In this document: piece after piece, positions 1-64,000 of the stretch
Layout of the letters: each line of letters opens with the position of its first letter
Numbering within the stretch: the stretch's first letter is position 1
Assembly: GCA_003602475.1 (NCBI GenBank)
Contig: QQSC01000043.1
Location: 20,984 to 84,983, forward strand
Direction: 5' to 3'
From: Candidatus Poseidoniales archaeon
Lineage (GTDB): Archaea; Thermoplasmatota; Poseidoniia; Poseidoniales; Poseidoniaceae
Length of the DNA stretch: 64,000 nt
Made by a program: the position numbers and the translations under genes
Notes under the pieces: generated by a model
Databases searched by the model: none
What the model was told of the DNA's origin: nothing
What the model saw: the letters and a program-made list of their open reading frames with translations, nothing else

Positions 1-1
1 T

Positions 2-1468
2 CGCCTTGCCCACGTTGGTGACGCAACGGGTCTCGAGATCATTCGGACACTGCAAGAACGTGGCATTCACGAAGGCATCGACATTTTCATGGAATACACC
101 GTTCGACACCTCCTCAAGGAGGGTGACAGGGTGACTGGCTGTGTCGCATACACACGGGTTGACGGCGACTTCCATGCGTTCTCAGCCAAGTCCGTTGTGC
201 TTGCTACCGGCGGCATCACCCGGTGCTGGTCCGTTTGTTCCGGTTCATGGGAATACACCGGAGACGGTCATGCTCTCGCTCTTTGGGCTGGGGCTGAACT
301 CCGGGACATGGAGTTCGTCCAATTCCACCCCACCGGCATGGTCTGGCCCCCATCCGTTCGAGGCATCCTCGTCACCGAAGGTGTTCGCGGCGAAGGTGGA
401 CGTCTAACCAACAGCGAAGGAAGCAGGTTCATGTTTGACTACGTTCCTGAGATGTTCGCTGGCGATCATGCTGCGACCATCGAAGAAGCCGACCAATGGG
501 TTGAGGAAGTGGTGGCGGGTAAACTCGCTACCGTTCGCCGACCTCCAGAGTTGTTAACCCGTGACGTGGTGGCCAAAGCCATCAACGAAGAGGTCAAGGC
601 CGGCCGAGGCTCACCCCACGGCGGTGCTTTCCTCAACATCGCCCACCGTGGAGAAGAAGCCATTTTGAAGAAATTGCCCTCCATGCATCACCAGTTCAAG
701 GAACTCGCTGGAGTGGACATCTCCAAAGAACCCATGGAAGTCGGACCGACTGCTCACTACGTCATGGGTGGCGTTCGAGTCAATGCAGAAACTCAAGAAA
801 GCACGGTCCCAGGACTGTTTGCCTGTGGTGAAGTCGCTTCGGGTCTGCACGGCGCCAATCGGCTGGGTGGCAACTCGTTGTCCGACCTCATCGTGTTCGG
901 AAAGCGGGCTGGTGAGCACTCGGCAAAACGAGCTATGGACCTCGCTCAACCCGCCATTGATGACGGTCAAGTCCAACGCGCCATAAGCGAAATGTTGGCT
1001 CCCCTCCAGAGGGAAGGTGAAAACCCCGGTGGCATCTACGACGAAATGCGCGACATGATGCAAGACAAGGTTGGCATCATTCGCACCAAGGGCGAACTGG
1101 TTGAGGCCATTGAAGACATCAAGGCGTTCAAACAACGGGCCTTGACCTGCTCATCAGGCACCTCCAGAAAGTACAATTCAGGATGGCACCAAGCACTTGA
1201 CCTCATCAACATGGCCGACGTGTCGATGGCTGCAGCATTGGCGGCCATCACCCGTGAGGAGAGCCGAGGAGGTCACACACGCGACGACTTCCCAACACCT
1301 GAAGACGACTACTGGGGCAAAACCTTGAACATCGTTTGGATGGAGAACGGAGAGGTCAAAATCAGGCAAGAGCCCGTGGTGGAAATGCGTGCTGATTTGA
1401 AAGAAGCCTTGACCGAAGTCAAGACCATGATCAAGGATCGTGCATCCAAAGCAAAAGGTGATCAATGA
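2..1468 (+). CDS. sdhA: Succinate dehydrogenase/fumarate reductase flavoprotein subunit (5' end outside window)
   Basis: The frame is open from base 2 (RLAHVGDATGLEIIRTLQE... precedes the listed Met at 89). Motifs FVQFHPTG, LVTEGVRGEGG, AHYVMGGV and GLHGANRLGGNSL are typical of SdhA/FrdA. A 4-nt ATGA overlap joins it to the downstream Fe-S subunit gene. Confidence 0.92.
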   Translation, partial: RLAHVGDATGLEIIRTLQERGIHEGIDIFMEYTVRHLLKEGDRVTGCVAYTRVDGDFHAFSAKSVVLATGGITRCWSVCSGSWEYTGDGHALALWAGAELRDMEFVQFHPTGMVWPPSVRGILVTEGVRGEGGRLTNSEGSRFMFDYVPEMFAGDHAATIEEADQWVEEVVAGKLATVRRPPELLTRDVVAKAINEEVKAGRGSPHGGAFLNIAHRGEEAILKKLPSMHHQFKELAGVDISKEPMEVGPTAHYVMGGVRVNAETQESTVPGLFACGEVASGLHGANRLGGNSLSDLIVFGKRAGEHSAKRAMDLAQPAIDDGQVQRAISEMLAPLQREGENPGGIYDEMRDMMQDKVGIIRTKGELVEAIEDIKAFKQRALTCSSGTSRKYNSGWHQALDLINMADVSMAAALAAITREESRGGHTRDDFPTPEDDYWGKTLNIVWMENGEVKIRQEPVVEMRADLKEALTEVKTMIKDRASKAKGDQ

Positions 1469-2235
1469 TGTCGTTGAAAGGAAAGAACCAATCGTTCAAA
1501 ATTCTCCGTGGGGAAGGCGAATCCTCCACGCTAACCGACTACAATCTTGAACTTGACGAAGGCATGGTGGTCCTCGACTGCTTGCATCGAATACAGCACG
1601 AACAGGAACCCGACATGGCCGTCCGTTGGAATTGCAAGGCTGGAAAATGCGGTTCGTGCTCGGCAGAAATCAACGGCCGTCCACGCTTAATGTGCATGAC
1701 CAGAATGTCGGATGTTGTGGCTGAAACGCCGCCCGGCCAGCCCATCGAGATTCGACCGATGAAAACCTTCCCGCACGTGAAGGACCTTGTCACCGATGTC
1801 AGTTGGAACTATGAAGTGGCCCAACGAATCAAACCGATCAACGGTCCTGAAGAAATGAACTGGGAGTACAACCAGATGGAAGCTGACCGAGTGCAACACT
1901 TCCGTGAATGCATCGAGTGCTTCCTTTGCGTCAACACCTGCCACGTCCTACGAGACCACGAAATGTTTGACGATTTCGCCGGACCTCGAAACCTCGTACG
2001 ATTGGCTCAATACGAAATGCATCCTTTGGACACCGAAGACCGTGTGCCTGAAATCAAGAAGGAATTCGGCATCGAATACTGCAACATCACCCGATGTTGC
2101 ACCGAAGTATGCCCGGCTGGCATCCAAATCACCGACGACGCCATCATTCAACTGAAGGAGCGTGTGGTGGACCGGTACTACGACCCTCTTCAGCGGATTT
2201 GGCGCACCCTCACCGGCAAGAAAGTCCGATACTGA
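1465..2235 (+). CDS. sdhB: Succinate dehydrogenase/fumarate reductase iron-sulfur subunit
   Basis: Three Cys clusters are present: CKAGKCGSCSAEINGRPRLMC (2Fe-2S), CIECFLCVNTC and CNITRCCTEVCP (4Fe-4S/3Fe-4S). The gene is translationally coupled to sdhA. Confidence 0.9.
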   Translation: MMSLKGKNQSFKILRGEGESSTLTDYNLELDEGMVVLDCLHRIQHEQEPDMAVRWNCKAGKCGSCSAEINGRPRLMCMTRMSDVVAETPPGQPIEIRPMKTFPHVKDLVTDVSWNYEVAQRIKPINGPEEMNWEYNQMEADRVQHFRECIECFLCVNTCHVLRDHEMFDDFAGPRNLVRLAQYEMHPLDTEDRVPEIKKEFGIEYCNITRCCTEVCPAGIQITDDAIIQLKERVVDRYYDPLQRIWRTLTGKKVRY

Positions 2236-2242
2236 ACCCGGT

Positions 2243-3124
2243 TCAGCGGGCTGCAAGCCATTCACCGACGTAGGCCTCGGCGTTTGCATCCGAACTCAAC
2301 GTTGGATGGGCTATGGGCCGGACGACCACAAGCATGTCGAGTTGCCCGCCCCACTTTGCCTTCGCTGCGACCACCACCTCCCCTACTTTGGTGCCTTCTG
2401 CATCAACGCCAAAAGCGGTTGAACGAACATCGTAGCGTCGCAACTCTACGGTTTCTTCGCCATCAGCACTCCAACGCACTTCCGTGGAGGATGGAGCGGC
2501 AACCGGAATCAGAAGCGTTTCATCGGGAGAAAGACGAACAAAAGGAACCTCTTCGTCAAGCAGGGCAATGGCTTGCTGCATCCTGTCAACTTCCATCCCG
2601 AACGTGGAGGAGAGCCAAAGCGCTGTGCCTTCCGCTCCAAGGGCTCCTGGCTGATGAGGTAGACGCATGCTGATCGACTGAAGAATCACAGCATCCAACG
2701 TCACCCAAGTGTACTGTTCACTCGCAGGATAAACTGGAGCGTTTGGGTTTTCCATAAACAACGGCGTCCCCCAGTCTTCGGGTGCCACGGGGTCGTCAAC
2801 TGGCAACACGCCACCCGCAGAAAAACAAATGACGGCTACAGCAAGAGTTAGCAGACGCGGTGCTCGCTCTTCCTTCCAATCCATTCGTGCGGCTGGGCTA
2901 GCAAGAGACAATCCCAACAGAGCAGGTATCACCAAAAACGCGCCGGAAGGTACAACCCAAATCAACAGAGAAAAAGCCCCAAACGAGAACAAACCCGCTT
3001 GACCCAAAGGAGAGAAGAGCGTTGATTCACCGCTCTCAGCGGGGGTTCTCCGATTCCACCACCACAAGGCAATTGCGCCCCCCACAAGGGGAAGCAGAGA
3101 TTGAAGCACACCTTGCCACACCAT
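2243..3124 (-). CDS. Hypothetical integral membrane protein
   Basis: A 293-aa ORF with an ATG start and several hydrophobic segments in the N-terminal half (LLPLVGGAIALWWW, GLFSFGAFSLLIWVV, LVIPALLGLSL, LLTLAVAVICF). No recognisable family motif. Confidence 0.5.
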   Translation of the reverse strand: MVWQGVLQSLLPLVGGAIALWWWNRRTPAESGESTLFSPLGQAGLFSFGAFSLLIWVVPSGAFLVIPALLGLSLASPAARMDWKEERAPRLLTLAVAVICFSAGGVLPVDDPVAPEDWGTPLFMENPNAPVYPASEQYTWVTLDAVILQSISMRLPHQPGALGAEGTALWLSSTFGMEVDRMQQAIALLDEEVPFVRLSPDETLLIPVAAPSSTEVRWSADGEETVELRRYDVRSTAFGVDAEGTKVGEVVVAAKAKWGGQLDMLVVVRPIAHPTLSSDANAEAYVGEWLAAR

Positions 3125-3209
3125 GACCGTTCGTGAAATCCGATGAACTCCAACAAGAACGTTCGGGTGTGGCCCAAGGTTGATGCAAGGGTTTCATCCA
3201 TGACCCTTC

Positions 3210-4235
3210 ATGGCGAAGGTGGTCTTGGCGTTGCAGAAGGTGCAACATCGTCACCGCATCGCATCGCCGAGATGGTCCAAACCTTGGGCTGCAAGGTTGG
3301 GCCCCGGCATTGTTGATGTGAACCTGAACCTCCATGAAGGGGCTGTCTTGGGCCTTGTTGGCCCCAACGGAGCAGGAAAGACCACCCTCTTACGACTCAT
3401 GGCTGGTTTGCTGCCGATTCAAGAAGGGAAGGCCATGGCACGGTTCGAGAGCGATGAACTCAAACCCGTAAGGGACCTTCGGCCGTGGGTTGGTCACATG
3501 CCGGAGCAAGTCAGGTGGCAAGGGAGGCAAACGGTTGAAGACGCCCTCATGGAACTTGCCGACATGCGGAATGTTGGGGAAAAACGTGTCCGCAACTTGC
3601 TCAAACTCGTTGGATTGGCGCAACGCCAGGATGACCCGCTCAACAACCTCAGTCAGGGGATGCGTCAACGGTTGTCCATTGCTGCCGCTCTGTTGGGTTC
3701 CCCAAAAGTGCTGTTGCTTGATGAGCCTTACAACGGCTTGGACCCCGTGGCTTCACGTGCCTTTACCGAACTGATTCGCCGACTCGCTTCCAAAGGCGTG
3801 AGCGTCGTGATTTCATCCCACATGGTCAGTCAACTCAGCGGGCTGATCGACCGAGTAGCCCTCTTGCATCAAGGACAGTTGCTCGACGAAGGTCGCATGA
3901 AGGACGTTGAGAAACGGTTGGGCCTGGAAGGACGTCACCGCGTAAGCGGTGATGGACGGTTTGAGCCAAACGAATTGGAAGAGTTGAACGTTGAACGACT
4001 TGGCCTTGAACAGCGAGAAAACGATTGGACATTCACCTTCCGAGGTGATGCCCCACGTGTGCTGGAAACTCTGGTGCAAAACGGCAACGTGATTGAACGA
4101 TGGGGACCTGTTGAACCGGACTTGGTGGAATGGCTTTGTGCTTCGACCGGATTGGAACCTGAGGACATCACGTTGGAAGTTCGAGGGCCATCCATGGTGC
4201 CGTACGCTGCTGTGGGGGTGGCTGAAGATGAGTGA
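3210..4235 (+). CDS. ABC transporter ATP-binding protein with C-terminal extension
   Basis: Walker A GPNGAGKTT, ABC signature LSQGMRQR and Walker B VLLLDEPYNGLD. The stop overlaps the start of the downstream permease. Confidence 0.88.
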   Translation: MAKVVLALQKVQHRHRIASPRWSKPWAARLGPGIVDVNLNLHEGAVLGLVGPNGAGKTTLLRLMAGLLPIQEGKAMARFESDELKPVRDLRPWVGHMPEQVRWQGRQTVEDALMELADMRNVGEKRVRNLLKLVGLAQRQDDPLNNLSQGMRQRLSIAAALLGSPKVLLLDEPYNGLDPVASRAFTELIRRLASKGVSVVISSHMVSQLSGLIDRVALLHQGQLLDEGRMKDVEKRLGLEGRHRVSGDGRFEPNELEELNVERLGLEQRENDWTFTFRGDAPRVLETLVQNGNVIERWGPVEPDLVEWLCASTGLEPEDITLEVRGPSMVPYAAVGVAEDE

Positions 4236-5058
4236 ACTTCAACGGGTCTTGCGGATGGCTGCTCGAATTCGTAGAGAACGACTTGGCAGCATTCGACTGA
4301 AGATCATGTGGCCCATTCTTCTGCTCTTCCTTCCCGGAATGGCGTGGGGTTTCTCAGACCCCAACATTGTGTTGCCAGGAGGTCACCAACCCGATACTTC
4401 GATGGAGGTGCTCTTTTATGCGTCTCTTGGCGTTGTTTTTGGGGCAACGATGTGCGGCGTTTTGCTCTCCTTTGACGGCATCAGCAAGGACCGAGCGAGC
4501 GGGATGTTGGAAATCCGCCTGTCTCAACCCATGCCGCGGGTGCACCAAGCCAATGCACTGGTTCTTGGATACTGGCAGACCGTTATTTTGCCCGTCTTGG
4601 TTCTCCTGCTGGCCTGCTTGCTGGTGGTTGGCTATCGAATGAATGAGTGGACCAGTGTGACCCAAACCGTTGTTTACCTGGCGTCAACGGCGTTGATTCT
4701 TCTCTGGTATGTCCTGTTTGCCCTCTTGGCCTCAACCGCTGCAAAAGAGCAGGGAACGGCGATTGCCTTTGGTGTTGGGGTTTGGTTCTTCTTCACGTTC
4801 CTCTGGGCGTTGGTCACCACGATGGTGGCGTACGCCTCGGGGGTAGCCATCGGTGAGACCAACAATCCGGCATGGATTGCGTTGGAGGGTCGACTGGATC
4901 TTCTTTCCCCAAACGGCGTGTACCATCACTTGTTGGAGACACAATTGCCCACGGTGGATCGTGGCGTTCCTGTCTGGCAGGTGTGGGGTGCTGCTCTGCT
5001 TTGGACCGTGTTGCCTTGGTGGGCGTTGCAGCGCCGAATGAAATCCCTCGTGCCTTGA
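4228..5058 (+). CDS. ABC-2-type transporter permease
   Basis: The internal ATG at 4228 overlaps the ATPase stop. About 6 hydrophobic helices are present. DRASGMLEIRLSQP resembles the conserved E..gT.E.l...P segment of ABC-2 permeases. The listed ORF start at 4093 lies inside the ATPase gene. Confidence 0.7.
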   Translation: MSELQRVLRMAARIRRERLGSIRLKIMWPILLLFLPGMAWGFSDPNIVLPGGHQPDTSMEVLFYASLGVVFGATMCGVLLSFDGISKDRASGMLEIRLSQPMPRVHQANALVLGYWQTVILPVLVLLLACLLVVGYRMNEWTSVTQTVVYLASTALILLWYVLFALLASTAAKEQGTAIAFGVGVWFFFTFLWALVTTMVAYASGVAIGETNNPAWIALEGRLDLLSPNGVYHHLLETQLPTVDRGVPVWQVWGAALLWTVLPWWALQRRMKSLVP

Positions 5059-5103
5059 TGAAAAAAGGCAACCCTTGATGAAGGCAAACCACCACGCCGA
5101 ACC

Positions 5104-7062
5104 ATGACATCACCAACCATGAGCGGTTTACTGACCCACACGCTCGTACTCATGCTTACTTTGAGCGCTTGGTCAGCTCTGCCACACGCCGAGCTGCTGG
5201 AACATCACGAGCCTGCCTTAACGGAGGGAAGGCAGACGTCGATGGACGTTGATTGCGAAGGGTATTCGTTCGAAGATCTCTTCGAGTACGACTTCGCATT
5301 GTTTGGTCTGAACGTGCTCGAGGACTGGGCCACTGGTGAAATGTCGGCCACTGCATGGGTCAACAACTCCAATTCCGCTATTGTTCGAGCAAATCTTGAC
5401 GGATTGTTCGAAGGCATCAGCGACAACGATTACATCAGCACCGATGAACGAGAAGCCATTCGGAGCATCGGACCTTCTTGCATAGCAGACATGGACACGC
5501 GGCTCACCATGACCGAAGGAGCGCCACACTCCGGTGAAGGGACCTTGAACGCGTTTGAATTTGTTGAAAGCGGCATCAACCTCAACGAGGTCAATCTTGT
5601 CCCACTGGACCACCCTGAAGTGCGTACTTGCCAAACATTTGGTTCCACATCTGGATGCAAAGAAGTCCCTACAACAGCCACCGACAATTTGGAAATCACG
5701 CTCGGCCTTCAGGAAGATGAAACCAACAATGTGCGCTGGGACCAACTTCCAAACAGCGGAGTTTCAAACTTCACGCTCAGCATGAACATCACCAACATGA
5801 GCAATGCCGCCCTTGTGGTGACCTTCCCCGCCTTGACGGGTCTCCGCCTGGTGGATTTCAGAATAACCGACAACAACCCAGCAAGCGGCGAAAACTGTGA
5901 TTACATCGACGCCCCAGATTTCAGTTATCTCTCCAATGGCGCCCTCCATGTCACACAACTTGTGAACTTTGATCGAACGTTGTGGGACCTTCAGTGCCAC
6001 ATGTTCATGGATTTTACAACCCAAGTACCTCTGGCCAACTCGCCCCCGGTGTGGACGCCAAATGCCCCTGACAATGGAACAGTGATTGGGACGGGAGGAC
6101 CGGGAACCACGATGTTCAGCACTGGATTGGAATCCGGTGCGTGGGCAACAGACGATGATGCATGGCGTTTGTCCTGCGATTTTGACGAAGATGGATGGAC
6201 CGTGACAACCAACGTCCTGGGCGACCTTTTCGTGAATCAACCAACGGGTCAGGCCTCATCGATGGCAACGTGTCATTTGGTGGATCCACTTGGAGCCAAC
6301 GACACAAACGACACGCGGACGTGGTCGTTCGGAACGGTCATTACCGGCACAGCAAGCATAGGACAAAACGCGCAAAGCGTCACGGTGCTGCTCAACAACA
6401 CCGGCCTTGTAGAATCAGCTGTTGTGCAACTCAGAACCGTCCAAGACGGCCTCCAAGGTTCAGTTTCGGAAAACACGACCCTGATGACTGGCACTGAATT
6501 GGAAGTAACGATGACGATGAACGGGCTCCGCCCGGGTACTTTCAACATTGAAGGAACCGTTCACGCTGCCAACATGTTGCCGTTCTCGTTTGCTCTGCCT
6601 TCGGATTTGATCAAGCCGAACAGTCCACCAATCGTCAACGTTCAAGTCAATTTCTTTGGTGAAAACGCCACGTGGAGCGACAACCTCCAACGGTTTACCG
6701 TCACAGGGACCGTTTCAGATCCAGACCTGGAAGGTGTTTCGATGCGACTGTCGTTGTGCGGTGCTGAGTACACGGATTTCACGATTGAAAACATCAATTG
6801 GGCGATTGAAGTATCCACCGCAATTTGCTTGGCCTACAGCTTGGAAGTCAACGAAGTGCTTCTGACCGTGACCGATGATTCGGGTGCTTCAACACAACTG
6901 CAAGTTGGCATTGAACGCCCCGATGCCACTCAGGATGATTCCGACATCGGCAATCCCGAACCCTCCATGGACAGCGACAGTGCGTTACCGTCGCTCTCGT
7001 TCATGGCCACGCTAAGCATGCTTGGAGCAGCGATGTTCCTCCGTCGGCAAGACCGAGATTAA
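5104..7062 (+). CDS. Secreted/cell-surface protein with N-terminal signal peptide and C-terminal hydrophobic anchor
   Basis: N-terminus MTSPTMSGLLTHTLVLMLTLSAWSALPHA looks like a signal peptide. The C-terminus ...LPSLSFMATLSMLGAAMFLRRQDRD is a hydrophobic helix followed by basic residues. The body is acidic and N/T/S-rich. No enzyme motif seen. Confidence 0.6.
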   Translation: MTSPTMSGLLTHTLVLMLTLSAWSALPHAELLEHHEPALTEGRQTSMDVDCEGYSFEDLFEYDFALFGLNVLEDWATGEMSATAWVNNSNSAIVRANLDGLFEGISDNDYISTDEREAIRSIGPSCIADMDTRLTMTEGAPHSGEGTLNAFEFVESGINLNEVNLVPLDHPEVRTCQTFGSTSGCKEVPTTATDNLEITLGLQEDETNNVRWDQLPNSGVSNFTLSMNITNMSNAALVVTFPALTGLRLVDFRITDNNPASGENCDYIDAPDFSYLSNGALHVTQLVNFDRTLWDLQCHMFMDFTTQVPLANSPPVWTPNAPDNGTVIGTGGPGTTMFSTGLESGAWATDDDAWRLSCDFDEDGWTVTTNVLGDLFVNQPTGQASSMATCHLVDPLGANDTNDTRTWSFGTVITGTASIGQNAQSVTVLLNNTGLVESAVVQLRTVQDGLQGSVSENTTLMTGTELEVTMTMNGLRPGTFNIEGTVHAANMLPFSFALPSDLIKPNSPPIVNVQVNFFGENATWSDNLQRFTVTGTVSDPDLEGVSMRLSLCGAEYTDFTIENINWAIEVSTAICLAYSLEVNEVLLTVTDDSGASTQLQVGIERPDATQDDSDIGNPEPSMDSDSALPSLSFMATLSMLGAAMFLRRQDRD

Positions 7063-7102
7063 ACCGACACAACCAAAAGGAAAGGGCGGCGCGTGGGAAT
7101 CC

Positions 7103-8401
7103 ATGTTCACGGGTACCGTACAGTCCAAGTCACACGAAGGTGGCTTGCTCGTCACCTTTGATGGTTCATCCCCTTCACTCAACGCAATTGTGGTTCTGGC
7201 CAACGATGGTACGTACATCGGGAAGGTGGATGGAGTCATCGGCTCGACCAATCAGCCAATGGCACACGTCGCTCACATTGATCGAAGCCTGAACGTTGAC
7301 GACCTTATGGGGTCCAACGTCACCATTCGCCCAAAAAAGAAGCGCGAAGAACGAACAGAACGTTCTCGTTCAGACCGTGGAGGGCGAGACGACAGGCGCA
7401 ATCGAGACAATCGAAGCGACCGATTTTCTTCCAACGACCGGCGACCTCGGAACGACCGAAGCGGTCGAGACGGCAACAACCAGAACGATTGGGATTGCCC
7501 GGAATGCGGGAACGATAATTTCGCATTCCGAAATGAATGCAACCGCTGCGAAGCGCCTCGGCCCAACGGAGGTGGAAATCGAAGTGGTCGTCAAGGTGGT
7601 CGCCAAGATGGTCGTTCCAACGGGCGTGAACGGTTCGGTGGACGCAACAACCACGGGGACAACGACTGGGATTGTGGTGAATGCGGCAACTCCAATTTCG
7701 CCTTCCGCCAAGAATGCAACATGTGCAGTGCCCCACGATCCGGCGGACGTGGCCAGTCCCGTGGTCGGCATAACGATCGCCAGCAAAGAGACAACAGAGG
7801 GTCAAACCGGCGTCATGATGACCGAGGAGGACGCAACAACAGCACGTTTACTCACAACGATTGGGATTGCGGTGAATGTGGCAATTCCAACTTCTCCTTC
7901 CGTCAAGAATGCAACCGCTGCGAAGCGCCCCGCCCTGGAGGCGGTGGTGGAGGTGGCCGTGGCGGTGGACGCTCTGAGGGACGTGGACGAGGCGGCGACC
8001 GGTCACAGCGGCGCCCACAAGGTCGATACGACGGTGGTGGCCGCGGTGGCGGGCGGTCAGAGGGACGAGATCGCGGTGGTGACCGACCGCAACGTCGCTC
8101 GCAAGGACGCTACGACGGAGGACGTGGTAACGACCGAGGACCCAGAGACCGTTCTGGCGGTTCTGACAGAGGTTCATTCGACAGAAGTCGCCCACGGCGA
8201 AACGGTGACCGAGACTCAAGCAGAGGAAATGGTGGCGACGGGGACCGCCCACGCCGGACCAACCGAGAAGGCGGTCGTGAACAGCGTCCACGCGATGACT
8301 CCTTCCGTCGTGCTCGAGGCAAGCGGCCCGGACACGCTCACAATCGCCCACCAAGAGACTTCAGGGAACCTCGTTCGTTTCAACGCAAAGACGAGGATTG
8401 A
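7103..8401 (+). CDS. Gar1-like beta-barrel protein fused to 3 RanBP2-type zinc fingers and RGG/GAR low-complexity tracts
   Basis: The ATG at 7103 is the first start after the upstream stop at 7062. The N-terminal ~80 aa match the archaeal Gar1 pattern (G.V...K.G.L.V......PSLN..V......IG.V..V.G....P). W-x-C-x2-C-x3-N-x6-C-x2-C occurs three times, at 7490-7549, 7667-7726 and 7862-7921. The remainder is R/G/D/N-rich. Confidence 0.7.
   Translation: MFTGTVQSKSHEGGLLVTFDGSSPSLNAIVVLANDGTYIGKVDGVIGSTNQPMAHVAHIDRSLNVDDLMGSNVTIRPKKKREERTERSRSDRGGRDDRRNRDNRSDRFSSNDRRPRNDRSGRDGNNQNDWDCPECGNDNFAFRNECNRCEAPRPNGGGNRSGRQGGRQDGRSNGRERFGGRNNHGDNDWDCGECGNSNFAFRQECNMCSAPRSGGRGQSRGRHNDRQQRDNRGSNRRHDDRGGRNNSTFTHNDWDCGECGNSNFSFRQECNRCEAPRPGGGGGGGRGGGRSEGRGRGGDRSQRRPQGRYDGGGRGGGRSEGRDRGGDRPQRRSQGRYDGGRGNDRGPRDRSGGSDRGSFDRSRPRRNGDRDSSRGNGGDGDRPRRTNREGGREQRPRDDSFRRARGKRPGHAHNRPPRDFREPRSFQRKDED
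7955..8122 (+). repeat. 84-bp (28-aa) tandem duplication inside the RGG tail
   Basis: GRGGGRSEGRGRGGDRSQRRPQGRYDGG is followed directly by GRGGGRSEGRDRGGDRPQRRSQGRYDGG. The DNA copies start at 7955 and 8039. Confidence 0.85.
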
Positions 8402-8416
8402 ACAGAGGCGTGAGCG

Positions 8417-9451
8417 ATGAGCGCAGAATCCCATTACCTCAACGCTCTTGAAGCGCTTGAAGAAGGGGACCGGGAACTCGCCAGAACTGAGGCGAAGGCG
8501 GCCACTTCGATCGATAACGAGCACATCGAAGCATGGTCAGTGTACGTTGATTCAAGCCTCCCACCGCAAGGCTCCCCTCCCAACATGGTCCAAGCCGGTC
8601 GTGCACTTGCCGGTATCAAGCACATCGTTGCTCTTGAACCAAGTCGAGTGGACATGTGGTTACGTGGCGGTCGAATCATGGCCGATGATTTGGGCATGCT
8701 TCACGATGCGTTGCACTGGTGGCAGGACTGTCTCAATCACAACCCAGATGATGTTACCCCGGTCGTTGAAATGGCATCGATCTTGGCTGATATGGGAGAA
8801 TACGAGATGGCCAGTCAACGGTTGCAATCCATCCTCAACGACAACATGGACGTGGGAATGACACAATTTCGAAAAATCAACAGCCTGTTGCAACTGGTTA
8901 AACAAGCTGCTACTCAGCAGCAGGAGGACATTTTTCGACCAGAGCAACGACGGCACAATGGATGGGGGGCTATTCAGCAAAAAATGAAAAAGCCACCCAT
9001 GTCTGAAAATTTCTTGTTCCTTGTGTCAACGGTTCCGTTCCTCCTTCTTGTTTTTCTTCTTGCCCCGCGAATGGCTCAGGGCGGTTGGTTCGCCTTTTGT
9101 CTGAACACCATTGTCATCTTGCTGATCGTAACGGTCGGTATGCGTAATGCCAAACGATGGTTCCAAATTGTGAACAGGCCAGCGTTCAACCTGCTTCGGG
9201 CGATGAATTTCGAGGCCTCGACGGGTTACACTGTCGTCCCGGAAGACGTCCGCACGTCTGTGCTTTACATGTACATCATGCAGCGCAAGCCGTTGGCATG
9301 GCAAGAACGGATGTTGAAAATTATTGACAAAGGGTCATCCTTGCCGAACAGTTGGCGCGCACGCTATCCCTCATTCACAACTACGGCGCTTGTGGACAAT
9401 GTTGAGGAAGACACCGCCAACGCTGACCTTCAAGCATACGAAGACGAGTGA
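8417..9451 (+). CDS. Hypothetical membrane protein with N-terminal TPR-like helical region
   Basis: The ATG lies 16 nt after the upstream stop. The N-terminal ~190 aa are helical-repeat-like (weak TPR resemblance). Two hydrophobic helices follow (FLFLVSTVPFLLLVFLLAP, WFAFCLNTIVILLIVTVG), and the C-terminus is acidic. Confidence 0.55.
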   Translation: MSAESHYLNALEALEEGDRELARTEAKAATSIDNEHIEAWSVYVDSSLPPQGSPPNMVQAGRALAGIKHIVALEPSRVDMWLRGGRIMADDLGMLHDALHWWQDCLNHNPDDVTPVVEMASILADMGEYEMASQRLQSILNDNMDVGMTQFRKINSLLQLVKQAATQQQEDIFRPEQRRHNGWGAIQQKMKKPPMSENFLFLVSTVPFLLLVFLLAPRMAQGGWFAFCLNTIVILLIVTVGMRNAKRWFQIVNRPAFNLLRAMNFEASTGYTVVPEDVRTSVLYMYIMQRKPLAWQERMLKIIDKGSSLPNSWRARYPSFTTTALVDNVEEDTANADLQAYEDE

Positions 9452-9587
9452 GAAAAATCCCACGGAGATTCATCACTCTAAAGGTGAGCTGAGTGCCTCG
9501 ACGTAAGGTTTGAATGCAAGGTGGTCGGGCTCAAGACCACAACAAATCGTGCAAAGAGTTGAAACACAAGGGTCCGCAGGGTTTGCT

Positions 9588-9767
9588 ATGGGTCACCTTT
9601 CGGACATCAACAAATCCTATTTTGCACACCTTCGCGGAGCATGGGTCATGTCGTTTTGGTTCGCTTTGGGTGCTGTACGACTCATCATTCATGGAATTCT
9701 TCCAAATGTGGATGAGCACGCAGGTCAACGAACCGTCGAAAAGTATTCACCGCCGGCCAAGGAATAA
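9588..9767 (+). CDS. Small hypothetical membrane protein
   Basis: The internal ATG at 9588 gives a 59-aa product with one hydrophobic helix (AWVMSFWFALGAVRLIIHGILP). Short ORF with weak support. Confidence 0.3.
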   Translation: MGHLSDINKSYFAHLRGAWVMSFWFALGAVRLIIHGILPNVDEHAGQRTVEKYSPPAKE

Positions 9768-9928
9768 TTTCCCTCAACATTTGGGCGCTTACTGGCTCAA
9801 GGACAGATCTTCTGGGTAGCGAAACGGTATGTTTTTGCTTTGATTTAGCCGTAAAGCACTGACCTACCGTCACGATGATCACACGTCACTGGATCGTAGC
9901 GAAGTGTTGTTTGAATCCCTTCATGAAA

Positions 9929-10861
9929 TCAAGACGAGGGGTTGGAAGTGTCAAATGCCTTGTTCTCCTTCACCCGTGATTGTTGGATCAACCGACATGC
10001 GACCAAGACACCTGAAACAACGATTGATGCTAGCATCAGTTGTCCTATGAAGTCGTAGTCACGGTTGACAAGCCCCCCGTCAAGCAACAAAAAGTCCACC
10101 GAAAGCAAGGCCCCCATCACGAGGAGTGGAAATGAACCATTGTTGGTGAGGATGAGTTGAGTTGGCCGAGGTGCGTTTCCATCGGTGATCGAAGTTTTGT
10201 TCATGGGGTCGTAGAAATGGGAAAACAAAACCCCCAAACCTGCACCCAACATGTCGCTTACCAAATCCGTTGCCGTGTTAACATAACCGCCCTGGTCAAT
10301 GGTTTGGAACATGGTCTTTCCGAAGAATTCGTACACCTCATAAGCCACACCAATGGCTACGCTGAGCGAAAAAGCGGTAAATGCCACAACGACCGGCGAG
10401 AGTTGCCAGCCGTTGTGCTCAGACATTCTTCTCCACCCAAACGACCAGGCAATGGCGATGGCCGTGCTGTTCATGCCGTGGACAAGTTTGTCCCACCACG
10501 GATGGACATGGTACATTCCGTTCACGCCATCGGCACACAACCACTCACCGGGTTGCATTCCACCGAAACAGAATGGCCCTGGGCCACTATCGGCAGCCCC
10601 TAGAGAGCCACCAACGAAGTGAAGCATGGTCGCAGAATAACCAATCCACAAGGGCAGAGCAGGCATCTGCACGCGGCCACTCCATAGAATGAAGATTGCC
10701 AAAAGAGCCATGAGTACCCCTCCAAAATTGTATCCCGCCCAAAGATTCAGCCCGCGGCTGAGGTTCCAAACAGTGAGGATAAGGCACGATATGAGCCAAG
10801 CCATCACCGGTGCTCGTTCAGGGATTCGGGTTCGATGACCCTGCATAATCCCATCCTCCAT
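9929..10861 (-). CDS. Hypothetical polytopic membrane protein
   Basis: A 310-aa ORF with at least 7 hydrophobic segments. Alternative ATG starts exist at 10846 and 10804. I could not assign a family by eye. Confidence 0.55.
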   Translation of the reverse strand: MEDGIMQGHRTRIPERAPVMAWLISCLILTVWNLSRGLNLWAGYNFGGVLMALLAIFILWSGRVQMPALPLWIGYSATMLHFVGGSLGAADSGPGPFCFGGMQPGEWLCADGVNGMYHVHPWWDKLVHGMNSTAIAIAWSFGWRRMSEHNGWQLSPVVVAFTAFSLSVAIGVAYEVYEFFGKTMFQTIDQGGYVNTATDLVSDMLGAGLGVLFSHFYDPMNKTSITDGNAPRPTQLILTNNGSFPLLVMGALLSVDFLLLDGGLVNRDYDFIGQLMLASIVVSGVLVACRLIQQSRVKENKAFDTSNPSS

Positions 10862-11105
10862 GGAGGTCGGTCAATGACTTCGCTTATCATGGTTAACGAG
10901 ATGATTCAACGGCATGTTCGTATTCTCATCGGCAAACCAAGTGAGGGGCTTCGGAAAAAAAGTCAGATTTGTCCTACGACTCATCCTGATGGGTCATCAT
11001 CCATGGTTTTCTCATCCCAGACCTCCAAAGTCGCCGTCACGCATCTAAGCGTCCGCAGGAAGGAACATCACCTCGACAAGGAGGTGAAGCGACCACATGC
11101 CTGCC

Positions 11106-14100
11106 TCATTGCTGAGATTGAGCGTATTGTACAGCGTACTGTTGAGCATATGCGGCAGCCGTTGCCGCATCGTACCCTTGTCCGACAAATTGCTGGTAAT
11201 ACTGGTCATAGATGGCTTGGTCGTAACCCGCTGCTGGCTGTGCTGCTGGTTGGGCTGCTGGTTGAGAAGCTGCCTGTCCGCCACCGACGTATTGGGCTGC
11301 GAAGGAACGTGCCGTCTCTTCTGGGTAGCCTTGAGCGATGAGTTGCTGAACGTACTGTTCGGTTGGATCAAGCGCCATAGCCCCAAAGCCACCATCCATG
11401 TCTGCAAAGGCGTCTTCCTTTTCGCCACCGCGGCGTGCGAACATCAAACTCACGAGAATCAGAACCACGAGGCCAATGCCACCTGCAATGACAACCGTTG
11501 AGTCGAGGCCTTGGCCTTCACCTTGCGTGTTGTCGGCGCCATCGGATGGCGCAGACCATTCACCCGTGACCGGGTCATAGGTCCATGCTCCGTCCCACTG
11601 ACAATTTCCGTTAGCATCCAAGATGAATTCTCCTCCGGCTGCATCAGCATCTGGATCCGCCTCCAATCCCTGACAGGCAGGGAGGTTGATTTCGATCCAC
11701 TTTATGGTGACCCAACGCTGGTTGGGGAATTCACCCTCGTAATACTTGATGAACACCTCTTGTGTTCTTGAAGCGTTCGTGTATTTTGAAGACAATGACA
11801 ATGTGATTTCAAAGGTGTCACTGTCCCCCAAAGCCGAACTTTTGCCCCAGAGGTCGAGTTCACTCAAGTTGTACTTCATGACTGAAGAGACACCGAAGTC
11901 CTCTTCATTGAACGCTGCCTCAACATACACATCCCCATCCTCAGCACCAGAAAGGATGGTACCGGAAATGGTGATGGTGTCGGCGTCGACCCGCGTGTCG
12001 TTGAGGTTGACTTGTTCCCATTGCACGACCGGCTCCTCATCGCCGAAGCCTTCGGGGACAACCACGAAGTACATTCTGTGGCGCTCGGAGAGTTTACCTG
12101 CGCTGTCGTAGACCACCAATTCCACACGGATTTGGTTTTCGATTGTGCCGGTGGAATCCACGGTCACGTTCTGGAAACGGTAGGACCAGGCTCCGTTGCT
12201 GGCAGCACCTTGAGTGAACGTGTGGCCGTCGAGGTCGAAACTATCGTCGCCATAGGGTGCGTCAAAGAGAACCTTCCACTGGTAGCTTTCAATGCCTCTG
12301 CTTGGATCGCCTTCAAGCGCATCTCGGTCAGAGGAATTGCTAGCGTCAAAGTTAATCACCAACTCAGCGTCGTCGCCTTCACCTTGCAAAATGATGCGGT
12401 GAACGTCCCATTCCTGACCAGAAACCGTCTTGGTGCCAACAAATTGAACGTTGTCTTCGTAATCTGGGCGAATGTCAATGCTCGCTGAAGCCTCCGGTCG
12501 GAATTCGTCTGCATAAACGTCGTTGGTTTCAACGGTCAAGTTGATCGTTCGTGCGTGCCCGTTGGCGTCGTGAAGCATCAAGGTCACGAACCAGCGCTCA
12601 CCTTGAGCACAGCCGGTCTGTGAAGCCAAGTCAATCTTACAGAAGGTCATGTTCGGGTTCATGTCCGTGGTATGATCAGTGGCACCGTTGGCCAAGCTGT
12701 CACCTTCCCAATCTGTAGGGCCTTGAATAATCCAATCTGCCGTCAAGGTCTCCGTGGTGTCGGTGTTGTATCCGAACACAAGAGCCGCATTGCTCTTCAT
12801 GTATCGAAGCGCATAGTCACCGGTGCTCGGATCAATGTCTGGTGTGACGCCATTCACGGTCAAATCAAGACCGTTGCCGAGGGTTCCGAAACCTTGTGGA
12901 TACGGATCCACATGGTACTGAAGCATGTTTCCAAGAAGGGGGAAGGTGGTACTGTCAGCGCGTTCTGAATGGGATGCGACGTCGATCGTGGAAACGATGA
13001 GGCCACCGGAGTAGTAACTGCAGACGCCAAGAACGGTGTCTCTAATGTCGGAAGTGGAACGAATCAATCGTTGGAAGAATCCTCCGTTCTCCATGTATCC
13101 GTTGCAAGCGTTTGGAACATTCGCTGCATTGTTGTTTTGAGTGTTGAGCACAGCTTGGGCGACTCCTGAGGATTGATCAAAGCCTTGGAAGGAAGTGGGA
13201 TCCACGTTGTCCATCATTGGATGGAAGGGGTCGGCGAGGTCCATGGTGGCAAACGTAACTTGGTTGGTCGAATCCAAGCTCTGAATGTTGAGACCAAAGG
13301 GCAATCGACCAGGCAACTGGTCGTTCAGACCGTAGATTTGCTCTCCCTGCGGTCCAAGGTGAGCCTGTACGGTACCGCCTGCAGACATGAAATTTTCAAG
13401 GATGGTCCGTCGAGCCGGTTCACCGATGTACTGGTAGTAACCGTCTCCACCAAATTGAGTGTCACGGGCAGATAGCGTGTCCTGCCATGGCAGAATGATT
13501 TTCCCGTAATGGGTGAACCATCCAGCGTCAAAGTACGTGTCCCAGTCGTTGATTTCAAACTGGGTGTAACTCATGTTCAGAAGAGCCATGTCTTCCTTGA
13601 TCGCAGTGGTACGAACCGATGTGTCCGACAAGATTGCCACGTCGACCATGTCAGCGAACGAAGCATGGAAGTATCGGAGGTTTCCAGTTTCGGAACCATC
13701 GGCCAATTGTCCATAGAAGCTGATGTTGTACGTGTGGCCATCCATCCAACCGTTCCAAGGTGTAAAGGACACTTCAGTGCGCTCTTGGCTCTCAAGTGTT
13801 CGTGCTGCACCAGCGGTGACTTGGTGAGCCAAAGTTCCGTCGGCCATGTCGTGAACGTCCATGAAGAACACGTAATCTCCGCCAAGCACACCATTGGTTG
13901 CTGAGAACTCCCAGTCATGAGTCAAGGCGCTGTCAATGGGGAGGACACATGTCAGAGTCTGGTCGCTGTGGCACGCCAATGTATCGGGTCGGCCAATCGA
14001 GATGTCCACGGATTCAACGTTGAAGATTACACGCTCCACGTTGTTGGCTTGGGAAATTTCCTCGTTGTTGAACCATGCTGTCCCCGCAGTGGTGTTGTCG

Positions 14101-17100
14101 TAGAGGGTACGTACGTCAACTCGATACACTCCGGAGAGGAACTCGTGGGACCCTACAACGGTTGTGGCGGCATCTTCGGCGTCAACGTTCGTTCGAGTTG
14201 TCGTGTAGGTTGCGTCTTCTACGAAGGTGTATTCCTGAAGGCTGATGTTGTTGAATCCAACGCCCTTGAACCCGTCGTTGATGCCGTTTCGCCCATCATC
14301 ATCGGATTGGAAGGTGAAATTCACAGTCACGGTTGAACCCTGAAGCGAAAGACATTCGTTTGTCCAAAGGAACGAGTCCGCAGAGGAGCGGTTCTGGATG
14401 TACAAGTGGGTCAAGTCAATGCTTGTGGTCTTAACAAGTTCGTCGCTGTTGAAGAACACGTTGTAATTCCCATCCGTACCCTCGAGCGTTGCCGGGTCGC
14501 CGATGTAATCGAGTTCGGTGATGTCAATGGATTCGGTGGCGTTGATGATGCCGTTTTCATCATCGTCGTTTTGACAGGTGCCGTCTTCGTTGTAGTCGTT
14601 CCACTGGGCGTAAACGAGACCGTTGTAGTTTTGTCCTGCGTTGGCATAGTCAACCGTCATGGTCACGTAATCACTCGGGTCGATGTTGCCTGACTGATCG
14701 ATGGTGTAAAACGTGTCAGCGTAGTACTCAAAGTTCAAGGAGACAAAGTCTCCATTTTCTGCCGTCAAATCAATGTTCGGAATGGTGAGGGTCTGATTGG
14801 CCCATGCGTCGTCATATCCGAGTGTAGAAGTATCGCAGGGGTGGCCAAACCAATAGGCGTTGCTGTTGAAGATCTTGGTCGAACAGGTGTTCTCGTTGTA
14901 AATAGCTCCCAATGGATTTTGATTTTCTTGGTAGCGGGTGCCTTCAGTACCACCTTCAAACGACTCAACGCACACAGCAGAAGGCGTTCCACAGTACACA
15001 TCCGATGGTGTTGCTGAATAGACCGTAGCTTCCACGTCGAAGTCAACTGGAGTGTTGCCCCAATTGTTGGTGATGACCTCAATGTCGAAGGTGCCTTCTG
15101 CGTAGAGGCTACCGGGTGCGAAATTTTCAATCGATTCTACCGCTGGATCGTAGAGGTTGAACGGGGTCACGTATCCAATGGCGTCGTTGTTGATCGGTTG
15201 TTCGTCCCAGTTGTTGTTGGAGAGCGTGGCTGAGATGCGGTAGGTGGTGTCGTTGAGCACGTCCGCTTGAATCGAAGTCGTGTACTCTTGGCCAGGTTGG
15301 AGGTTGTTGAGTGTAATGGTCGTGGATTGAACCTGGGGGTTGGGGAAGAAAACCGTGTTTTGCTTCGAAATGGACAGGTTGTCCACTGCAAATCCGTCTC
15401 GGCCAGTCCAGAGGCTTTCGTTGGCGTTGGATGTGGATCCCTCAAAGCCAGTTCGGAACCGGAACCGGAGGTCCACTGTCTCCCCCGCCCAAGGCGAGAG
15501 GTCAAAGGCTCCAAGATCCTCATCGGTGAAGTTGTCCCAACCGTAAAACGTTCCTGATGCTGCAAGGCCATAATAGACAATGTTCTCTGCTGCAGCGCCG
15601 TAGAAATTCTGTTTGAAGCCGCGGTCGGTGTCGAATCCACCCCATACCGAAACACCGTTGGGGCAAGCACCCTCGATAGCGGCGCGTTGTGGGCAACCGA
15701 TCACGTTCCAGCCACTCTCGGCACTGCCGACTTCCACGATGGCAAGGTCGTCCCACACGTCACCGACGATGAAACCACCTTGTTGGTCGAGGTTACCCAA
15801 TGCTCCAAGGCCGAGATGTCGGAAGAGTTCAACGTCCATGAACGCACGGTCAGCGCCCGTCAGGTCCACATTCTCAAGGACCATGGCGTCGTCCCAGTTG
15901 TTTCCATAACCGCTCCATGAGTCACCAGAGGCGTTGGTCACCATGTTGCCAGCCCACATAAAGTCGGTTGGATTGAGGTAATTGGCGGAAAAGTTCTCGC
16001 CGTTGTTGCCGTCTGAGGCACCGGTGGAGTGGTTGGTCTCCAAATGCCAGCTGGTGGATTGGTCAATGTATTCCTCGAAGGCCCAGGTGCAACCCGTGCC
16101 ACAGTTGCTCACAGGAGTGCTGTCCCAATCGTTGGCGTACACCGTGGTGTTGGTGGAGTTGACTTGGTCAACCACCTTGAGTTCGACCGCGAGATCGGCG
16201 GTTTGGCCGTTGAGTGTGTCCATGCCGGTGTTGGTTACCGTGACGTTGAACGTCCGGGTTCCCTCTCCGACAATACCGAAGAACCGGTCAACTGGGTCAA
16301 CGGTCAAGTCCGTCACGGCCAAATCACGGTTGTCCATTTCAACCACCGTGATGGTGTCGTATTGTCCTTCCCAACCGAAGTTGTCACGCCACCCACCGAA
16401 GTTGTACTGAGTGTGGCCAACGGCAAGGTCAGGGGCGGAATTGGCAGCACCCTGAAGTTGTCCTACAGCCACTGAAGACGGTCGTCGGCCTGCGGTGTAC
16501 GATAGCGGGCTCACGTGGCCTCCATTGCCATCAGAGAGCGTTACTTGGACAGATGTGGGGAACGAGAGAAAGAAGCTCGATGTGCTTCCGCCAGAGGAAT
16601 CTGAAGTGTTCACCTGGTAGGCGATGGTGGGGTTGATGAAATCGGCTTGATTGTCCCCATTGAGGTCTTCAATGGCGATCCCCCAAGAGATGTAGGGGCC
16701 AAAATAAGCGTTTTGAGAAGCACCAAACGTCCCTTGAGCCGATGCTGATTTGTACGTCACGTTTTCGAGGTTTCCGTCGTTCATGGCGATGGTGTCAACG
16801 TAGCCGACTCCAGCGACGTCTGCGATGGCAAAGTCCTCAGAAAACGGGACGCCAAATTGAATCACGGTCGGGTTGGACGATGTGATGTCGGTGGGGTAAG
16901 CACCTGGCGTGCTTTGGACGCCAGTGCAGGAGTATTCCACGATGGTGACGTTGTCGCCATTGCCGGGGTTTGTGGTCTGACCGGAGGCGTAGTCGAGGCC
17001 TTCCGAGCGAAGCAAGAAAATGTCATCGTCGGTGCAGCTGCCGCCCAGGCCCACGGTTTGTGTTTCACCGTAATCACCGACCTCGAGAGAGCGGTACGTG

Positions 17101-17900
17101 AACGTTGTAGAGGTTCCAAGGAATACTGGAGTGCCTTGGGTTGTGGAAGTGATGGGGCCTCGGTAACTTACAACGTTCTGGCGAGTGAGGTCTTCTTCCA
17201 ATTCAAGAACGAAGATGTCGTCGTTGCCGTCTTGATCAGCGTCGCCGACGGTCATGTCCCAAACCCAAAAGTGCGTGAAGCGTTGGCCAATCGACCAATC
17301 TTTGTTGTTGCAGCCGTCGTTCTCAATGATGGTAACGTTGCCTGGCTCTCCTGCGGGAGCGCCCTGGTCGTTTTGTTTGAAGGGATTGTTCTTCTGGTAG
17401 ATGACAATGTCAGGTGCGTTGTCATCGGTGAATTCTCCGACTTCGATCTGTTCGACGTTGGCAAATTCGTCCCAATCGGCATTTCTGCTGGCATTTGCGG
17501 ACACCCAAATGTCCTGTCGCTCACTGAAATCACCCGTTCCATCGTTCCAAAGAATGCTCAGCGTGTGCGTGCCCTCAGTGGCAATTGCCATGTCGTTGTG
17601 GCCGTCGCAGTTGAAGTCGGCAATGGCGATGTCCACAGGGTCGCGGTTGGTGGTGTAGGTGCGCGCCACCGAGGCACTGGCGGTGGTGGTAAATGCGAGT
17701 GTGGTGCTGAACACCATCAACACAGCAAGGAAAACGCTGCGGATTCGGGCCTTAGAGAGGTCGCTTTGGGTTTGCATAGACATCAGTACTTTCGCCAAGC
17801 CCTGTTGCCATTTAATGCCTTTGTCTTGAGGTTTGCCAGACATGGGGCGCAGGAGCCCGAAACCGCTATGTTGTATCCGAAATTTATTTCTAAATTTCAT
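11106..17900 (-). CDS. Giant (>2200 aa) cell-surface protein with FG-GAP/VCBS-like repeats, C-terminal TM anchor and cytoplasmic Q/Y/A-rich tail
   Basis: A single uninterrupted ORF. The signal-anchor is IRSVFLAVLMVFSTTLAFTTTASA. FG-GAP-like Ca-binding loops are present (FNCDGHNDMAIA, GDADQDGNDDIFV, DLNGDNQADFI). The TM helix VVIAGGIGLVVLILVSLMFARR lies ~105 aa before the stop. The start is uncertain, with ATGs at 17924, 17900, 17843, 17783 and 17777; 17900 sits 2 nt after the upstream gene's TAA. Confidence 0.8.
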   Translation of the reverse strand: MKFRNKFRIQHSGFGLLRPMSGKPQDKGIKWQQGLAKVLMSMQTQSDLSKARIRSVFLAVLMVFSTTLAFTTTASASVARTYTTNRDPVDIAIADFNCDGHNDMAIATEGTHTLSILWNDGTGDFSERQDIWVSANASRNADWDEFANVEQIEVGEFTDDNAPDIVIYQKNNPFKQNDQGAPAGEPGNVTIIENDGCNNKDWSIGQRFTHFWVWDMTVGDADQDGNDDIFVLELEEDLTRQNVVSYRGPITSTTQGTPVFLGTSTTFTYRSLEVGDYGETQTVGLGGSCTDDDIFLLRSEGLDYASGQTTNPGNGDNVTIVEYSCTGVQSTPGAYPTDITSSNPTVIQFGVPFSEDFAIADVAGVGYVDTIAMNDGNLENVTYKSASAQGTFGASQNAYFGPYISWGIAIEDLNGDNQADFINPTIAYQVNTSDSSGGSTSSFFLSFPTSVQVTLSDGNGGHVSPLSYTAGRRPSSVAVGQLQGAANSAPDLAVGHTQYNFGGWRDNFGWEGQYDTITVVEMDNRDLAVTDLTVDPVDRFFGIVGEGTRTFNVTVTNTGMDTLNGQTADLAVELKVVDQVNSTNTTVYANDWDSTPVSNCGTGCTWAFEEYIDQSTSWHLETNHSTGASDGNNGENFSANYLNPTDFMWAGNMVTNASGDSWSGYGNNWDDAMVLENVDLTGADRAFMDVELFRHLGLGALGNLDQQGGFIVGDVWDDLAIVEVGSAESGWNVIGCPQRAAIEGACPNGVSVWGGFDTDRGFKQNFYGAAAENIVYYGLAASGTFYGWDNFTDEDLGAFDLSPWAGETVDLRFRFRTGFEGSTSNANESLWTGRDGFAVDNLSISKQNTVFFPNPQVQSTTITLNNLQPGQEYTTSIQADVLNDTTYRISATLSNNNWDEQPINNDAIGYVTPFNLYDPAVESIENFAPGSLYAEGTFDIEVITNNWGNTPVDFDVEATVYSATPSDVYCGTPSAVCVESFEGGTEGTRYQENQNPLGAIYNENTCSTKIFNSNAYWFGHPCDTSTLGYDDAWANQTLTIPNIDLTAENGDFVSLNFEYYADTFYTIDQSGNIDPSDYVTMTVDYANAGQNYNGLVYAQWNDYNEDGTCQNDDDENGIINATESIDITELDYIGDPATLEGTDGNYNVFFNSDELVKTTSIDLTHLYIQNRSSADSFLWTNECLSLQGSTVTVNFTFQSDDDGRNGINDGFKGVGFNNISLQEYTFVEDATYTTTRTNVDAEDAATTVVGSHEFLSGVYRVDVRTLYDNTTAGTAWFNNEEISQANNVERVIFNVESVDISIGRPDTLACHSDQTLTCVLPIDSALTHDWEFSATNGVLGGDYVFFMDVHDMADGTLAHQVTAGAARTLESQERTEVSFTPWNGWMDGHTYNISFYGQLADGSETGNLRYFHASFADMVDVAILSDTSVRTTAIKEDMALLNMSYTQFEINDWDTYFDAGWFTHYGKIILPWQDTLSARDTQFGGDGYYQYIGEPARRTILENFMSAGGTVQAHLGPQGEQIYGLNDQLPGRLPFGLNIQSLDSTNQVTFATMDLADPFHPMMDNVDPTSFQGFDQSSGVAQAVLNTQNNNAANVPNACNGYMENGGFFQRLIRSTSDIRDTVLGVCSYYSGGLIVSTIDVASHSERADSTTFPLLGNMLQYHVDPYPQGFGTLGNGLDLTVNGVTPDIDPSTGDYALRYMKSNAALVFGYNTDTTETLTADWIIQGPTDWEGDSLANGATDHTTDMNPNMTFCKIDLASQTGCAQGERWFVTLMLHDANGHARTINLTVETNDVYADEFRPEASASIDIRPDYEDNVQFVGTKTVSGQEWDVHRIILQGEGDDAELVINFDASNSSDRDALEGDPSRGIESYQWKVLFDAPYGDDSFDLDGHTFTQGAASNGAWSYRFQNVTVDSTGTIENQIRVELVVYDSAGKLSERHRMYFVVVPEGFGDEEPVVQWEQVNLNDTRVDADTITISGTILSGAEDGDVYVEAAFNEEDFGVSSVMKYNLSELDLWGKSSALGDSDTFEITLSLSSKYTNASRTQEVFIKYYEGEFPNQRWVTIKWIEINLPACQGLEADPDADAAGGEFILDANGNCQWDGAWTYDPVTGEWSAPSDGADNTQGEGQGLDSTVVIAGGIGLVVLILVSLMFARRGGEKEDAFADMDGGFGAMALDPTEQYVQQLIAQGYPEETARSFAAQYVGGGQAASQPAAQPAAQPAAGYDQAIYDQYYQQFVGQGYDAATAAAYAQQYAVQYAQSQQ
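11230..11265 (-). repeat. 12-bp x3 microsatellite encoding (AAQP)3 in the tail of the giant protein
   Basis: Plus strand reads gctgctggctgt gctgctggttgg gctgctggttga. The protein reads QPAAQPAAQPAA. Confidence 0.8.
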
Positions 17901-17902
17901 TC

Positions 17903-18559
17903 TTAGATTCGACCGGCTAGCCATTTCGGGGAAGGTCCCCAACCCGTGGCGTCACCGCCGTGAATTTTGACCAGTTTGCCGGCTGCAAACAACGATTCCA
18001 ACCAAACTTCCAGTGTAGTCCCTTCACGGTCGCCAAGCTTTGACGAGGCGATTTCTTCGATATCTTCCGTACGCAAGCCGCTCATGCCGTGGTCACGAAC
18101 GACAACTTCGAGCAATTCTCGAAGCCAAGCTTCTGCCATTGGGTCCACGCTGGTCACGCTTTGAACGGGATGTGGCGTGTCGGTGTCCTCGAGAACATCC
18201 ATCAACCCAACCACGTCGGGACGACTCGGTCCTTTCAGTCCGGATTCATCTAGACGTTCCTGGATGTTCAACTGCCCAATCGGGCGCCGAACCACCGGAA
18301 TCCGACTCGGATCCGGTGTTGGCCCCATGTCATTGGGAGCCTCCGGAACGTCTTCCGGTTGACCTGCTGAATCAACAGTGACCGGTGAAAGGTTGGTCGA
18401 TTTTGAGGGCTTTCCGGCCGGCATGGTCCAACCCACACCTACCAAGCCCAATTCGTCAACCTTCGAGGCGACCCAGTCGGCTTCACCTTCGATGATGACA
18501 TTCACATCGTGGTCGTCGGAGCGAAAGCGGTATCGAACCTGTCCTCGAAGTTCACCCAT
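17903..18559 (-). CDS. Hypothetical protein (218 aa) immediately upstream of the giant surface protein gene
   Basis: ATG start preceded by GAGGCGG. Acidic/proline-rich middle and helical C-terminal ~80 aa. No family motif recognised. Confidence 0.5.
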   Translation of the reverse strand: MGELRGQVRYRFRSDDHDVNVIIEGEADWVASKVDELGLVGVGWTMPAGKPSKSTNLSPVTVDSAGQPEDVPEAPNDMGPTPDPSRIPVVRRPIGQLNIQERLDESGLKGPSRPDVVGLMDVLEDTDTPHPVQSVTSVDPMAEAWLRELLEVVVRDHGMSGLRTEDIEEIASSKLGDREGTTLEVWLESLFAAGKLVKIHGGDATGWGPSPKWLAGRI

Positions 18560-18604
18560 GGTTGCCGCCTCTGTAAGTGGTTTCTGAGTGATGTTATGAA
18601 GATT

Positions 18605-21265
18605 TCATTGAGCAAGTTGACGCAGGACCGTGTGAAGAATCCCTCCATTGCGGTAGTATTCCACCTCAACCGGAGTGTCAAGGCGCACCTGTGCTTGGAA
18701 CACCGTGGTGCTGCCGTCTTCCGAGGTGGCCGTGACGTCGAGCCACTGCATGGGTAGAACCTCGTTGGTCACCGGAATGTCAAACCGTTCATGGCCTGTT
18801 AGGCCCAAGGCTTCGTGGGATTCGCCGTCCTTGAATGTCAGTGGTAGGACGCCCATACCAACAAGGTTTGATCGATGAATGCGCTCAAACGATGTGGCAA
18901 TAACCGCTTTAACGCCGAGCAAATAGGTGCCTTTTGCCGCCCAGTCCCTTGAAGATCCCGTGCCGTATTGGCTACCGGCCAAGACAACCTTTGGCGCTGA
19001 GATTTGTGCTGCCTCATAGACCGATTGCACCTCGTTTGTTTCGTGATTCAAGGCCCATCCACCTTCGGTGTCGGGTGCCATTTGGTTCCGAATGCGAACG
19101 TTGGCAAACGTCCCCCGCATCATGATTTCGTGGTTGCCTCTGCGGCTGCCAAAGGAGTTGAAATCACCGTGATCGACCATCCGTTCAGTCAACCATCGTC
19201 CAGCAGGTCCGTCAGCAGGGAAGGAACCGGCAGGTGAAATGTGATCCGTGGTGATTGAATCACCGAGTTTCAACAACACGTGGGCTCCCGAAATGGGCGT
19301 GATGGGTTCGGCCTCTGGCGACAGGCCTGAGAAGAAACTCGGTAGACGAATGTAGGTCGAATCTTCCGCCCAAGGGTAAAGAGGGGATGTTTCGGCAGGG
19401 ATGGCGTTCCACCGCGGTTCGTTCATGGCATCGGCGTAGCGCTGGCGGAACATCTCTGGAGTGATGACAGCCATGGCTTCAGCCAATTCTTCATCGGTTG
19501 GCCAAACTTCGGAGAGCATCACTGGACGGCCGTCCTTGTCAACACCCATCGGTTCTGTGGTCAAATCCATCTCGAGGTTGCCGGCAATAGCGTAGGCAAC
19601 AACGAGTGGAGGGCTGGCCAAGTACGAGGCCTTCACTTTGCCATGGACACGCCCTTCGAAATTGCGGTTGCCCGAAATCACGGAACCAACGATGAGGTTG
19701 GCTTCGTCAATCGCTTCTTCAATGGGCCCGGGAAGAGGGCCTGAATTTCCAATACAGGTGGTGCAACCGTATCCGACAACGTGGAATCCCATGGCGTTCA
19801 AATCGTCTTGGAGTCCAGTGGCTTCGTAGTACTCGGTGACAACACGGCTGCCTGGGGCCAGGGAAGTTTTCACCCAAGGTTTCACATGAAGTCCTCGAGC
19901 ACGTGCTTTTCGAGCGAGCAGACCTGCTGCCAGCATCACACCGGGGTTGGAGGTGTTGGTGCACGATGTGATGGCGGCGATGACCACATCGCCATGGTTG
20001 AGGTCAAACCGCTGGTCGTCCATCTCCACAATGGCCCCGTTTGAACATTGATCAGCCGTCAGTCCGTGGCCGTGGTGGCCAAGGTCGTTCGTGAGGCTAT
20101 CAACGAAATGCTGCTTCATGCTGCTGAGATCCACCCGATCTTGAGGCCGCTTGGGGCCTGCCAGGGCGGGGACGACGTCATCGAGGTTCAATTCCAGAAC
20201 GTCGGTGTACGCCTTCTCGGGTTCGGAACCTTCGCACCACAACCCTTGAGCACGTGCAAAAGCCTCAACACCGCTGATCGCCGTTTCTTCACGACCCGTC
20301 AACCGCAAGTATTCGAGGGTGCGCTCGTCAACGGGGAAAAACCCGCAAGTCGCCCCGTATTCCGGTGCCATGTTGGCGATGGTGGCTCGGTCGGCCAAGG
20401 AGAGGGCTTTCATTCCCGGTCCAAAGAATTCAACGAATTTACCAACGACACCGTGTTCTCGCAGCATCTCCACGATTCGCAGGGTCATGTCGGTAGCTGT
20501 TACTCCAGGCTGAAGAGCACCGGTCAATCGAACCCCAACCACGTCTGGAGCGAGCATGTAAATCGGCTGACCCAGCATCACCGCTTCTGCCTCAATGCCA
20601 CCAACGCCCCAACCGAGCACCCCCAAGCCGTTGACCATCGTGGTGTGAGAATCGGTGCCGACCAAACTGTCGGCCAACCAGACACCTTCCTCTTGCCGAG
20701 CAACGCTGGCCAAAAACTCGAGGTTGACCTGGTGAACGATGCCTCGGGAGGGCGGGACGGCTTGAAAATTTGCCAACGACTGTTGACCCCATTTCAAAAA
20801 CGTGTACCGCTCCATGTTGCGATGGTATTCGATGTCGAGGTTCATGTCCAAAGCATTGGCATGGGCGCCGCTGACGTCCACTTGAACGGAATGGTCGATG
20901 ACCAGGTCAACGGGGACCTGTGGATTGACTTTCTCCGGGTCCCCTCCCATTTCCACCATGGCGTCCCGGAGGGCTGCCAAATCCACAACGGCCGGTACGC
21001 CTGTGAAATCCTGAAGAATGACACGGGATGGGCGGAATGGGATTTCTTCCCGTTCTCCGTTGGGAGTCCACGAAGCAATCCGACGAACATCGTCTTCGGT
21101 GATGAGAAAACCGTCGTGGTTGCGGAGTGCCCCCTCCAGTAAAATCCGAATGGAATAGGGCAGGGTCGAGGTGGGGATGCCGTTAGCGTCCAAGGCATCA
21201 AGAGCGAAGTAATCTCCACCAACATCCAGCGTTCGTCGTGCTTGGAACGGGTCCAAAGTCGCCAT
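18605..21265 (-). CDS. acnA: Aconitate hydratase
   Basis: PYSIRILLEGALRNHDG, VILQDFTGVPAVVDLAALRDA, ITSCTNTSNP, GCTTCIGNSG and SGNRNFEGR are classic aconitase A motifs. The ATG at 21265 is preferred over the GTG at 21283. Confidence 0.93.
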   Translation of the reverse strand: MATLDPFQARRTLDVGGDYFALDALDANGIPTSTLPYSIRILLEGALRNHDGFLITEDDVRRIASWTPNGEREEIPFRPSRVILQDFTGVPAVVDLAALRDAMVEMGGDPEKVNPQVPVDLVIDHSVQVDVSGAHANALDMNLDIEYHRNMERYTFLKWGQQSLANFQAVPPSRGIVHQVNLEFLASVARQEEGVWLADSLVGTDSHTTMVNGLGVLGWGVGGIEAEAVMLGQPIYMLAPDVVGVRLTGALQPGVTATDMTLRIVEMLREHGVVGKFVEFFGPGMKALSLADRATIANMAPEYGATCGFFPVDERTLEYLRLTGREETAISGVEAFARAQGLWCEGSEPEKAYTDVLELNLDDVVPALAGPKRPQDRVDLSSMKQHFVDSLTNDLGHHGHGLTADQCSNGAIVEMDDQRFDLNHGDVVIAAITSCTNTSNPGVMLAAGLLARKARARGLHVKPWVKTSLAPGSRVVTEYYEATGLQDDLNAMGFHVVGYGCTTCIGNSGPLPGPIEEAIDEANLIVGSVISGNRNFEGRVHGKVKASYLASPPLVVAYAIAGNLEMDLTTEPMGVDKDGRPVMLSEVWPTDEELAEAMAVITPEMFRQRYADAMNEPRWNAIPAETSPLYPWAEDSTYIRLPSFFSGLSPEAEPITPISGAHVLLKLGDSITTDHISPAGSFPADGPAGRWLTERMVDHGDFNSFGSRRGNHEIMMRGTFANVRIRNQMAPDTEGGWALNHETNEVQSVYEAAQISAPKVVLAGSQYGTGSSRDWAAKGTYLLGVKAVIATSFERIHRSNLVGMGVLPLTFKDGESHEALGLTGHERFDIPVTNEVLPMQWLDVTATSEDGSTTVFQAQVRLDTPVEVEYYRNGGILHTVLRQLAQ

Positions 21266-21371
21266 GAATCGCCCAATCTTCACCCGTCTATGAAGAAAAC
21301 CCTCGCCGGCGTTGACTCAACCACCAGCCGATGGACCATCGACTGGATGCGATTCGATTGCTGAGTCGTTG

Positions 21372-22379
21372 TCACCAGAACTGGTACCACGGCGTGGTTT
21401 GGGAGCCCACAAAGGTGGCCGATTGCAAGGTCACCTCTTGTTCGGGGCGATCGTTGTCGGCTGTTGCGACCTCAGAAATGGTGGTGATGTCATCGCAACC
21501 TTCCGTGATGGTACCAAACACCGTATGGACGCCGTCCAACCAAGAGGGTGTGCTGTCCGACGGAATCAGGAAGAATTGGCTTCCACCCGTGTCTGCAGCG
21601 CTGGTTTTGGCCATTGAAATTGTACAGGGTTCATGCAACAGGCCGTTGTCAGCCTCGTCGGGGACGGTCCAGGCGTTGTCTCCGGATGTTCCGCAACCGG
21701 GGTCGGTGCTGGGTTGGCCGTTGCACAGGTCGTAGAAATTACCAGCGTGGCCACCGGTGCCGTCGCCGTTGGTGAAATCTCCGCCTTGAATCATGAAGTC
21801 GTCAATAACTCGATGGAAGATTGTGCCGTCGTAAGAGCCGTCTTCAACAAGGGTCTTGAAGTTCTCAACGTGCTTTGGTGCGGCCTCTGGGTGCAATTCA
21901 ATCACGATGGTGCTGCGTTCGTTAGCGTCCCATGCCATTTGCAATTCAACCACATCGGTTGTGGTACCGCTGTTGTTGGCCAGGTTCAAGCCTGCCAGCA
22001 CGAGGACAACGGCCAGGAGAATGGCCACCGCACCAGCAGGTGTTGGCGTCCCGTCGTTGATGAGTCGAGGAAAACTGGTTTCACTGATTCCTTTGTCCTG
22101 CATTTCGTTGAGCAAGTCGTTGTACAGGCGGTCTGTTTTCTTGTCCTTGGGATTGGCTTTTCGAGAGTCACGCAACAATCGGGCAGCGGTGCGATACTCG
22201 CTTCGATTGGTGTTGTTTTTGGCCAGAAGCCATGTTCCATGTCCAGCAAGTCGAAGGGTCGTGGCGTGTTCTCCACGAGGGTCCGCTTCCCGAAGAATGT
22301 TAAGCGCTGATTCACCTTTTCCTTTGTTGAGGGCCTTTTCCGCTTTACCCCACGCTGTGGTTAAGGTTTCGTCCGCCAT
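21372..22379 (-). CDS. Cyclophilin-type peptidyl-prolyl cis-trans isomerase, membrane-anchored
   Basis: The C-terminal domain carries FHRVIDDFMIQGGDFTNGDGTGGH and SMAKT...GSQFF. One TM helix (AVAILLAVVLVLAGLNL) separates it from a ~120-aa helical N-terminal region. The ATG at 22379 is preferred over the GTG at 22415. Confidence 0.85.
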   Translation of the reverse strand: MADETLTTAWGKAEKALNKGKGESALNILREADPRGEHATTLRLAGHGTWLLAKNNTNRSEYRTAARLLRDSRKANPKDKKTDRLYNDLLNEMQDKGISETSFPRLINDGTPTPAGAVAILLAVVLVLAGLNLANNSGTTTDVVELQMAWDANERSTIVIELHPEAAPKHVENFKTLVEDGSYDGTIFHRVIDDFMIQGGDFTNGDGTGGHAGNFYDLCNGQPSTDPGCGTSGDNAWTVPDEADNGLLHEPCTISMAKTSAADTGGSQFFLIPSDSTPSWLDGVHTVFGTITEGCDDITTISEVATADNDRPEQEVTLQSATFVGSQTTPWYQFW

Positions 22380-22530
22380 GGCCCTTCGCACCCATCGCTT
22401 GGTTTTGAGCCTCACCCATCATTTTACCCAAACGGTCCGTTGCTGGGGGGAATGCAACGGCAACATGTTCAAAGAGTGAGAGCGAACCCAGCGAATTATT
22501 CTCGCCCCTACGGGGCTTTGGGTGAACCTC

Positions 22531-24321
22531 ATGGACAGCATCGTCAACGACTTTACCATCAACATCGCCACAGCCAACGGAACAGGTTCCCAATCTGCGA
22601 ACCTCATCCTTCTCCAGTCGTTGTTTGAAATGGGCGTTCCAGTCAGCGGAAAGAACCTCTTCCCCTCCAACATCTCCGGACTTCCAACATGGTACATCGT
22701 TCGTCTCTCCGACAAAGGCTACCAAGCCCCTGGCGACCGAACCCACATCCAAGTTCTGGTGAACCCCGCTACATGGGACGAGGATGTCGCTGCTCTCGAG
22801 CCAGGATCTGTCGTGATTTGGAACAGCGACACCAAAGGAAAGACGGTCGAACGGGAGGACGTGTTCTCCTACCCTGTCCCCATGAGCAGTCTCGCAAGGA
22901 AGATCAACCCGAAAATTGCCAAACTTGTCACCAACATCGTCTATGTTGGCGTTCTGGCAGAATTGCTTGGCATTGACCAAGAAAAATTGGAGAGTGCTGT
23001 CGCAAAGCAATTCAAGGGCAAAACATCCGCCATCGAGCTGAACATCACCGCCCTTGGACTTGGCCGAGATTATTGCAAAGAATCCCTGACAAAGGGCGAC
23101 CCGTACACGGTTCACGCCCGAGAAATCGATGCCCCTCAATTCTTCATTGAAGGCAACGAGGCCGCAGCGCTTGGCGCCCACTACGGAGGCGTCCAACTGC
23201 TGGCATGGTATCCAATCACACCGTCGTCCTCAATGGCTGAAGGCATCATCGCCTACATCCCACGCTTGCGCACCGACGAGGACGGGAAAGCCAACGTTGC
23301 GGTCATTCAGGCCGAAGATGAACTCGCCGCAGCCGGCATGGTATTGGGCGCTGGCTGGGCCGGCGGTCGCGGCATGACCGCCACCTCCGGACCCGGAATC
23401 TCATTGATGCAGGAATTCATTGGCCTTGCCTACTTTGCAGAGATTCCCTCTGTGTTTTGGGACGTCACCCGAGTTGGCCCTTCGACCGGCCTGCCCACCC
23501 GAACACAGCAATCCGACATTTCCATGCTTTACGAAGGCAGCCACGGCGACACCCAGCACATCGTTCTCATTCCCGGAACGGTCGAAGAGTGCTTTGAGTA
23601 CGGATGGAGGGCGTTTGACTATTCCGAACGGTTCCAAACTCCCGTGTTTGGCATGAGCGACCTCGATCTCGGCATGAACCGATGGGCTTGCAGTGGTTTC
23701 ACCTACCCCGACCAGCCCATGGACCGAGGCAAGGTGGTTCGCGAACAGGAAGTGTTTGACGCCTTCGAGACCTTTGGACGGTACCTTGACGTTGATGGCG
23801 ACGGCATCCCCTACAGAACGCTCCCCGGCTCGGGCATGGACCCCATCCTCTACCGTGGCACTGGCCACAACCCCATGGGCGTTTACTCCGAAAAGCCGGA
23901 GGACTATTACAACCTCATGCAGCGACTGAGGACCAAAATCGACAACGCTCGGGACCTCCTACCAGCACCTGTCCTTCGACAAGAAGAAGAATGTGAGGTC
24001 GGTATCGTCTTCCTTGGAAGCATGGAAAACTCAATTCAGGAAATCGACGACATCCTCGAAGCCACCGGCCTCAAAGTCAGCCAGTGTCGGGTTCGAGCCC
24101 TGCCGTTGCACTCCGATGTCGAAGCCTTTGTTCGGCGACATGAAGTGAACATCGTCTTGGAAATCAACCGGGATGGACAACTTTGGGGCATCTTCCGCCG
24201 TGAACTGCCCAACGACTTGGTCAACAAGGTGCATTCCGTTGCATACAGCGACGGCATGCCGCCTCGCGCTCAAATCTATGCGGATTTGATCATGGCCAAA
24301 CTTGAGGAGGTGAAGCAATGA
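22531..24321 (+). CDS. korA: 2-oxoacid:ferredoxin oxidoreductase alpha subunit (fused gamma-alpha type)
   Basis: The N-terminal ANGTGSQSAN gamma-like domain is followed by GNEAAALGAHYGGVQLLAWYPITPSS. An ATGA overlap joins it to the beta subunit gene. Confidence 0.88.
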   Translation: MDSIVNDFTINIATANGTGSQSANLILLQSLFEMGVPVSGKNLFPSNISGLPTWYIVRLSDKGYQAPGDRTHIQVLVNPATWDEDVAALEPGSVVIWNSDTKGKTVEREDVFSYPVPMSSLARKINPKIAKLVTNIVYVGVLAELLGIDQEKLESAVAKQFKGKTSAIELNITALGLGRDYCKESLTKGDPYTVHAREIDAPQFFIEGNEAAALGAHYGGVQLLAWYPITPSSSMAEGIIAYIPRLRTDEDGKANVAVIQAEDELAAAGMVLGAGWAGGRGMTATSGPGISLMQEFIGLAYFAEIPSVFWDVTRVGPSTGLPTRTQQSDISMLYEGSHGDTQHIVLIPGTVEECFEYGWRAFDYSERFQTPVFGMSDLDLGMNRWACSGFTYPDQPMDRGKVVREQEVFDAFETFGRYLDVDGDGIPYRTLPGSGMDPILYRGTGHNPMGVYSEKPEDYYNLMQRLRTKIDNARDLLPAPVLRQEEECEVGIVFLGSMENSIQEIDDILEATGLKVSQCRVRALPLHSDVEAFVRRHEVNIVLEINRDGQLWGIFRRELPNDLVNKVHSVAYSDGMPPRAQIYADLIMAKLEEVKQ

Positions 24322-25364
24322 GCGAAAAACCCGCACGTGCTGTTAAACTGAACGTCATCAACGAACCCAAGGACAGTTACACCGGAGGAAAATCTTCACT
24401 CTGCCCGGGTTGTGGTCACGACCAAATTTCCAACGTGGTTGTAACCGCAGCTTGGGAAAACGGCCTCGAGCCTCATCGAATCGCCAAAATGTCAGGCATC
24501 GGTTGCTCCTCGAAAACACCTGCCTATTACCTCGGTCAATCCCATGGATTCAACACCGTTCACGGACGCATGCCATCGGTCACCACGGGAGCCTACGCCA
24601 TCAACAAGGATTTGCTCTACCTCGGTGTATCCGGCGACGGCGACTCGGCGTCGATTGGCATCGGCCAACTTATCCACGCCATACGCCGCAACATGGACAT
24701 GGTTTACATCGTGGAGAACAACGGCGTTTACGGCCTGACCAAAGGCCAATATTCCGCTACAGCTGATGTGGGCTCAAAGAAGAAGAAAGGCCAACCAAAC
24801 GAGACCCAACCCATTGACCTGTGCGCTTTGGCCATCAACTTGGGCTGCACGTTCGTGGCACGTTCCTTCTCCGGCTCAAAAAAGCAATTGACGTCGTTGC
24901 TCAAGGCAGCCATGTCCCACAAAGGCTTCGCTTTGATCGATGTTATTTCCCCATGTGTGACCTTCAACAACAACGACGAATCAATGCGCTCGTACGGCTA
25001 CGTCAAAGAGAACGAAATCACGCTCCACATGGCCGACTACATCCCCCACTTCAACCCCGTTCAAGAGGTGGAAGTCCCTGAAGGTCACTTCAGAGACATC
25101 ACACTTCACGACGGATCGACCATTCGACTGGAAACCATCTCGGCCGAACACGACCCCGGAGACGCCATGGCTGCTCTCACGGCCCTTCACAACGCAGAGC
25201 AATCTGCGAAACACGTCACCGGACTGCTTTACTTTGATGCCAGCAAACCGTCACTTGCGGAAGACTTGGGCATCGTTGACACCCCGCTGCTCGATGTGAG
25301 TGATGAAGAGTTGCGACCCAGCAAGGCATCGTTGGATGCGTTGAACGCAGAGTTCCTCTCGTGA
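24318..25364 (+). CDS. korB: 2-oxoacid:ferredoxin oxidoreductase beta subunit (TPP-binding)
   Basis: CPGCGHD near the N-terminus. The GVSGDGDSASIG...NNGVYGLTKGQ region matches the TPP-binding GDG..N motif. Confidence 0.88.
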   Translation: MSEKPARAVKLNVINEPKDSYTGGKSSLCPGCGHDQISNVVVTAAWENGLEPHRIAKMSGIGCSSKTPAYYLGQSHGFNTVHGRMPSVTTGAYAINKDLLYLGVSGDGDSASIGIGQLIHAIRRNMDMVYIVENNGVYGLTKGQYSATADVGSKKKKGQPNETQPIDLCALAINLGCTFVARSFSGSKKQLTSLLKAAMSHKGFALIDVISPCVTFNNNDESMRSYGYVKENEITLHMADYIPHFNPVQEVEVPEGHFRDITLHDGSTIRLETISAEHDPGDAMAALTALHNAEQSAKHVTGLLYFDASKPSLAEDLGIVDTPLLDVSDEELRPSKASLDALNAEFLS

Positions 25365-25414
25365 ACGGGCTTTTTGTCGGTTCTCATATATAGGACGAGT
25401 TTGAGAAACTGTCT

Positions 25415-26302
25415 GTGGTTCTCGTAGAAACCTTGGCTCTGAGCGCCGGACTTGCAGGTGCAGGCGTCTGGTTGCTTTGGCGTTCATGGCAGCATCGAAA
25501 CCTGCAACTTCGCCGCCAAGCTCTTGCTGAGAAATACAGCACTTCGTTCCAATTGAACGTTCGAGGAGGACGTCCGAGGATGGTGGTGAACATGCCGCAA
25601 ATCAGTGATGTGCCTGCCGAAGAACAAGCGGCCTACCAACAACGTGAGGCTGACCGTCAGCGGCTCTACGAAGACCTCGGGCTCGTCATTCCGATTGGAG
25701 AAACCGCTTCGGACGAACCGCCGAACGAACAAGAGCGCTCCGATGAGCTGGCATTCCGGCTGGATTGGATTGACGACTATGGCCCACCACTTCACGAACA
25801 CGCTACGGTGGTAGCTGAAGAGCATGTCGGCAGTGGGGTGGAGGTTTCAACGGTCAGCAAAGAAGAGGAGGCTGAAATCGAAGGACGTGTCGAACGCGAA
25901 GGAGGAGATTCTGGAATCGTCCAAATCTCGTTGGCTTGGGACGACTACAACGACCTGGATCTCCACGTGTTTTGTCCCTCGGATGAGCGCATTTACTTCA
26001 ACAACAAAAAAAGCGAATGCAAAGGCGTGTTGGATGTTGACATGAACGTCCGACCAGTATCCCGGAAACCTGTGGAGAACGTGGTGTGGAAATCCGATGC
26101 CCCGCTGGGTTCGTACAAAGTGGGCGTTCATTTCTACAAACATCATCGCAAAAAGCGCACCAAGCGTACCACGAAATACACACTTCTCGTGTCAACTCAT
26201 GGACGGACAAAGACCTACAAAGGTCGAATCAAGTACGGTACGGCCATGCAAATGGTCACCTCGTTCACCCTCGCTGAATTGGAGAAAAAGTCGTTGCCCT
26301 GA
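25415..26302 (+). CDS. Hypothetical membrane-anchored protein with C-terminal DUF2135/YfaP-like domain
   Basis: GTG start and N-terminal TM helix LVETLALSAGLAGAGVWLLW. The C-terminal block at 25916-26146 (LAWDDYNDLDLHVFCP..ERIYFNN......GVLDVDMN......PVENVVW..APLGSYKVGVHFYKHH) resembles, from memory, the DUF2135 pattern. Confidence 0.5.
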   Translation: MVLVETLALSAGLAGAGVWLLWRSWQHRNLQLRRQALAEKYSTSFQLNVRGGRPRMVVNMPQISDVPAEEQAAYQQREADRQRLYEDLGLVIPIGETASDEPPNEQERSDELAFRLDWIDDYGPPLHEHATVVAEEHVGSGVEVSTVSKEEEAEIEGRVEREGGDSGIVQISLAWDDYNDLDLHVFCPSDERIYFNNKKSECKGVLDVDMNVRPVSRKPVENVVWKSDAPLGSYKVGVHFYKHHRKKRTKRTTKYTLLVSTHGRTKTYKGRIKYGTAMQMVTSFTLAELEKKSLP

Positions 26303-26321
26303 GGGGCGCCGTGGGTTGGCC

Positions 26322-27053
26322 TTACCCGGAGTGTTCCAAACGTTCAACAATGGCTTGAACAAGGGGAGCAAACGTTTCTCCGTGTGGGAAAGGCGACACA
26401 ACAGAAGCGGCTTCAGCAACCTCCGGGAAGGCCCCGCCCACGGCCACCGACCACGCTGCTGCTGCAAACATCGACAGGTCGTTGGGGGCGTCACCAACCA
26501 CCAACATCTCGTCCAGTGACCAGGCGTGACGCTGTGCGAGGGCTTCCAAGCCTTGACCTTTGGAGATCACAGGGTCCATGAGGTGAATGGCAAATCCAGT
26601 CCGAACAACATCGAGGTTTGACCAACGGCTTTCAGCCATGGCGCTCTGTATCGCCGCAAGGTCTTCAGTCGGTTTGAGGCACCACTCACTCTCTCGCCAT
26701 TGATTGGACCAAATCCCTTCAGCATTGAGCTGATCAATTCGTTCAGCGAGCCAATCTGCAGCCGCCCTTGCCTCGTCCTTGGTCGCCCTTAAGACAGCTC
26801 CATCCCAGTCTGGGGACCAAAGTACACCTCCGTTTTCACAGCAAATTGGCCCACTGAGACCAATAAACCGCCAAAGCCCATAGGTGATGGGGCGAACATT
26901 TCCCGTGGCCAAGACCACCGGTATGCCATGAGATTCAAGTCTGCGAAGAGCGCCAACGGCTTCGATGTTCAAGCGTTTGTGCTCATCGGTCAACGTGCCA
27001 TCGATGTCAACCGCCACAACGCTGGGGACCCAATCCTCTGGCAACCATTCCAT
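26322..27053 (-). CDS. HAD-superfamily (Cof/SPP-like) phosphatase, possibly phosphoglycolate phosphatase
   Basis: HAD motif I is VAVDIDGTLTD, and motif IV is VVGDAPNDLSMF. The start is taken at ATG 27053 because upstream candidates (27080, 27086, TTG 27104) would abut or overlap the divergent ATPase ORF. Confidence 0.75.
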   Translation of the reverse strand: MEWLPEDWVPSVVAVDIDGTLTDEHKRLNIEAVGALRRLESHGIPVVLATGNVRPITYGLWRFIGLSGPICCENGGVLWSPDWDGAVLRATKDEARAAADWLAERIDQLNAEGIWSNQWRESEWCLKPTEDLAAIQSAMAESRWSNLDVVRTGFAIHLMDPVISKGQGLEALAQRHAWSLDEMLVVGDAPNDLSMFAAAAWSVAVGGAFPEVAEAASVVSPFPHGETFAPLVQAIVERLEHSG

Positions 27054-27157
27054 CGTTCCAAGCAGAAGTCGCTCAACCATGAACATTCGGTATGATTCGG
27101 ACAAGACTTGTTCGCCGAGTGGGAGGCTTCATCAATCCCCAACCTCACCGTCAATTC

Positions 27158-29863
27158 ATGGGTGAAGACGAAGGTGAGGTCTTTCTGTCCTTGGAGGACG
27201 ATGGCCCCGTCTTGCCTGCTGCTTTCAAACCGGCATTGGGAAAAAACGACACGACCTCAACCCCCGTGAACGCTGTCAACAAAGAAACCAACACCACCGT
27301 TCTTGAAGCCGATTTGGTGGACGTTGCGGTCGTGGAACAAGCCGGCGGCTCCTATGAAGTGATGTGGCCGCTGACCGCCATGGATTGTCCAGATTGCGCC
27401 TCAAAAGCCACGCGAGCCTTGAACCACATGAAACAGGTTTCCGAACCTAAAATTTCTCCTACTTCGGGAGAAATCAAAGTCATGGTGAATCTTGAACACG
27501 GCTCGATGGCTGAAATCTCTTCCGTGCTTCGGTCGCTGGGCCACCCACCCAACGTCGAGCATCACGAGTTGGTTGGTGCCAAGGCATCGAATGTCGCCAA
27601 ACGAAACGGCGTACCGCTGCAGAAACTTGAGCGGATGGTCAAGCAACAACCCGGCGTTTTGGACGCCGAAGTGTCAGAGGATGACCGGATCTTGGTTCAA
27701 CTGGTCAGCACGGCCAATCAGCAACTCATCGACGCTCGCCAGAGAGCCTTCAAATCGGTGCTTGGGAGACCACCGGAATTTCTCGAGGCCACCTCAAACA
27801 GAATCCGGCCCGACCAGTGGCGACTCATTGGAGCAGGTATCGCCGTTCCAATTTTGTTGATGGTGATCGCTGCTGAACTTCTTGGATTCGAGGGGCGGTG
27901 GATTGGATTGTTGGCCCTCCCCGGAGTGGTTGCTGGCGGATACCAAATGTTTGCTGAGGCCATCGCTTCACTCAAAACTCGTCAGATCGGATTCCAAGTC
28001 CTTACCAGTTTGGCGGTCGTTGGGGCTTGCATCCTCGAGATGTGGGAGGAAGCCCTCATCGTGGCCATTCTTGTTGCGTTCACCGCTCACTTGGAAACCG
28101 ATGCCTTGGTCAAGGCCAGACAGGCCATGCAAGGAGGACTTGACCGGCTTCCAAGAACAGCAAGGAAGGTCATCCAACCTCTCTCCGTGAATGCCGGGGC
28201 CGCCATGTCGTTTTCCACTTGTGGACCCGCCAACGAAAACATCATGAAAACTGGACCAATCCTTCCCATGGCAAAAACCGTCGAAACCGAAACCGTCCCG
28301 GTGGATTTGATACGCCCCGGTGACCGCATAGAGATTCGAAGTGGTGAGTTGATCCCGGCCGATGGCAGAATATTGGAAGGCAAGGGGGCGCTGGACAAAG
28401 CCCCGTTGACCGGAGAATCCGTCCCAGTCGATGTCGGGGAAGGCGACGTGATCGAAGCCGGATTGATTCTGGCCCGAGGACCGGTCGTTTGCGAAGTGCT
28501 CGCCGTTGGTGAAAACACCCGACTCTCCGGGCTCATTGAAGCCGTTCATACCTTTCGGGAGGAACCCCCTCGATTGCATTCCAGCATCGAATTGTTCACA
28601 TCAATATGGGTGCCTACGGTGTTGTTTGGAGCATTTGTTGTGTGGTATTTCTTGTTCCCTGTGGACGAATGGAAAATCATTCTTCTCTTGTGGGTGGTTG
28701 CCTGTCCCTGTGCACTTCTTTTGGCCACGCCGGTTCCGCATGCTGCAGCGTTGTCAAACGCTGCCCAAAGCGGCGTAATTGTTCGTGGAGGCGATGCCCT
28801 CGAGCGGATGGCGCATGTCAACCACGTGCTCTTGGACAAGACCGGAACCCTGACCTCAGGCCGACCAACGGTTGGTGGCGTGGTCATGGCCAAAGGTCGA
28901 CGAAGAGCGCCGGCCATGTCCGTCATGATGGGTTTGGAAGCAAGGTCGTCCCATCCATACGCTCTAGCCGTGATGGACCACTGCAGCAGCGAGGGGATTG
29001 AACCGGCCAACATCACCGGCATTTCAGACATCGACGCAGGTGTTGAAGGCCGACAGGGGTCCACGACAGTTGCGTTCATTCGCCCGGACAAAGCCTCCGG
29101 GTTGGGCATCAGCATGCCACAGGAATTGCAGGCTGCGTTTTCAGAGGCTCAAATCCAAGGTCATGGAGCAAGTCTTCTCGTGAAAGGCAAGGACGGTATT
29201 GCGTTGATGACCTTCGTTCACGACGATACCAGGGACGGATCTGCTGACTTGATTGCTTCGCTCCACAACCTCGGCATCAACGTGGAAATCTTGTCCGGTG
29301 ATCACACGGCGGCCGTAACCGAGTTCGCTCGCAAGGTCGGGTTGCCCGAAACCTCTGCTCACGGTGGGCTAAGTCCTGAGCAAAAGGTGGCCTGGGTCAA
29401 GAACCGTTCTGCAACGCACGTTACGATGATGGTAGGGGACGGTTTCAACGACGCCGCAGCCCTTGCCGTCGCCGATGTTGGCGTGGCCGTGGGAACTGGA
29501 GAAACCGTGAATTTGGAAGCTGCTGATATCTTGCTGCCCGGGGACGATCCAAGGGTGCTGTCGGACATGGTGACCCTTGCGCGCAGAGCCCAGCGAACGC
29601 TCATGCAGAACCTGTTCTTTTCCGTCATCATCACCGTGATGTTGGTCACTGCTGTTGTTCAACAGTGGTACGACCAAATTTGGGTGGGTGTGCTCATCCA
29701 CGAAGCATCGGTGATTTTGGTCATCCTCAACGGGGCACGACTCGCACGCCAGGGCCAAGTGAAGTCCTTGCTCAAATCAACATTCGTGTCCATGTACAAC
29801 GATACGCTTGCTGCCCTCCGGCTGTTCAAAGACCGTTATTTGGTCAAGCCTGCCACGGCTTGA
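27158..29863 (+). CDS. Heavy-metal translocating P1B-type ATPase
   Basis: HMA-like N-terminal domain with MDCPDC, TM CPC motif (VVACPCALLLATP), phosphorylation site DKTGTLT, and hinge GDGFNDAAAL. The start could also be ATG 27092. Confidence 0.9.
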   Translation: MGEDEGEVFLSLEDDGPVLPAAFKPALGKNDTTSTPVNAVNKETNTTVLEADLVDVAVVEQAGGSYEVMWPLTAMDCPDCASKATRALNHMKQVSEPKISPTSGEIKVMVNLEHGSMAEISSVLRSLGHPPNVEHHELVGAKASNVAKRNGVPLQKLERMVKQQPGVLDAEVSEDDRILVQLVSTANQQLIDARQRAFKSVLGRPPEFLEATSNRIRPDQWRLIGAGIAVPILLMVIAAELLGFEGRWIGLLALPGVVAGGYQMFAEAIASLKTRQIGFQVLTSLAVVGACILEMWEEALIVAILVAFTAHLETDALVKARQAMQGGLDRLPRTARKVIQPLSVNAGAAMSFSTCGPANENIMKTGPILPMAKTVETETVPVDLIRPGDRIEIRSGELIPADGRILEGKGALDKAPLTGESVPVDVGEGDVIEAGLILARGPVVCEVLAVGENTRLSGLIEAVHTFREEPPRLHSSIELFTSIWVPTVLFGAFVVWYFLFPVDEWKIILLLWVVACPCALLLATPVPHAAALSNAAQSGVIVRGGDALERMAHVNHVLLDKTGTLTSGRPTVGGVVMAKGRRRAPAMSVMMGLEARSSHPYALAVMDHCSSEGIEPANITGISDIDAGVEGRQGSTTVAFIRPDKASGLGISMPQELQAAFSEAQIQGHGASLLVKGKDGIALMTFVHDDTRDGSADLIASLHNLGINVEILSGDHTAAVTEFARKVGLPETSAHGGLSPEQKVAWVKNRSATHVTMMVGDGFNDAAALAVADVGVAVGTGETVNLEAADILLPGDDPRVLSDMVTLARRAQRTLMQNLFFSVIITVMLVTAVVQQWYDQIWVGVLIHEASVILVILNGARLARQGQVKSLLKSTFVSMYNDTLAALRLFKDRYLVKPATA

Positions 29864-29922
29864 ATTCTCGTTGACACGGTATCTTCAAACCCTATGAACA
29901 TCTCCTGAGAAACGGTGAGGTG

Positions 29923-30393
29923 ATGGCACGAGTTCGAGGCGACCCCATTACCACGGCTCTGGCGCATCCAACTCGCCGGAACGCCTACATCCAACTGTCC
30001 CAAACGGAGGAGATGAGCACCGTTCAACTCCAGCAAGCGGTTGATGTTGACCGCTACAATCTCTACCACCATCTGAAAAAATTGGCATCGCTTAACCTCG
30101 TGGAAAATCATCGCGACGAAGGGCGGGCTCGATGGTGGCGTGTCTGTGATCGTGTGGAACTGCCTGAGTTGCTCCATGCCTCAGGTCAACGAGGTCCAAG
30201 CGCCGGTACAGCCGAAATGATCCAAGGGCCGGTTGAGGATCGCGAGACATTCGCCCTGAAGTTCCACAACTCGCATGACCAAATCGCAGCAAAACAATTC
30301 ATCGAACAATTGGCCGAACTGTACGGTTTTGAAGTGGAACTGCCGTGGAATTTCATACCAGAGGAGTTGGTCCTCTACAGCAAAAAGAGGTGA
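29923..30393 (+). CDS. ArsR-family winged-helix transcriptional regulator
   Basis: HPTRRNAYIQLSQTEEMSTVQLQQAVDVDRYNLYHHLKKLASLNLVE fits the ArsR/SmtB HTH pattern. It lies directly downstream of the metal ATPase. Confidence 0.7.
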   Translation: MARVRGDPITTALAHPTRRNAYIQLSQTEEMSTVQLQQAVDVDRYNLYHHLKKLASLNLVENHRDEGRARWWRVCDRVELPELLHASGQRGPSAGTAEMIQGPVEDRETFALKFHNSHDQIAAKQFIEQLAELYGFEVELPWNFIPEELVLYSKKR

Positions 30394-30399
30394 AGGGTG

Positions 30400-30792
30400 A
30401 TGACCGAAGAACTTTCAGTGGAATCCACAATTGCCCCGCCAGCTTTGAGCTGTCCAAAATGCAACGGCATGCTCCCGATGAAACTCGGAGAGGTGGAATG
30501 CGCTCTGTGTGGAGCCCAAGCTAGGGTGAATCACCCCGGGACTCGAAAGGCATGGATGAAGGAAAAGATCAGTTGCCCATCCTGTTCGTCAGTTCTTGTG
30601 GCAGGAATCGATAAACGACCCGCTGAACTCAAGTGCGGCTCATGCCAATCCTACTTCATGCTCACACGGAAGGTCCCAAAAGTTGAGGTGGATTGTCCGG
30701 GCTGCGAACGGACGTTGCGGATGAGGCAGCGTCCCGGGCGCCGAGACATCGAGTGCCCAGCCTGTGCAACAGAATTTGCGGTCAATTTCTGA
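30400..30792 (+). CDS. Triple zinc-ribbon protein (MJ0042-type-like CxxC pairs)
   Basis: Six CxxC pairs form three ribbons: CPKC..CALC, CPSC..CGSC and CPGC..CPAC. The last one (VDCPGCERTLRMRQ..GRRDIECPACATEFAV) resembles the MJ0042-type finger. The gene starts 7 nt after the ArsR stop. Confidence 0.65.
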   Translation: MTEELSVESTIAPPALSCPKCNGMLPMKLGEVECALCGAQARVNHPGTRKAWMKEKISCPSCSSVLVAGIDKRPAELKCGSCQSYFMLTRKVPKVEVDCPGCERTLRMRQRPGRRDIECPACATEFAVNF

Positions 30793-30892
30793 AACCTCCG
30801 CCCTCTCCACCCGCCCCAAAAACGGCCCTTGAGTCCCCCATTGTTGTCGCGCACCTTATCTATGAAGAGAAGTGCATGAAGCAGTGGATGGG

Positions 30893-33553
30893 ATGCCAAT
30901 GAGCGCCAGCGAAAGCCGTGACTTGGACGAAGGCAAGGGGCCTTCTTCCGAGCGTATCACGCTGGCCTCGCTACGCTCCCAACTTACTTCCGCTTCCTCC
31001 ACTTCATTGGATGAGGCGCTGGGCACCCAAGCCCGGTTCAGGCAAGAAGAGCGGCTTCGGGCCGATTTGCGAAGAGATCGCCGATTGAAACAGCAGGCCA
31101 TCACCGAGCGAATTCAAGCCATGAAGACCAACATCGCTCAGGAGTTGGCCGTGCAACACGACATGACCCTCGATGCTTTGGAGCGAGATTTACGCACCAA
31201 CATGGAAGAGGAACTGGCCACGCTTGAGCGTGACTCCTTGGCCACCGAAGAAGCAAGAATGCGTCAGGAACTTGACCTTCGTCTTCACCGTCAAGTGGAG
31301 GCCCTTCGAGACAAGAACGACATGGAACTCAACGCTCAACTTCACGAGCGACAGGACGCCATTAAGGCTTCAATTGAGCGCCAACTCCGAGAAGAGTATG
31401 ACCGACGATTGGACATTCAAAAAGAACGGATTCGATTGGAACACAATCAGGCATTGCAACATCGCTTGCGCACGATGGAATCTGCTCTTGGCGAAGAGAT
31501 GGAACAACAATTCCAACACATGGAGAGCAAGGAAATTTCTCGGCTCGAAGAAGGTCACGAAGCGATGCTCTCGGAGCGAGAAGACCAGCTTCGCCGAGGC
31601 ATTCGAAGCCGGTTGGAGCAACAACTGCGCCAGCGTCTACGTCAGCGAGAAGCCCGGCTAAAGGTCGAATTTGAACGGCGCAGCCTCAGGTTGGAAGAGG
31701 ATGTTGCTCAACAACTTCAAACCGAAATTGAAGCCAAACTTCGGGATGAAACAAAACTGCTGGAAGACAACCTCCGAGAAGACGTCGAGATGGCTTTGGC
31801 AAAACGGCGTGATGAACTTCGCATCGAAATTGAACGCCACCTCAACGAACAACATGCTTCAAAGATGGCCGAACGTAAAAGCCGCCTCAAGGCCAAGTAC
31901 GACCTCACCTTCTCAAAAGCCATCGATGACATCTCTCGGTCCCTCGAAACCGAGATTCAAGCTGAACTCAATCACCGAACGGACAGCGAATACAACGCCT
32001 ATCGGTTGGCCAGGGAATCCGAAGTTCAAAACCGTCTCTCACGGTATCGCTACGAACGTGAAGCTGAGTTGCGAGATGAACTTGAATCCAAATTCTCTGT
32101 CACCAAGAAAGACTGGACTGAGCGGCTGGACCTTGAATTCCAATCTCGAGAAGCCGCTGCACGAAAAGCCATCATGTCGGAGTTGGACGCCCAACTTCGC
32201 AACGAACGGTTGTCCCACGATACCGATCTCGATCTTCTCAAGGAGGAAACCACGCTTGAGCTCGAAATCAAAATGGAGGAACGCCTTAACGATTTCAAAG
32301 CCCGCAAGGAAACCGAAGTGGCGACACAACTCGAGCGACAACTGGACAAGCGAGAAGAAATCATGCGCAACAAAGCGCTCATTGATGTTCGCAAGCGGGA
32401 AACGCAAATTCGTGCTGAAATCGAGGCCCAACTCGGGCTTAAGCGAGCTGAAATTCGCGACCGCCTGAAGGGACTATCCGAACGGATGGATTCGTTCAAG
32501 GAAATGGCGGAAGAAAAGATGCGGGATGCCGTATCAAAGCAAATTCAAGAGGACATTGACGTTGATGAAACGGAACTCAAGGCCCGTGAACAAGAGTACA
32601 GTTCCCTCCAAGCAACCGACACGAGGGCTGAAAAGCGCCAAAAATGGATGCAATCAATCTCTGGCACCGCTCCCGCTGCTTACGGAGCCGGTGCGGCTGA
32701 CCCGTCATCCTTGGGTGCACGCCCCGACGGCTTGGGAGCCGCTGCAGGCCGCCCGCTTCGTGGGCTCATGGGTCAGCAAACACAGGCTGAACCACGGATG
32801 GGGCTCGGTGGGATGCGGGCGCCCGCAACGAGTGCTAAACCCTTGACTTCGCCTACCGCACCGGTTCGTACCGTTCGCCAACCCGTCGCTCAACCAACCT
32901 CGGCTCCAGCAGCGAGGGCGGTTCGACAGCCCATCAGCACGCCAGCCACGATCGTTCCACAAGAGGAAAGTGTCCTCGAGACAACGCCGGAAGTCGTCGT
33001 TGAAGAACAGCTGCTTGAAGACACGGAGCCTGAGACGGTTTTGATTGAAGTCACAGAGCCCGAGACGATTCTGACTGAAGTCACTGAACCCGAAACGGAT
33101 TCCACGAGTGACCTCATTGAGCAAGAAATGGACGAACTTCTGGACGAAAGCATTCTCGAGGGTGATCTCGAAATTGTGGAAGAAACGGTTTCGGAAGAAA
33201 TGGAACTTGTTGAAGCTGAAACTCAACTTGAACAGGCTCCAGAAGCCATGGAAGAGCCAGGAGAGATTGTTGATGCAGTTGAAACGATGGACGACGAGAT
33301 CCAATCGGTCGAACTGCGACCCATACGAGGTGTTCTTGCGCCGACCAAGAAGGGGGAAACGAACCCTTCAACGGCATCGATCAAACCGGTGGGGCCAACA
33401 TTGGTACCAAGCAAGAAAAAGCGAGGAACTCCTCCATCAACGGACATTGAAGGTCCCAAGACCTCAGAACTCCGACCGGTAAAAGGAACCCTTGAACCCG
33501 TCAAAAAAACCCCTGTCAAGACCTTGAAACCCCAAGATGACAACGACGAATGA
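30893..33553 (+). CDS. Very long coiled-coil protein with disordered P/T/E/K-rich C-terminal region
   Basis: About 550-600 consecutive residues are E/R/L/Q/K-rich with heptad-like character (RQELDLRLHRQVEALRDK..., EIEAKLRDETKLLEDNLRED...). No TM segment or nucleotide-binding motifs. The C-terminal third is low-complexity. Start ATG is 30893 or 30899. Confidence 0.7.
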   Translation: MPMSASESRDLDEGKGPSSERITLASLRSQLTSASSTSLDEALGTQARFRQEERLRADLRRDRRLKQQAITERIQAMKTNIAQELAVQHDMTLDALERDLRTNMEEELATLERDSLATEEARMRQELDLRLHRQVEALRDKNDMELNAQLHERQDAIKASIERQLREEYDRRLDIQKERIRLEHNQALQHRLRTMESALGEEMEQQFQHMESKEISRLEEGHEAMLSEREDQLRRGIRSRLEQQLRQRLRQREARLKVEFERRSLRLEEDVAQQLQTEIEAKLRDETKLLEDNLREDVEMALAKRRDELRIEIERHLNEQHASKMAERKSRLKAKYDLTFSKAIDDISRSLETEIQAELNHRTDSEYNAYRLARESEVQNRLSRYRYEREAELRDELESKFSVTKKDWTERLDLEFQSREAAARKAIMSELDAQLRNERLSHDTDLDLLKEETTLELEIKMEERLNDFKARKETEVATQLERQLDKREEIMRNKALIDVRKRETQIRAEIEAQLGLKRAEIRDRLKGLSERMDSFKEMAEEKMRDAVSKQIQEDIDVDETELKAREQEYSSLQATDTRAEKRQKWMQSISGTAPAAYGAGAADPSSLGARPDGLGAAAGRPLRGLMGQQTQAEPRMGLGGMRAPATSAKPLTSPTAPVRTVRQPVAQPTSAPAARAVRQPISTPATIVPQEESVLETTPEVVVEEQLLEDTEPETVLIEVTEPETILTEVTEPETDSTSDLIEQEMDELLDESILEGDLEIVEETVSEEMELVEAETQLEQAPEAMEEPGEIVDAVETMDDEIQSVELRPIRGVLAPTKKGETNPSTASIKPVGPTLVPSKKKRGTPPSTDIEGPKTSELRPVKGTLEPVKKTPVKTLKPQDDNDE
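33023..33097 (+). repeat. 30-bp tandem repeat (about 2.5 copies) encoding TEPETVLIEV/TEPETILTEV/TEPET
   Basis: Read directly: acggagcctgagacggttttgattgaagtc / acagagcccgagacgattctgactgaagtc / actgaacccgaaacg. Confidence 0.8.
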
Positions 33554-33589
33554 ATCGGACGTTCTTCACAAACAAGCGCGTGGTTCATA

Positions 33590-36070
33590 ATGAACCCAAG
33601 CCTCGGTATGAGCATGGTCCAACAGCGTGCTGTGTTGCTCATGGTTCTCCTGTTGGCTCACGTGGCGGCTCTTCCACTCACACACGCAGAGCTGCCTCCT
33701 CTCACCGATGCAGGTGAAACACAGTCTCTTGAAACGCCATTGGTCATGTGGGAGGTGTTGTACGATGGGGCCGTCCTGACCGTAGATGAAGATGGCAACG
33801 TCAGTAGAAATGTCATGACAGGTTCGGGTTTGACGGCCGTATGGACGGTAAATTTGGACATCACGGCCAACAATGGACGTGTCGATGCTGCTCAAGAATT
33901 GCTGACTGTGGCGCATCAAACAGGCGTCTATGTCATTCAACTCTCCACACAAGACATCACATGGAACGTCAGTTCTGCAGACCCCGTGAACGACGCTGCT
34001 TTTGATCCTCAAGGTGATCTTTGGTTGGTTCACTTCGCAGGAAAACGCAGGGCGGAAGAATACACTCAAGAAGGGCCCACCGGTACAGCAACAACCGTCA
34101 TCACCGCAGGCATTTCGGCCTTTGAATTCCTCAATGACGGCCGTATTGCAATCGCATCCTACGACCGGAACATCTACATCGAAAACGGGGGCGGCCAGCG
34201 AACTCAAACACTCAGCGATTCAACCGCTATCGTGACGACCTTGTCCGTGATTGACAACAACACCATGATTGCTGGAACAACGAGCGGGACGGCCTACAAA
34301 TACGACATTGGTTCTTGGACGGCGACAATGGTTGACCTGCCGCACGCGAAGCAAACCACGTACATCGGGACCTATTCACAAGACAAAGTTGCGATAGGTG
34401 CACGGCAAGGAAAACTCTCCATTCTCAACACCACCTCATTCTCCGAACTTGAAACCTTTACGGGGTCTGGTGACATCATTGGTATGCTCCCCGAATTTAG
34501 CGGGCAGTTCTACCTGATCGGCAGCACACCTTCGCAAACCAAAATCCGCTATTTTGACCTGGACTCAGATCTGGACGGTGTCAACAATCTGGCCGACGCC
34601 TTCCCAAACGATGCGACACAAACGGCCGATTCTGATGGTGACGGGTACGGAGACAACCCCACTGGGTTCAACCCCGACGCCTTTCCCAACGACGCAACGC
34701 AATGGAGCGACACCGACGGAGACGGCTACGGCGATGAAGCGACCGGCAACAACCCGGATCTGTTTCCCAATGTTCCAACTCAGTGGGCCGATGCTGATGG
34801 TGACGGTTATGGAGACAACGCCAACGGAGCCAACGCCGACCGTTTCCCTTCTGAATTCACCCAATGGGCGGACCGTGACGGAGACGGTTATGGTGACAAC
34901 GCCGCGGGGTTCCGACCCGACTCTTGCCCCGATCTGAATGGCTTTTCGACCGAAGATCGATTCGGCTGCCCGGACAGCGACATTGACGGCCATTCAAACC
35001 CCGATTCAAACTGGACGACTGAGGACGGAGCAGACGCCCTACCCAGAGAGCGCACTCAATGGATTGACGGCGACGGCGACGGCTATGGAGACAACCTTGA
35101 GGGCGTGAACGCCGATGCATGTCCATGGGAATTTGGCACATCCATACAGGCGGTGTCTCAAAACGCCACCTCACCAACAGGCTATGTCTCCATTTCCTCA
35201 TTCGGATGTGTTGACGCCGATGGCGATGGATGGGTGGACAGAACTGAATCCCCCTTGATGGACCGAGACCCAACCGAACATTTCGATGGAGACGGGGACG
35301 GTGTAGGCTCCAATGCAGACTACAACGACGACCAAAGCAACATCCAAACCGAACAGGATCATTGCTTGAACGAAATTAACGACACTTCTCCTGCTTGCAC
35401 GGGGTGGAGAGACCCAGCGTACCAAGCCTACAGAAACACGGTAGAGAACAACAACACCCCCCTCACGTTCAACGCATGGAACACCTCGCAGAGCAACAGC
35501 GCAGGTGCGTCAAACAGCTTGGGTGGTGTCGATGGTGACATCATCAGTCAGGTGGTGATCGTCGGATTGATTGCCTTCGTAGCCCTCACGGGCGCCATCC
35601 TTGGTGTGGCCTATCTGCTTAACCGGCGAAAAGAAACCATCACACAGAAAGAGTACGGTGGGGTTTCATCCAACTTCACACAGATGGCGGCTCAAGAAGC
35701 GCTCGAAGGCAAAGGAGGCATCTCTGCAGCAGGAGGCATCGTGGACGATGCTTCGTGGGACGATGACATCGCCCAATTTGATTTCAACGAACCCAACGAC
35801 GATCTGAACGGTGATGTTGCACTCACAGATGAATTGGGTGAAGCAGGAGCCGTCGCTTACGATGAAGAGAGCCTTGAATCGATTGCAGGGGTCGGCCTTG
35901 CATCCGCTGAGCCAGAAGAGGTGGAACCAGCAACTGAATCTGATGCGTCAGCTCCAGAGGCGCCTGCTGAAGCACCCCCAGTTCCAGAAGATGGCCTACC
36001 TGCAGGATGGACGATGGACCAGTGGCGCTGGTATGGACACGAGTACCTCAAAAATGCGGGTAAAAATTAG
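33590..36070 (+). CDS. Type-I anchored surface protein: signal peptide, beta-propeller-like region, thrombospondin-type-3-like Ca-binding repeats, TM helix, acidic cytoplasmic tail
   Basis: Signal peptide MVQQRAVLLMVLLLAHVAALPLTHA. There are at least 7 copies of D.DGDGYGDN......D.FP....QW. The TM helix is VVIVGLIAFVALTGAILGVAYLL. The C-terminus is ...PEDGLPAGWTMDQWRWYGHEYLKNAGKN. Confidence 0.78.
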   Translation: MNPSLGMSMVQQRAVLLMVLLLAHVAALPLTHAELPPLTDAGETQSLETPLVMWEVLYDGAVLTVDEDGNVSRNVMTGSGLTAVWTVNLDITANNGRVDAAQELLTVAHQTGVYVIQLSTQDITWNVSSADPVNDAAFDPQGDLWLVHFAGKRRAEEYTQEGPTGTATTVITAGISAFEFLNDGRIAIASYDRNIYIENGGGQRTQTLSDSTAIVTTLSVIDNNTMIAGTTSGTAYKYDIGSWTATMVDLPHAKQTTYIGTYSQDKVAIGARQGKLSILNTTSFSELETFTGSGDIIGMLPEFSGQFYLIGSTPSQTKIRYFDLDSDLDGVNNLADAFPNDATQTADSDGDGYGDNPTGFNPDAFPNDATQWSDTDGDGYGDEATGNNPDLFPNVPTQWADADGDGYGDNANGANADRFPSEFTQWADRDGDGYGDNAAGFRPDSCPDLNGFSTEDRFGCPDSDIDGHSNPDSNWTTEDGADALPRERTQWIDGDGDGYGDNLEGVNADACPWEFGTSIQAVSQNATSPTGYVSISSFGCVDADGDGWVDRTESPLMDRDPTEHFDGDGDGVGSNADYNDDQSNIQTEQDHCLNEINDTSPACTGWRDPAYQAYRNTVENNNTPLTFNAWNTSQSNSAGASNSLGGVDGDIISQVVIVGLIAFVALTGAILGVAYLLNRRKETITQKEYGGVSSNFTQMAAQEALEGKGGISAAGGIVDDASWDDDIAQFDFNEPNDDLNGDVALTDELGEAGAVAYDEESLESIAGVGLASAEPEEVEPATESDASAPEAPAEAPPVPEDGLPAGWTMDQWRWYGHEYLKNAGKN
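34556..35332 (+). repeat. Degenerate ~80-95-bp coding repeats (DxDGDGYGDN modules)
   Basis: Repeated gayggngayggntayggngayaay words are visible along this stretch. They encode SDGDGYGDN, TDGDGYGDE, ADGDGYGDN, RDGDGYGDN, GDGDGYGDN, ADGDGWVD and GDGDGVGSN. Confidence 0.8.
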
Positions 36071-36330
36071 ATCCAAACGATGGGAAGCGAGTCTTTGATC
36101 GCTCCAAGCTCAACGCCCGTGTACACCGGCTGACCGCCAATTTTGCACGTGCTCATCACGAGCCAAAGAAAGCCGTTCCATGCGGTGCTGTCAGCGAACA
36201 ATTCAACCTCGCCGTACATCGCCGCCATCAACAACTTGGATTCGGGTGTTTCAGAAGAACACAACGCTCGAACCAAATTCCTCGCCGTGAATTGAAACCC
36301 CTTGGGTCGCCATGCCATCATGTGGCTCAC
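36067..36330 (-). CDS. Hypothetical small protein (87 aa), third gene of the ParA-RHH string
   Basis: Its start overlaps the upstream stop by 4 nt (36327-36330). No motif recognised. The stop overlaps the stop of the convergent surface-protein gene (36067-36070). Confidence 0.35.
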   Translation of the reverse strand: MSHMMAWRPKGFQFTARNLVRALCSSETPESKLLMAAMYGEVELFADSTAWNGFLWLVMSTCKIGGQPVYTGVELGAIKDSLPIVWI

Positions 36331-36659
36331 ACCTGGAAAGGAGCGAGATTAAGACGCTCCACAAGGTGATCAACATCAACGTCGACCGCTTCTTTCATCC
36401 TTGCTCGAAGCATGTCAATTTCACCTCGCATCTTCAGCATCTTGTGGGTTCGAATCATGTCCGCTAACAAGTCGTTGACGCTGCGATAATCTCCGGTTGT
36501 GCGCAGCGTGTTCAGCTGCCTTCGAATTTCGTAACTCACGCTAACCGATGTCATTCCTTCGCCCGTCATCCCATCATCCCGATGTGAAGGTGGCCTCTGC
36601 GGTCTTAAAAGGTGCGAAATCGCACCCGAACGAACCTCTGTTTTGCGGTCCAATGTCAC
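36327..36659 (-). CDS. Small putative ribbon-helix-helix DNA-binding protein (SegB/ParG-like candidate)
   Basis: A 4-nt overlap with the ParA stop. After a Pro/Arg-rich N-terminal tail, SVSVSYEIRRQLNTLRTTGDYRSVNDLLADMIRTHK fits a beta-strand/helix/helix (RHH) pattern. Internal ATGs (M31, M36) are alternative starts. Confidence 0.45.
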   Translation of the reverse strand: MTLDRKTEVRSGAISHLLRPQRPPSHRDDGMTGEGMTSVSVSYEIRRQLNTLRTTGDYRSVNDLLADMIRTHKMLKMRGEIDMLRARMKEAVDVDVDHLVERLNLAPFQV

Positions 36660-37612
36660 AGCGCCGAGGAGCCGGTTTGGCGTTCGATTTTCAATCGTGG
36701 TTCCTCCACGACACCGAACTCGCGGCGTATTTCTTTCACGCGCTGATGAACCTCACGAGCAAGGGTCCAATATTCCAACGACCCTGCACCTGCTCCAGAA
36801 TTGGTGGGTTTGTTCAAGATCACCGTTGGCGCTCCACTCCAAGGAGCCTCTGCGACCTTTGCCAGTCGGCGCACCGTCGTGCTGAACACTTTGTTGGGCA
36901 TTTTCTTGTTGACCTGGTCGCAAACATACGTGCTGAGTTTGGACCGGCCGTCCACCATGGTCATCACAATTCCAAAAATTTTCAGATTCCTGTTGATTCG
37001 ACGTTGAATCATTTTGATTGAATTCATCAGCATGCTGAACCCTTCAAGGGCGTAGTATTCGGCTTGTACCGGCACCATAACCCAGTTGGCAGCGCACATG
37101 GCATTGATGGACAACAGACCCAGCGAGGGAGGGGTATCGATGATGATGTAATCGAACTGGTCCACAACAGGAAGGAGGGCTTCCTGCAGACGGGTTTCAC
37201 GGCCGATTTTGTGACTGAGCTCAATTTCAGCGCCTGAGAGATGGATGTCGCTGGGAAGAACGTACAAATGGCCAGCGTTGATGGTGTCTGGAATTTTTTT
37301 CCCGCTGTTGCGGTTGCTCCATGCATCTCGCATCGAACGTGTCAATTCCTCCGGATGAATCAGATAATCCGCCATCAAATCAAGTTCTTCTCCAGAATCG
37401 TTGATGAGCAGGTCATAAACGGTTTTTTTGATCTTCTTTTTCTCTAAGCCAAAGGAGGTGGCGCAATTCCCTTGGGGATCAAGATCGACAAGCAGAACCT
37501 TTGCTGGCGGGAGTTTTTGTTTGGGCGAACCTTTAGCAAGCGCTGCTGCGAGATTCACAGCTGTCGTGGTTTTTGCGCAGCCACCCTTCTGGTTGGCTAC
37601 GGCAATCACCAT
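36656..37612 (-). CDS. ParA/Soj/SegA-like deviant Walker-A ATPase
   Basis: MVIAVANQKGGCAKTTTAVNLAAALA (KGGxxKT), LLVDLDPQGN and DYIIIDTPPSLG. A ~50-aa C-terminal extension is present. ATG 37612 is preferred over TTG 37627. Confidence 0.85.
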   Translation of the reverse strand: MVIAVANQKGGCAKTTTAVNLAAALAKGSPKQKLPPAKVLLVDLDPQGNCATSFGLEKKKIKKTVYDLLINDSGEELDLMADYLIHPEELTRSMRDAWSNRNSGKKIPDTINAGHLYVLPSDIHLSGAEIELSHKIGRETRLQEALLPVVDQFDYIIIDTPPSLGLLSINAMCAANWVMVPVQAEYYALEGFSMLMNSIKMIQRRINRNLKIFGIVMTMVDGRSKLSTYVCDQVNKKMPNKVFSTTVRRLAKVAEAPWSGAPTVILNKPTNSGAGAGSLEYWTLAREVHQRVKEIRREFGVVEEPRLKIERQTGSSAL

Positions 37613-37695
37613 CTTGTAAGGGTTCAATCAATCGCCTCCGGCAGGAAGAGAAGGAGAGCCCCCCTCTTTGAATGCAACCTCCAAAGGCCCAAGCG

Positions 37696-38688
37696 TCAAG
37701 CGGGTTGAATGACGGGAACGGGAACTTCGGAGAGGATCTTTCGCACGATGTGCATGCCGGTGATGCCTCGAATCTTGGCCTCCGGCTTCATGTTGATTCG
37801 GTGAGATATGATCTGAAGGGCGATCCCCTTGATGTCATCCGGTATGACGTAATTGCGGCCCGCCACAGCAGCAGCGGCTCGTCCTGTTTTGAACAACGCC
37901 TGACTGGCACGTGGAGATGCACCGTTGATGACTCGGTGATCTTCTCGGGTACGCTGCACGATCTCGATGATGTAGGACAAGATGGCCGGATCAACGTGCA
38001 CGGTTTCAAGCGCCTTTTGCATGGCTACAACCTTCTTTGGAGATGTTACTTGGTCAACCACGTGTTCGTCTTGCCCTCGCAATTTACGACGAGCGAGGAT
38101 AGCCTTCTCTTCTGCACGGTCTGGATAACCCATGCTCATTTTCATCAAAAAACGGTCCATTTGAGCTTCTGGAAGGGGGTAGGTTCCTTCCTGTTCGATG
38201 GGGTTTTGCGTGGCCAACACCACGAACGGAGCAGGTAATTTGTGCGTGATGCCTTCAATGGTGACCTGCTTTTCTTCCATGGCCTCCAACAGCGCAGCTT
38301 GGGTCTTGGGTGGAGCACGGTTGATCTCGTCGGCGAGGAGCATGTTGGTGAACAACGGACCAGCTCGGAGTTTGAATTCTCCAGATTTCTGGTCGTACAT
38401 GTATGTCCCCATGATGTCGGAAGGAAGCAAATCCGGGGTGAATTGGACGCGCTTGAACTTGCACCCAAGCGCTCTGGCGAAGGTGTTGGCAAGAAGGGTT
38501 TTGGCAAGGCCAGGGAAATCCTCAAGCAACATGTTTCCATTGGACAAAATACCGACGGTCACACGTCGGAGGTTCTCGTTTTTCCCAATGATGACCTTGC
38601 TGACTTCATTCATCAAACTGTTCGAGATGGACGATACCGTAGCAATGAGGTCTTGAGTTCGTGCGCCGCCAGCCATGCTTGCTTCCAT
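37696..38688 (-). CDS. MoxR-family AAA+ ATPase
   Basis: LLEDFPGLAKTLLANTFA (Walker A variant), LLADEINRAPPKTQAALLEAMEE (Walker B/sensor), VLATQNPIEQEGTYPLPEAQMDRF. GGAGG lies 8 nt upstream of the ATG. Confidence 0.88.
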   Translation of the reverse strand: MEASMAGGARTQDLIATVSSISNSLMNEVSKVIIGKNENLRRVTVGILSNGNMLLEDFPGLAKTLLANTFARALGCKFKRVQFTPDLLPSDIMGTYMYDQKSGEFKLRAGPLFTNMLLADEINRAPPKTQAALLEAMEEKQVTIEGITHKLPAPFVVLATQNPIEQEGTYPLPEAQMDRFLMKMSMGYPDRAEEKAILARRKLRGQDEHVVDQVTSPKKVVAMQKALETVHVDPAILSYIIEIVQRTREDHRVINGASPRASQALFKTGRAAAAVAGRNYVIPDDIKGIALQIISHRINMKPEAKIRGITGMHIVRKILSEVPVPVIQPA

Positions 38689-38830
38689 GTGAATGCCTCC
38701 TAGAACAACCCTAGACCTGCTCCTTTCTTATTTGAATGTGTGCGCTTTAATGTTCAAAAATGCTCAACTCACTCCAGCGACATAAAAGGGCAACTGCAAG
38801 CCGAGCGATACCTCAAGTTTGCTTGTTCAA

Positions 38831-40765
38831 TCAGCGGCCCCAGAAATGATTGTCCTTTCGGTGGAGAGCGACGATCTCATCGAGAATCTCTTCCTCGACT
38901 GAAGAAAGGTCTGACTTTCTCAATCTCTTCACGTGACCTTCAGGAACATCGACGTAAAATTCGTCCAACTCCTCAATATGGCGTCCAACCGTAGGGCCTT
39001 GAACAGCCACGGCAATTTCCTCACCCTGCATGGCTTCCATGACATCCTCTGATGCTCGAGTTCGCAAGCTCTTGATTTGGCCCACGGAGGTACCGTCCAG
39101 TTTCATCAACCGTTGACCGACATGAACTCGACCTCCAAGCACACGCATGCCCACGATGGCTGGGCCTTTGGCTCGGAAGGTGTGATCTTTGAGGTACAAG
39201 ACACGGCCGGGATAGACCAACGTTTCCCTTGAGGCTTCTTCCAAGGCCTTGGTTCGCTCCTCAACCCACGCCTCAAAGGCGTCCATTATGTGGTAGATGA
39301 TCGGGCCAGCGATGAATTTCACATCGCTATCATCCGATTCAAGCGATTTAGCCACGTCGCTGGTGTTGGCCTTGGTGGAAAATCCAAGGATGACCTTTTG
39401 CAACGGATCGGAGGCGGATTGTGCCATGAGAATGTCCTTTTTGTTGACCGGACCAACGGTGGCCTGACGAACCGGTACGGAGCGCTGATGCAATTCAAAC
39501 GCCAAGGCTTCCAAGCCACCCACCGTGTCGGCCTTGATGACCACCCCGCTTCGCTCCTCTTCTGCTCCCCGGCACGCCTTTTGCTGACGATGGGTGGAGA
39601 ATTCACGGCGAGCCATGATTTCGCTGCATGTTGAGCACATCACCGGCATGGTTTCGAACACCTCACGCCATTCTTCACGGAGGGCGGATTCTGCAGCTGC
39701 CTGTTCATCCTTGGTGTTGGCAAGATGCAAGGTGGTTCCTGCGATGGTGGCCTCGAGGTTGGGGGCGACGATCTTCACTCCACATGCGGCCTCGATGGTG
39801 TCAAAATTGACCCACCGTTTTCCTGCATCGCGCATTTCCGACATGCCTTGGGGTCGCTTAAGCCCCTTGATGTGCGTCTTGAATGGACCGTCTTGACCGG
39901 CCAACATGATCGAATCTCCCACCTTGAGGGTGCCTCGGTAGAGAATCACGTCAATGGTTTTGCCCATCCCGATTTCGTCCCTCATCTCCAACACCGTTCC
40001 TTGGGCTGCACCGAGCGTATCGGTCAACCGGTCTTCGAGGAATCGCTCGGCCAAGCCCACCGTGACCGCCAACAGGTCTTGCAGCCCCTCACCGTCTTTG
40101 GCCGACATGGGGACAAGAGCGACACTTTGGCGGAAATCTTTGATTTGGTCGTACCGCTCCAGATTGAACCCATGTTCGGAAAATTGACCCATCAGTTTCC
40201 AGTACCTGTCTTCGAACAACGATCGAACATCTTCTCGTTGTTTGTGGAAGGATTCCATGAACGAGCGACCGCGTTCTGATCTCCAACCGTGCAAGCGGTC
40301 AACTTTGTTGCCAGCGATGACAAACGGCGTGCGGGTCTCTTTGAGGACTTGAATGGATTCAATCGTCTGCGGTTGTAAACCTTCCATGATGTCCACGACC
40401 AGCACGGCGATATCGGATACTGAGCCTCCTCGGTTGCGCAGTGAAGCGAACGAGTGGTGACCTGGTGTGTCGATGAACAACAAGCCGGGTGATTTGAATT
40501 CCTTTCCACCCAGCATGGCCGAACATGTTTCGTTCAACACATCGGCAGGGACTTCTGTGGCCCCAATGTGTTGGGTGATTCCACCGGCCTCTCGGTCCAT
40601 GACGCTGGCTTGGCGCTCAGAGCCGATGGACCGGACCATGTCGAGAACACTGGTTTTGCCGTGGTCAACGTGTCCGAGAACGGACACGATGGGTTGACGG
40701 TTGTGACCTCGAGGTGCTTCATCCTCAACCGATAAATCATCGGTAGGGGGAACGTCGTCGCTCAT
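38831..40765 (-). CDS. infB: Translation initiation factor aIF5B (IF-2 family GTPase)
   Basis: G1 is [10 protein letters not shown]3 is DTPGH and G4 is NKVD. The domain III start is [14 protein letters not shown]. It sits in the conserved archaeal position downstream of ndk. Confidence 0.92.
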
Positions 40766-40786
40766 TGTTTCACCCGCAGTTGGGTG

Positions 40787-41233
40787 TCACTCGTAGACCC
40801 ATTGCGTCATGGTCTTTTCCCAGTCCATGGTGCCCTCTGGGAACCAAAGACCAAGTTCGAATTCGGCACTTTCGGGTGCGTCCGAGCCGTGAATCATGTT
40901 GAAGCCCATGTCCATGCCGAGGTCCCCACGGATGGTTCCAGGCTCGGCTTGGCGGCCGTTGGTGGCGCCGATGAGTTTTCGAGCCACGGCGATGGCTTCG
41001 ACACCTTGCCAAGCCATGCAAACCACGGGTCCTGAGGTCACGAATTTAATCAGACCGGGGAAGAAAGGGCGCTCCTTGTGCACGTCGTAATGAGCCCGTG
41101 CCGTTTCTTCAGAAGGCACCATGGATTTGAGACCCACTAGCTTGAGCCCTTTTCGCTCAAAGCGGCCAAGTATTTCACCGATCAAATTTCGTTGAACGCC
41201 GTCAGGCTTTATCATCACGTATGTGGTTTCCAT
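40787..41233 (-). CDS. ndk: Nucleoside diphosphate kinase
   Basis: [23 protein letters not shown], and NMIHGSD with the active-site His. ATG at 41233. Confidence 0.93.
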
Positions 41234-41301
41234 GTTGTTCACCAAACCATCCCACCTGCGCCCTGTTTATGGGCGTTGCTGTGGGTGCGTATTACCAAAC
41301 T

Positions 41302-41493
41302 TCACTGGATGCCGCCCTTCACGTAGTGTCGGGTCCACTTTACTTTGCGAGCGTTTCGCTTGAGTTGGAGGTGGTTCTTTCGAGTTTTGCTGCTCTTGAA
41401 CCAAAGCACGCTGCCGTCCTTGCGGATGAACATCATACCGGTACCGGGCTCGATCTCTTCACCAGAGAAGCTGCAGATTCGTCGTTCAGGCAT
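41302..41493 (-). CDS. rpl24e: Ribosomal protein L24e
   Basis: A 63-aa product with CSFSGEEIEPGTGMMFIRKDGSVLWFKSSK, matching the L24e zinc-ribbon-derived fold pattern. Confidence 0.9.
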   Translation of the reverse strand: MPERRICSFSGEEIEPGTGMMFIRKDGSVLWFKSSKTRKNHLQLKRNARKVKWTRHYVKGGIQ

Positions 41494-41499
41494 TGATCA

Positions 41500-41724
41500 T
41501 CACCGTGCGTTGAGTTTTCGGGCTTCTCGACCCGTGTCCTTCAGCATGAGAATGTCGCCAACACGAACAGGTCCGACGACGTTTCGGCTGATAATACGGC
41601 CAACGTCACGGGGGTTCGGGGCGTCGTTCACACGAACTTTGACTTGGGTGGCTTCACCGGTCATACCGGTTCGTCCGACAATTTCGACCACTTCTGCTGG
41701 CCATCCACCGAGTTCTTCACTCAT
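41500..41724 (-). CDS. rps28e: Ribosomal protein S28e
   Basis: [24 protein letters not shown]...[33 protein letters not shown] 41724 gives a typical ~74-aa product. Confidence 0.9.
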
Positions 41725-41744
41725 GTTCTTCAACTCCAATGGGT

Positions 41745-42116
41745 TCAAGCCTTGAGGTTCTTGATTTCCTCAACAACTTCGTGAAACTTTTCCTGGGCGC
41801 CTTTGGTGATTTCCATGATGGCCACGGATGCAGCGGAGGTGTCCTTGGGCATGCCGATCCCTTTGGCCAAGAATTCTTGACTGGGAACGTAGCCGTAGGG
41901 GATGTTCTTCTCTTCGCAAATCAAAGGAATGTGAGCGAGCAACTCTGGAGGGTTGACGTCTTCGGCCATGATGATGAATTGGGCCGTTCCGCGCTCTGCG
42001 GCCTTGGTTACTTCGTTGCTTCCTTTCTTGACACGACCGGCCTTGTTCAGGTCGATCATCTCGTAAATCTTGTTGGAAATGTCTTCTGGGGTTTGAAATC
42101 GCACGTGTACACTCAT
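41745..42116 (-). CDS. rpl7ae: Ribosomal protein L7Ae (K-turn binding)
   Basis: [52 protein letters not shown] 42116 is preceded by AAGGAGAG at about 8 nt. The longer listed ORF start (42176) lies upstream of the TATA-like element. Confidence 0.9.
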
Positions 42117-42166
42117 TGGAATCTCTCCTTCCTCATATAGGGGCATGCCTCCGCACGACCTCGCGG

Positions 42167-42173
42167 ATATAAA
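42167..42173 (-). promoter_or_regulatory. TATA-box-like element (TTTATAT) upstream of the L7Ae operon
   Basis: The minus strand reads cgttgtgTTTATATccgcgagg, about 50 nt upstream of ATG 42116. It is compatible with an archaeal TATA/BRE promoter and a short 5' UTR. Sequence resemblance only. Confidence 0.3.
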
Positions 42174-42246
42174 CACAACGGCAACAACTGAGAAGGGCTG
42201 TGATGAATGATTTGAAGGGAATGAGTGAGCAGTCCACCGTTTTCAT

Positions 42247-43191
42247 TCATTCGAGGTCCAATTCTGCCATCACCTGACGCACACCTCGAGCCAGCGCCGG
42301 ACCGCCTGAAATGACGTCACGTGCGTTGGCCAATGAACCCGTGGCGTGAACACCGTCAACATAGCGAAGGAGGCGGGCGATTGCCCCTCCGGTAAACAAC
42401 CCGTGTGAACACGCAGCATGAACTTCGGTGGCTCCTTGGAAACGAAGAGCCTCTGCAGCCCGACAAATGGTTCCGCCCGTTGCGATCATGTCGTCAACGA
42501 TGGCGACACGCTTTCCATCCACGTCCAAATCTTTTGCCTTGTGAACGATGGTGTGTGCGTCAATCCTCGTCTTTTCAAGGTAAGAAAACTCACACCCGAT
42601 GAGTTGGGCCACTTCCGATGCCCTGTCAATCGCACCTTTGTCTGGAGAGAGGATGAAATCTGGACCGACGTTTTCCTGCAGATGCGCAGCCAGTTCCGGC
42701 ATGGATGAGGTGAATGCCGTGGGGACCTTCAGCCCTTCCAGAACACTTGAGGCATGGATGTCAAGAAACACCATACCGTCGCACAACCCAGCCAACATGT
42801 CCGCAATAGCTCGAGCGGAGATGGCTTCACCTGGCTTGAACCGCTTGTCTTGTCGGGAGTATCCAAAATACGGAATCGCCAAGATCACACCTTTTCCGAG
42901 TTGAGGGAGGGTTTGGGGACCGATGTTTCGAAAATTTTGAAGATCACCGTTGCGAAGGTCACGAATTGAGGAAAGCATCAGCATGGTTTCGACAATACCA
43001 GAATCTGGAAACGTGTTCGAAACAAGAACCACGGGTTCCTTTCGCACACCCTCGGTCACCTCGGAAGGAATACGGATGTAGCCTTCTGTGTCTGGGAAGC
43101 GACGCGTTTCAAGACGGTGATGTTCCCACCCAAGAGCGTCGGCCAACTGTTGGGCGAGGGCGGTTGAATTGCTACCTGACACGACAACCAT
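42247..43191 (-). CDS. prs: Ribose-phosphate pyrophosphokinase (PRPP synthase)
   Basis: The PRPP-binding loop is VAIVDDMIATGGT. Also SPDKGAIDRA and GYSRQDKRF. Confidence 0.9.
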   Translation of the reverse strand: MVVVSGSNSTALAQQLADALGWEHHRLETRRFPDTEGYIRIPSEVTEGVRKEPVVLVSNTFPDSGIVETMLMLSSIRDLRNGDLQNFRNIGPQTLPQLGKGVILAIPYFGYSRQDKRFKPGEAISARAIADMLAGLCDGMVFLDIHASSVLEGLKVPTAFTSSMPELAAHLQENVGPDFILSPDKGAIDRASEVAQLIGCEFSYLEKTRIDAHTIVHKAKDLDVDGKRVAIVDDMIATGGTICRAAEALRFQGATEVHAACSHGLFTGGAIARLLRYVDGVHATGSLANARDVISGGPALARGVRQVMAELDLE

Positions 43192-43250
43192 GATGAAGCC
43201 TCATCCATCCCAACGGTCGGACATACATCTTCTTTGTGAAGAGAAGAGGA

Positions 43251-43327
43251 TGGTGCGCGAGGCAGGACTTGAACCTGCGACCTCCCGGTTATCAGCCGGG
43301 TGCTCTAACCGACTAAGCCACCCGCGC
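43251..43327 (-). tRNA. tRNA-Ile (anticodon GAU), CCA encoded
   Basis: The reverse complement is GCGCGGGTGGCTTAGTCGGTTAGAGCACCCGGCTGATAACCGGGAGGTCGCAGGTTCAAGTCCTGCCTCGCGCACCA. It has a 7-bp acceptor stem (one G-U), anticodon stem CCCGG/CCGGG with loop CUGAUAA, and T-arm GCAGG-TTCAAGT-CCTGC. Confidence 0.92.
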
Positions 43328-43353
43328 AAGGGTAAACCGGCCGACTTGAACTC

Positions 43354-43371
43354 CCGTCATAAGCATGACGG
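43354..43371 (-). other. Perfect 7-bp inverted repeat with 4-nt loop between the PRC-barrel-like gene and the tRNA
   Basis: CCGTCAT-AAGC-ATGACGG lies ~30 nt downstream of the stop at 43401 and ~27 nt upstream of the tRNA 5' end. It could be a terminator or processing hairpin. Function is not established. Confidence 0.25.
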
Positions 43372-43400
43372 CTGAATTAGCCGCTGACCAAGGGTGCGAT

Positions 43401-43985
43401 TCACTCTTCTTCGCCGTTGTTGAGGCTGATGTAGGAAGGCAATTGCATGACCTTCACAAAGGTCCTCGACATCACCACTTCATCAAGACGTTCACGGGTG
43501 CGAACCAAGGCCCCAATGGGAACTCGGATCTCCTCGTCAACACCGTATTGCATTTGGACTCGGGCTCTGGTTCGGACCACGACACCTTTGTACGTGCGTT
43601 TTACACGGTAAAGGCCCACGATGACACCAATTTCATCGCCTTGGTTGTCCAAGACCGCACGGTCGAGCATTTCGTCGGGTGCGTACAGTTTTTCATCGAT
43701 TCGGACGGTGTTTCTCCACCGGCGTTGCAACTCTCGCATGGACTTGGACAGCTTGACCGTTCCATCGCCACGGATGCTGTGCACCAGTTCTTTTGACAGC
43801 GGTGCGTATTCAGTTGGTTTTCGCATGAATTCATCAGCCACACCAGGTTCCACCTGGAGGCGCACGGATTGAACCCGTGCATCGTTTGGGTGGTGACGTT
43901 CGCCAACGATCGTCCCCACTTTGATGTCATTCACGTATACGTCTCGTTGGAGCAACTCTCCAATGTCATAATCGGTGTTTCTCAT
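43401..43985 (-). CDS. Hypothetical protein, possibly tandem PRC-barrel-like domains
   Basis: Two segments look like the PRC-barrel signature (V....G..iG.i): DVYVNDIKVGTIVGERHH and RAVLDNQGDEIGVIVGLYRV. Weak, by eye only. Confidence 0.4.
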   Translation of the reverse strand: MRNTDYDIGELLQRDVYVNDIKVGTIVGERHHPNDARVQSVRLQVEPGVADEFMRKPTEYAPLSKELVHSIRGDGTVKLSKSMRELQRRWRNTVRIDEKLYAPDEMLDRAVLDNQGDEIGVIVGLYRVKRTYKGVVVRTRARVQMQYGVDEEIRVPIGALVRTRERLDEVVMSRTFVKVMQLPSYISLNNGEEE

Positions 43986-44397
43986 TTCCCATCTCTCCTG
44001 CCGTTGTTGTTCGGCTTAACTTGTCCTAGAACAAAGCACCTCTTATAGTATTCCACGAATTAAATATCATTTTCAATTGCATTTGTCGCATAACACGCGT
44101 TATTTTCAATTGGGTAGGCAGATTTAATTCAATTTCATACCGTGTCGCATAATGCTAATTTCAACTGTATTCCCTCCCAACATAAAAATGAATTGTAGTC
44201 GTATTTCATATTGAGAACAATGATATTTCCAACACCAACTCTGAACGAAATCACAACCCGACATCATACTGCAATTCTATTGATATTCAATTGAAAAATC
44301 AAATCCAATCCTGCACCTAGCAATATAAAGTTCAAACATACGCACCATCAAACCTGCCAACCAAGCCGTTCATCAACCACAAGCCTTTGGTCGCAAC
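43986..44397. promoter_or_regulatory. 412-bp A+T-rich non-coding island with repeated CAATTG-containing words, between divergent genes
   Basis: No credible ORF on either strand. The two central 60-nt lines that I counted by hand are 19/60 G+C each, whereas flanking coding DNA is clearly >50% G+C. ATTTTCAATTG occurs at 44069-44079 and 44102-44112. TGTCGCATAA occurs at 44084-44093 and 44143-44152. The palindrome TTCAATTGAA lies at 44286-44295. Confidence 0.5.
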
Positions 44398-45210
44398 ATG
44401 AATCGAGCGGTTTGGTCGATTGACGATCCTTCACACCCCGTTCTTTGGACGATGATGGAGCGTGGCATTCCATCCGGTCATCGTTTCCTCGTACCACCAC
44501 ATCGGCTCGAAGACATGGAGGCGTCATTGGCTGCGCTTCTTGAGGCGTTTCCCGGTGCCATCAAGGCTCACACCCAACAGGCAATCGAGCACATCACCGT
44601 ACTGACCGACATCAACCACCCCAGATACTGCGAGGATGGGACAATTGGATTGACCATGATTGGGCCCAAGGACACCATGGAAACACCACCTCAAGGTACA
44701 AACGTGGCTGTCTATCACGTGCTCTCTGCTGCCCACGGCACACCATACTCCGGAGTGCTGAAAGGGTGGCAGGCAGCCATAGAAGCCACGCAAGACCCAC
44801 CGACAACCTTGGGAATCGACGGAGCTTATTGGGTTACATTGGCCGATGCAGCCGGTGCATTGTTGCGCTTGGGAAACGAGTTGTACAATCACGATGGAAT
44901 CGTCAACATCTGTGGGCGGCGCTGGTGGTCTGCGGAGGACACGTGGAAGGAATTGTCCATGCTTTCAAGCCGAAACAGTGCGGGATTGTACGGGACATTT
45001 ACACCCGAACATCTCGAAGGTGGGTTGGAAGTTCCGGTAAAGGTGGAGACCCTGTCGACAGCCGGGCACCTTGCACCACGTCGACCGGAATTGGGTCCGT
45101 TGCACACGCTTCTTGAAACAGCCACAGGCGAGGGTTGGAACCCAACAACGCCGCTTCGACTGGGGTTGATGATGGTGCTGGCCGACCTGGCGACTGACCG
45201 TCAGCCTTGA
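44398..45210 (+). CDS. Hypothetical protein (270 aa)
   Basis: ATG start with coding-like composition. No recognisable motif. The 3' end overlaps the convergent dhs gene by 10 nt. Confidence 0.5.
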   Translation: MNRAVWSIDDPSHPVLWTMMERGIPSGHRFLVPPHRLEDMEASLAALLEAFPGAIKAHTQQAIEHITVLTDINHPRYCEDGTIGLTMIGPKDTMETPPQGTNVAVYHVLSAAHGTPYSGVLKGWQAAIEATQDPPTTLGIDGAYWVTLADAAGALLRLGNELYNHDGIVNICGRRWWSAEDTWKELSMLSSRNSAGLYGTFTPEHLEGGLEVPVKVETLSTAGHLAPRRPELGPLHTLLETATGEGWNPTTPLRLGLMMVLADLATDRQP

Positions 45211-46217
45211 GAGGCATCGCTGAACAGGTCTGCACCCAACAACGGGAGCAGCAAACTTGCATCTCCTTCAACGCAGACGTGAGGGGCCTCGGCACGCATC
45301 TTCCCCCACGAGATGGCTTCGCGAAGGCGAGCGCCTGAAAGACTGCCGTCATGTTCGGGTGCGGTCGTGATGTACACGGCGCTGTCAAGACCACCCCTGT
45401 ATTGATTCCACCAAATGACATGGTGCTTGGAAATTCCACCTCCAACCATCAGGGCGTTTGAAGTTTCAACATCCCAGGTAAGATCGCTCATCACCTGTTC
45501 GTCAGCGAGGGTGTCGAGGTGAAAATCACGGTGTTGTTGGCGGAACATGAACAACTGAGCGCCAATGGAACCGTCGGTGATGCCGGGGATGCAAACGGGT
45601 ATGCGGTGTTTGGCAGCCCAATAAATCAATGAATCTGGCGTCCCAATCCTCTCACCCAACTCCCAAACCAAGTGGATTGAGCCAAAGCCCAACCAAGCAT
45701 CTGCACCGGTTTTGCCGGTGCTTTTGAGTCGGTCTTGGTAGATGTCCTCAAGGACGGGCATCACCACGGCTTCTATGATTTCACCGTAGGAGGCGTTGGG
45801 GACGATAACGTTGCCCAAGCGCATCAGAGCATGCTCACTCAACTCCACATCGTCGAGTTCAAACGAACCGTGGTAGTAGTGCTTGAAGGAACGAGCAATG
45901 TCGTGATCAAGTGTGCCGCACGTGGTTGAGACAACGTTGAACATCTTGCGCTTGATGGCTTCAACAAAAAACCCACGTGTTCCCGTAGCGCACAGGCAGG
46001 CGGGAAAGGACAACCAGTTGCTGACACGTGCTGGATCGGCATCAACAGCGTCAATCTCAAGTTTCATTTGAGCCAAAATCTCCCTCGCCTCTGCAAACTT
46101 TGTGGCCGTGAACCCACCTGCGGAGGCCATTTGTTCGATCAAGGCCCGAGGTGTGTTGGCCTTGTTAAAGTCGTAATCAACGACAGGGGCGTCAAAGTCT
46201 TCAGGGTTGACGGGCAT
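45201..46217 (-). CDS. dhs: Deoxyhypusine synthase
   Basis: GGGISKHHVIWWN, TTAPEHDGSLSGARLREAISWGK and STTCGTLDHD. ATG 46217 is preferred over the upstream start at 46280. Confidence 0.88.
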   Translation of the reverse strand: MPVNPEDFDAPVVDYDFNKANTPRALIEQMASAGGFTATKFAEAREILAQMKLEIDAVDADPARVSNWLSFPACLCATGTRGFFVEAIKRKMFNVVSTTCGTLDHDIARSFKHYYHGSFELDDVELSEHALMRLGNVIVPNASYGEIIEAVVMPVLEDIYQDRLKSTGKTGADAWLGFGSIHLVWELGERIGTPDSLIYWAAKHRIPVCIPGITDGSIGAQLFMFRQQHRDFHLDTLADEQVMSDLTWDVETSNALMVGGGISKHHVIWWNQYRGGLDSAVYITTAPEHDGSLSGARLREAISWGKMRAEAPHVCVEGDASLLLPLLGADLFSDASQG

Positions 46218-46330
46218 GGTTGCACCTCGGGCAGGGTATTCATGAAGGTGTTCACCCGGGTTACAGCACATGCACTTCATCCAAACCCAAAGCGTGCAAG
46301 GAGGTCGCTTGCGTTGGCCAACGCGAAACG

Positions 46331-48754
46331 CTAACGTTGTTCAAGTTCGTGAATTCGATCTCGCAATCTTGCCGCTTGCTCGAAATCAAGGGATTTCGCA
46401 GCAAGTTCCATCTCCGATCGGAGTTCTGTGATGAGGTCCTCCACCTCTTCCGAGGTGGGTTGTCCATCAACCGCCCTATCAAACGAATGTTCCAATTGTG
46501 GGTTGGATTTTTCAATTGCTTTTTCTGTTTTTTCGGAGGACGACCATGATCCGGCTCCTAAATTCATCCGTTGAGCCCAATCCCCGTCTTTCCGGCCACC
46601 TTTTTTGGCGATGAGGCGCCGGGAGCCATCCTTGGCGGTGGTGGTTCCCGAGATGGTTTCGTTGGCGGTTTCCCCCATCACCGGGAGGGCTTTCACAATG
46701 GTTGTTGGTGTGATGCCCAAGGCCACGTTGTTGGCGTGTTGTCGCTCTCTACGCTCAAGCGTTTGGCGAATGGCTGCTTCCATGGCCGGAGAAAACCCAT
46801 CGGCGTACAAGAGAACCTTGCCGTTTTGATTTCGTGCCGCCCGACCAATCGTTTGGAGGAGACTTCGTTCGTTTCTCAAGAATCCCTGTCGGTCGGCGTC
46901 AAAGATGGCCACCAGGCTGACCTCGGGAATGTCCAAACCTTCACGCAGAAGGTTGATGCCGACGATGACATCGATGTGACCGTGACGCAACGCGTTGATG
47001 ATTTCGGTTCGTTCAATGGTGTCAATTTCGGAGTGCAAATGATGAGCTTTCACCCCCATTCGGTTGAGGTAAGCCGCCACCTCTTCAGCGAACTTGATGG
47101 TCATGACCGTCACAAGACAGCGTTCTGTGCGTTCAACCCGCTTGTTGATTTCTGACAACAAATCGTTGATTTGACCCGCCGTGGGCCTCACCTCAATTTG
47201 AGGATCGAGAAGACCGGTCGGACGAAGTTCCATTTTTGCAATGCCCTCAATCGATTGGAGCATGTCGTACATGGATTCAGCCTCAGGGTGTTTCTTCGCC
47301 AAATCCGCAGGTCCAGCACCACCGCCAGACGTGGTGTGAAGCAACCCGTTGGGCACCTTTTGGCCAGTTATTTCGCAAAGGTGGCGAAGTTCACGTTCAC
47401 CCGGTGTGGCCGAGACATAGAGCAACTGAGGTACGAGGGATTGAAACTCGGGAAGTTTGAGTGGTCGGTTGTCGGCAGCTGTGGGCAACCTGAAGCCGTA
47501 ATCGATGAGGTTCTCCTTGCGAGCCCTGTCCCCGTGGTACATGCCCCCCACCTGAGGAAGGCTCACGTGGGATTCATCCATGATGACCAAGAATTTTTTT
47601 GGATCTCCATGGAATTGGTTGGCGCAGGCTGAAAAGAAATCCAGCAAGCAGTACGGGCGTTGTCCTCGTTCACGTCCGTCAAAATGGAGTGAGTAGTTTT
47701 CAATGGCTTGACAGTGGCCAATCTCACGCAGCATCTCGAGGTCGTATTCCGTCCGTTGCTCCAGACGGTACCGCTCGAGCGCCTTTCCTTCCTTTGCGAA
47801 CCATTTCAACCGGTCGTTGAGTTCCAACTCAATGGATTCCAGGGCCGCTTCAAAGCGCTCGGGACTGGTCATGAAGAATTCCTTGGGGTGAATCCATGCC
47901 TCGTCCAGGTTGTCAAGGCATTCCCAACTGACAGGGTCACAGATTTGAATTGAAACGATGCCATCGAAGTCAAAAACGATGCGAAGAGGATCGTCTCGGC
48001 TCGGCATCCAAACGTCCACCACCTCACCCCGTACACGGCACTCACCACGCTGCAGATCGGTGGTTGTGCGGCGATACTGAAGCTCAATGAGTTCTCTCAA
48101 GAGATCGCTGGTTTCGATGGCCTGACCTACATGGCAACGCAGGTGAGATTCAAGGAAGGTCTCGGGGGGATTCAATCCATAAATGCAGGAAACCGAAGAG
48201 ACCACCACGCAATCGGGACGGGTCACCAACGAAGCCACGGCAGCAAAACGCTCCTGTTCGATACGCTCGTTGATGCTCAACTCCTTGTCGATGTACAAAT
48301 CTCGTTTGGCCAAGTACGCCTCAGGCTGGTAGTAATCGTAGTGAGAGACGAAGTACTCCACTGCATTCTCTGGGAAATACCCAGCCATTTCATGATGGAG
48401 TTGACGAGCCAGCGTCTTGTTGTGACTCATGATGAGGGTCGGGATGTTGAGGTGTTGGATGATGTGGGCCATGGCAAACGTCTTGCCGCTTCCTGTCACG
48501 CCAAGCATGACGCATCGTTCCTGTCCATTTTCCAATTGGGAAATCAATTGTTCAATTGCCTTTGGCTGGTCACCGGCGGGCTCAAATTCTGCGTGAAGTT
48601 TGAAGCGTTTGACCGAGGGATTCAATTCCTCCAAAACGGCGCCCTCAAGGGCTTTTGAGAGATCAAACGGGTTGCGCTGTGAGAGGTCAACCTCCTTGAG
48701 CACGGCATCGGCGGTCGCTTCAAACGAGCCGTCGTCGTCCCAATCGTTCACCAT
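46331..48754 (-). CDS. uvrB: Excinuclease ABC subunit B
   Basis: GVTGSGKTFAMAHII (Walker A), YFVSHYDYYQPEAY, DESHV, helicase motifs, and the C-terminal UVR motif LDFEQAARLRDRIHELE. At 807 aa it is longer than typical UvrB (N-terminal and pre-UVR extensions). Confidence 0.92.
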   Translation of the reverse strand: MVNDWDDDGSFEATADAVLKEVDLSQRNPFDLSKALEGAVLEELNPSVKRFKLHAEFEPAGDQPKAIEQLISQLENGQERCVMLGVTGSGKTFAMAHIIQHLNIPTLIMSHNKTLARQLHHEMAGYFPENAVEYFVSHYDYYQPEAYLAKRDLYIDKELSINERIEQERFAAVASLVTRPDCVVVSSVSCIYGLNPPETFLESHLRCHVGQAIETSDLLRELIELQYRRTTTDLQRGECRVRGEVVDVWMPSRDDPLRIVFDFDGIVSIQICDPVSWECLDNLDEAWIHPKEFFMTSPERFEAALESIELELNDRLKWFAKEGKALERYRLEQRTEYDLEMLREIGHCQAIENYSLHFDGRERGQRPYCLLDFFSACANQFHGDPKKFLVIMDESHVSLPQVGGMYHGDRARKENLIDYGFRLPTAADNRPLKLPEFQSLVPQLLYVSATPGERELRHLCEITGQKVPNGLLHTTSGGGAGPADLAKKHPEAESMYDMLQSIEGIAKMELRPTGLLDPQIEVRPTAGQINDLLSEINKRVERTERCLVTVMTIKFAEEVAAYLNRMGVKAHHLHSEIDTIERTEIINALRHGHIDVIVGINLLREGLDIPEVSLVAIFDADRQGFLRNERSLLQTIGRAARNQNGKVLLYADGFSPAMEAAIRQTLERRERQHANNVALGITPTTIVKALPVMGETANETISGTTTAKDGSRRLIAKKGGRKDGDWAQRMNLGAGSWSSSEKTEKAIEKSNPQLEHSFDRAVDGQPTSEEVEDLITELRSEMELAAKSLDFEQAARLRDRIHELEQR

Positions 48755-48775
48755 TCAATCACCAGCCAACCAGGG

Positions 48776-49507
48776 TCAGGGCAGATATAGGCCGCCGTTC
48801 ACGTGCAATATGGCGCCCGTGATGTACGAGGAATCCGGCCCAACAAGGAAAGCAACGGTGGACGCCACGTCGCTGGGCGACCCCACCCGTTGAAGGGGGA
48901 CTTCTCGGGTACGTTGTGCTCGTTTCTCAGCTGAGTCGCCTGCAAGCAAGTCCGTGTCAACATAGCCTGGAGCGAGAATGTTCACCCGCTTCCCCTCGGG
49001 ACCCACCGATTGAGCCAGCGAGCGCGCCCAGGCATGAAGGGCTGCTTTTGACGCAGAATAATCAGCGCCATGAGGCGAACCTCGAACGCCAAGTTGCGAG
49101 CCAATCACCACCATCCGAGCCTCCGATGTGAGGTGAGGTTGAACCGCCTTCCATACCGATACAGCCCCTTCGAAATTTGTGGCCATGGTGGTTTCAAGAT
49201 CCTTCAACGTCATTTTATCTCCGGCGATTCGGTTGTAAATGCCGTGGTTGAGAACCAACACGTCGATGCCTCGCGCCATCCAGGGATGCGTACCGAGAAG
49301 GCCAACTTCACCACGATCGCTGCAATCCACCTTGACGGCCAACGCATCATCGCCACGCTCACGAATTTCATCCACAATCATTTCAGCAGGTTTCGAGGAA
49401 CGGTTGTAGGTGAGCAAGACATCGTAACCGTCGGCGGCCAATCGGTCGGAGATGGCTGCACCAATGCCCCTTCCACCACCGGTCACCAAAGCCACAGGTC
49501 GCGACAT
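48776..49507 (-). CDS. Short-chain dehydrogenase/reductase (FabG-like)
   Basis: ALVTGGGRGIGAAI (TGxxxGIG), NHG and the YSASKAAL catalytic YxxxK. ATG at 49507. Confidence 0.85.
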   Translation of the reverse strand: MSRPVALVTGGGRGIGAAISDRLAADGYDVLLTYNRSSKPAEMIVDEIRERGDDALAVKVDCSDRGEVGLLGTHPWMARGIDVLVLNHGIYNRIAGDKMTLKDLETTMATNFEGAVSVWKAVQPHLTSEARMVVIGSQLGVRGSPHGADYSASKAALHAWARSLAQSVGPEGKRVNILAPGYVDTDLLAGDSAEKRAQRTREVPLQRVGSPSDVASTVAFLVGPDSSYITGAILHVNGGLYLP

Positions 49508-49549
49508 GAACCCTCCCCCGTGTTCATCCGTCAAGAACCCATGTGAGGT

Positions 49550-49939
49550 TCAATCATCGGTGCCCGGGAGGAATTGAGCCAATTGTGGAGGTTGCCAGCC
49601 TTCAGGTTTCAGCACCTTTCCGTCCTCACGCCGAATCACCTTTCCATCAACCAATTTGGCCATGTTTGAGCGGTGGACCTCATTGAAGGCATCGTCGTAG
49701 ATGTTCTGCATACCGTGGTTGATGACCGTGCCTGCCAGGATGTAACCGATGTCGGCAAGAGCGTCCAACACCTCCACCAAATCCCCAGAGCGAGCCGCTT
49801 CGGCGTATTCTCGCACTTCTTCTTCCAACAGTTTGATTCGAAGTTCAACAAGCTCCTTTGAGCCTAGACCCGGAGAGTCAAGTTTGGGAATGTCAAAGGC
49901 TTGGTTGAATTCAAGGAGAGAGGCAACGATTGGGTTCAT
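49550..49939 (-). CDS. MazG-like nucleoside triphosphate pyrophosphohydrolase family protein
   Basis: RIKLLEEEVREYAEAARSGDLVEVLDALADIGYILAGT...FNEVHRSNMAKL matches the EExxE...D all-alpha NTP-PPase pattern. ATG at 49939. Confidence 0.7.
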   Translation of the reverse strand: MNPIVASLLEFNQAFDIPKLDSPGLGSKELVELRIKLLEEEVREYAEAARSGDLVEVLDALADIGYILAGTVINHGMQNIYDDAFNEVHRSNMAKLVDGKVIRREDGKVLKPEGWQPPQLAQFLPGTDD

Positions 49940-50041
49940 GATCTGGTGTTCCCAAGTCGGCTCAAGAACCTTCACCACCTTGGAGATGAACCCGCAAAAC
50001 TGGCACGTACAGGCACCCATTGGGCGCACAACAACCACGCA

Positions 50042-50959
50042 TCAGTCCAGTGCGAACTCGGTCGGTTCCACGGCCAACCCGAACACCAGCGCAGCCAGCA
50101 ACACCCAGCCCGTAAGCATGGACACCCGAAAGAGGACCGTTTGGAAGTCAGCAAAGCGATTCATCCGAAGGACAACGAAGATGTTGGCGAGGGCCATCGC
50201 TGCGGCCGCTGCGAGGAACCAGATGCCGTCCATCGGGTCGGAAAGAGCAAAGCAGCCAAACCAGAGAAGTGAGAGTTGGACGGTCGTTCGCGTCGTGGCT
50301 GCGTCGCCAAACGAAGAAGGGAAGGAATGGATGCCTTGTTCACGGTCGCTCTCCACGTCCATCCGTGCGTAGTTGATGTCAAAAGCGGCGATCCACAACG
50401 CAACACCGATGGAGATAGGGAGGATGGTTGGAGCCCACAAGAAGTCGGTGCCGTTTGAGAATTGACCCGTTACGGCAGCCCAACCATGCACGTCGGCGGC
50501 AATGGCAACCCATGCCCCCGCTGGGGCTAAACCCAAACACAAACCCAACCAGAAGTGGCAACCCCAGGTGAAGCGTTTCATGTAGGGATAGACGACGAAG
50601 GTGAGGACGGGTAGCCACGCCATCATCAAGGCAACCCTGTTGAGCAGGCCAGCGCTGGTAAGGAGCATCGCCAGGAACACCGCCGCGAGGGTCCAAGCCG
50701 TTTGCATGCTCATGCTGCCTGAGGCGAGATGGCGCCCCTGCGTGCGGGGGTTTGCAGCGTCGATGTCCCGGTCAATAATACGGTTCAGGGCCATCGCCAG
50801 GCCACGGGCCCCGACTGCAGCCAGCAAAATCCAAAGAAGATCAATGCCGGGGACGATGTTGAACTGACGGATGGCGATAAAATAGCCCATCAGCACGAAC
50901 GGAAGAGAAAACAGGGTGTGTTCGATTTTGATGAACGACAGCACCTGTTTCGCGTCCAT
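50042..50959 (-). CDS. UbiA-family aromatic prenyltransferase
   Basis: NRIIDRDIDAANPRTQGRHLASG (NxxxDxxxD plus the RT..R loop) and a second Asp-rich region AAFDINYARMDVESD. About 8 TM helices. The ATG at 50959 shares one base with the TGA of the upstream UbiD gene (TGATG). Confidence 0.85.
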   Translation of the reverse strand: MDAKQVLSFIKIEHTLFSLPFVLMGYFIAIRQFNIVPGIDLLWILLAAVGARGLAMALNRIIDRDIDAANPRTQGRHLASGSMSMQTAWTLAAVFLAMLLTSAGLLNRVALMMAWLPVLTFVVYPYMKRFTWGCHFWLGLCLGLAPAGAWVAIAADVHGWAAVTGQFSNGTDFLWAPTILPISIGVALWIAAFDINYARMDVESDREQGIHSFPSSFGDAATTRTTVQLSLLWFGCFALSDPMDGIWFLAAAAAMALANIFVVLRMNRFADFQTVLFRVSMLTGWVLLAALVFGLAVEPTEFALD

Positions 50960-52896
50960 CACTCGGGTCCCCCAAAGGAAAGGTGGGGGGGCCATTCGTA
51001 TTTGTTCAGTTCGGGATGAGCGGCCACCTTGGCCAGTGTTGCCTCGTCGTGAAGGGTAATGGCAGGCCAACGTCGAACGCCGTGTTCGTCTGAAGGTATG
51101 GGCGTGGTAGCATCCCAACACAACCGTTCCCTGTTGCTGTCAAAGAACAGGCCACGACCTACATCAAACCTTGAGGTGAGTTGCCACAGCAATCGCCTGC
51201 GTGCTTTAGGAACATCGAGATCCATGTCGTCGTTGGTGATGAACAGCCATCGGAGAGATGACGAAGAATCCAATTGCCAAATTGATTCCTTTAATTGTTT
51301 TATTTTATCTCGACGAGAGGATTCGGATTGATCGTCTGAAGTTGAAGACCCTTCAAGGGGCGTGGGTGTGCCCGGAACGTTGGTGGTGACGACCAACATG
51401 CTGTCACGGAGCATCCTTGCTTGAACAACGTCTTCGATGGCCAAAACCTCGTTGATGCCTGTGAATGCCGGCGCAGGTTCGAGCCCTTGCCTCCATGCAG
51501 GCGTGTCTTGGGAGAAGGAACCCTCGGGTGGTGGCGATGGATGGCGAGGATCGGCCGCAGGAAGTGTCGTGGCGTCGATGAGAAGTTTGGAGTGAACGTT
51601 TTCGTACGGACTTGCGGCTTCAAGTGAATCCGCCACCATGCCTGGCAACACCACAACATCGGTGGTGATGTCCACGTTGTTGTTGAGAACATCAAGGAAG
51701 GCATCCAGGTCCTTTGTATCGTGGTCTTCATCCGTAACGGCCATGATTTTCAAAAACATCATCTGACCGGCGCCCAGAAGGCCAATGCCGGTTTTTCTTG
51801 CTTGCCGAGGATAGCGTTGTTTGGAAGCAGCGATGGCGAGGTTATGGAACCCTGTTTCCAACGGCAGGTGAACCGAACGGACATCGCGATGCTGAAATTG
51901 GAGCACCGGTGAAAATTGACGGCCAATGGCCTCACCGAGGTAACCGTCCTCCATGGGAGGCAATCCGACGATGGTGGCTGGAAGAACGGCGTCCTTCCTG
52001 CAGGTGATGGCGGTCACGTGGAGAACTGGGTATTGACCGGTGAGTGAATAGAACCCAAAGTGGTCTCCAAACGGACCCTCAGTACGGGTTTCTCCTGGGG
52101 TGCAGTATCCCTCGATCACAATGTCAGCTTCAGCCGGGACCATGAGGTCTTGCGTGAGTGCTTTGGTGATGCGCAACGACCGCCGACCCAAGATTCCAGC
52201 GAACTGGTATTCTGAAAGGTTGTCTGGAAGGGGTGAAATGGCAGAGAAGATGAGTTCAGGTGGCCCTCCAATGCAGACCGCTACAGGCATTTTGGCACCT
52301 GGCCCGAGTGCGGCTGCATGGTCCGCTGCATGCTTGTGAATTTGCCAATGCAAGCCCAGGGCCTTGGGGCCGAACACCTGCGCCCTGTACATGCCGAGGT
52401 TGTGCTCTCCGCTTGCAGGGTCCTTGGTGACCACCAACGGGAGGGTCACGAATGGGCCGCCGTCCATGGGCCATGTTTTGGGGATGGGAAGCTTTGTCAG
52501 GTCGAGTGGCAATTGTACACGCTGAGCGTTGCCTTTTCGTTTCTTTCGAGGCGGCATCGCAAAGGCGTCTTGGGCAAGAGGAAGGGCCGTCCAAGGGCGC
52601 TTGACCATCGCCCCGATGTCGGGCTTCATCATGGCCACCATTCGGTCGCCAATGGAGGTCTCGTGGCTGGCTCCGAGGGCTCGCAGGGTGCGGTCGTGCG
52701 AACCGAAGAGGTTCATGACCAGGGGAATGGAGGAAACGGTACCGTCGGCCAACCTTGGCTGTTCAAACACCACGGCTGGACCGTCGTTTTTCACCAGCAA
52801 ATCGGCGATAGCTCCAGCCTCGTAGACGACGTCCACGGGACGGTTGATGCGGATAAGTTCACCTCGTCCTTCGAGGTGGTCCATCCAACGCTTCAT
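50959..52896 (-). CDS. UbiD-family (prenylated-FMN dependent) decarboxylase, long form
   Basis: GELIRINRPVD, PAVVFEQP, MNLFGS..R...ALG, NLGMYRAQV, GGPP and the GPFGDHFGFY pattern are typical of UbiD. It is about 150 aa longer than usual because of C-terminal-half insertions. ATG at 52896. Confidence 0.85.
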   Translation of the reverse strand: MKRWMDHLEGRGELIRINRPVDVVYEAGAIADLLVKNDGPAVVFEQPRLADGTVSSIPLVMNLFGSHDRTLRALGASHETSIGDRMVAMMKPDIGAMVKRPWTALPLAQDAFAMPPRKKRKGNAQRVQLPLDLTKLPIPKTWPMDGGPFVTLPLVVTKDPASGEHNLGMYRAQVFGPKALGLHWQIHKHAADHAAALGPGAKMPVAVCIGGPPELIFSAISPLPDNLSEYQFAGILGRRSLRITKALTQDLMVPAEADIVIEGYCTPGETRTEGPFGDHFGFYSLTGQYPVLHVTAITCRKDAVLPATIVGLPPMEDGYLGEAIGRQFSPVLQFQHRDVRSVHLPLETGFHNLAIAASKQRYPRQARKTGIGLLGAGQMMFLKIMAVTDEDHDTKDLDAFLDVLNNNVDITTDVVVLPGMVADSLEAASPYENVHSKLLIDATTLPAADPRHPSPPPEGSFSQDTPAWRQGLEPAPAFTGINEVLAIEDVVQARMLRDSMLVVTTNVPGTPTPLEGSSTSDDQSESSRRDKIKQLKESIWQLDSSSSLRWLFITNDDMDLDVPKARRRLLWQLTSRFDVGRGLFFDSNRERLCWDATTPIPSDEHGVRRWPAITLHDEATLAKVAAHPELNKYEWPPHLSFGGPE

Positions 52897-52991
52897 CGTC
52901 CTCCATGCCACGCCTCTTCCTGAGGCCACTCAGTTTTGAACCCCCGTATGGAATCGTCCGTTCTCCTTCGTGGACCGCTACCGTTGCCTTC

Positions 52992-54254
52992 ATGGGCTAC
53001 CGCATCCCCCTGTCGGTCGTGAGCGACGACAAGCACTGCGATGTGGTGGTCATCGGGGCTGGCCCCGGAGGCGGTTCAGCGGCGCTTCACATGGCCAGAG
53101 CGGGTCTCTCAACGGTGATTCTGGAAGCGGATCCTGAAGTAGGTACGCCGGTGCATTGTGGCGAGTGCTTGTCGGAACTGGCCGTTCAAAACCTCGGCTT
53201 GGCGATTCCGGACCACGTGAAAGCACTCGATGTCAAAGGCATCAGGGTCGTTTTTCCCGACGGGACAGAGAAGAAACTCACCGAAGAAGGCTACGTCCTC
53301 GAGAAACATCTGTTTGAGCGTTGGTTGGCCGATGAAGCGGTGGCCCAGGGCGCCGAATTGTTGCTCCACCATCGCGTCACTTCAATGGAGCGGGTTTACA
53401 ATAGCGAAAATAAATTCTCCAATTGGAAGATTGATGGTCGGGGTGACGAATTCCCAATGACGTGCAAGGCCATCATTGATGCCTCAGGCGTGTCGGGTGC
53501 AGCCTCGAAAATCCTCGGCATGGGTGGCGATGTGGAGGTCATTGCCGGGTTCCAGTACGAAGTGTTGGACGTTCCCAACGACGGGTACCTCGATTTCTAC
53601 CTCTGGCCAAAGTACTCCCCTCACGGTTATGTTTGGATGATTCCCAAGGAAGGTGGCCGTGCGAACGTCGGCTTGGTGACCACCGACAAAAAAGGCGCCG
53701 TGAAATACCTGCAATCCTTCATTGAAGACACCTACTTGGCTGGAAAACCCACCACAAATCCACCTTGGCGGCCCGAGGGCATCAAGGTTCGGCCGTTTGG
53801 AGGAACCATCCCCATCTCCGGGCCACGCGACACGACGGTTGGTGATGGCATTCTTCTCGTCGGCGACGCTGCAGGTTTCACCTCACCGTTGTTTGAAGGT
53901 GGCACTCATCTGGCCTTGTGGTCCGGTCGAGAGGCCGCCCAAACACTGGCAGGAGCACTCAACGACGGCGATTTGAGCGAGGCTCGCCTCATGAAGTACC
54001 AGGACGCGTGGAAGGCAACGTTTCCGCCCTATGGGAAAATCCTGAAGGGGAAAACCGCCCTGTACAACCTCACGGACAAGGAAATGTCGATCATGGCTCG
54101 CTGCCTTCCTGAAGAACTTGGCAACATGAGTCCGTTGGACAAGTTGTTCATCGGTCTCAAAATACTGGTGCGTAAGCCGGTGTTGTTGACCAAGCGCGTG
54201 ATTCCCGTTCTGCTTTCGTTCGGGTACTCTCGTGCGAAATTCTTCGGATGGTAA
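52992..54254 (+). CDS. Geranylgeranyl reductase-family FAD-dependent oxidoreductase
   Basis: CDVVVIGAGPGGGSAALHMARAGL (GxGxxG), LVGDAAGFTSPLFEGG and an overall GGR-like length. ATG at 52992. Confidence 0.8.
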   Translation: MGYRIPLSVVSDDKHCDVVVIGAGPGGGSAALHMARAGLSTVILEADPEVGTPVHCGECLSELAVQNLGLAIPDHVKALDVKGIRVVFPDGTEKKLTEEGYVLEKHLFERWLADEAVAQGAELLLHHRVTSMERVYNSENKFSNWKIDGRGDEFPMTCKAIIDASGVSGAASKILGMGGDVEVIAGFQYEVLDVPNDGYLDFYLWPKYSPHGYVWMIPKEGGRANVGLVTTDKKGAVKYLQSFIEDTYLAGKPTTNPPWRPEGIKVRPFGGTIPISGPRDTTVGDGILLVGDAAGFTSPLFEGGTHLALWSGREAAQTLAGALNDGDLSEARLMKYQDAWKATFPPYGKILKGKTALYNLTDKEMSIMARCLPEELGNMSPLDKLFIGLKILVRKPVLLTKRVIPVLLSFGYSRAKFFGW

Positions 54255-54315
54255 CCCTCCCCAACCTCACGGGAGTGAAGCAAAACCCTAGAGGGAGGAC
54301 GACCGCCCTACAACC

Positions 54316-56877
54316 ATGTGGGAGGTGACGTTGTGGCTTGCTCTCGTGGCAACCTTCGCTCTCGCTTGGAAGCCTCTTCTCCATCGCACCTCACCCGCAG
54401 CCTCGTTCGCCCTGCACCTTACGCTGGCCCTCCCCTTCTTCACCCTCGCCGGTTTGTTTCTGACCAACACCACCTCCGTGTTGCACGTCGCTGCATTTGG
54501 AGGAGAGGATTTGCCGTTGAAGTACAGATTTGCAGCAACGTGGGCAGCTCGAGAAGGCCCGCTGTTGATGTGGTTGGGCTGGATGGCTCTGTTCGCATGG
54601 TGGTGGCGTGACGCCCTGCCTGGTGAGGACGGTCCTGCAGAAGCGCAGGTCCTGCGGCTAAGAATCGTGCATGGAATGCATTTGACCCTCCTGTTGATCG
54701 CTTTTTCGCTCGACCCGTTCAAAGCCACGCCTCAAGGCTTCCTTGGTGCAGGCCTCAACCCCTTGCTGCAAACCGATTTGATGGTCATCCATCCACCCCT
54801 CATTTTCCTCACCTATTCCATGTGCTTGCACCTTGCCGCCACCGGACTTTCCGCCGCCTCAACCGGCAACACCGACCGGCTGGGACCACGGCTTCTCATT
54901 CAGGCACGTCCGGCCCTCTTGGTGGCTACCCTTGGCATCGGCCTGGGTGGTTTGTGGGCGTACCTCATTCTCGATTGGGGGGGTTATTGGGCGTGGGACC
55001 CTGTGGAAACCGGATCGTTCCTCCCTTGGTTGGCGTTGGCGATGATGGTCCATCTACGCACCCGTCCGGGCAAGACTCCTGACCATGTTTGGGTCGGAGG
55101 GGCCGTTCTAACGGGAGTGCTGTCCTTGTTCGCCACCACCGTTACCCGTGCTGGAGGGGTCTGGGCATCGTCCATTCACACGTTTGTCACCAACGAGGGG
55201 GGCACGCCTCCTAAGGACGTGTTTGGACGACTGATGGAGTTGAGAGTTGACGCAGCGGCGACCGAAGTCATGACGTACGTGGTCTGGATGTTTGTGCTTC
55301 TCGGCACGTGGTTGGCTTTGGTTCGTCGTGATCGCTACGGTTTGCCGTTCTCGTCCCGGGCTCCATGGTACCTCGCGTTGCCTGCCTTGACGGCCTTCGT
55401 CGGATGGTTGGTCATGGATGCCGGGTTGGCTGGGATCTCGTGGTTGGATGTCCCCGGTGTAGTCTTCCTTGTGCCGTTGGTGGTGCCGCTGTTGAGTCAA
55501 CCTCGAAAGCGGGATGTCGTCGTTTCGGCAAATAAGGACGAAGGAGGTGAGGTCCTCGAGGCATCGCATTGGCGGTACGAGGAGTTGACGCCCCTCCCGC
55601 TTCATGTGGTGTTGCCCCTTGTGCTCTTTGGGTTCACCTCCGACCCGTTCATCGCCTTGGTGTTCGCGTTGCTCTTCCATCCGTTGTACACAGCAGATGC
55701 AGCGCTGAAAGCGTGGCCCTGGACGGCAGCAGGCGTGATGTTCGGCCTGGCCATGGCATGGTCGACACTCTTGTCGTTGCCGGAAGCCGCAGGTGTTTTG
55801 CTGGTCTTTGTGCTGCCGTGGATGTTGGCTGAAGGGCAAGCTGATGAGCCCCATGCCGGCTGGTTGAACCGCCGATTCCAAACCAGAGCAGCACTTTGGG
55901 GCAGCGTTGTCCTCGCTGGGTTGTATTTGGTGTTGACATGGGTGCTTTTGCTTTCCAGCATTGATGCCGTGAATTTTGAGGCGCATGAACTCTATGGGGC
56001 GCCGTTTTTGACGGCAGTAGCCGCCTGTTTTATTCTCTATACTCGCCGAAAGGACGACCCACGGCACACCGTTGGTGTGCTGGGGGCGACCTCGGTGGTT
56101 ACGGTGATTGGGATGGTGTTTTTCGCCAACAACCTCGGGGGCGACAGTTCAACATTGGTGTCCGGAGGCCCGCTAAGTCGAGGGCACCTCGCTTGGATTT
56201 CCCTCCCCATGCTGGTCACCGCCCTTCCGTTGGTCGTCAGGGAAGTGGTGGAGCAAGCCAAAAAACCCGGCAAGGCGAAGTGGTGGAAACGGGTACCTGT
56301 AGGGGCACATCTGGTTCACGCAGGCCTCCTCATCTTGCTTTTGGGCCATCTTTCAACGACCGTTTTGGTGGACCGAGGCGATGCCAGTCACCGACTCACT
56401 CTCGTACGGGACGAGATGGTGATCCACCGGGGTTATGGATTCGAATTCACCGACCTCACACTCAGCGACGAGGACTTGGATGTCGGCGACGGCTATGTGG
56501 GCGTCACCATTCTGGTCCATTCGGTGGCGGATGATGGCACGACCGAAAAGATCGGCACGGTCCATCCCGGCACCCTTCGATTTGACCGTCAGGGCGTGGC
56601 CCGCTCGGAAGTGGATACGCTCACCGGGTTGACCGGAGACCTTGTGTTTATTTTTGACGCAAGTCAATCCAGCGGATTGATGCAGCGCGTGCTCTCCGAA
56701 TCGGTGGATGCGGTGGAACTTGTCCGTGTGACCATCTACGTGCTGCCTCATTCTCATGTTGTTTGGGTGGGTTGGGGCACCATGATGGCCGGGATGGCCT
56801 TGGTGACGGCGGCTGGACAACGGCCAACGGACTCAACCGGTCACAACCGTGAGCCTGCGCCAAATGAAGAAGAATGA
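54316..56877 (+). CDS. CcmF-like cytochrome c-type biogenesis (heme lyase) membrane protein
   Basis: WAYLILDWGGYWAWDPVETGSFLPWL is the WGxxWxWD Trp-rich heme-handling motif. The protein has many TM helices and a C-terminal soluble domain followed by a terminal TM helix. Confidence 0.8.
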   Translation: MWEVTLWLALVATFALAWKPLLHRTSPAASFALHLTLALPFFTLAGLFLTNTTSVLHVAAFGGEDLPLKYRFAATWAAREGPLLMWLGWMALFAWWWRDALPGEDGPAEAQVLRLRIVHGMHLTLLLIAFSLDPFKATPQGFLGAGLNPLLQTDLMVIHPPLIFLTYSMCLHLAATGLSAASTGNTDRLGPRLLIQARPALLVATLGIGLGGLWAYLILDWGGYWAWDPVETGSFLPWLALAMMVHLRTRPGKTPDHVWVGGAVLTGVLSLFATTVTRAGGVWASSIHTFVTNEGGTPPKDVFGRLMELRVDAAATEVMTYVVWMFVLLGTWLALVRRDRYGLPFSSRAPWYLALPALTAFVGWLVMDAGLAGISWLDVPGVVFLVPLVVPLLSQPRKRDVVVSANKDEGGEVLEASHWRYEELTPLPLHVVLPLVLFGFTSDPFIALVFALLFHPLYTADAALKAWPWTAAGVMFGLAMAWSTLLSLPEAAGVLLVFVLPWMLAEGQADEPHAGWLNRRFQTRAALWGSVVLAGLYLVLTWVLLLSSIDAVNFEAHELYGAPFLTAVAACFILYTRRKDDPRHTVGVLGATSVVTVIGMVFFANNLGGDSSTLVSGGPLSRGHLAWISLPMLVTALPLVVREVVEQAKKPGKAKWWKRVPVGAHLVHAGLLILLLGHLSTTVLVDRGDASHRLTLVRDEMVIHRGYGFEFTDLTLSDEDLDVGDGYVGVTILVHSVADDGTTEKIGTVHPGTLRFDRQGVARSEVDTLTGLTGDLVFIFDASQSSGLMQRVLSESVDAVELVRVTIYVLPHSHVVWVGWGTMMAGMALVTAAGQRPTDSTGHNREPAPNEEE

Positions 56878-56940
56878 ACCCGCCAATGCAATTATGAAGG
56901 GGGGGCCGGTCGCCGAATCATTCCCTTGGAGGTTACGAGA

Positions 56941-57804
56941 ATGGAAGAAGGAACAATTGTCCATGTTGATTACGAATTGTACAACGATGAAAGCGGCGAC
57001 TTGATTGAGACGACCCGTGAAGACGTGGCAAAGGAGCATGAAATGCACCAAGAAGGCCGCACATACTCACCAATGGTCTGTGTTGTGGGCGCTGGAAACC
57101 TCATTCCCGGTTTCGAAGCCGCACTGGCTGAAGCCAAGGTCGACAAGGAGACCGAAATCAGCATCCAACCTGCGGATGCGTACGGCGAGAAAGACCCCCA
57201 ACAAATCGAAACCATCAGCATCGACAAGTTGATCCGTTCGGTTCAGGATCCCAACGCTCTGTACCTCGGCGCTCCCGTCAACATCAACAACCGACAAGGC
57301 CACCTGTCCTACTTGGCAGCCGGCCGTGCCCGTATTGACTACAACCACCCCATGGCCGGCAAGACCCTGAAGTATTCCTTCAAGATCGTCAAGGTCGTCG
57401 AGGGCAAGGAAGAACAAGTGATGGCTTTGCTTGAATCCAACACCGGTCACAGCGATTTCGGTGTGTCCTTTGACGGCGAAGACCTCAACATCGTGTTGCC
57501 CCAAACCATGCTCTTCGACACCAATGCCGCCATGATGAAGTTCCGATTGGTCACCATCATTCGTGACGCTGTGGAATGCAACAAAGTATCCTTCATTGAA
57601 GTTCACGAACCCCGTGGCTTCGGCGTTCCTGCTGAGGAAGAATCGGACGAGACCGCTGAAGATACTGCAGAAGAGACCGCAACCGATTCGTCGGATGAGG
57701 ACCTCTCGAAGTTGACCGTGGCCGACCTCAAGGCCCGCTGCAAAGACGCAGGATTGGCTGTCGGTGGCAAGAAGGCCGACCTTATTGCTCGTCTTTCCGA
57801 GTGA
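56941..57804 (+). CDS. Long-type FKBP peptidyl-prolyl isomerase (SlyD-like) with C-terminal SAP/HeH motif
   Basis: VHVDYELYN..G.LIETT, VVGAGNLIPGFEAALAEAK, ADAYGE, and IDYNHPMAGKTLKYSFKIVKV. An acidic linker is followed by LSKLTVADLKARCKDAGLAVGGKKADLIARL at 57700-57801. Confidence 0.85.
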   Translation: MEEGTIVHVDYELYNDESGDLIETTREDVAKEHEMHQEGRTYSPMVCVVGAGNLIPGFEAALAEAKVDKETEISIQPADAYGEKDPQQIETISIDKLIRSVQDPNALYLGAPVNINNRQGHLSYLAAGRARIDYNHPMAGKTLKYSFKIVKVVEGKEEQVMALLESNTGHSDFGVSFDGEDLNIVLPQTMLFDTNAAMMKFRLVTIIRDAVECNKVSFIEVHEPRGFGVPAEEESDETAEDTAEETATDSSDEDLSKLTVADLKARCKDAGLAVGGKKADLIARLSE

Positions 57805-57861
57805 CGCTGACCTTCACAACAACGAAAGGCAAGTTGGCTTTCCCAAACAACGGTGGCAGCC

Positions 57862-59238
57862 ATGAGCGAAAGCGACAGTCCGGTAACGTACGAACCGGCT
57901 CTACCGTCTCATCTCTACACGCCAGTTGAAAAAGTGCTGATTTGGTGTTCCTTGGGCCTCTTTATTGCGGCGTGCTCTTCGTTGGTGCTTGCGTACGATA
58001 CCGTTTGGACTGAAACACTTCGGCCAATTATTTGGGACCCCGTCGTTGAAGACGCTGGCCGTGCAGGGGACGCTGGTTACACCCCACAAAACACCGCCAT
58101 CTACACCGGAAGCATGCTGGCCTGTGTGGTTGTGCTCCAAGCCCTGTTTCGTCGCTGGAACCTTCCGTGCGACGACAGAATGACGTTGGCGCTGATCGCT
58201 TGGGTGTGCGTCGCCCCGGTGATGAGGGTGCTCGAGGACGCTGACTTTTTTTCCTCTCAAGCCGATGTGTTGTTTATTTCGCCCATCATTCACCTTCACC
58301 TTGCGGCTTGGCTGATCGGAACGGCTGTGCTGTCGCACATTGCCGCCAGTAAATGGGACGGCAGTCGAAGCGATGCTGCGGAACATGCTCAACGAAACAT
58401 GCTCTTCGCGGTGATGTCCGTGGGCATCATCTTGCAGTGGTGGTGGCTCTACGCTCCCGCCTATGGAGAACATCCTGACGTGTCGTTCGCATGGGGAAGG
58501 GGGGCTTTGGTGCTCGCCGTTGCCTCGTCATGGTTCATGCTGGTCGTAACACGAGGGTGGCCGGCCATCACCAGAGGTCTTCTGAGCTTCGCCGTTGCTG
58601 CAGTTGTGCTCGGAGTGGGGCATTGGGCCCAATTCATGGCCACGCCATGGGCTCAAGAAAGCGGTCGTGTTTCGGGAGACATCACGTTGTGGCCCGTTGT
58701 TGTGGTGTTGGGCATTCCGGCTGCAGTTTGTGTTGCCCTCTACCGAGTTGGACGAGAGGACGCACGGCAGCTCACACTTACCGGACACTTGCCGGGCGTC
58801 ATCCCGGAAGGAATCACCCTCAAGCAATGGGAAGCAGAAGCTGACCAGTGGAAAGATCACCCGGTGGAATTTTTGTCCAATAAAGCGCTGTTGGCGCACC
58901 CCATGGTCCTTGGAATGGTGTTTGGCCAGCTCTGCGACGGCATTGCCACCATGGTTGGCATCGACATGTTCGGCTATGGAGAAAAACACCCCGTAAGCAA
59001 CCAAGTCATTCTCTATGGAGCTGAAATCAACAAAGCGCTCGGGTTGGAACTTGGTGAGGGCGCCTGGTTGTTTGCCTTGGTCAAAGCCATGCTTGTAGGG
59101 CTCATTGTTTGGCTTTTTGCTCAAATGAGAGTGGAAGACCGGCAGCAACACTTCCGTTTGCTCATCGTCCTCGCTGTTCTCATCGTTGGTCTTGCGCCAG
59201 GCCTTCGAGACATTGGCCGATTGATGCTCGGTGTTTGA
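57862..59238 (+). CDS. Polytopic membrane protein (possibly DUF63-like)
   Basis: About 9-10 hydrophobic helices. The segment GIATMVGIDMFGYGEKHPVSN recalls the archaeal DUF63 family, from memory only. Confidence 0.5.
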   Translation: MSESDSPVTYEPALPSHLYTPVEKVLIWCSLGLFIAACSSLVLAYDTVWTETLRPIIWDPVVEDAGRAGDAGYTPQNTAIYTGSMLACVVVLQALFRRWNLPCDDRMTLALIAWVCVAPVMRVLEDADFFSSQADVLFISPIIHLHLAAWLIGTAVLSHIAASKWDGSRSDAAEHAQRNMLFAVMSVGIILQWWWLYAPAYGEHPDVSFAWGRGALVLAVASSWFMLVVTRGWPAITRGLLSFAVAAVVLGVGHWAQFMATPWAQESGRVSGDITLWPVVVVLGIPAAVCVALYRVGREDARQLTLTGHLPGVIPEGITLKQWEAEADQWKDHPVEFLSNKALLAHPMVLGMVFGQLCDGIATMVGIDMFGYGEKHPVSNQVILYGAEINKALGLELGEGAWLFALVKAMLVGLIVWLFAQMRVEDRQQHFRLLIVLAVLIVGLAPGLRDIGRLMLGV

Positions 59239-59313
59239 AGGCTGGCTGAATGGAATCTCGGGACTCGCATGGGATTAAATGCGCGGGGTCCCTCGCCAAG
59301 ATGAGGGCTGAAC

Positions 59314-60924
59314 ATGGACCGATTACCCACCACGGTGAACCGTGCCGACCCTGAATACGAGTCCCGTAAAGCGCACAATGAATCCCTCATCCTTACGCTC
59401 AGGGAGCACCTTGACGCCGGTTCTCAAGGCGGTGGAGGGAAATATGTTGAACGTCATCGTTCGAGGGGTAAACACCTACCAAGGGACCGTATTGAACGAA
59501 TCATCGACCCAGGGACGGCGTTTCTTGAACTCTCTCCGCTCGCCGCCCATGGGCTCTACGACGGTCGAGCACATGCTGCTGGCATCGTCACCGGAATTGG
59601 CATGGTTCACGGACGCGAATGCCTGTTCGTGGCCAACGATGCCACCGTGAAGGGAGGTTCATATTACCCCATGACCGTCAAGAAACACATTCGTGCCCAA
59701 ACCGTGGCCCATGAAAACCATCTTCCGTGCATCTATCTCGTTGATTCTGGAGGCGCTTTCCTCCCCATGCAGGATGAGGTGTTTCCCGACATTGGCCACT
59801 TTGGACGCATCTTTCGGAACCAAGCGAGAATGTCTGGTGACGGCATTCCTCAGGTCGCCGCTGTCTTGGGTTCCTGCACAGCAGGAGGCGCTTATGTCCC
59901 AGCTATGTCCGACGAGTCGATCATCGTCAAGGGCAACGGCACCATTTTCCTCGCAGGACCACCGTTGGTCAAGGCTGCAACCGGTGAAGAAGTCACGGCC
60001 GAAGAATTGGGAGGAGCAGATGTCCACACGGCACAATCCGGCGTGGCCGACCATTACGCAGAGGATGAAGACGAAGCCTTGCGGATGGTTCGCAACGTGA
60101 TCGAGAATCTCGGGCCACGAACGCTCACGCCCATCGCCTCCACTGAAGTGGAGGAACCCGCTCACGACGTGAACGATTTACTGGGACTCATTCCCGCTGA
60201 CAACCGAACCCCCGTCGACATTCGAGAGATCATCGCACGCGTCGTCGACGGCTCGCGATTCCACGAATTCAAAGCACGTTATGGCACAACGCTCGTGTGT
60301 GGTTTTGCTTCCATCCACGGGCAAAAAGTAGGCATCGTCGCCAACAACGGCATCTTGTTTTCCGAATCATCCCAAAAGGGTGCCCATTTTGTTGAACTCT
60401 GCGGTCAACGAGGTATCCCCCTGGTCTTTTTGCAAAACATCACCGGATTCATGGTTGGGAAGGCCTACGAAGCGGGTGGGATTGCGAAGGACGGTGCCAA
60501 ACTCGTTACGGCCGTTTCGTGCGTGAACGTCCCAAAATTCACCGTCATCGTAGGAGGTTCTCACGGGGCTGGAAATTATGGAATGTGCGGACGAGCGTAC
60601 GACCCAAGGTTCCTGTTCATGTGGCCCAACAGCCGCATCAGCGTCATGGGTGGACCCCAAGCTGCAGATGTCCTTACCACGGTCAAGCAGGATCAACGGG
60701 CAAGGGAAGGTCTTGAGCCGTTGGATGGATCCGAACTGGAGGCGTTCCGTGCACCCATCCTCGAAAAATACGAGACTGAAGGAAGCCCCTACTACTCAAC
60801 CGCTCGATTGTGGGACGACGGCATCATCGATCCAAGAGACACTCGTGACGTGCTCGGTTTGTGCTTGGCAGCGTCCCGTAATGCCCCGTTGCCCGACCAT
60901 AAGTTCGGCGTATTCCGCATGTGA
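59314..60924 (+). CDS. Acyl-CoA carboxylase carboxyltransferase subunit (methylcrotonyl-CoA carboxylase beta-like)
   Basis: [51 protein letters not shown], and [33 protein letters not shown]. Confidence 0.88.
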
Positions 60925-60966
60925 TTTTCCAATTGAGGAATCAAATTTTAAATTGGAGTTTTCTAA

Positions 60967-61827
60967 ATGACAGACCTTCCACCTACAACCCATCTTGTGG
61001 CCCTGACCGTCGAGGGCGCTCAAGCGACATTGACACTTTCTCGACCTGACAAATTCAACGCCCTGAACGTCGCCATGATCAACGAACTCATCGAACTTCT
61101 TGAGTGGACGGCAGACCGCAGTGCGGGGCGAAAAGACGCCCTTCACGACGCCAAGGGGAACCCCTACTTTCGCACGCTGGTCCTTGCTGGCGAAGGCCGA
61201 CACTTCTGTGCTGGTGCGGACATCAACATGATGAGAGATGCAGGAGCCAACACGCCCGAGGAGAACCGTGCCGACTCAGAGCGACTTGATCGATTGTTCC
61301 ACGGCCTTTGGTCGCATCCTTGCTTCACCGTTGGAGCCGTGCAAGGCGTGGCCCTTGGCGGAGGGGCCGGTTTGGTGGCTTGCTGCGATTACGTGGTGGC
61401 CACATCCAATGTTCGCATCGCATTGTCCGAAGGAAAATTGGGCATCCTCCCTGCAGTGATTGGCCCTTACGTCTACCGTCGACTCGGCTCCGCCACGTTC
61501 AGGCGGCTCGCCATGATGGCCAGCAGAGTGGAAGCGGAAGAAGCGCTGCGCATCGGCTTTGTCGAGCGCATTGTGGAGGGCGTAGAAGATCTCAACGAAG
61601 CCGTGAAGGCGGTTGTTGATGAAGTGCTGACCACCGGACCGTCGGCTGTCACCCTTGCAAAGGAATTGACCCTTGGTTTTGACAGGTGGAACGACGACGA
61701 CATCGCCCTGCGAGATTGGACGCTTGACTTCACCAGCAGGATGCGAGGGTCGAACGAAGGGCAAGAAGGCCTCTCCTCGTTCCTCGAAAAACGACCACCC
61801 AACTGGAAACCCGACCCGGAGGCTTGA
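60967..61827 (+). CDS. Enoyl-CoA hydratase/isomerase family (methylglutaconyl-CoA hydratase candidate)
   Basis: LTLSRPDKFNAL, FCAGADINMM, VQGVALGGGAGLVACCD and GLSSFLEKRPP are crotonase-fold motifs. GGAG lies 9 nt upstream of the ATG. Confidence 0.85.
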   Translation: MTDLPPTTHLVALTVEGAQATLTLSRPDKFNALNVAMINELIELLEWTADRSAGRKDALHDAKGNPYFRTLVLAGEGRHFCAGADINMMRDAGANTPEENRADSERLDRLFHGLWSHPCFTVGAVQGVALGGGAGLVACCDYVVATSNVRIALSEGKLGILPAVIGPYVYRRLGSATFRRLAMMASRVEAEEALRIGFVERIVEGVEDLNEAVKAVVDEVLTTGPSAVTLAKELTLGFDRWNDDDIALRDWTLDFTSRMRGSNEGQEGLSSFLEKRPPNWKPDPEA

Positions 61828-61830
61828 ACG

Positions 61831-63333
61831 ATGGAGAAAGTCCTCGTGGCCAACCGTGGAGAAATTGCCTGTCGCGTGCTCCGAGCATGTCGAGAGGCGG
61901 GCATCCAAACGGTGGCGATTTGTGCGGCCAACGATGCAGGGTCCATGTTTCCTGAATTGGCCGATGAGGTCGTGATGCTCCAAGGCGACACCATCGCTGA
62001 AACCTACCTGAACCAATCACAACTTCTCGAAGCCGCTCGTTCCACAGGCGCCCAAGCCATTCACCCGGGATTCGGGTTCCTCTCCGAACGTGCAGATTTT
62101 GCACAAGCTGTCCTCGATGCAGGACTCATCTGGATTGGCCCGTCCCCTCACGCCATCGAGAAGATGGGCGACAAAATGACGGCAAGAAAAACCATGAAAG
62201 CCGCCGGTGTGCCGGTGATTCCTGGTGAAGAAATTGAGCTTGAAGATGAAGCCGCTGCACTCTCCGCCCTCGAAGAAGCCGCCCAAAGGGTCGGCTATCC
62301 GCTGCTGCTCAAAGCGTCCAGCGGCGGTGGCGGCAAAGGCATGCGGGCCGTAACGGAACCGAGCGGGTTTGCTGAGGCTGCAGCGGGAGCCCGCAGAGAG
62401 GCCATTGCTGCCTTTGGCGACGGCCGCATTTACATCGAGCGTCTGCTCACGGGGTCAAAACACATTGAAATCCAGATCATCGCCGACCGAACCGGTCACA
62501 CGGTTCACCTTGGAGAACGAGAGTGCAGCGTGCAACGTCGTCACCAGAAAGTGTTCGAAGAAGCCCCCGGCCCAACGATGACCCCGGCCATTCGGGAAGC
62601 GATGGGTGAAGCCGCCGTGGCGGCCGCCAAAGCCGTCGATTACGAAGGCGCTGGAACCGTCGAATTCCTGTTGGCTCCCAATGGTGAATTCTTTTTCCTC
62701 GAGATGAACACCCGCATTCAAGTTGAACATCCAGTTACTGAGATGGTCACTGGAGTGGACATTGTTCGCGAACAACTCCGAATCGCAGCTGGAGAACCCA
62801 TGTCGTGCGGTACCGTTCAGATGCGTGGCCACGCCATTGAAGTCAGGCTGTATGCTGAAGACCCGGCCAACGGTTTCCTTCCTTCCATTGGCCCTTTAGC
62901 GGTCTTCTGCCCTCCGGAAGGGCCGGGAATTCGCTTGGACACGGGTGTTCGAGAAGGCGACGACGTCACCCCGAACTACGACCCCATGTTGGCCAAGTTG
63001 ATCGTTTGGGCTCCATCACGAGTGGAAGCCCTTGAACGCATGCGCCGTGCTCTGGACGAGTTCGTCGTTTTGGGTACCACGACCAACGTGGCATTCCTTC
63101 GGGACCTCTGCGACAACGAGGATGTGGTCAGCGGGTCAACCACCACCACCACCATTGACGACACCTGGCCCCAAGGTTGGTCACCCGTTGAACACGAGGC
63201 CTTGACACAAGCCGCACTCCTGAGCGCTGCGGCGGGTGAAACCCTTGGCCTTCATCGCCCTTCACGAAGCGGGCCTTCATCAGCGGATGGCCCGAGCAGT
63301 CCCTTCTCCACCTTGAGCAGGAGGTTTCCCTGA
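61831..63333 (+). CDS. Biotin carboxylase (ATP-grasp) subunit of acyl-CoA carboxylase
   Basis: KVLVANRGEIACRVLRA, HPGFGFLSE, GYPLLLKASSGGGGKGMR, ERECSVQRRHQK and EMNTRIQVEHPVTE. Confidence 0.93.
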   Translation: MEKVLVANRGEIACRVLRACREAGIQTVAICAANDAGSMFPELADEVVMLQGDTIAETYLNQSQLLEAARSTGAQAIHPGFGFLSERADFAQAVLDAGLIWIGPSPHAIEKMGDKMTARKTMKAAGVPVIPGEEIELEDEAAALSALEEAAQRVGYPLLLKASSGGGGKGMRAVTEPSGFAEAAAGARREAIAAFGDGRIYIERLLTGSKHIEIQIIADRTGHTVHLGERECSVQRRHQKVFEEAPGPTMTPAIREAMGEAAVAAAKAVDYEGAGTVEFLLAPNGEFFFLEMNTRIQVEHPVTEMVTGVDIVREQLRIAAGEPMSCGTVQMRGHAIEVRLYAEDPANGFLPSIGPLAVFCPPEGPGIRLDTGVREGDDVTPNYDPMLAKLIVWAPSRVEALERMRRALDEFVVLGTTTNVAFLRDLCDNEDVVSGSTTTTTIDDTWPQGWSPVEHEALTQAALLSAAAGETLGLHRPSRSGPSSADGPSSPFSTLSRRFP

Positions 63334-63800
63334 TGCAACACCGCTTCAGCCTCAAAGGTGAAGACGTTGATGTGGCATTGGTTCGCAAGAACGGGGGCCT
63401 GTCGTATCAGGGCCACAGCGTGACCGTTGATGCTCGTGGACGACTCAAGTTGACGTTGGCCGACGGGTCGAGTTGCACGGCCCACGCCGCTAAAGTTGGC
63501 GATGTTTGGTGGGTTCATATGCAAGGGCGCACGTTTGCCCTTGAACGAATCGAACCGGGTGCATCCAGTCAGGACCACGGAGACGGCTTGGTGGCACCCA
63601 TGCCCGGAAAGATTCTCGAAACGCTGGTTAAGGCCGGCGATACGGTGGAAGCAGGTCAGCCCATGATGGTCCTCGAAGCCATGAAGATGGAGCATCGAAT
63701 TGTCGCCGCCCATGCCGGCACCGTTGTGGCGGTGCACTTCCAGAGCGGCGATCAGGTGAATCAAGGCGCCGTCCTTCTTGAACTCGAAGATACCAATTAA
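63333..63800 (+). CDS. Biotin carboxyl carrier (biotinyl/lipoyl domain) protein
   Basis: APMPGKILETLVKAGDTVEAGQPMMVLEAMKMEHRIVA contains the biotinylation motif EAMKM. The ATG overlaps the TGA of the carboxylase gene (TGATG). Confidence 0.85.
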   Translation: MQHRFSLKGEDVDVALVRKNGGLSYQGHSVTVDARGRLKLTLADGSSCTAHAAKVGDVWWVHMQGRTFALERIEPGASSQDHGDGLVAPMPGKILETLVKAGDTVEAGQPMMVLEAMKMEHRIVAAHAGTVVAVHFQSGDQVNQGAVLLELEDTN

Positions 63801-64000
63801 GGATTTGAATGTTCAATTGGAATGTTCACCTTATGAATACCGGAGATTCTCCCGAACATCCCTGTTTCTGGGGTGCTATGGATGATGCAATTCAACCGGC
63901 CAAACCACGAGGTTGAGTTATGAAAAAACAGTCGTTTATAACCTGATTTTTCACCTCCAAACCATGCGCAACCCGTTCATGATGCTCACCGACTGGAGCG

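What the first reader, a model, noticed from the sequence alone, without database searches (positions are those of the whole stretch)
7103..8401. Archaeal Gar1-like protein carrying three RanBP2-type zinc fingers and eukaryote-style RGG/GAR tracts
**Seen in the sequence**
- The first ~80 residues (FTGTVQSKSHEGGLLVTFDGSSPSLNAIVVLANDGTYIGKVDGVIGSTNQPMAHVAHID...GSNVTIRP) follow the pattern of the small archaeal H/ACA-RNP protein Gar1.
- About 350 residues of R/G/D/N-rich low complexity follow.
- Three copies of DWDC(P/G)ECGN(D/S)NF(A/S)FR(N/Q)ECN(R/M)C are embedded in that tract. Each fits W-x-C-x2-C-x3-N-x6-C-x2-C exactly, the RanBP2/ZRANB2/FUS-type finger signature.
- A 28-aa RGG unit is tandemly duplicated at 7955-8122.

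**Established knowledge**
- Archaeal Gar1 is normally a bare beta-barrel.
- GAR flanks are a hallmark of eukaryotic Gar1.
- RGG-ZnF-RGG is the architecture of eukaryotic FET-family ssRNA-binding proteins.

**Inference**
- This could be an RNA-guided pseudouridylation component with added ssRNA-binding or condensate-forming capacity.
- It could instead be a Gar1-fold protein recruited to another RNA process.
- I cannot judge novelty without a database search.
Basis: partly seen in the sequence, partly recalled or inferred. Interest (0 to 1): 0.8.

Follow-up and report, generated by a model that had tools for sequence, protein, structure and literature searches.

The report
Archaeal Gar1 with FUS-like RNA fingers
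In Marine Group II archaea (Poseidoniales), the small Gar1 subunit of the RNA-guided pseudouridine synthase carries a long tail of RNA-type zinc fingers and arginine-glycine repeats, features that reviews call eukaryote-specific; it is conserved across the order and I found no paper describing it.

Summary
Window 7103-8401 (+) encodes a 432-aa protein with four parts:
- An 80-residue N-terminal beta-barrel.
- Three RanBP2-type zinc fingers (Pfam 89.5 bits against a cut-off of 27).
- R/G/D/N-rich disordered linkers that include a true RGG tract with a diverged 28-aa tandem repeat.

The barrel is a divergent Gar1:
- Pfam Gar1 scores below its cut-off (19-23 bits against 29.3).
- An order-wide profile finds P. 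furiosus Gar1 as the best solved structure (E = 3e-5; hhalign 94%).
- An AlphaFold model (pLDDT 91) matches Gar1/Naf1 structures in its top 16 Foldseek hits (TM 0.75-0.84).

The fingers keep every residue that ZRANB2 and FUS use to read GGU in single-stranded RNA.

The gene is a syntenic, apparently single-copy core gene of Poseidoniales. At least 246 GTDB species genomes carry it, with 0-5 fingers. Some MGIIb orthologues have plain basic tails.

Best reading: this is the order's Gar1, extended by an ssRNA-binding and possibly condensate-forming tail. I could not test whether a second canonical gar1 exists or whether the protein binds Cbf5. I rate it a new variant of a known kind, of moderate to high interest.

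The parts
7103..7336 (+). Gar1-type six-stranded beta-barrel core (aa 1-78). It carries the hallmark P-x-L ... (I/V)GK(V/I)D-x-(V/I)-x-G motif.
   Evidence: The AF2 model has pLDDT 91.2. The top 16 Foldseek PDB hits are all Gar1/Naf1, with P. furiosus Gar1 at TMq 0.75-0.76, TMt 0.82-0.84 and rmsd 1.6-2.1 A. An order-wide profile against PDB sequences puts 2hvy_B Gar1 first at E = 3.1e-5. hhalign against Pfu Gar1 gives 94% probability, E = 1.4e-7. Pfam Gar1 is the only family hit, in 20 of 21 family members, all below the cut-off.
7337..7483 (+). Basic, acidic and Arg-rich linker 1 (aa 79-127: KKREERTERSRSDRGGRDDRRNRDNRSDRF...), predicted disordered.
   Evidence: pLDDT is below 50 for aa 90-124 in the full-length model. 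The conserved 'IR(A/P)KK.REER' follows the barrel in homologues.
7484..7567 (+). RanBP2-type zinc finger 1 (aa 128-155, NDWDCPECGNDNFAFRNECNRCEAPRPN).
   Evidence: Motif match. Pfam PF00641. The best PDB match is the FUS finger 6g99_B at E = 1.6e-6. pLDDT is 94-96.
7568..7660 (+). RG/RQ-rich linker 2, predicted disordered.
   Evidence: pLDDT is below 50 for aa 157-185.
7661..7744 (+). RanBP2-type zinc finger 2 (aa 187-214, NDWDCGECGNSNFAFRQECNMCSAPRSG).
   Evidence: Motif match. The best match is ZRANB2 finger 2 (2k1p/3g9y) at E = 3.8e-6. pLDDT is 94.
7745..7855 (+). R/D/N-rich linker 3, predicted disordered.
   Evidence: pLDDT is below 50 for aa 216-249.
7856..7939 (+). RanBP2-type zinc finger 3 (aa 252-279, NDWDCGECGNSNFSFRQECNRCEAPRPG).
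   Evidence: Motif match. pLDDT is 91-95. The DNA unit is 78% identical to the finger-2 unit.
7940..8137 (+). Glycine-arginine (RGG/GAR) tract containing two diverged 28-aa tandem units (7949-8032 and 8033-8116).
   Evidence: TRF finds period 84, 2.0 copies, 74% matches. The repeat finder family D2 covers the same units. RGG occurs at aa 286, 296, 314 and 324.
8138..8302 (+). R/D/S/G-rich disordered segment.
   Evidence: pLDDT is below 50 up to aa 401.
8303..8401 (+). Conserved C-terminal peptide FRRARGKRPGHAHNRPPRDFREPRSFQRKDED plus the stop codon. Function unknown.
   Evidence: The motif [FY]R[RK][AS][RK]GK..GHAHN lies at the extreme C-terminus of 111 family sequences. It is present in 48 of 53 complete GTDB genes. 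R402, G406, H411, A412, H413, N414 and P417 are invariant in 45 sequences.
8417..9451 (+). Conserved downstream neighbour: a 344-aa protein with weak TPR matches and a hydrophobic C-terminal half (read by eye as membrane segments). It is probably co-transcribed. This is context, not shown to be functionally linked.
   Evidence: The gap after the stop codon is 15 nt. A homologue sits directly downstream in all loci examined that have enough sequence (61 loci). There are only weak TPR hits.

Best explanation
[quoted passage not shown] In this order it has acquired a long C-terminal 'beads-on-a-string' RNA-binding extension.

**Shown**
- Residues 1-78 form a Gar1 beta-barrel.
- Three independently folded C4 RanBP2 fingers follow, separated by predicted-disordered Arg/Gly/Asp-rich linkers.
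- There is a bona fide RGG tract and a conserved C-terminal peptide.
- The architecture is conserved, syntenic and apparently single-copy across the order.

**Inferred**
- As in P. furiosus and yeast, the barrel docks on the catalytic domain of Cbf5. There it holds and releases the thumb loop, which controls substrate loading and product release.
- Each finger binds a GGU/GGN trinucleotide in single-stranded RNA. All ZRANB2/FUS RNA-contact positions are invariant in the family.
- The RGG and R/D linkers add low-specificity RNA affinity and multivalency.
- The tail would then tether the Cbf5-Nop10-Gar1 enzyme to G-rich single-stranded stretches of pre-rRNA, tRNA or other targets. This would raise the local substrate concentration or chaperone RNA folding.
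- The tail might also drive RNA-dependent clustering of the RNP.
- Finger number (0-5) changes quickly through unit duplication and loss, while the barrel and the C-terminal peptide are held constant.
For: **Gar1 identity**
- Foldseek top 16 hits are all Gar1/Naf1, with archaeal Gar1 first.
- The profile search of the PDB puts P. furiosus Gar1 first (E = 3.1e-5), then yeast and human Gar1.
- hhalign gives 94% probability.
- Pfam Gar1 is the sole family hit for 20 of 21 members.
- JGI's pipeline names three clusters 'rRNA processing protein Gar1'.

**Orthology and core status**
- At least 246 GTDB species genomes carry it.
- The gene order is the same (ABC transporter, ~650-aa surface protein, this gene, TPR gene, giant FG-GAP protein, aconitase) in MGIIa, MGIIb and divergent members.
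- At that same locus some members are ordinary-looking Gar1 of 154-167 aa with K/R tails and no finger (P0203, P0207, P0181).
- MAGs with several hits show identical synteny at each, so they are mixed bins rather than paralogues.

**RNA-type fingers**
- Pfam scores 89.5 bits.
- The best solved relatives are the FUS, RanBP2 and ZRANB2-F2 fingers; the FUS and ZRANB2 fingers bind RNA.
- In 225 family fingers, D4, N14, aromatic-17, R20 and N24 are 98-100% conserved (numbering of PMC6384913). Position 19 is F, R or W, as in FUS/EWS (W) or ZRANB2 (R).

**Disorder plus folded beads**.

**Role of the Gar1 core and of RGG tracts in eukaryotic Gar1**: PMC7991803 and PMC8096250.
Against: - The Gar1 match is below the curated cut-offs of Pfam (19-23 bits against 29.3) and NCBIfam.
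- An exhaustive HMMER search with the MGIIa N-terminal profile reached no canonical Gar1 among 1.84 billion representatives. Only 120 clade members were found. The clade is therefore strongly divergent.
- No cbf5, nop10, L7Ae or H/ACA RNA lies in the 64-kb window. The neighbours are surface, membrane and metabolic genes, so context gives no support.
- I could not search a whole Poseidoniales genome, so a second canonical gar1 is not excluded.
- Cbf5 binding, zinc binding and RNA binding are all untested.
Confidence: 0.65

Rival explanations
1. It is a Gar1-fold paralogue that has left the H/ACA RNP, much as Naf1 is a Gar1-fold assembly factor in eukaryotes. It would act as a general ssRNA-binding protein, RNA chaperone or scaffold in another RNA process. 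The true gar1 would lie elsewhere in the genome or have been lost.
For: - Strong sequence divergence from canonical Gar1.
- No RNA-modification genes nearby.
- A conserved pairing with a TPR gene of unknown role.
- The extra conserved C-terminal peptide suggests an additional partner.
Against: - The closest structures are archaeal Gar1 rather than Naf1.
- The hallmark Gar1 motif (I/V)GK(V/I)D..(V/I).G is invariant.
- Plain Gar1-like members occupy the same locus.
- No second Gar1-like ORF was seen in the ~615 kb of Poseidoniales DNA held. That DNA surrounds one locus only, so this is weak evidence.
Confidence: 0.22
2. The fingers are protein-interaction modules, like the ubiquitin-binding NZF fingers of Npl4 or the Ran/exportin-binding fingers of RanBP2/Nup153. 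They would not bind RNA, and would recruit Gar1 to a protein partner.
For: - RanBP2-type fingers include protein-binding subclasses. RanBP2 and Nup153 fingers also appear among the PDB hits.
- The RanBP2-type finger of Sulfolobus ArnA sits in a signalling protein (PMC6509490).
Against: - All residues that separate the RNA-binding subclass are 98-100% conserved in 225 fingers: D4, N14, aromatic-17, R20 and N24.
- The best single-finger matches are the RNA-bound FUS and ZRANB2 fingers.
- The fingers are embedded in RGG/Arg-rich sequence typical of RNA binders.
Confidence: 0.08
3. It is an assembly or annotation artefact: a short gar1 fused in silico to repetitive low-complexity sequence, or a frameshifted chimera.
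For: - The tail breaks assemblies. 24 of 77 GTDB contigs end inside the gene and 3 have N-runs in it.
- A 95.5%-identical contig (QXXW01000015.1) ends within or just past the 84-nt repeat.
Against: - More than 200 independent sequences from many samples share the same order of barrel, fingers and C-terminal peptide in one frame.
- The repeats are diverged, at 71-78% DNA identity.
- The conserved C-terminal motif is in frame.
Confidence: 0.02

Closest known systems
Archaeal Gar1 (e.g. Pyrococcus furiosus Gar1, PDB 2HVY chain B / 2EY4 chains C and D)
   Same: - Same six-stranded barrel (rmsd 1.6-2.1 A over ~75 residues, 23-25% identity).
- Same P-x-L and (I/V)G-x-V-x-x-V-x-G motifs.
- The barrel sits at the N-terminus and is followed by a basic tail.
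   Different: - The P. furiosus tail is ~25 Lys-rich residues. Here the tail is 354 residues with three zinc fingers, an RGG tract and a conserved terminal peptide.
- The sequence is so diverged that the curated Gar1 models do not call it.
Eukaryotic Gar1/GAR1 (yeast 3U28 chain C, human 7TRC chain D)
   Same: - A Gar1 core plus glycine-arginine-rich (RGG) regions.
- Reviews describe these regions as absent from archaeal Gar1 and eukaryote-specific (PMC7991803, PMC8096250).
- The fold matches (TMq 0.67-0.74).
   Different: - Eukaryotic GAR regions flank the core on both sides and contain no zinc fingers.
- Here all additions are C-terminal, and much of the tail is R/D/N/S-rich rather than pure RGG.
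FET proteins (FUS, EWSR1, TAF15): the RGG - RanBP2 finger - RGG module
   Same: - The finger sequence is very close to the FUS finger. Compare NFAFRNECNRCEAPRP here with NFSWRNECNQCKAPKP in FUS (E = 1.6e-6).
- There is an aromatic residue at position 19, as in FUS/EWS.
- The fingers are flanked by RGG-rich disorder.
   Different: - No SYGQ-rich prion-like domain or RRM was detected (Pfam); a nuclear localisation signal was not looked for.
- There are several fingers instead of one.
- The module is attached to a Gar1 barrel, and the organism is an archaeon.
ZRANB2 (ZNF265): tandem ssRNA-binding RanBP2 fingers
   Same: - Multiple fingers are joined by flexible linkers.
- All GGU-contact residues are conserved.
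   Different: - ZRANB2 has two fingers plus an RS domain and acts in splicing.
- It has no Gar1 domain.
Naf1 (eukaryotic H/ACA assembly factor with a Gar1 fold, PDB 2V3M)
   Same: A Gar1-fold domain within a longer protein with disordered extensions (Foldseek hits at ranks 8, 12 and 16).
   Different: - It matches less well than true Gar1 (TMq 0.62 against 0.75).
- Naf1 has no fingers and is known only from eukaryotes.

Membership tests
Gar1 (H/ACA RNP subunit; Pfam PF04410, NCBIfam NF009631/NF009632) | Six-stranded beta-barrel of the Gar1/Naf1 type | tested here: met
   The AF2 model has pLDDT 91.2. The top 16 Foldseek PDB hits are all Gar1/Naf1, with TMt 0.82-0.84 to P. furiosus Gar1.
Gar1 (H/ACA RNP subunit; Pfam PF04410, NCBIfam NF009631/NF009632) | Sequence score above the curated family cut-off | tested here: not met
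   Pfam Gar1 scores 19 bits for the full protein and 23.4 bits for the domain alone, against a cut-off of 29.3. NCBIfam Gar1 scores 19.1 bits against 139. MGIIb members also score below the cut-off.
Gar1 (H/ACA RNP subunit; Pfam PF04410, NCBIfam NF009631/NF009632) | Statistically significant homology to experimentally characterised Gar1 by profile methods | tested here: met
   hmmsearch of profile A3 against PDB sequences puts P. furiosus Gar1 first at E = 3.1e-5, followed by yeast Gar1 at 0.013. hhalign gives 94% probability and E = 1.4e-7 over 70 columns.
Gar1 (H/ACA RNP subunit; Pfam PF04410, NCBIfam NF009631/NF009632) | Binds the catalytic domain and thumb loop of Cbf5 within a Cbf5-Nop10-L7Ae-guide RNA particle | not testable with these tools
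   No Poseidoniales Cbf5 sequence was available, there is no multimer prediction, and there is no experiment. No cbf5 or nop10 lies in the window.
Gar1 (H/ACA RNP subunit; Pfam PF04410, NCBIfam NF009631/NF009632) | It is the genome's only Gar1, i.e. an orthologue rather than a paralogue | tested here: inconclusive
   The locus is syntenic and single across the order, and plain short forms occupy the same locus. No complete genome could be scanned for a second gar1.
RanBP2-type zinc finger (Pfam PF00641) | W-x-C-x2-4-C-x3-N-x6-C-x2-C signature and a score above the cut-off | tested here: met
   There are three exact matches. The score is 89.5 bits against 27, in 3 stretches. Each finger is modelled as a zinc-ribbon bead with pLDDT 91-96.
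RanBP2-type zinc finger, ssRNA (GGU)-binding subclass (ZRANB2, FUS, EWS, RBM5/10) | Conserved RNA-contact residues D4, N14, aromatic-17, R/aromatic-19, R20 and N24 (numbering of PMC6384913) | tested here: met
   In 225 family fingers: D 100%, N 100%, F/Y 100%, F/R/W 99%, R 100%, N 99%. The residue roles come from PMC6384913. The best PDB matches are the FUS and ZRANB2-F2 fingers.
RanBP2-type zinc finger, ssRNA (GGU)-binding subclass (ZRANB2, FUS, EWS, RBM5/10) | Measured zinc-dependent binding to GGU/GGN single-stranded RNA | not testable with these tools
   This needs recombinant protein and binding assays.
RGG/GAR domain | Clustered RGG/RG repeats within a disordered glycine-arginine-rich region | tested here: met
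   Residues 280-345 hold 4 of the protein's 6 RGG motifs. The tail has 15 RG and 21 GR, with G 19% and R 24%. It is predicted disordered. Across the 53 complete GTDB genes the median is 5 RGG per protein, with a range of 0-17.
RGG/GAR domain | Arginine methylation by a PRMT | not tested
   No PRMT-like gene lies in the 64-kb window. The rest of the genome was not available.
FET family (FUS/EWSR1/TAF15) | SYGQ-rich low-complexity domain plus an RRM plus a single RanBP2 finger flanked by RGG | tested here: not met
   Pfam finds no RRM and no other domain. The N-terminus is a Gar1 barrel. Only the RGG-finger-RGG module resembles FET proteins.

The most novel reading that the evidence does not exclude
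An abundant order of marine archaea has attached a FET/ZRANB2-like multivalent RGG plus GGU-reading zinc-finger module to an H/ACA RNP subunit. It did so either independently or by capturing a eukaryotic RNA-binding finger. This would give a prokaryote the kind of GAR-domain, condensate-prone, RNA-tethering Gar1 that has been regarded as a eukaryotic (nucleolar) innovation. If so, Poseidoniales would cluster their rRNA-modification machinery on nascent RNA in a nucleolus-like way. The finger number (0-5) would tune this, and the tail might be arginine-methylated.
Probability: 0.25. Interest if true: 0.75.

Novelty: new variant of a known kind. Interest (0 to 1): 0.58.

Why it matters
- **It contradicts a textbook statement.** Reviews of H/ACA RNPs say archaeal Gar1 lacks GAR/RGG regions and treat them as eukaryote-specific (PMC7991803, PMC8096250). 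Here a whole order of very abundant ocean archaea has a Gar1 with an RGG tract and, beyond anything known in eukaryotic Gar1, up to five FUS/ZRANB2-type RNA fingers.
- **It gives a simpler test system.** The role of RGG tracts in Gar1 is still described as elusive. This protein allows that role to be tested without a nucleolus.
- **It offers a candidate for RNA-driven clustering in archaea.**
- **It bears on the origin of RNA-binding RanBP2 fingers**, whether archaeal, convergent or transferred from eukaryotes.
- **It has practical consequences for annotation.** Curated models miss the Gar1 domain, so gar1 will look absent from Poseidoniales genomes. The repetitive tail also fragments short-read assemblies.

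Tried and rejected
**Searches that were too weak or led nowhere**
- Single-sequence phmmer of the N-terminal 86 aa against PDB sequences found nothing. The MGIIa-only profile gave P. furiosus Gar1 at only E = 1.5. A broader MGIIa+MGIIb profile was needed.
- The exhaustive HMMER search of 1.84 billion representatives with the MGIIa profile found only 120 clade members and no bridge to canonical Gar1.
- The look-up of encoding contigs found no record for the identical protein P0001. Context was taken from homologues instead.
It was fixed in A2.
A2 was used, which biases the count of 246 genomes towards MGIIa-type sequences.

**Context and literature**
- Neighbour genes gave no RNA-related clue. 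The rest of the window has no cbf5, nop10, L7Ae, PRMT or H/ACA RNA.
- Literature searches for Gar1 + RanBP2 + archaea, Marine Group II + Gar1, Poseidoniales + zinc finger, and 'archaeal Gar1' + 'GAR domain' found nothing on this fusion.

**Ideas considered and rejected or set aside**
- Several hits in one MAG (isolates RS440 and SAT1329) are not true paralogues. Each copy has the same flanks, so these are mixed bins.
- Fingers spread through other Poseidoniales genes: none was found outside this gene in 615 kb held. That DNA is all from around one locus, so this is weak evidence.
- I ran no further search on a 'second gar1' test. The 120-row output cannot be filtered by taxon, so it would not have answered the question.
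- The idea that the fingers read the GGU of the tRNA T-arm next to U55 is noted only as speculation.
Full report
**1. What is in the sequence**

The longest ORF over the finding runs 7022-8401 on the + strand. Virtually every homologue begins M-F-x-G, so the gene starts at ATG 7103, 41 nt after the upstream gene ends at 7062. It encodes 432 aa.

Three exact W-x-C-x2-C-x3-N-x6-C-x2-C matches lie at 7490-7549, 7667-7726 and 7862-7921. No others occur in any frame of the 64-kb window.

The 354 residues after the N-terminal domain are R 24%, G 19%, D 11%, N 10% and S 8%. They contain 6 RGG, 15 RG and 21 GR.

An 84-nt (28-aa) unit is tandemly duplicated at 7949-8116, with 74% nucleotide identity. 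The three finger-coding units are 71-78% identical to the reference copy. These are old duplications kept in frame, not collapsed repeats.

**2. The zinc fingers**

Pfam Zn_ribbon_RanBP (PF00641) scores 89.5 bits in three stretches, against a cut-off of 27. Against PDB sequences the best matches are:
- the FUS finger (6g99_B, E = 1.6e-6);
- RanBP2 itself;
- ZRANB2 finger 2 (2k1p/3g9y, E = 3.8e-6);
- RBM10 and ZNF265.

I collected 225 fingers from 104 full-length family members. In the numbering of PMC6384913, the ZRANB2 positions that contact GGU are D4, N14, the stacking aromatic 17, R19, R20 and N24. In the family fingers these are D 100%, N 100%, F/Y 100%, F/R/W 99%, R 100% and N 99%.

An aromatic residue at position 19 is the FUS/EWS state. 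That paper reports it does not change GGU/GGG specificity. The fingers therefore belong, by sequence, to the ssRNA-binding subclass. RNA binding itself is inferred, not shown.

**3. The N-terminal domain**

Single-sequence evidence is weak:
- Pfam Gar1 scores 19 bits (E = 1.3e-3, cut-off 29.3).
- NCBIfam Gar1 models score far below their cut-offs.
- phmmer against PDB sequences finds nothing.

The signal is consistent, though. Of 21 diverse family members, 20 hit Pfam Gar1 and essentially nothing else.

A profile of 29 MGIIa and MGIIb sequences (A3) finds P. furiosus Gar1 as the top PDB sequence (E = 3.1e-5). Yeast Gar1 (0.013) and human GAR1 (0.3) follow. hhalign of that profile against P. 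furiosus Gar1 gives 94% probability and E = 1.4e-7 over 70 columns. The alignment pairs the P-x-L and (I/V)G-x-V-x-x-V-x-G motifs.

An AlphaFold2 model of residues 1-83 is confident (pLDDT 91.2, pTM 0.81). Its 16 best Foldseek matches in the PDB are all Gar1 or Naf1:
- P. furiosus Gar1 leads (TMq 0.75-0.76, TMt 0.82-0.84, rmsd 1.6-2.1 A, 23-25% identity).
- Insect, yeast and human Gar1 and Naf1 follow.

The domain is a genuine but strongly diverged Gar1 barrel.

**4. Whole-protein architecture**

The full-length model shows a confident barrel (aa 1-80) and three confident finger beads (about 126-156, 186-215 and 250-284; pLDDT 91-96). Segments with pLDDT below 50 separate them (90-124, 157-185, 216-249, 285-401).

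- It sits at the extreme C-terminus of 111 family sequences.
- It is present in 48 of 53 complete genes from GTDB genomes.
- R402, G406, H411, A412, H413, N414 and P417 are invariant in a 45-sequence alignment.

Its function is unknown. A partner-binding peptide is a reasonable guess.

**5. Distribution and orthology**

The word-indexed search found 252 relatives. The 120 listed all carry 1-5 fingers. The identical protein is 'hypothetical protein DWC07_07260, Candidatus Poseidoniales archaeon'.

An exhaustive HMMER search of 1.84 billion representatives with the N-terminal profile found only 120 proteins, all from this clade. Source names place the divergent members in Thalassarchaeaceae (MGIIb) and 'Thermoplasmatota'.

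A scan of GTDB representative genomes found 246 genomes with a relative. The 80 kept are almost all labelled Poseidoniales, Poseidoniaceae or Poseidonia.

| Set | 0 fingers | 1 | 2 | 3 | 4 | Source |
|---|---|---|---|---|---|---|
| 104 full-length proteins | 4 | 7 | 64 | 26 | 3 | |
| 53 complete GTDB genes | 1 | 5 | 29 | 11 | 7 | |

The single zero-finger GTDB gene (L072) is interrupted by an N-run. One sequence, P0033, has five fingers.

Some clade members, three of them named as Thalassarchaeaceae (MGIIb) by their sources, show other tail types:
- plain K/R-rich tails of 154-167 aa (P0203, P0207, P0181, P0179);
- an RGG/YGG-only tail (P0193);
- variant or degenerate fingers (P0190, P0195, P0212).

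The gene order is: ABC transporter, a ~650-aa surface protein, this gene, a ~340-aa TPR protein, a ~2200-aa FG-GAP protein, a ~220-aa protein, then aconitase.
- MGIIa and MGIIb loci and the window share it. The finger-less divergent member P0203 keeps the same neighbour genes in a rearranged order, with the TPR-like gene still directly downstream.
- All 86 loci held carry the upstream homologue.
- All 61 loci with enough sequence carry the downstream one.

MAGs with two or three hits show the same flanks at each, so they are mixed bins, not paralogues. The fused and plain forms are therefore orthologues at one conserved locus. Fingers are gained and lost within that lineage.

**6. Mechanism proposed**

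Established knowledge (PMC7991803): the Gar1 core binds the catalytic domain of Cbf5, does not touch the guide RNA, enhances catalysis, and controls substrate loading and product release through the thumb loop.

In yeast Gar1, the RGG regions modulate RNP dynamics and turnover and probably touch substrate RNA. Their role is called elusive (PMC8096250).

I infer the following:
- The Poseidoniales barrel keeps the Cbf5-docking role.
- The tail adds multivalent, partly sequence-specific (GGU/GGN) ssRNA binding. This would tether the enzyme to nascent or unfolded RNA, chaperone it, or cluster RNPs.

Cbf5 binding, RNA binding and any condensate behaviour are all untested inferences. My confidence in this overall reading is about 0.65.

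**7. Rivals**
- **A Gar1-fold paralogue working outside the H/ACA RNP (0.22).** The divergence, the uninformative context and the extra conserved peptide favour it. The plain forms at the same locus and the better match to Gar1 than to Naf1 weaken it.
- **Protein-binding fingers (0.08).** The invariant RNA-contact residues weaken this.
- **Assembly artefact (0.02).** Order-wide conservation in one frame excludes it. The tail does break assemblies, however:
  - 24 of 77 GTDB contigs end inside the gene, and 3 contain N-runs.
  - A 95.5%-identical contig stops within or just past the 84-nt repeat.
  - The copy number of that unit in the window is therefore not independently verified.

**8. Comparison with what is known, and novelty**
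- It is a Gar1 by fold and by profile homology, but it fails the curated sequence cut-offs. PGAP-style annotation accordingly calls it 'zinc finger protein' or 'hypothetical'. Only JGI labels some copies 'rRNA processing protein Gar1'.
- It works like a eukaryotic Gar1 in having an RGG tract. It resembles FET and ZRANB2 proteins in its RGG-finger-RGG modules. It is not a FET family member, because Pfam finds no RRM and the N-terminus is a Gar1 barrel rather than an SYGQ-rich domain.
- RanBP2-type fingers are not unprecedented in archaea. Sulfolobus ArnA has one (PMC6509490).
- I found no paper describing a Gar1-finger fusion or an archaeal Gar1 with RGG tracts. Reviews state that archaeal Gar1 lacks such regions.
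- I rate it a new variant of a known kind. It is conserved across an ecologically dominant order, with moderate to high interest (0.58).

**9. Limits**
- No complete Poseidoniales genome could be scanned. I therefore could not check directly for a second gar1, for cbf5, nop10, L7Ae and H/ACA RNAs, or for an arginine methyltransferase. None of these lies in the 64-kb window.
- The origin of the fingers (archaeal, convergent or transferred from eukaryotes) was not tested.

Noticed in passing
window 8303-8398: There is a strongly conserved C-terminal peptide, [FY]R[RK][AS][RK]GK..GHAHN[RQN].P[RK]...(D/E)(D/E). It may be a partner-binding or metal-binding (H-x-H) motif, but its function is unknown.
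   Followed up: partly
window 8417-9451 (+): A 344-aa protein with weak TPR matches and a hydrophobic C-terminal half (membrane segments judged by eye) always lies directly downstream on the same strand. The gap is 15 nt here, and the genes overlap in L005. It is syntenic across MGIIa and MGIIb, probably co-transcribed with the gar1-like gene, and of unknown function.
   Followed up: partly
window 7022-7102: The public annotation of the identical protein (P0001, 459 aa) starts at TTG 7022, inside the upstream gene. Homologues show the true start is ATG 7103.
   Followed up: yes
L007-L086 (GTDB Poseidoniales loci), e.g. L012, L015, L026, L068, L078; N-runs in L027, L061, L072: About a third of representative contigs (24 of 77) end inside this gene, and three have scaffold gaps in it. 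The repetitive Arg/Gly tail is a recurrent assembly breakpoint in Poseidoniales MAGs.
   Followed up: yes
window 11106-17942 (-): A giant 2278-aa ORF occupies the syntenic position of proteins with weak FG-GAP hits in other MGII loci. It is followed by a ~220-aa ORF and an 892-aa ORF at the position of aconitase (assigned by synteny only; these ORFs were not scanned). It is probably a large cell-surface protein.
   Followed up: no
window 56926-57804 (+): A 292-aa protein combines an FKBP-type peptidyl-prolyl isomerase domain with a C-terminal SAP domain (PF02037, E = 4e-11). SAP is a DNA/RNA-binding motif best known from eukaryotic nuclear proteins.
   Followed up: no
window 29920-30792 (+): An HTH_20 regulator is followed by a 131-aa protein with double zinc-ribbon (Zn_ribbon_6) and TackOD1-like matches.
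   Followed up: no
P0190, P0194, P0195, P0212/P0240, P0193 (divergent clade members; P0212/P0240 named Thalassarchaeaceae): Tail variants occur in divergent clade members. Some fingers have a C-x4-C last pair (GDWxCPKCxNHNYASKxxCNRSxC). One finger is degenerate (WVCSACRSMNSRTSKCSKC). One tail is RGG/YGG-only with no finger. These may be intermediate or decaying states of the module.
   Followed up: partly
L025 (NZEQ01000076.1): A contig titled 'Verrucomicrobiales bacterium' carries the complete Poseidoniales locus (upstream protein, gar1-finger gene, TPR gene). It is almost certainly a mis-binned archaeal contig.
   Followed up: partly
window 30872-36070 (+): Two large adjacent ORFs (893 and 826 aa) have no or only trace Pfam matches. 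They lie in a stretch with unusually high AT skew (0.17-0.21).
   Followed up: no
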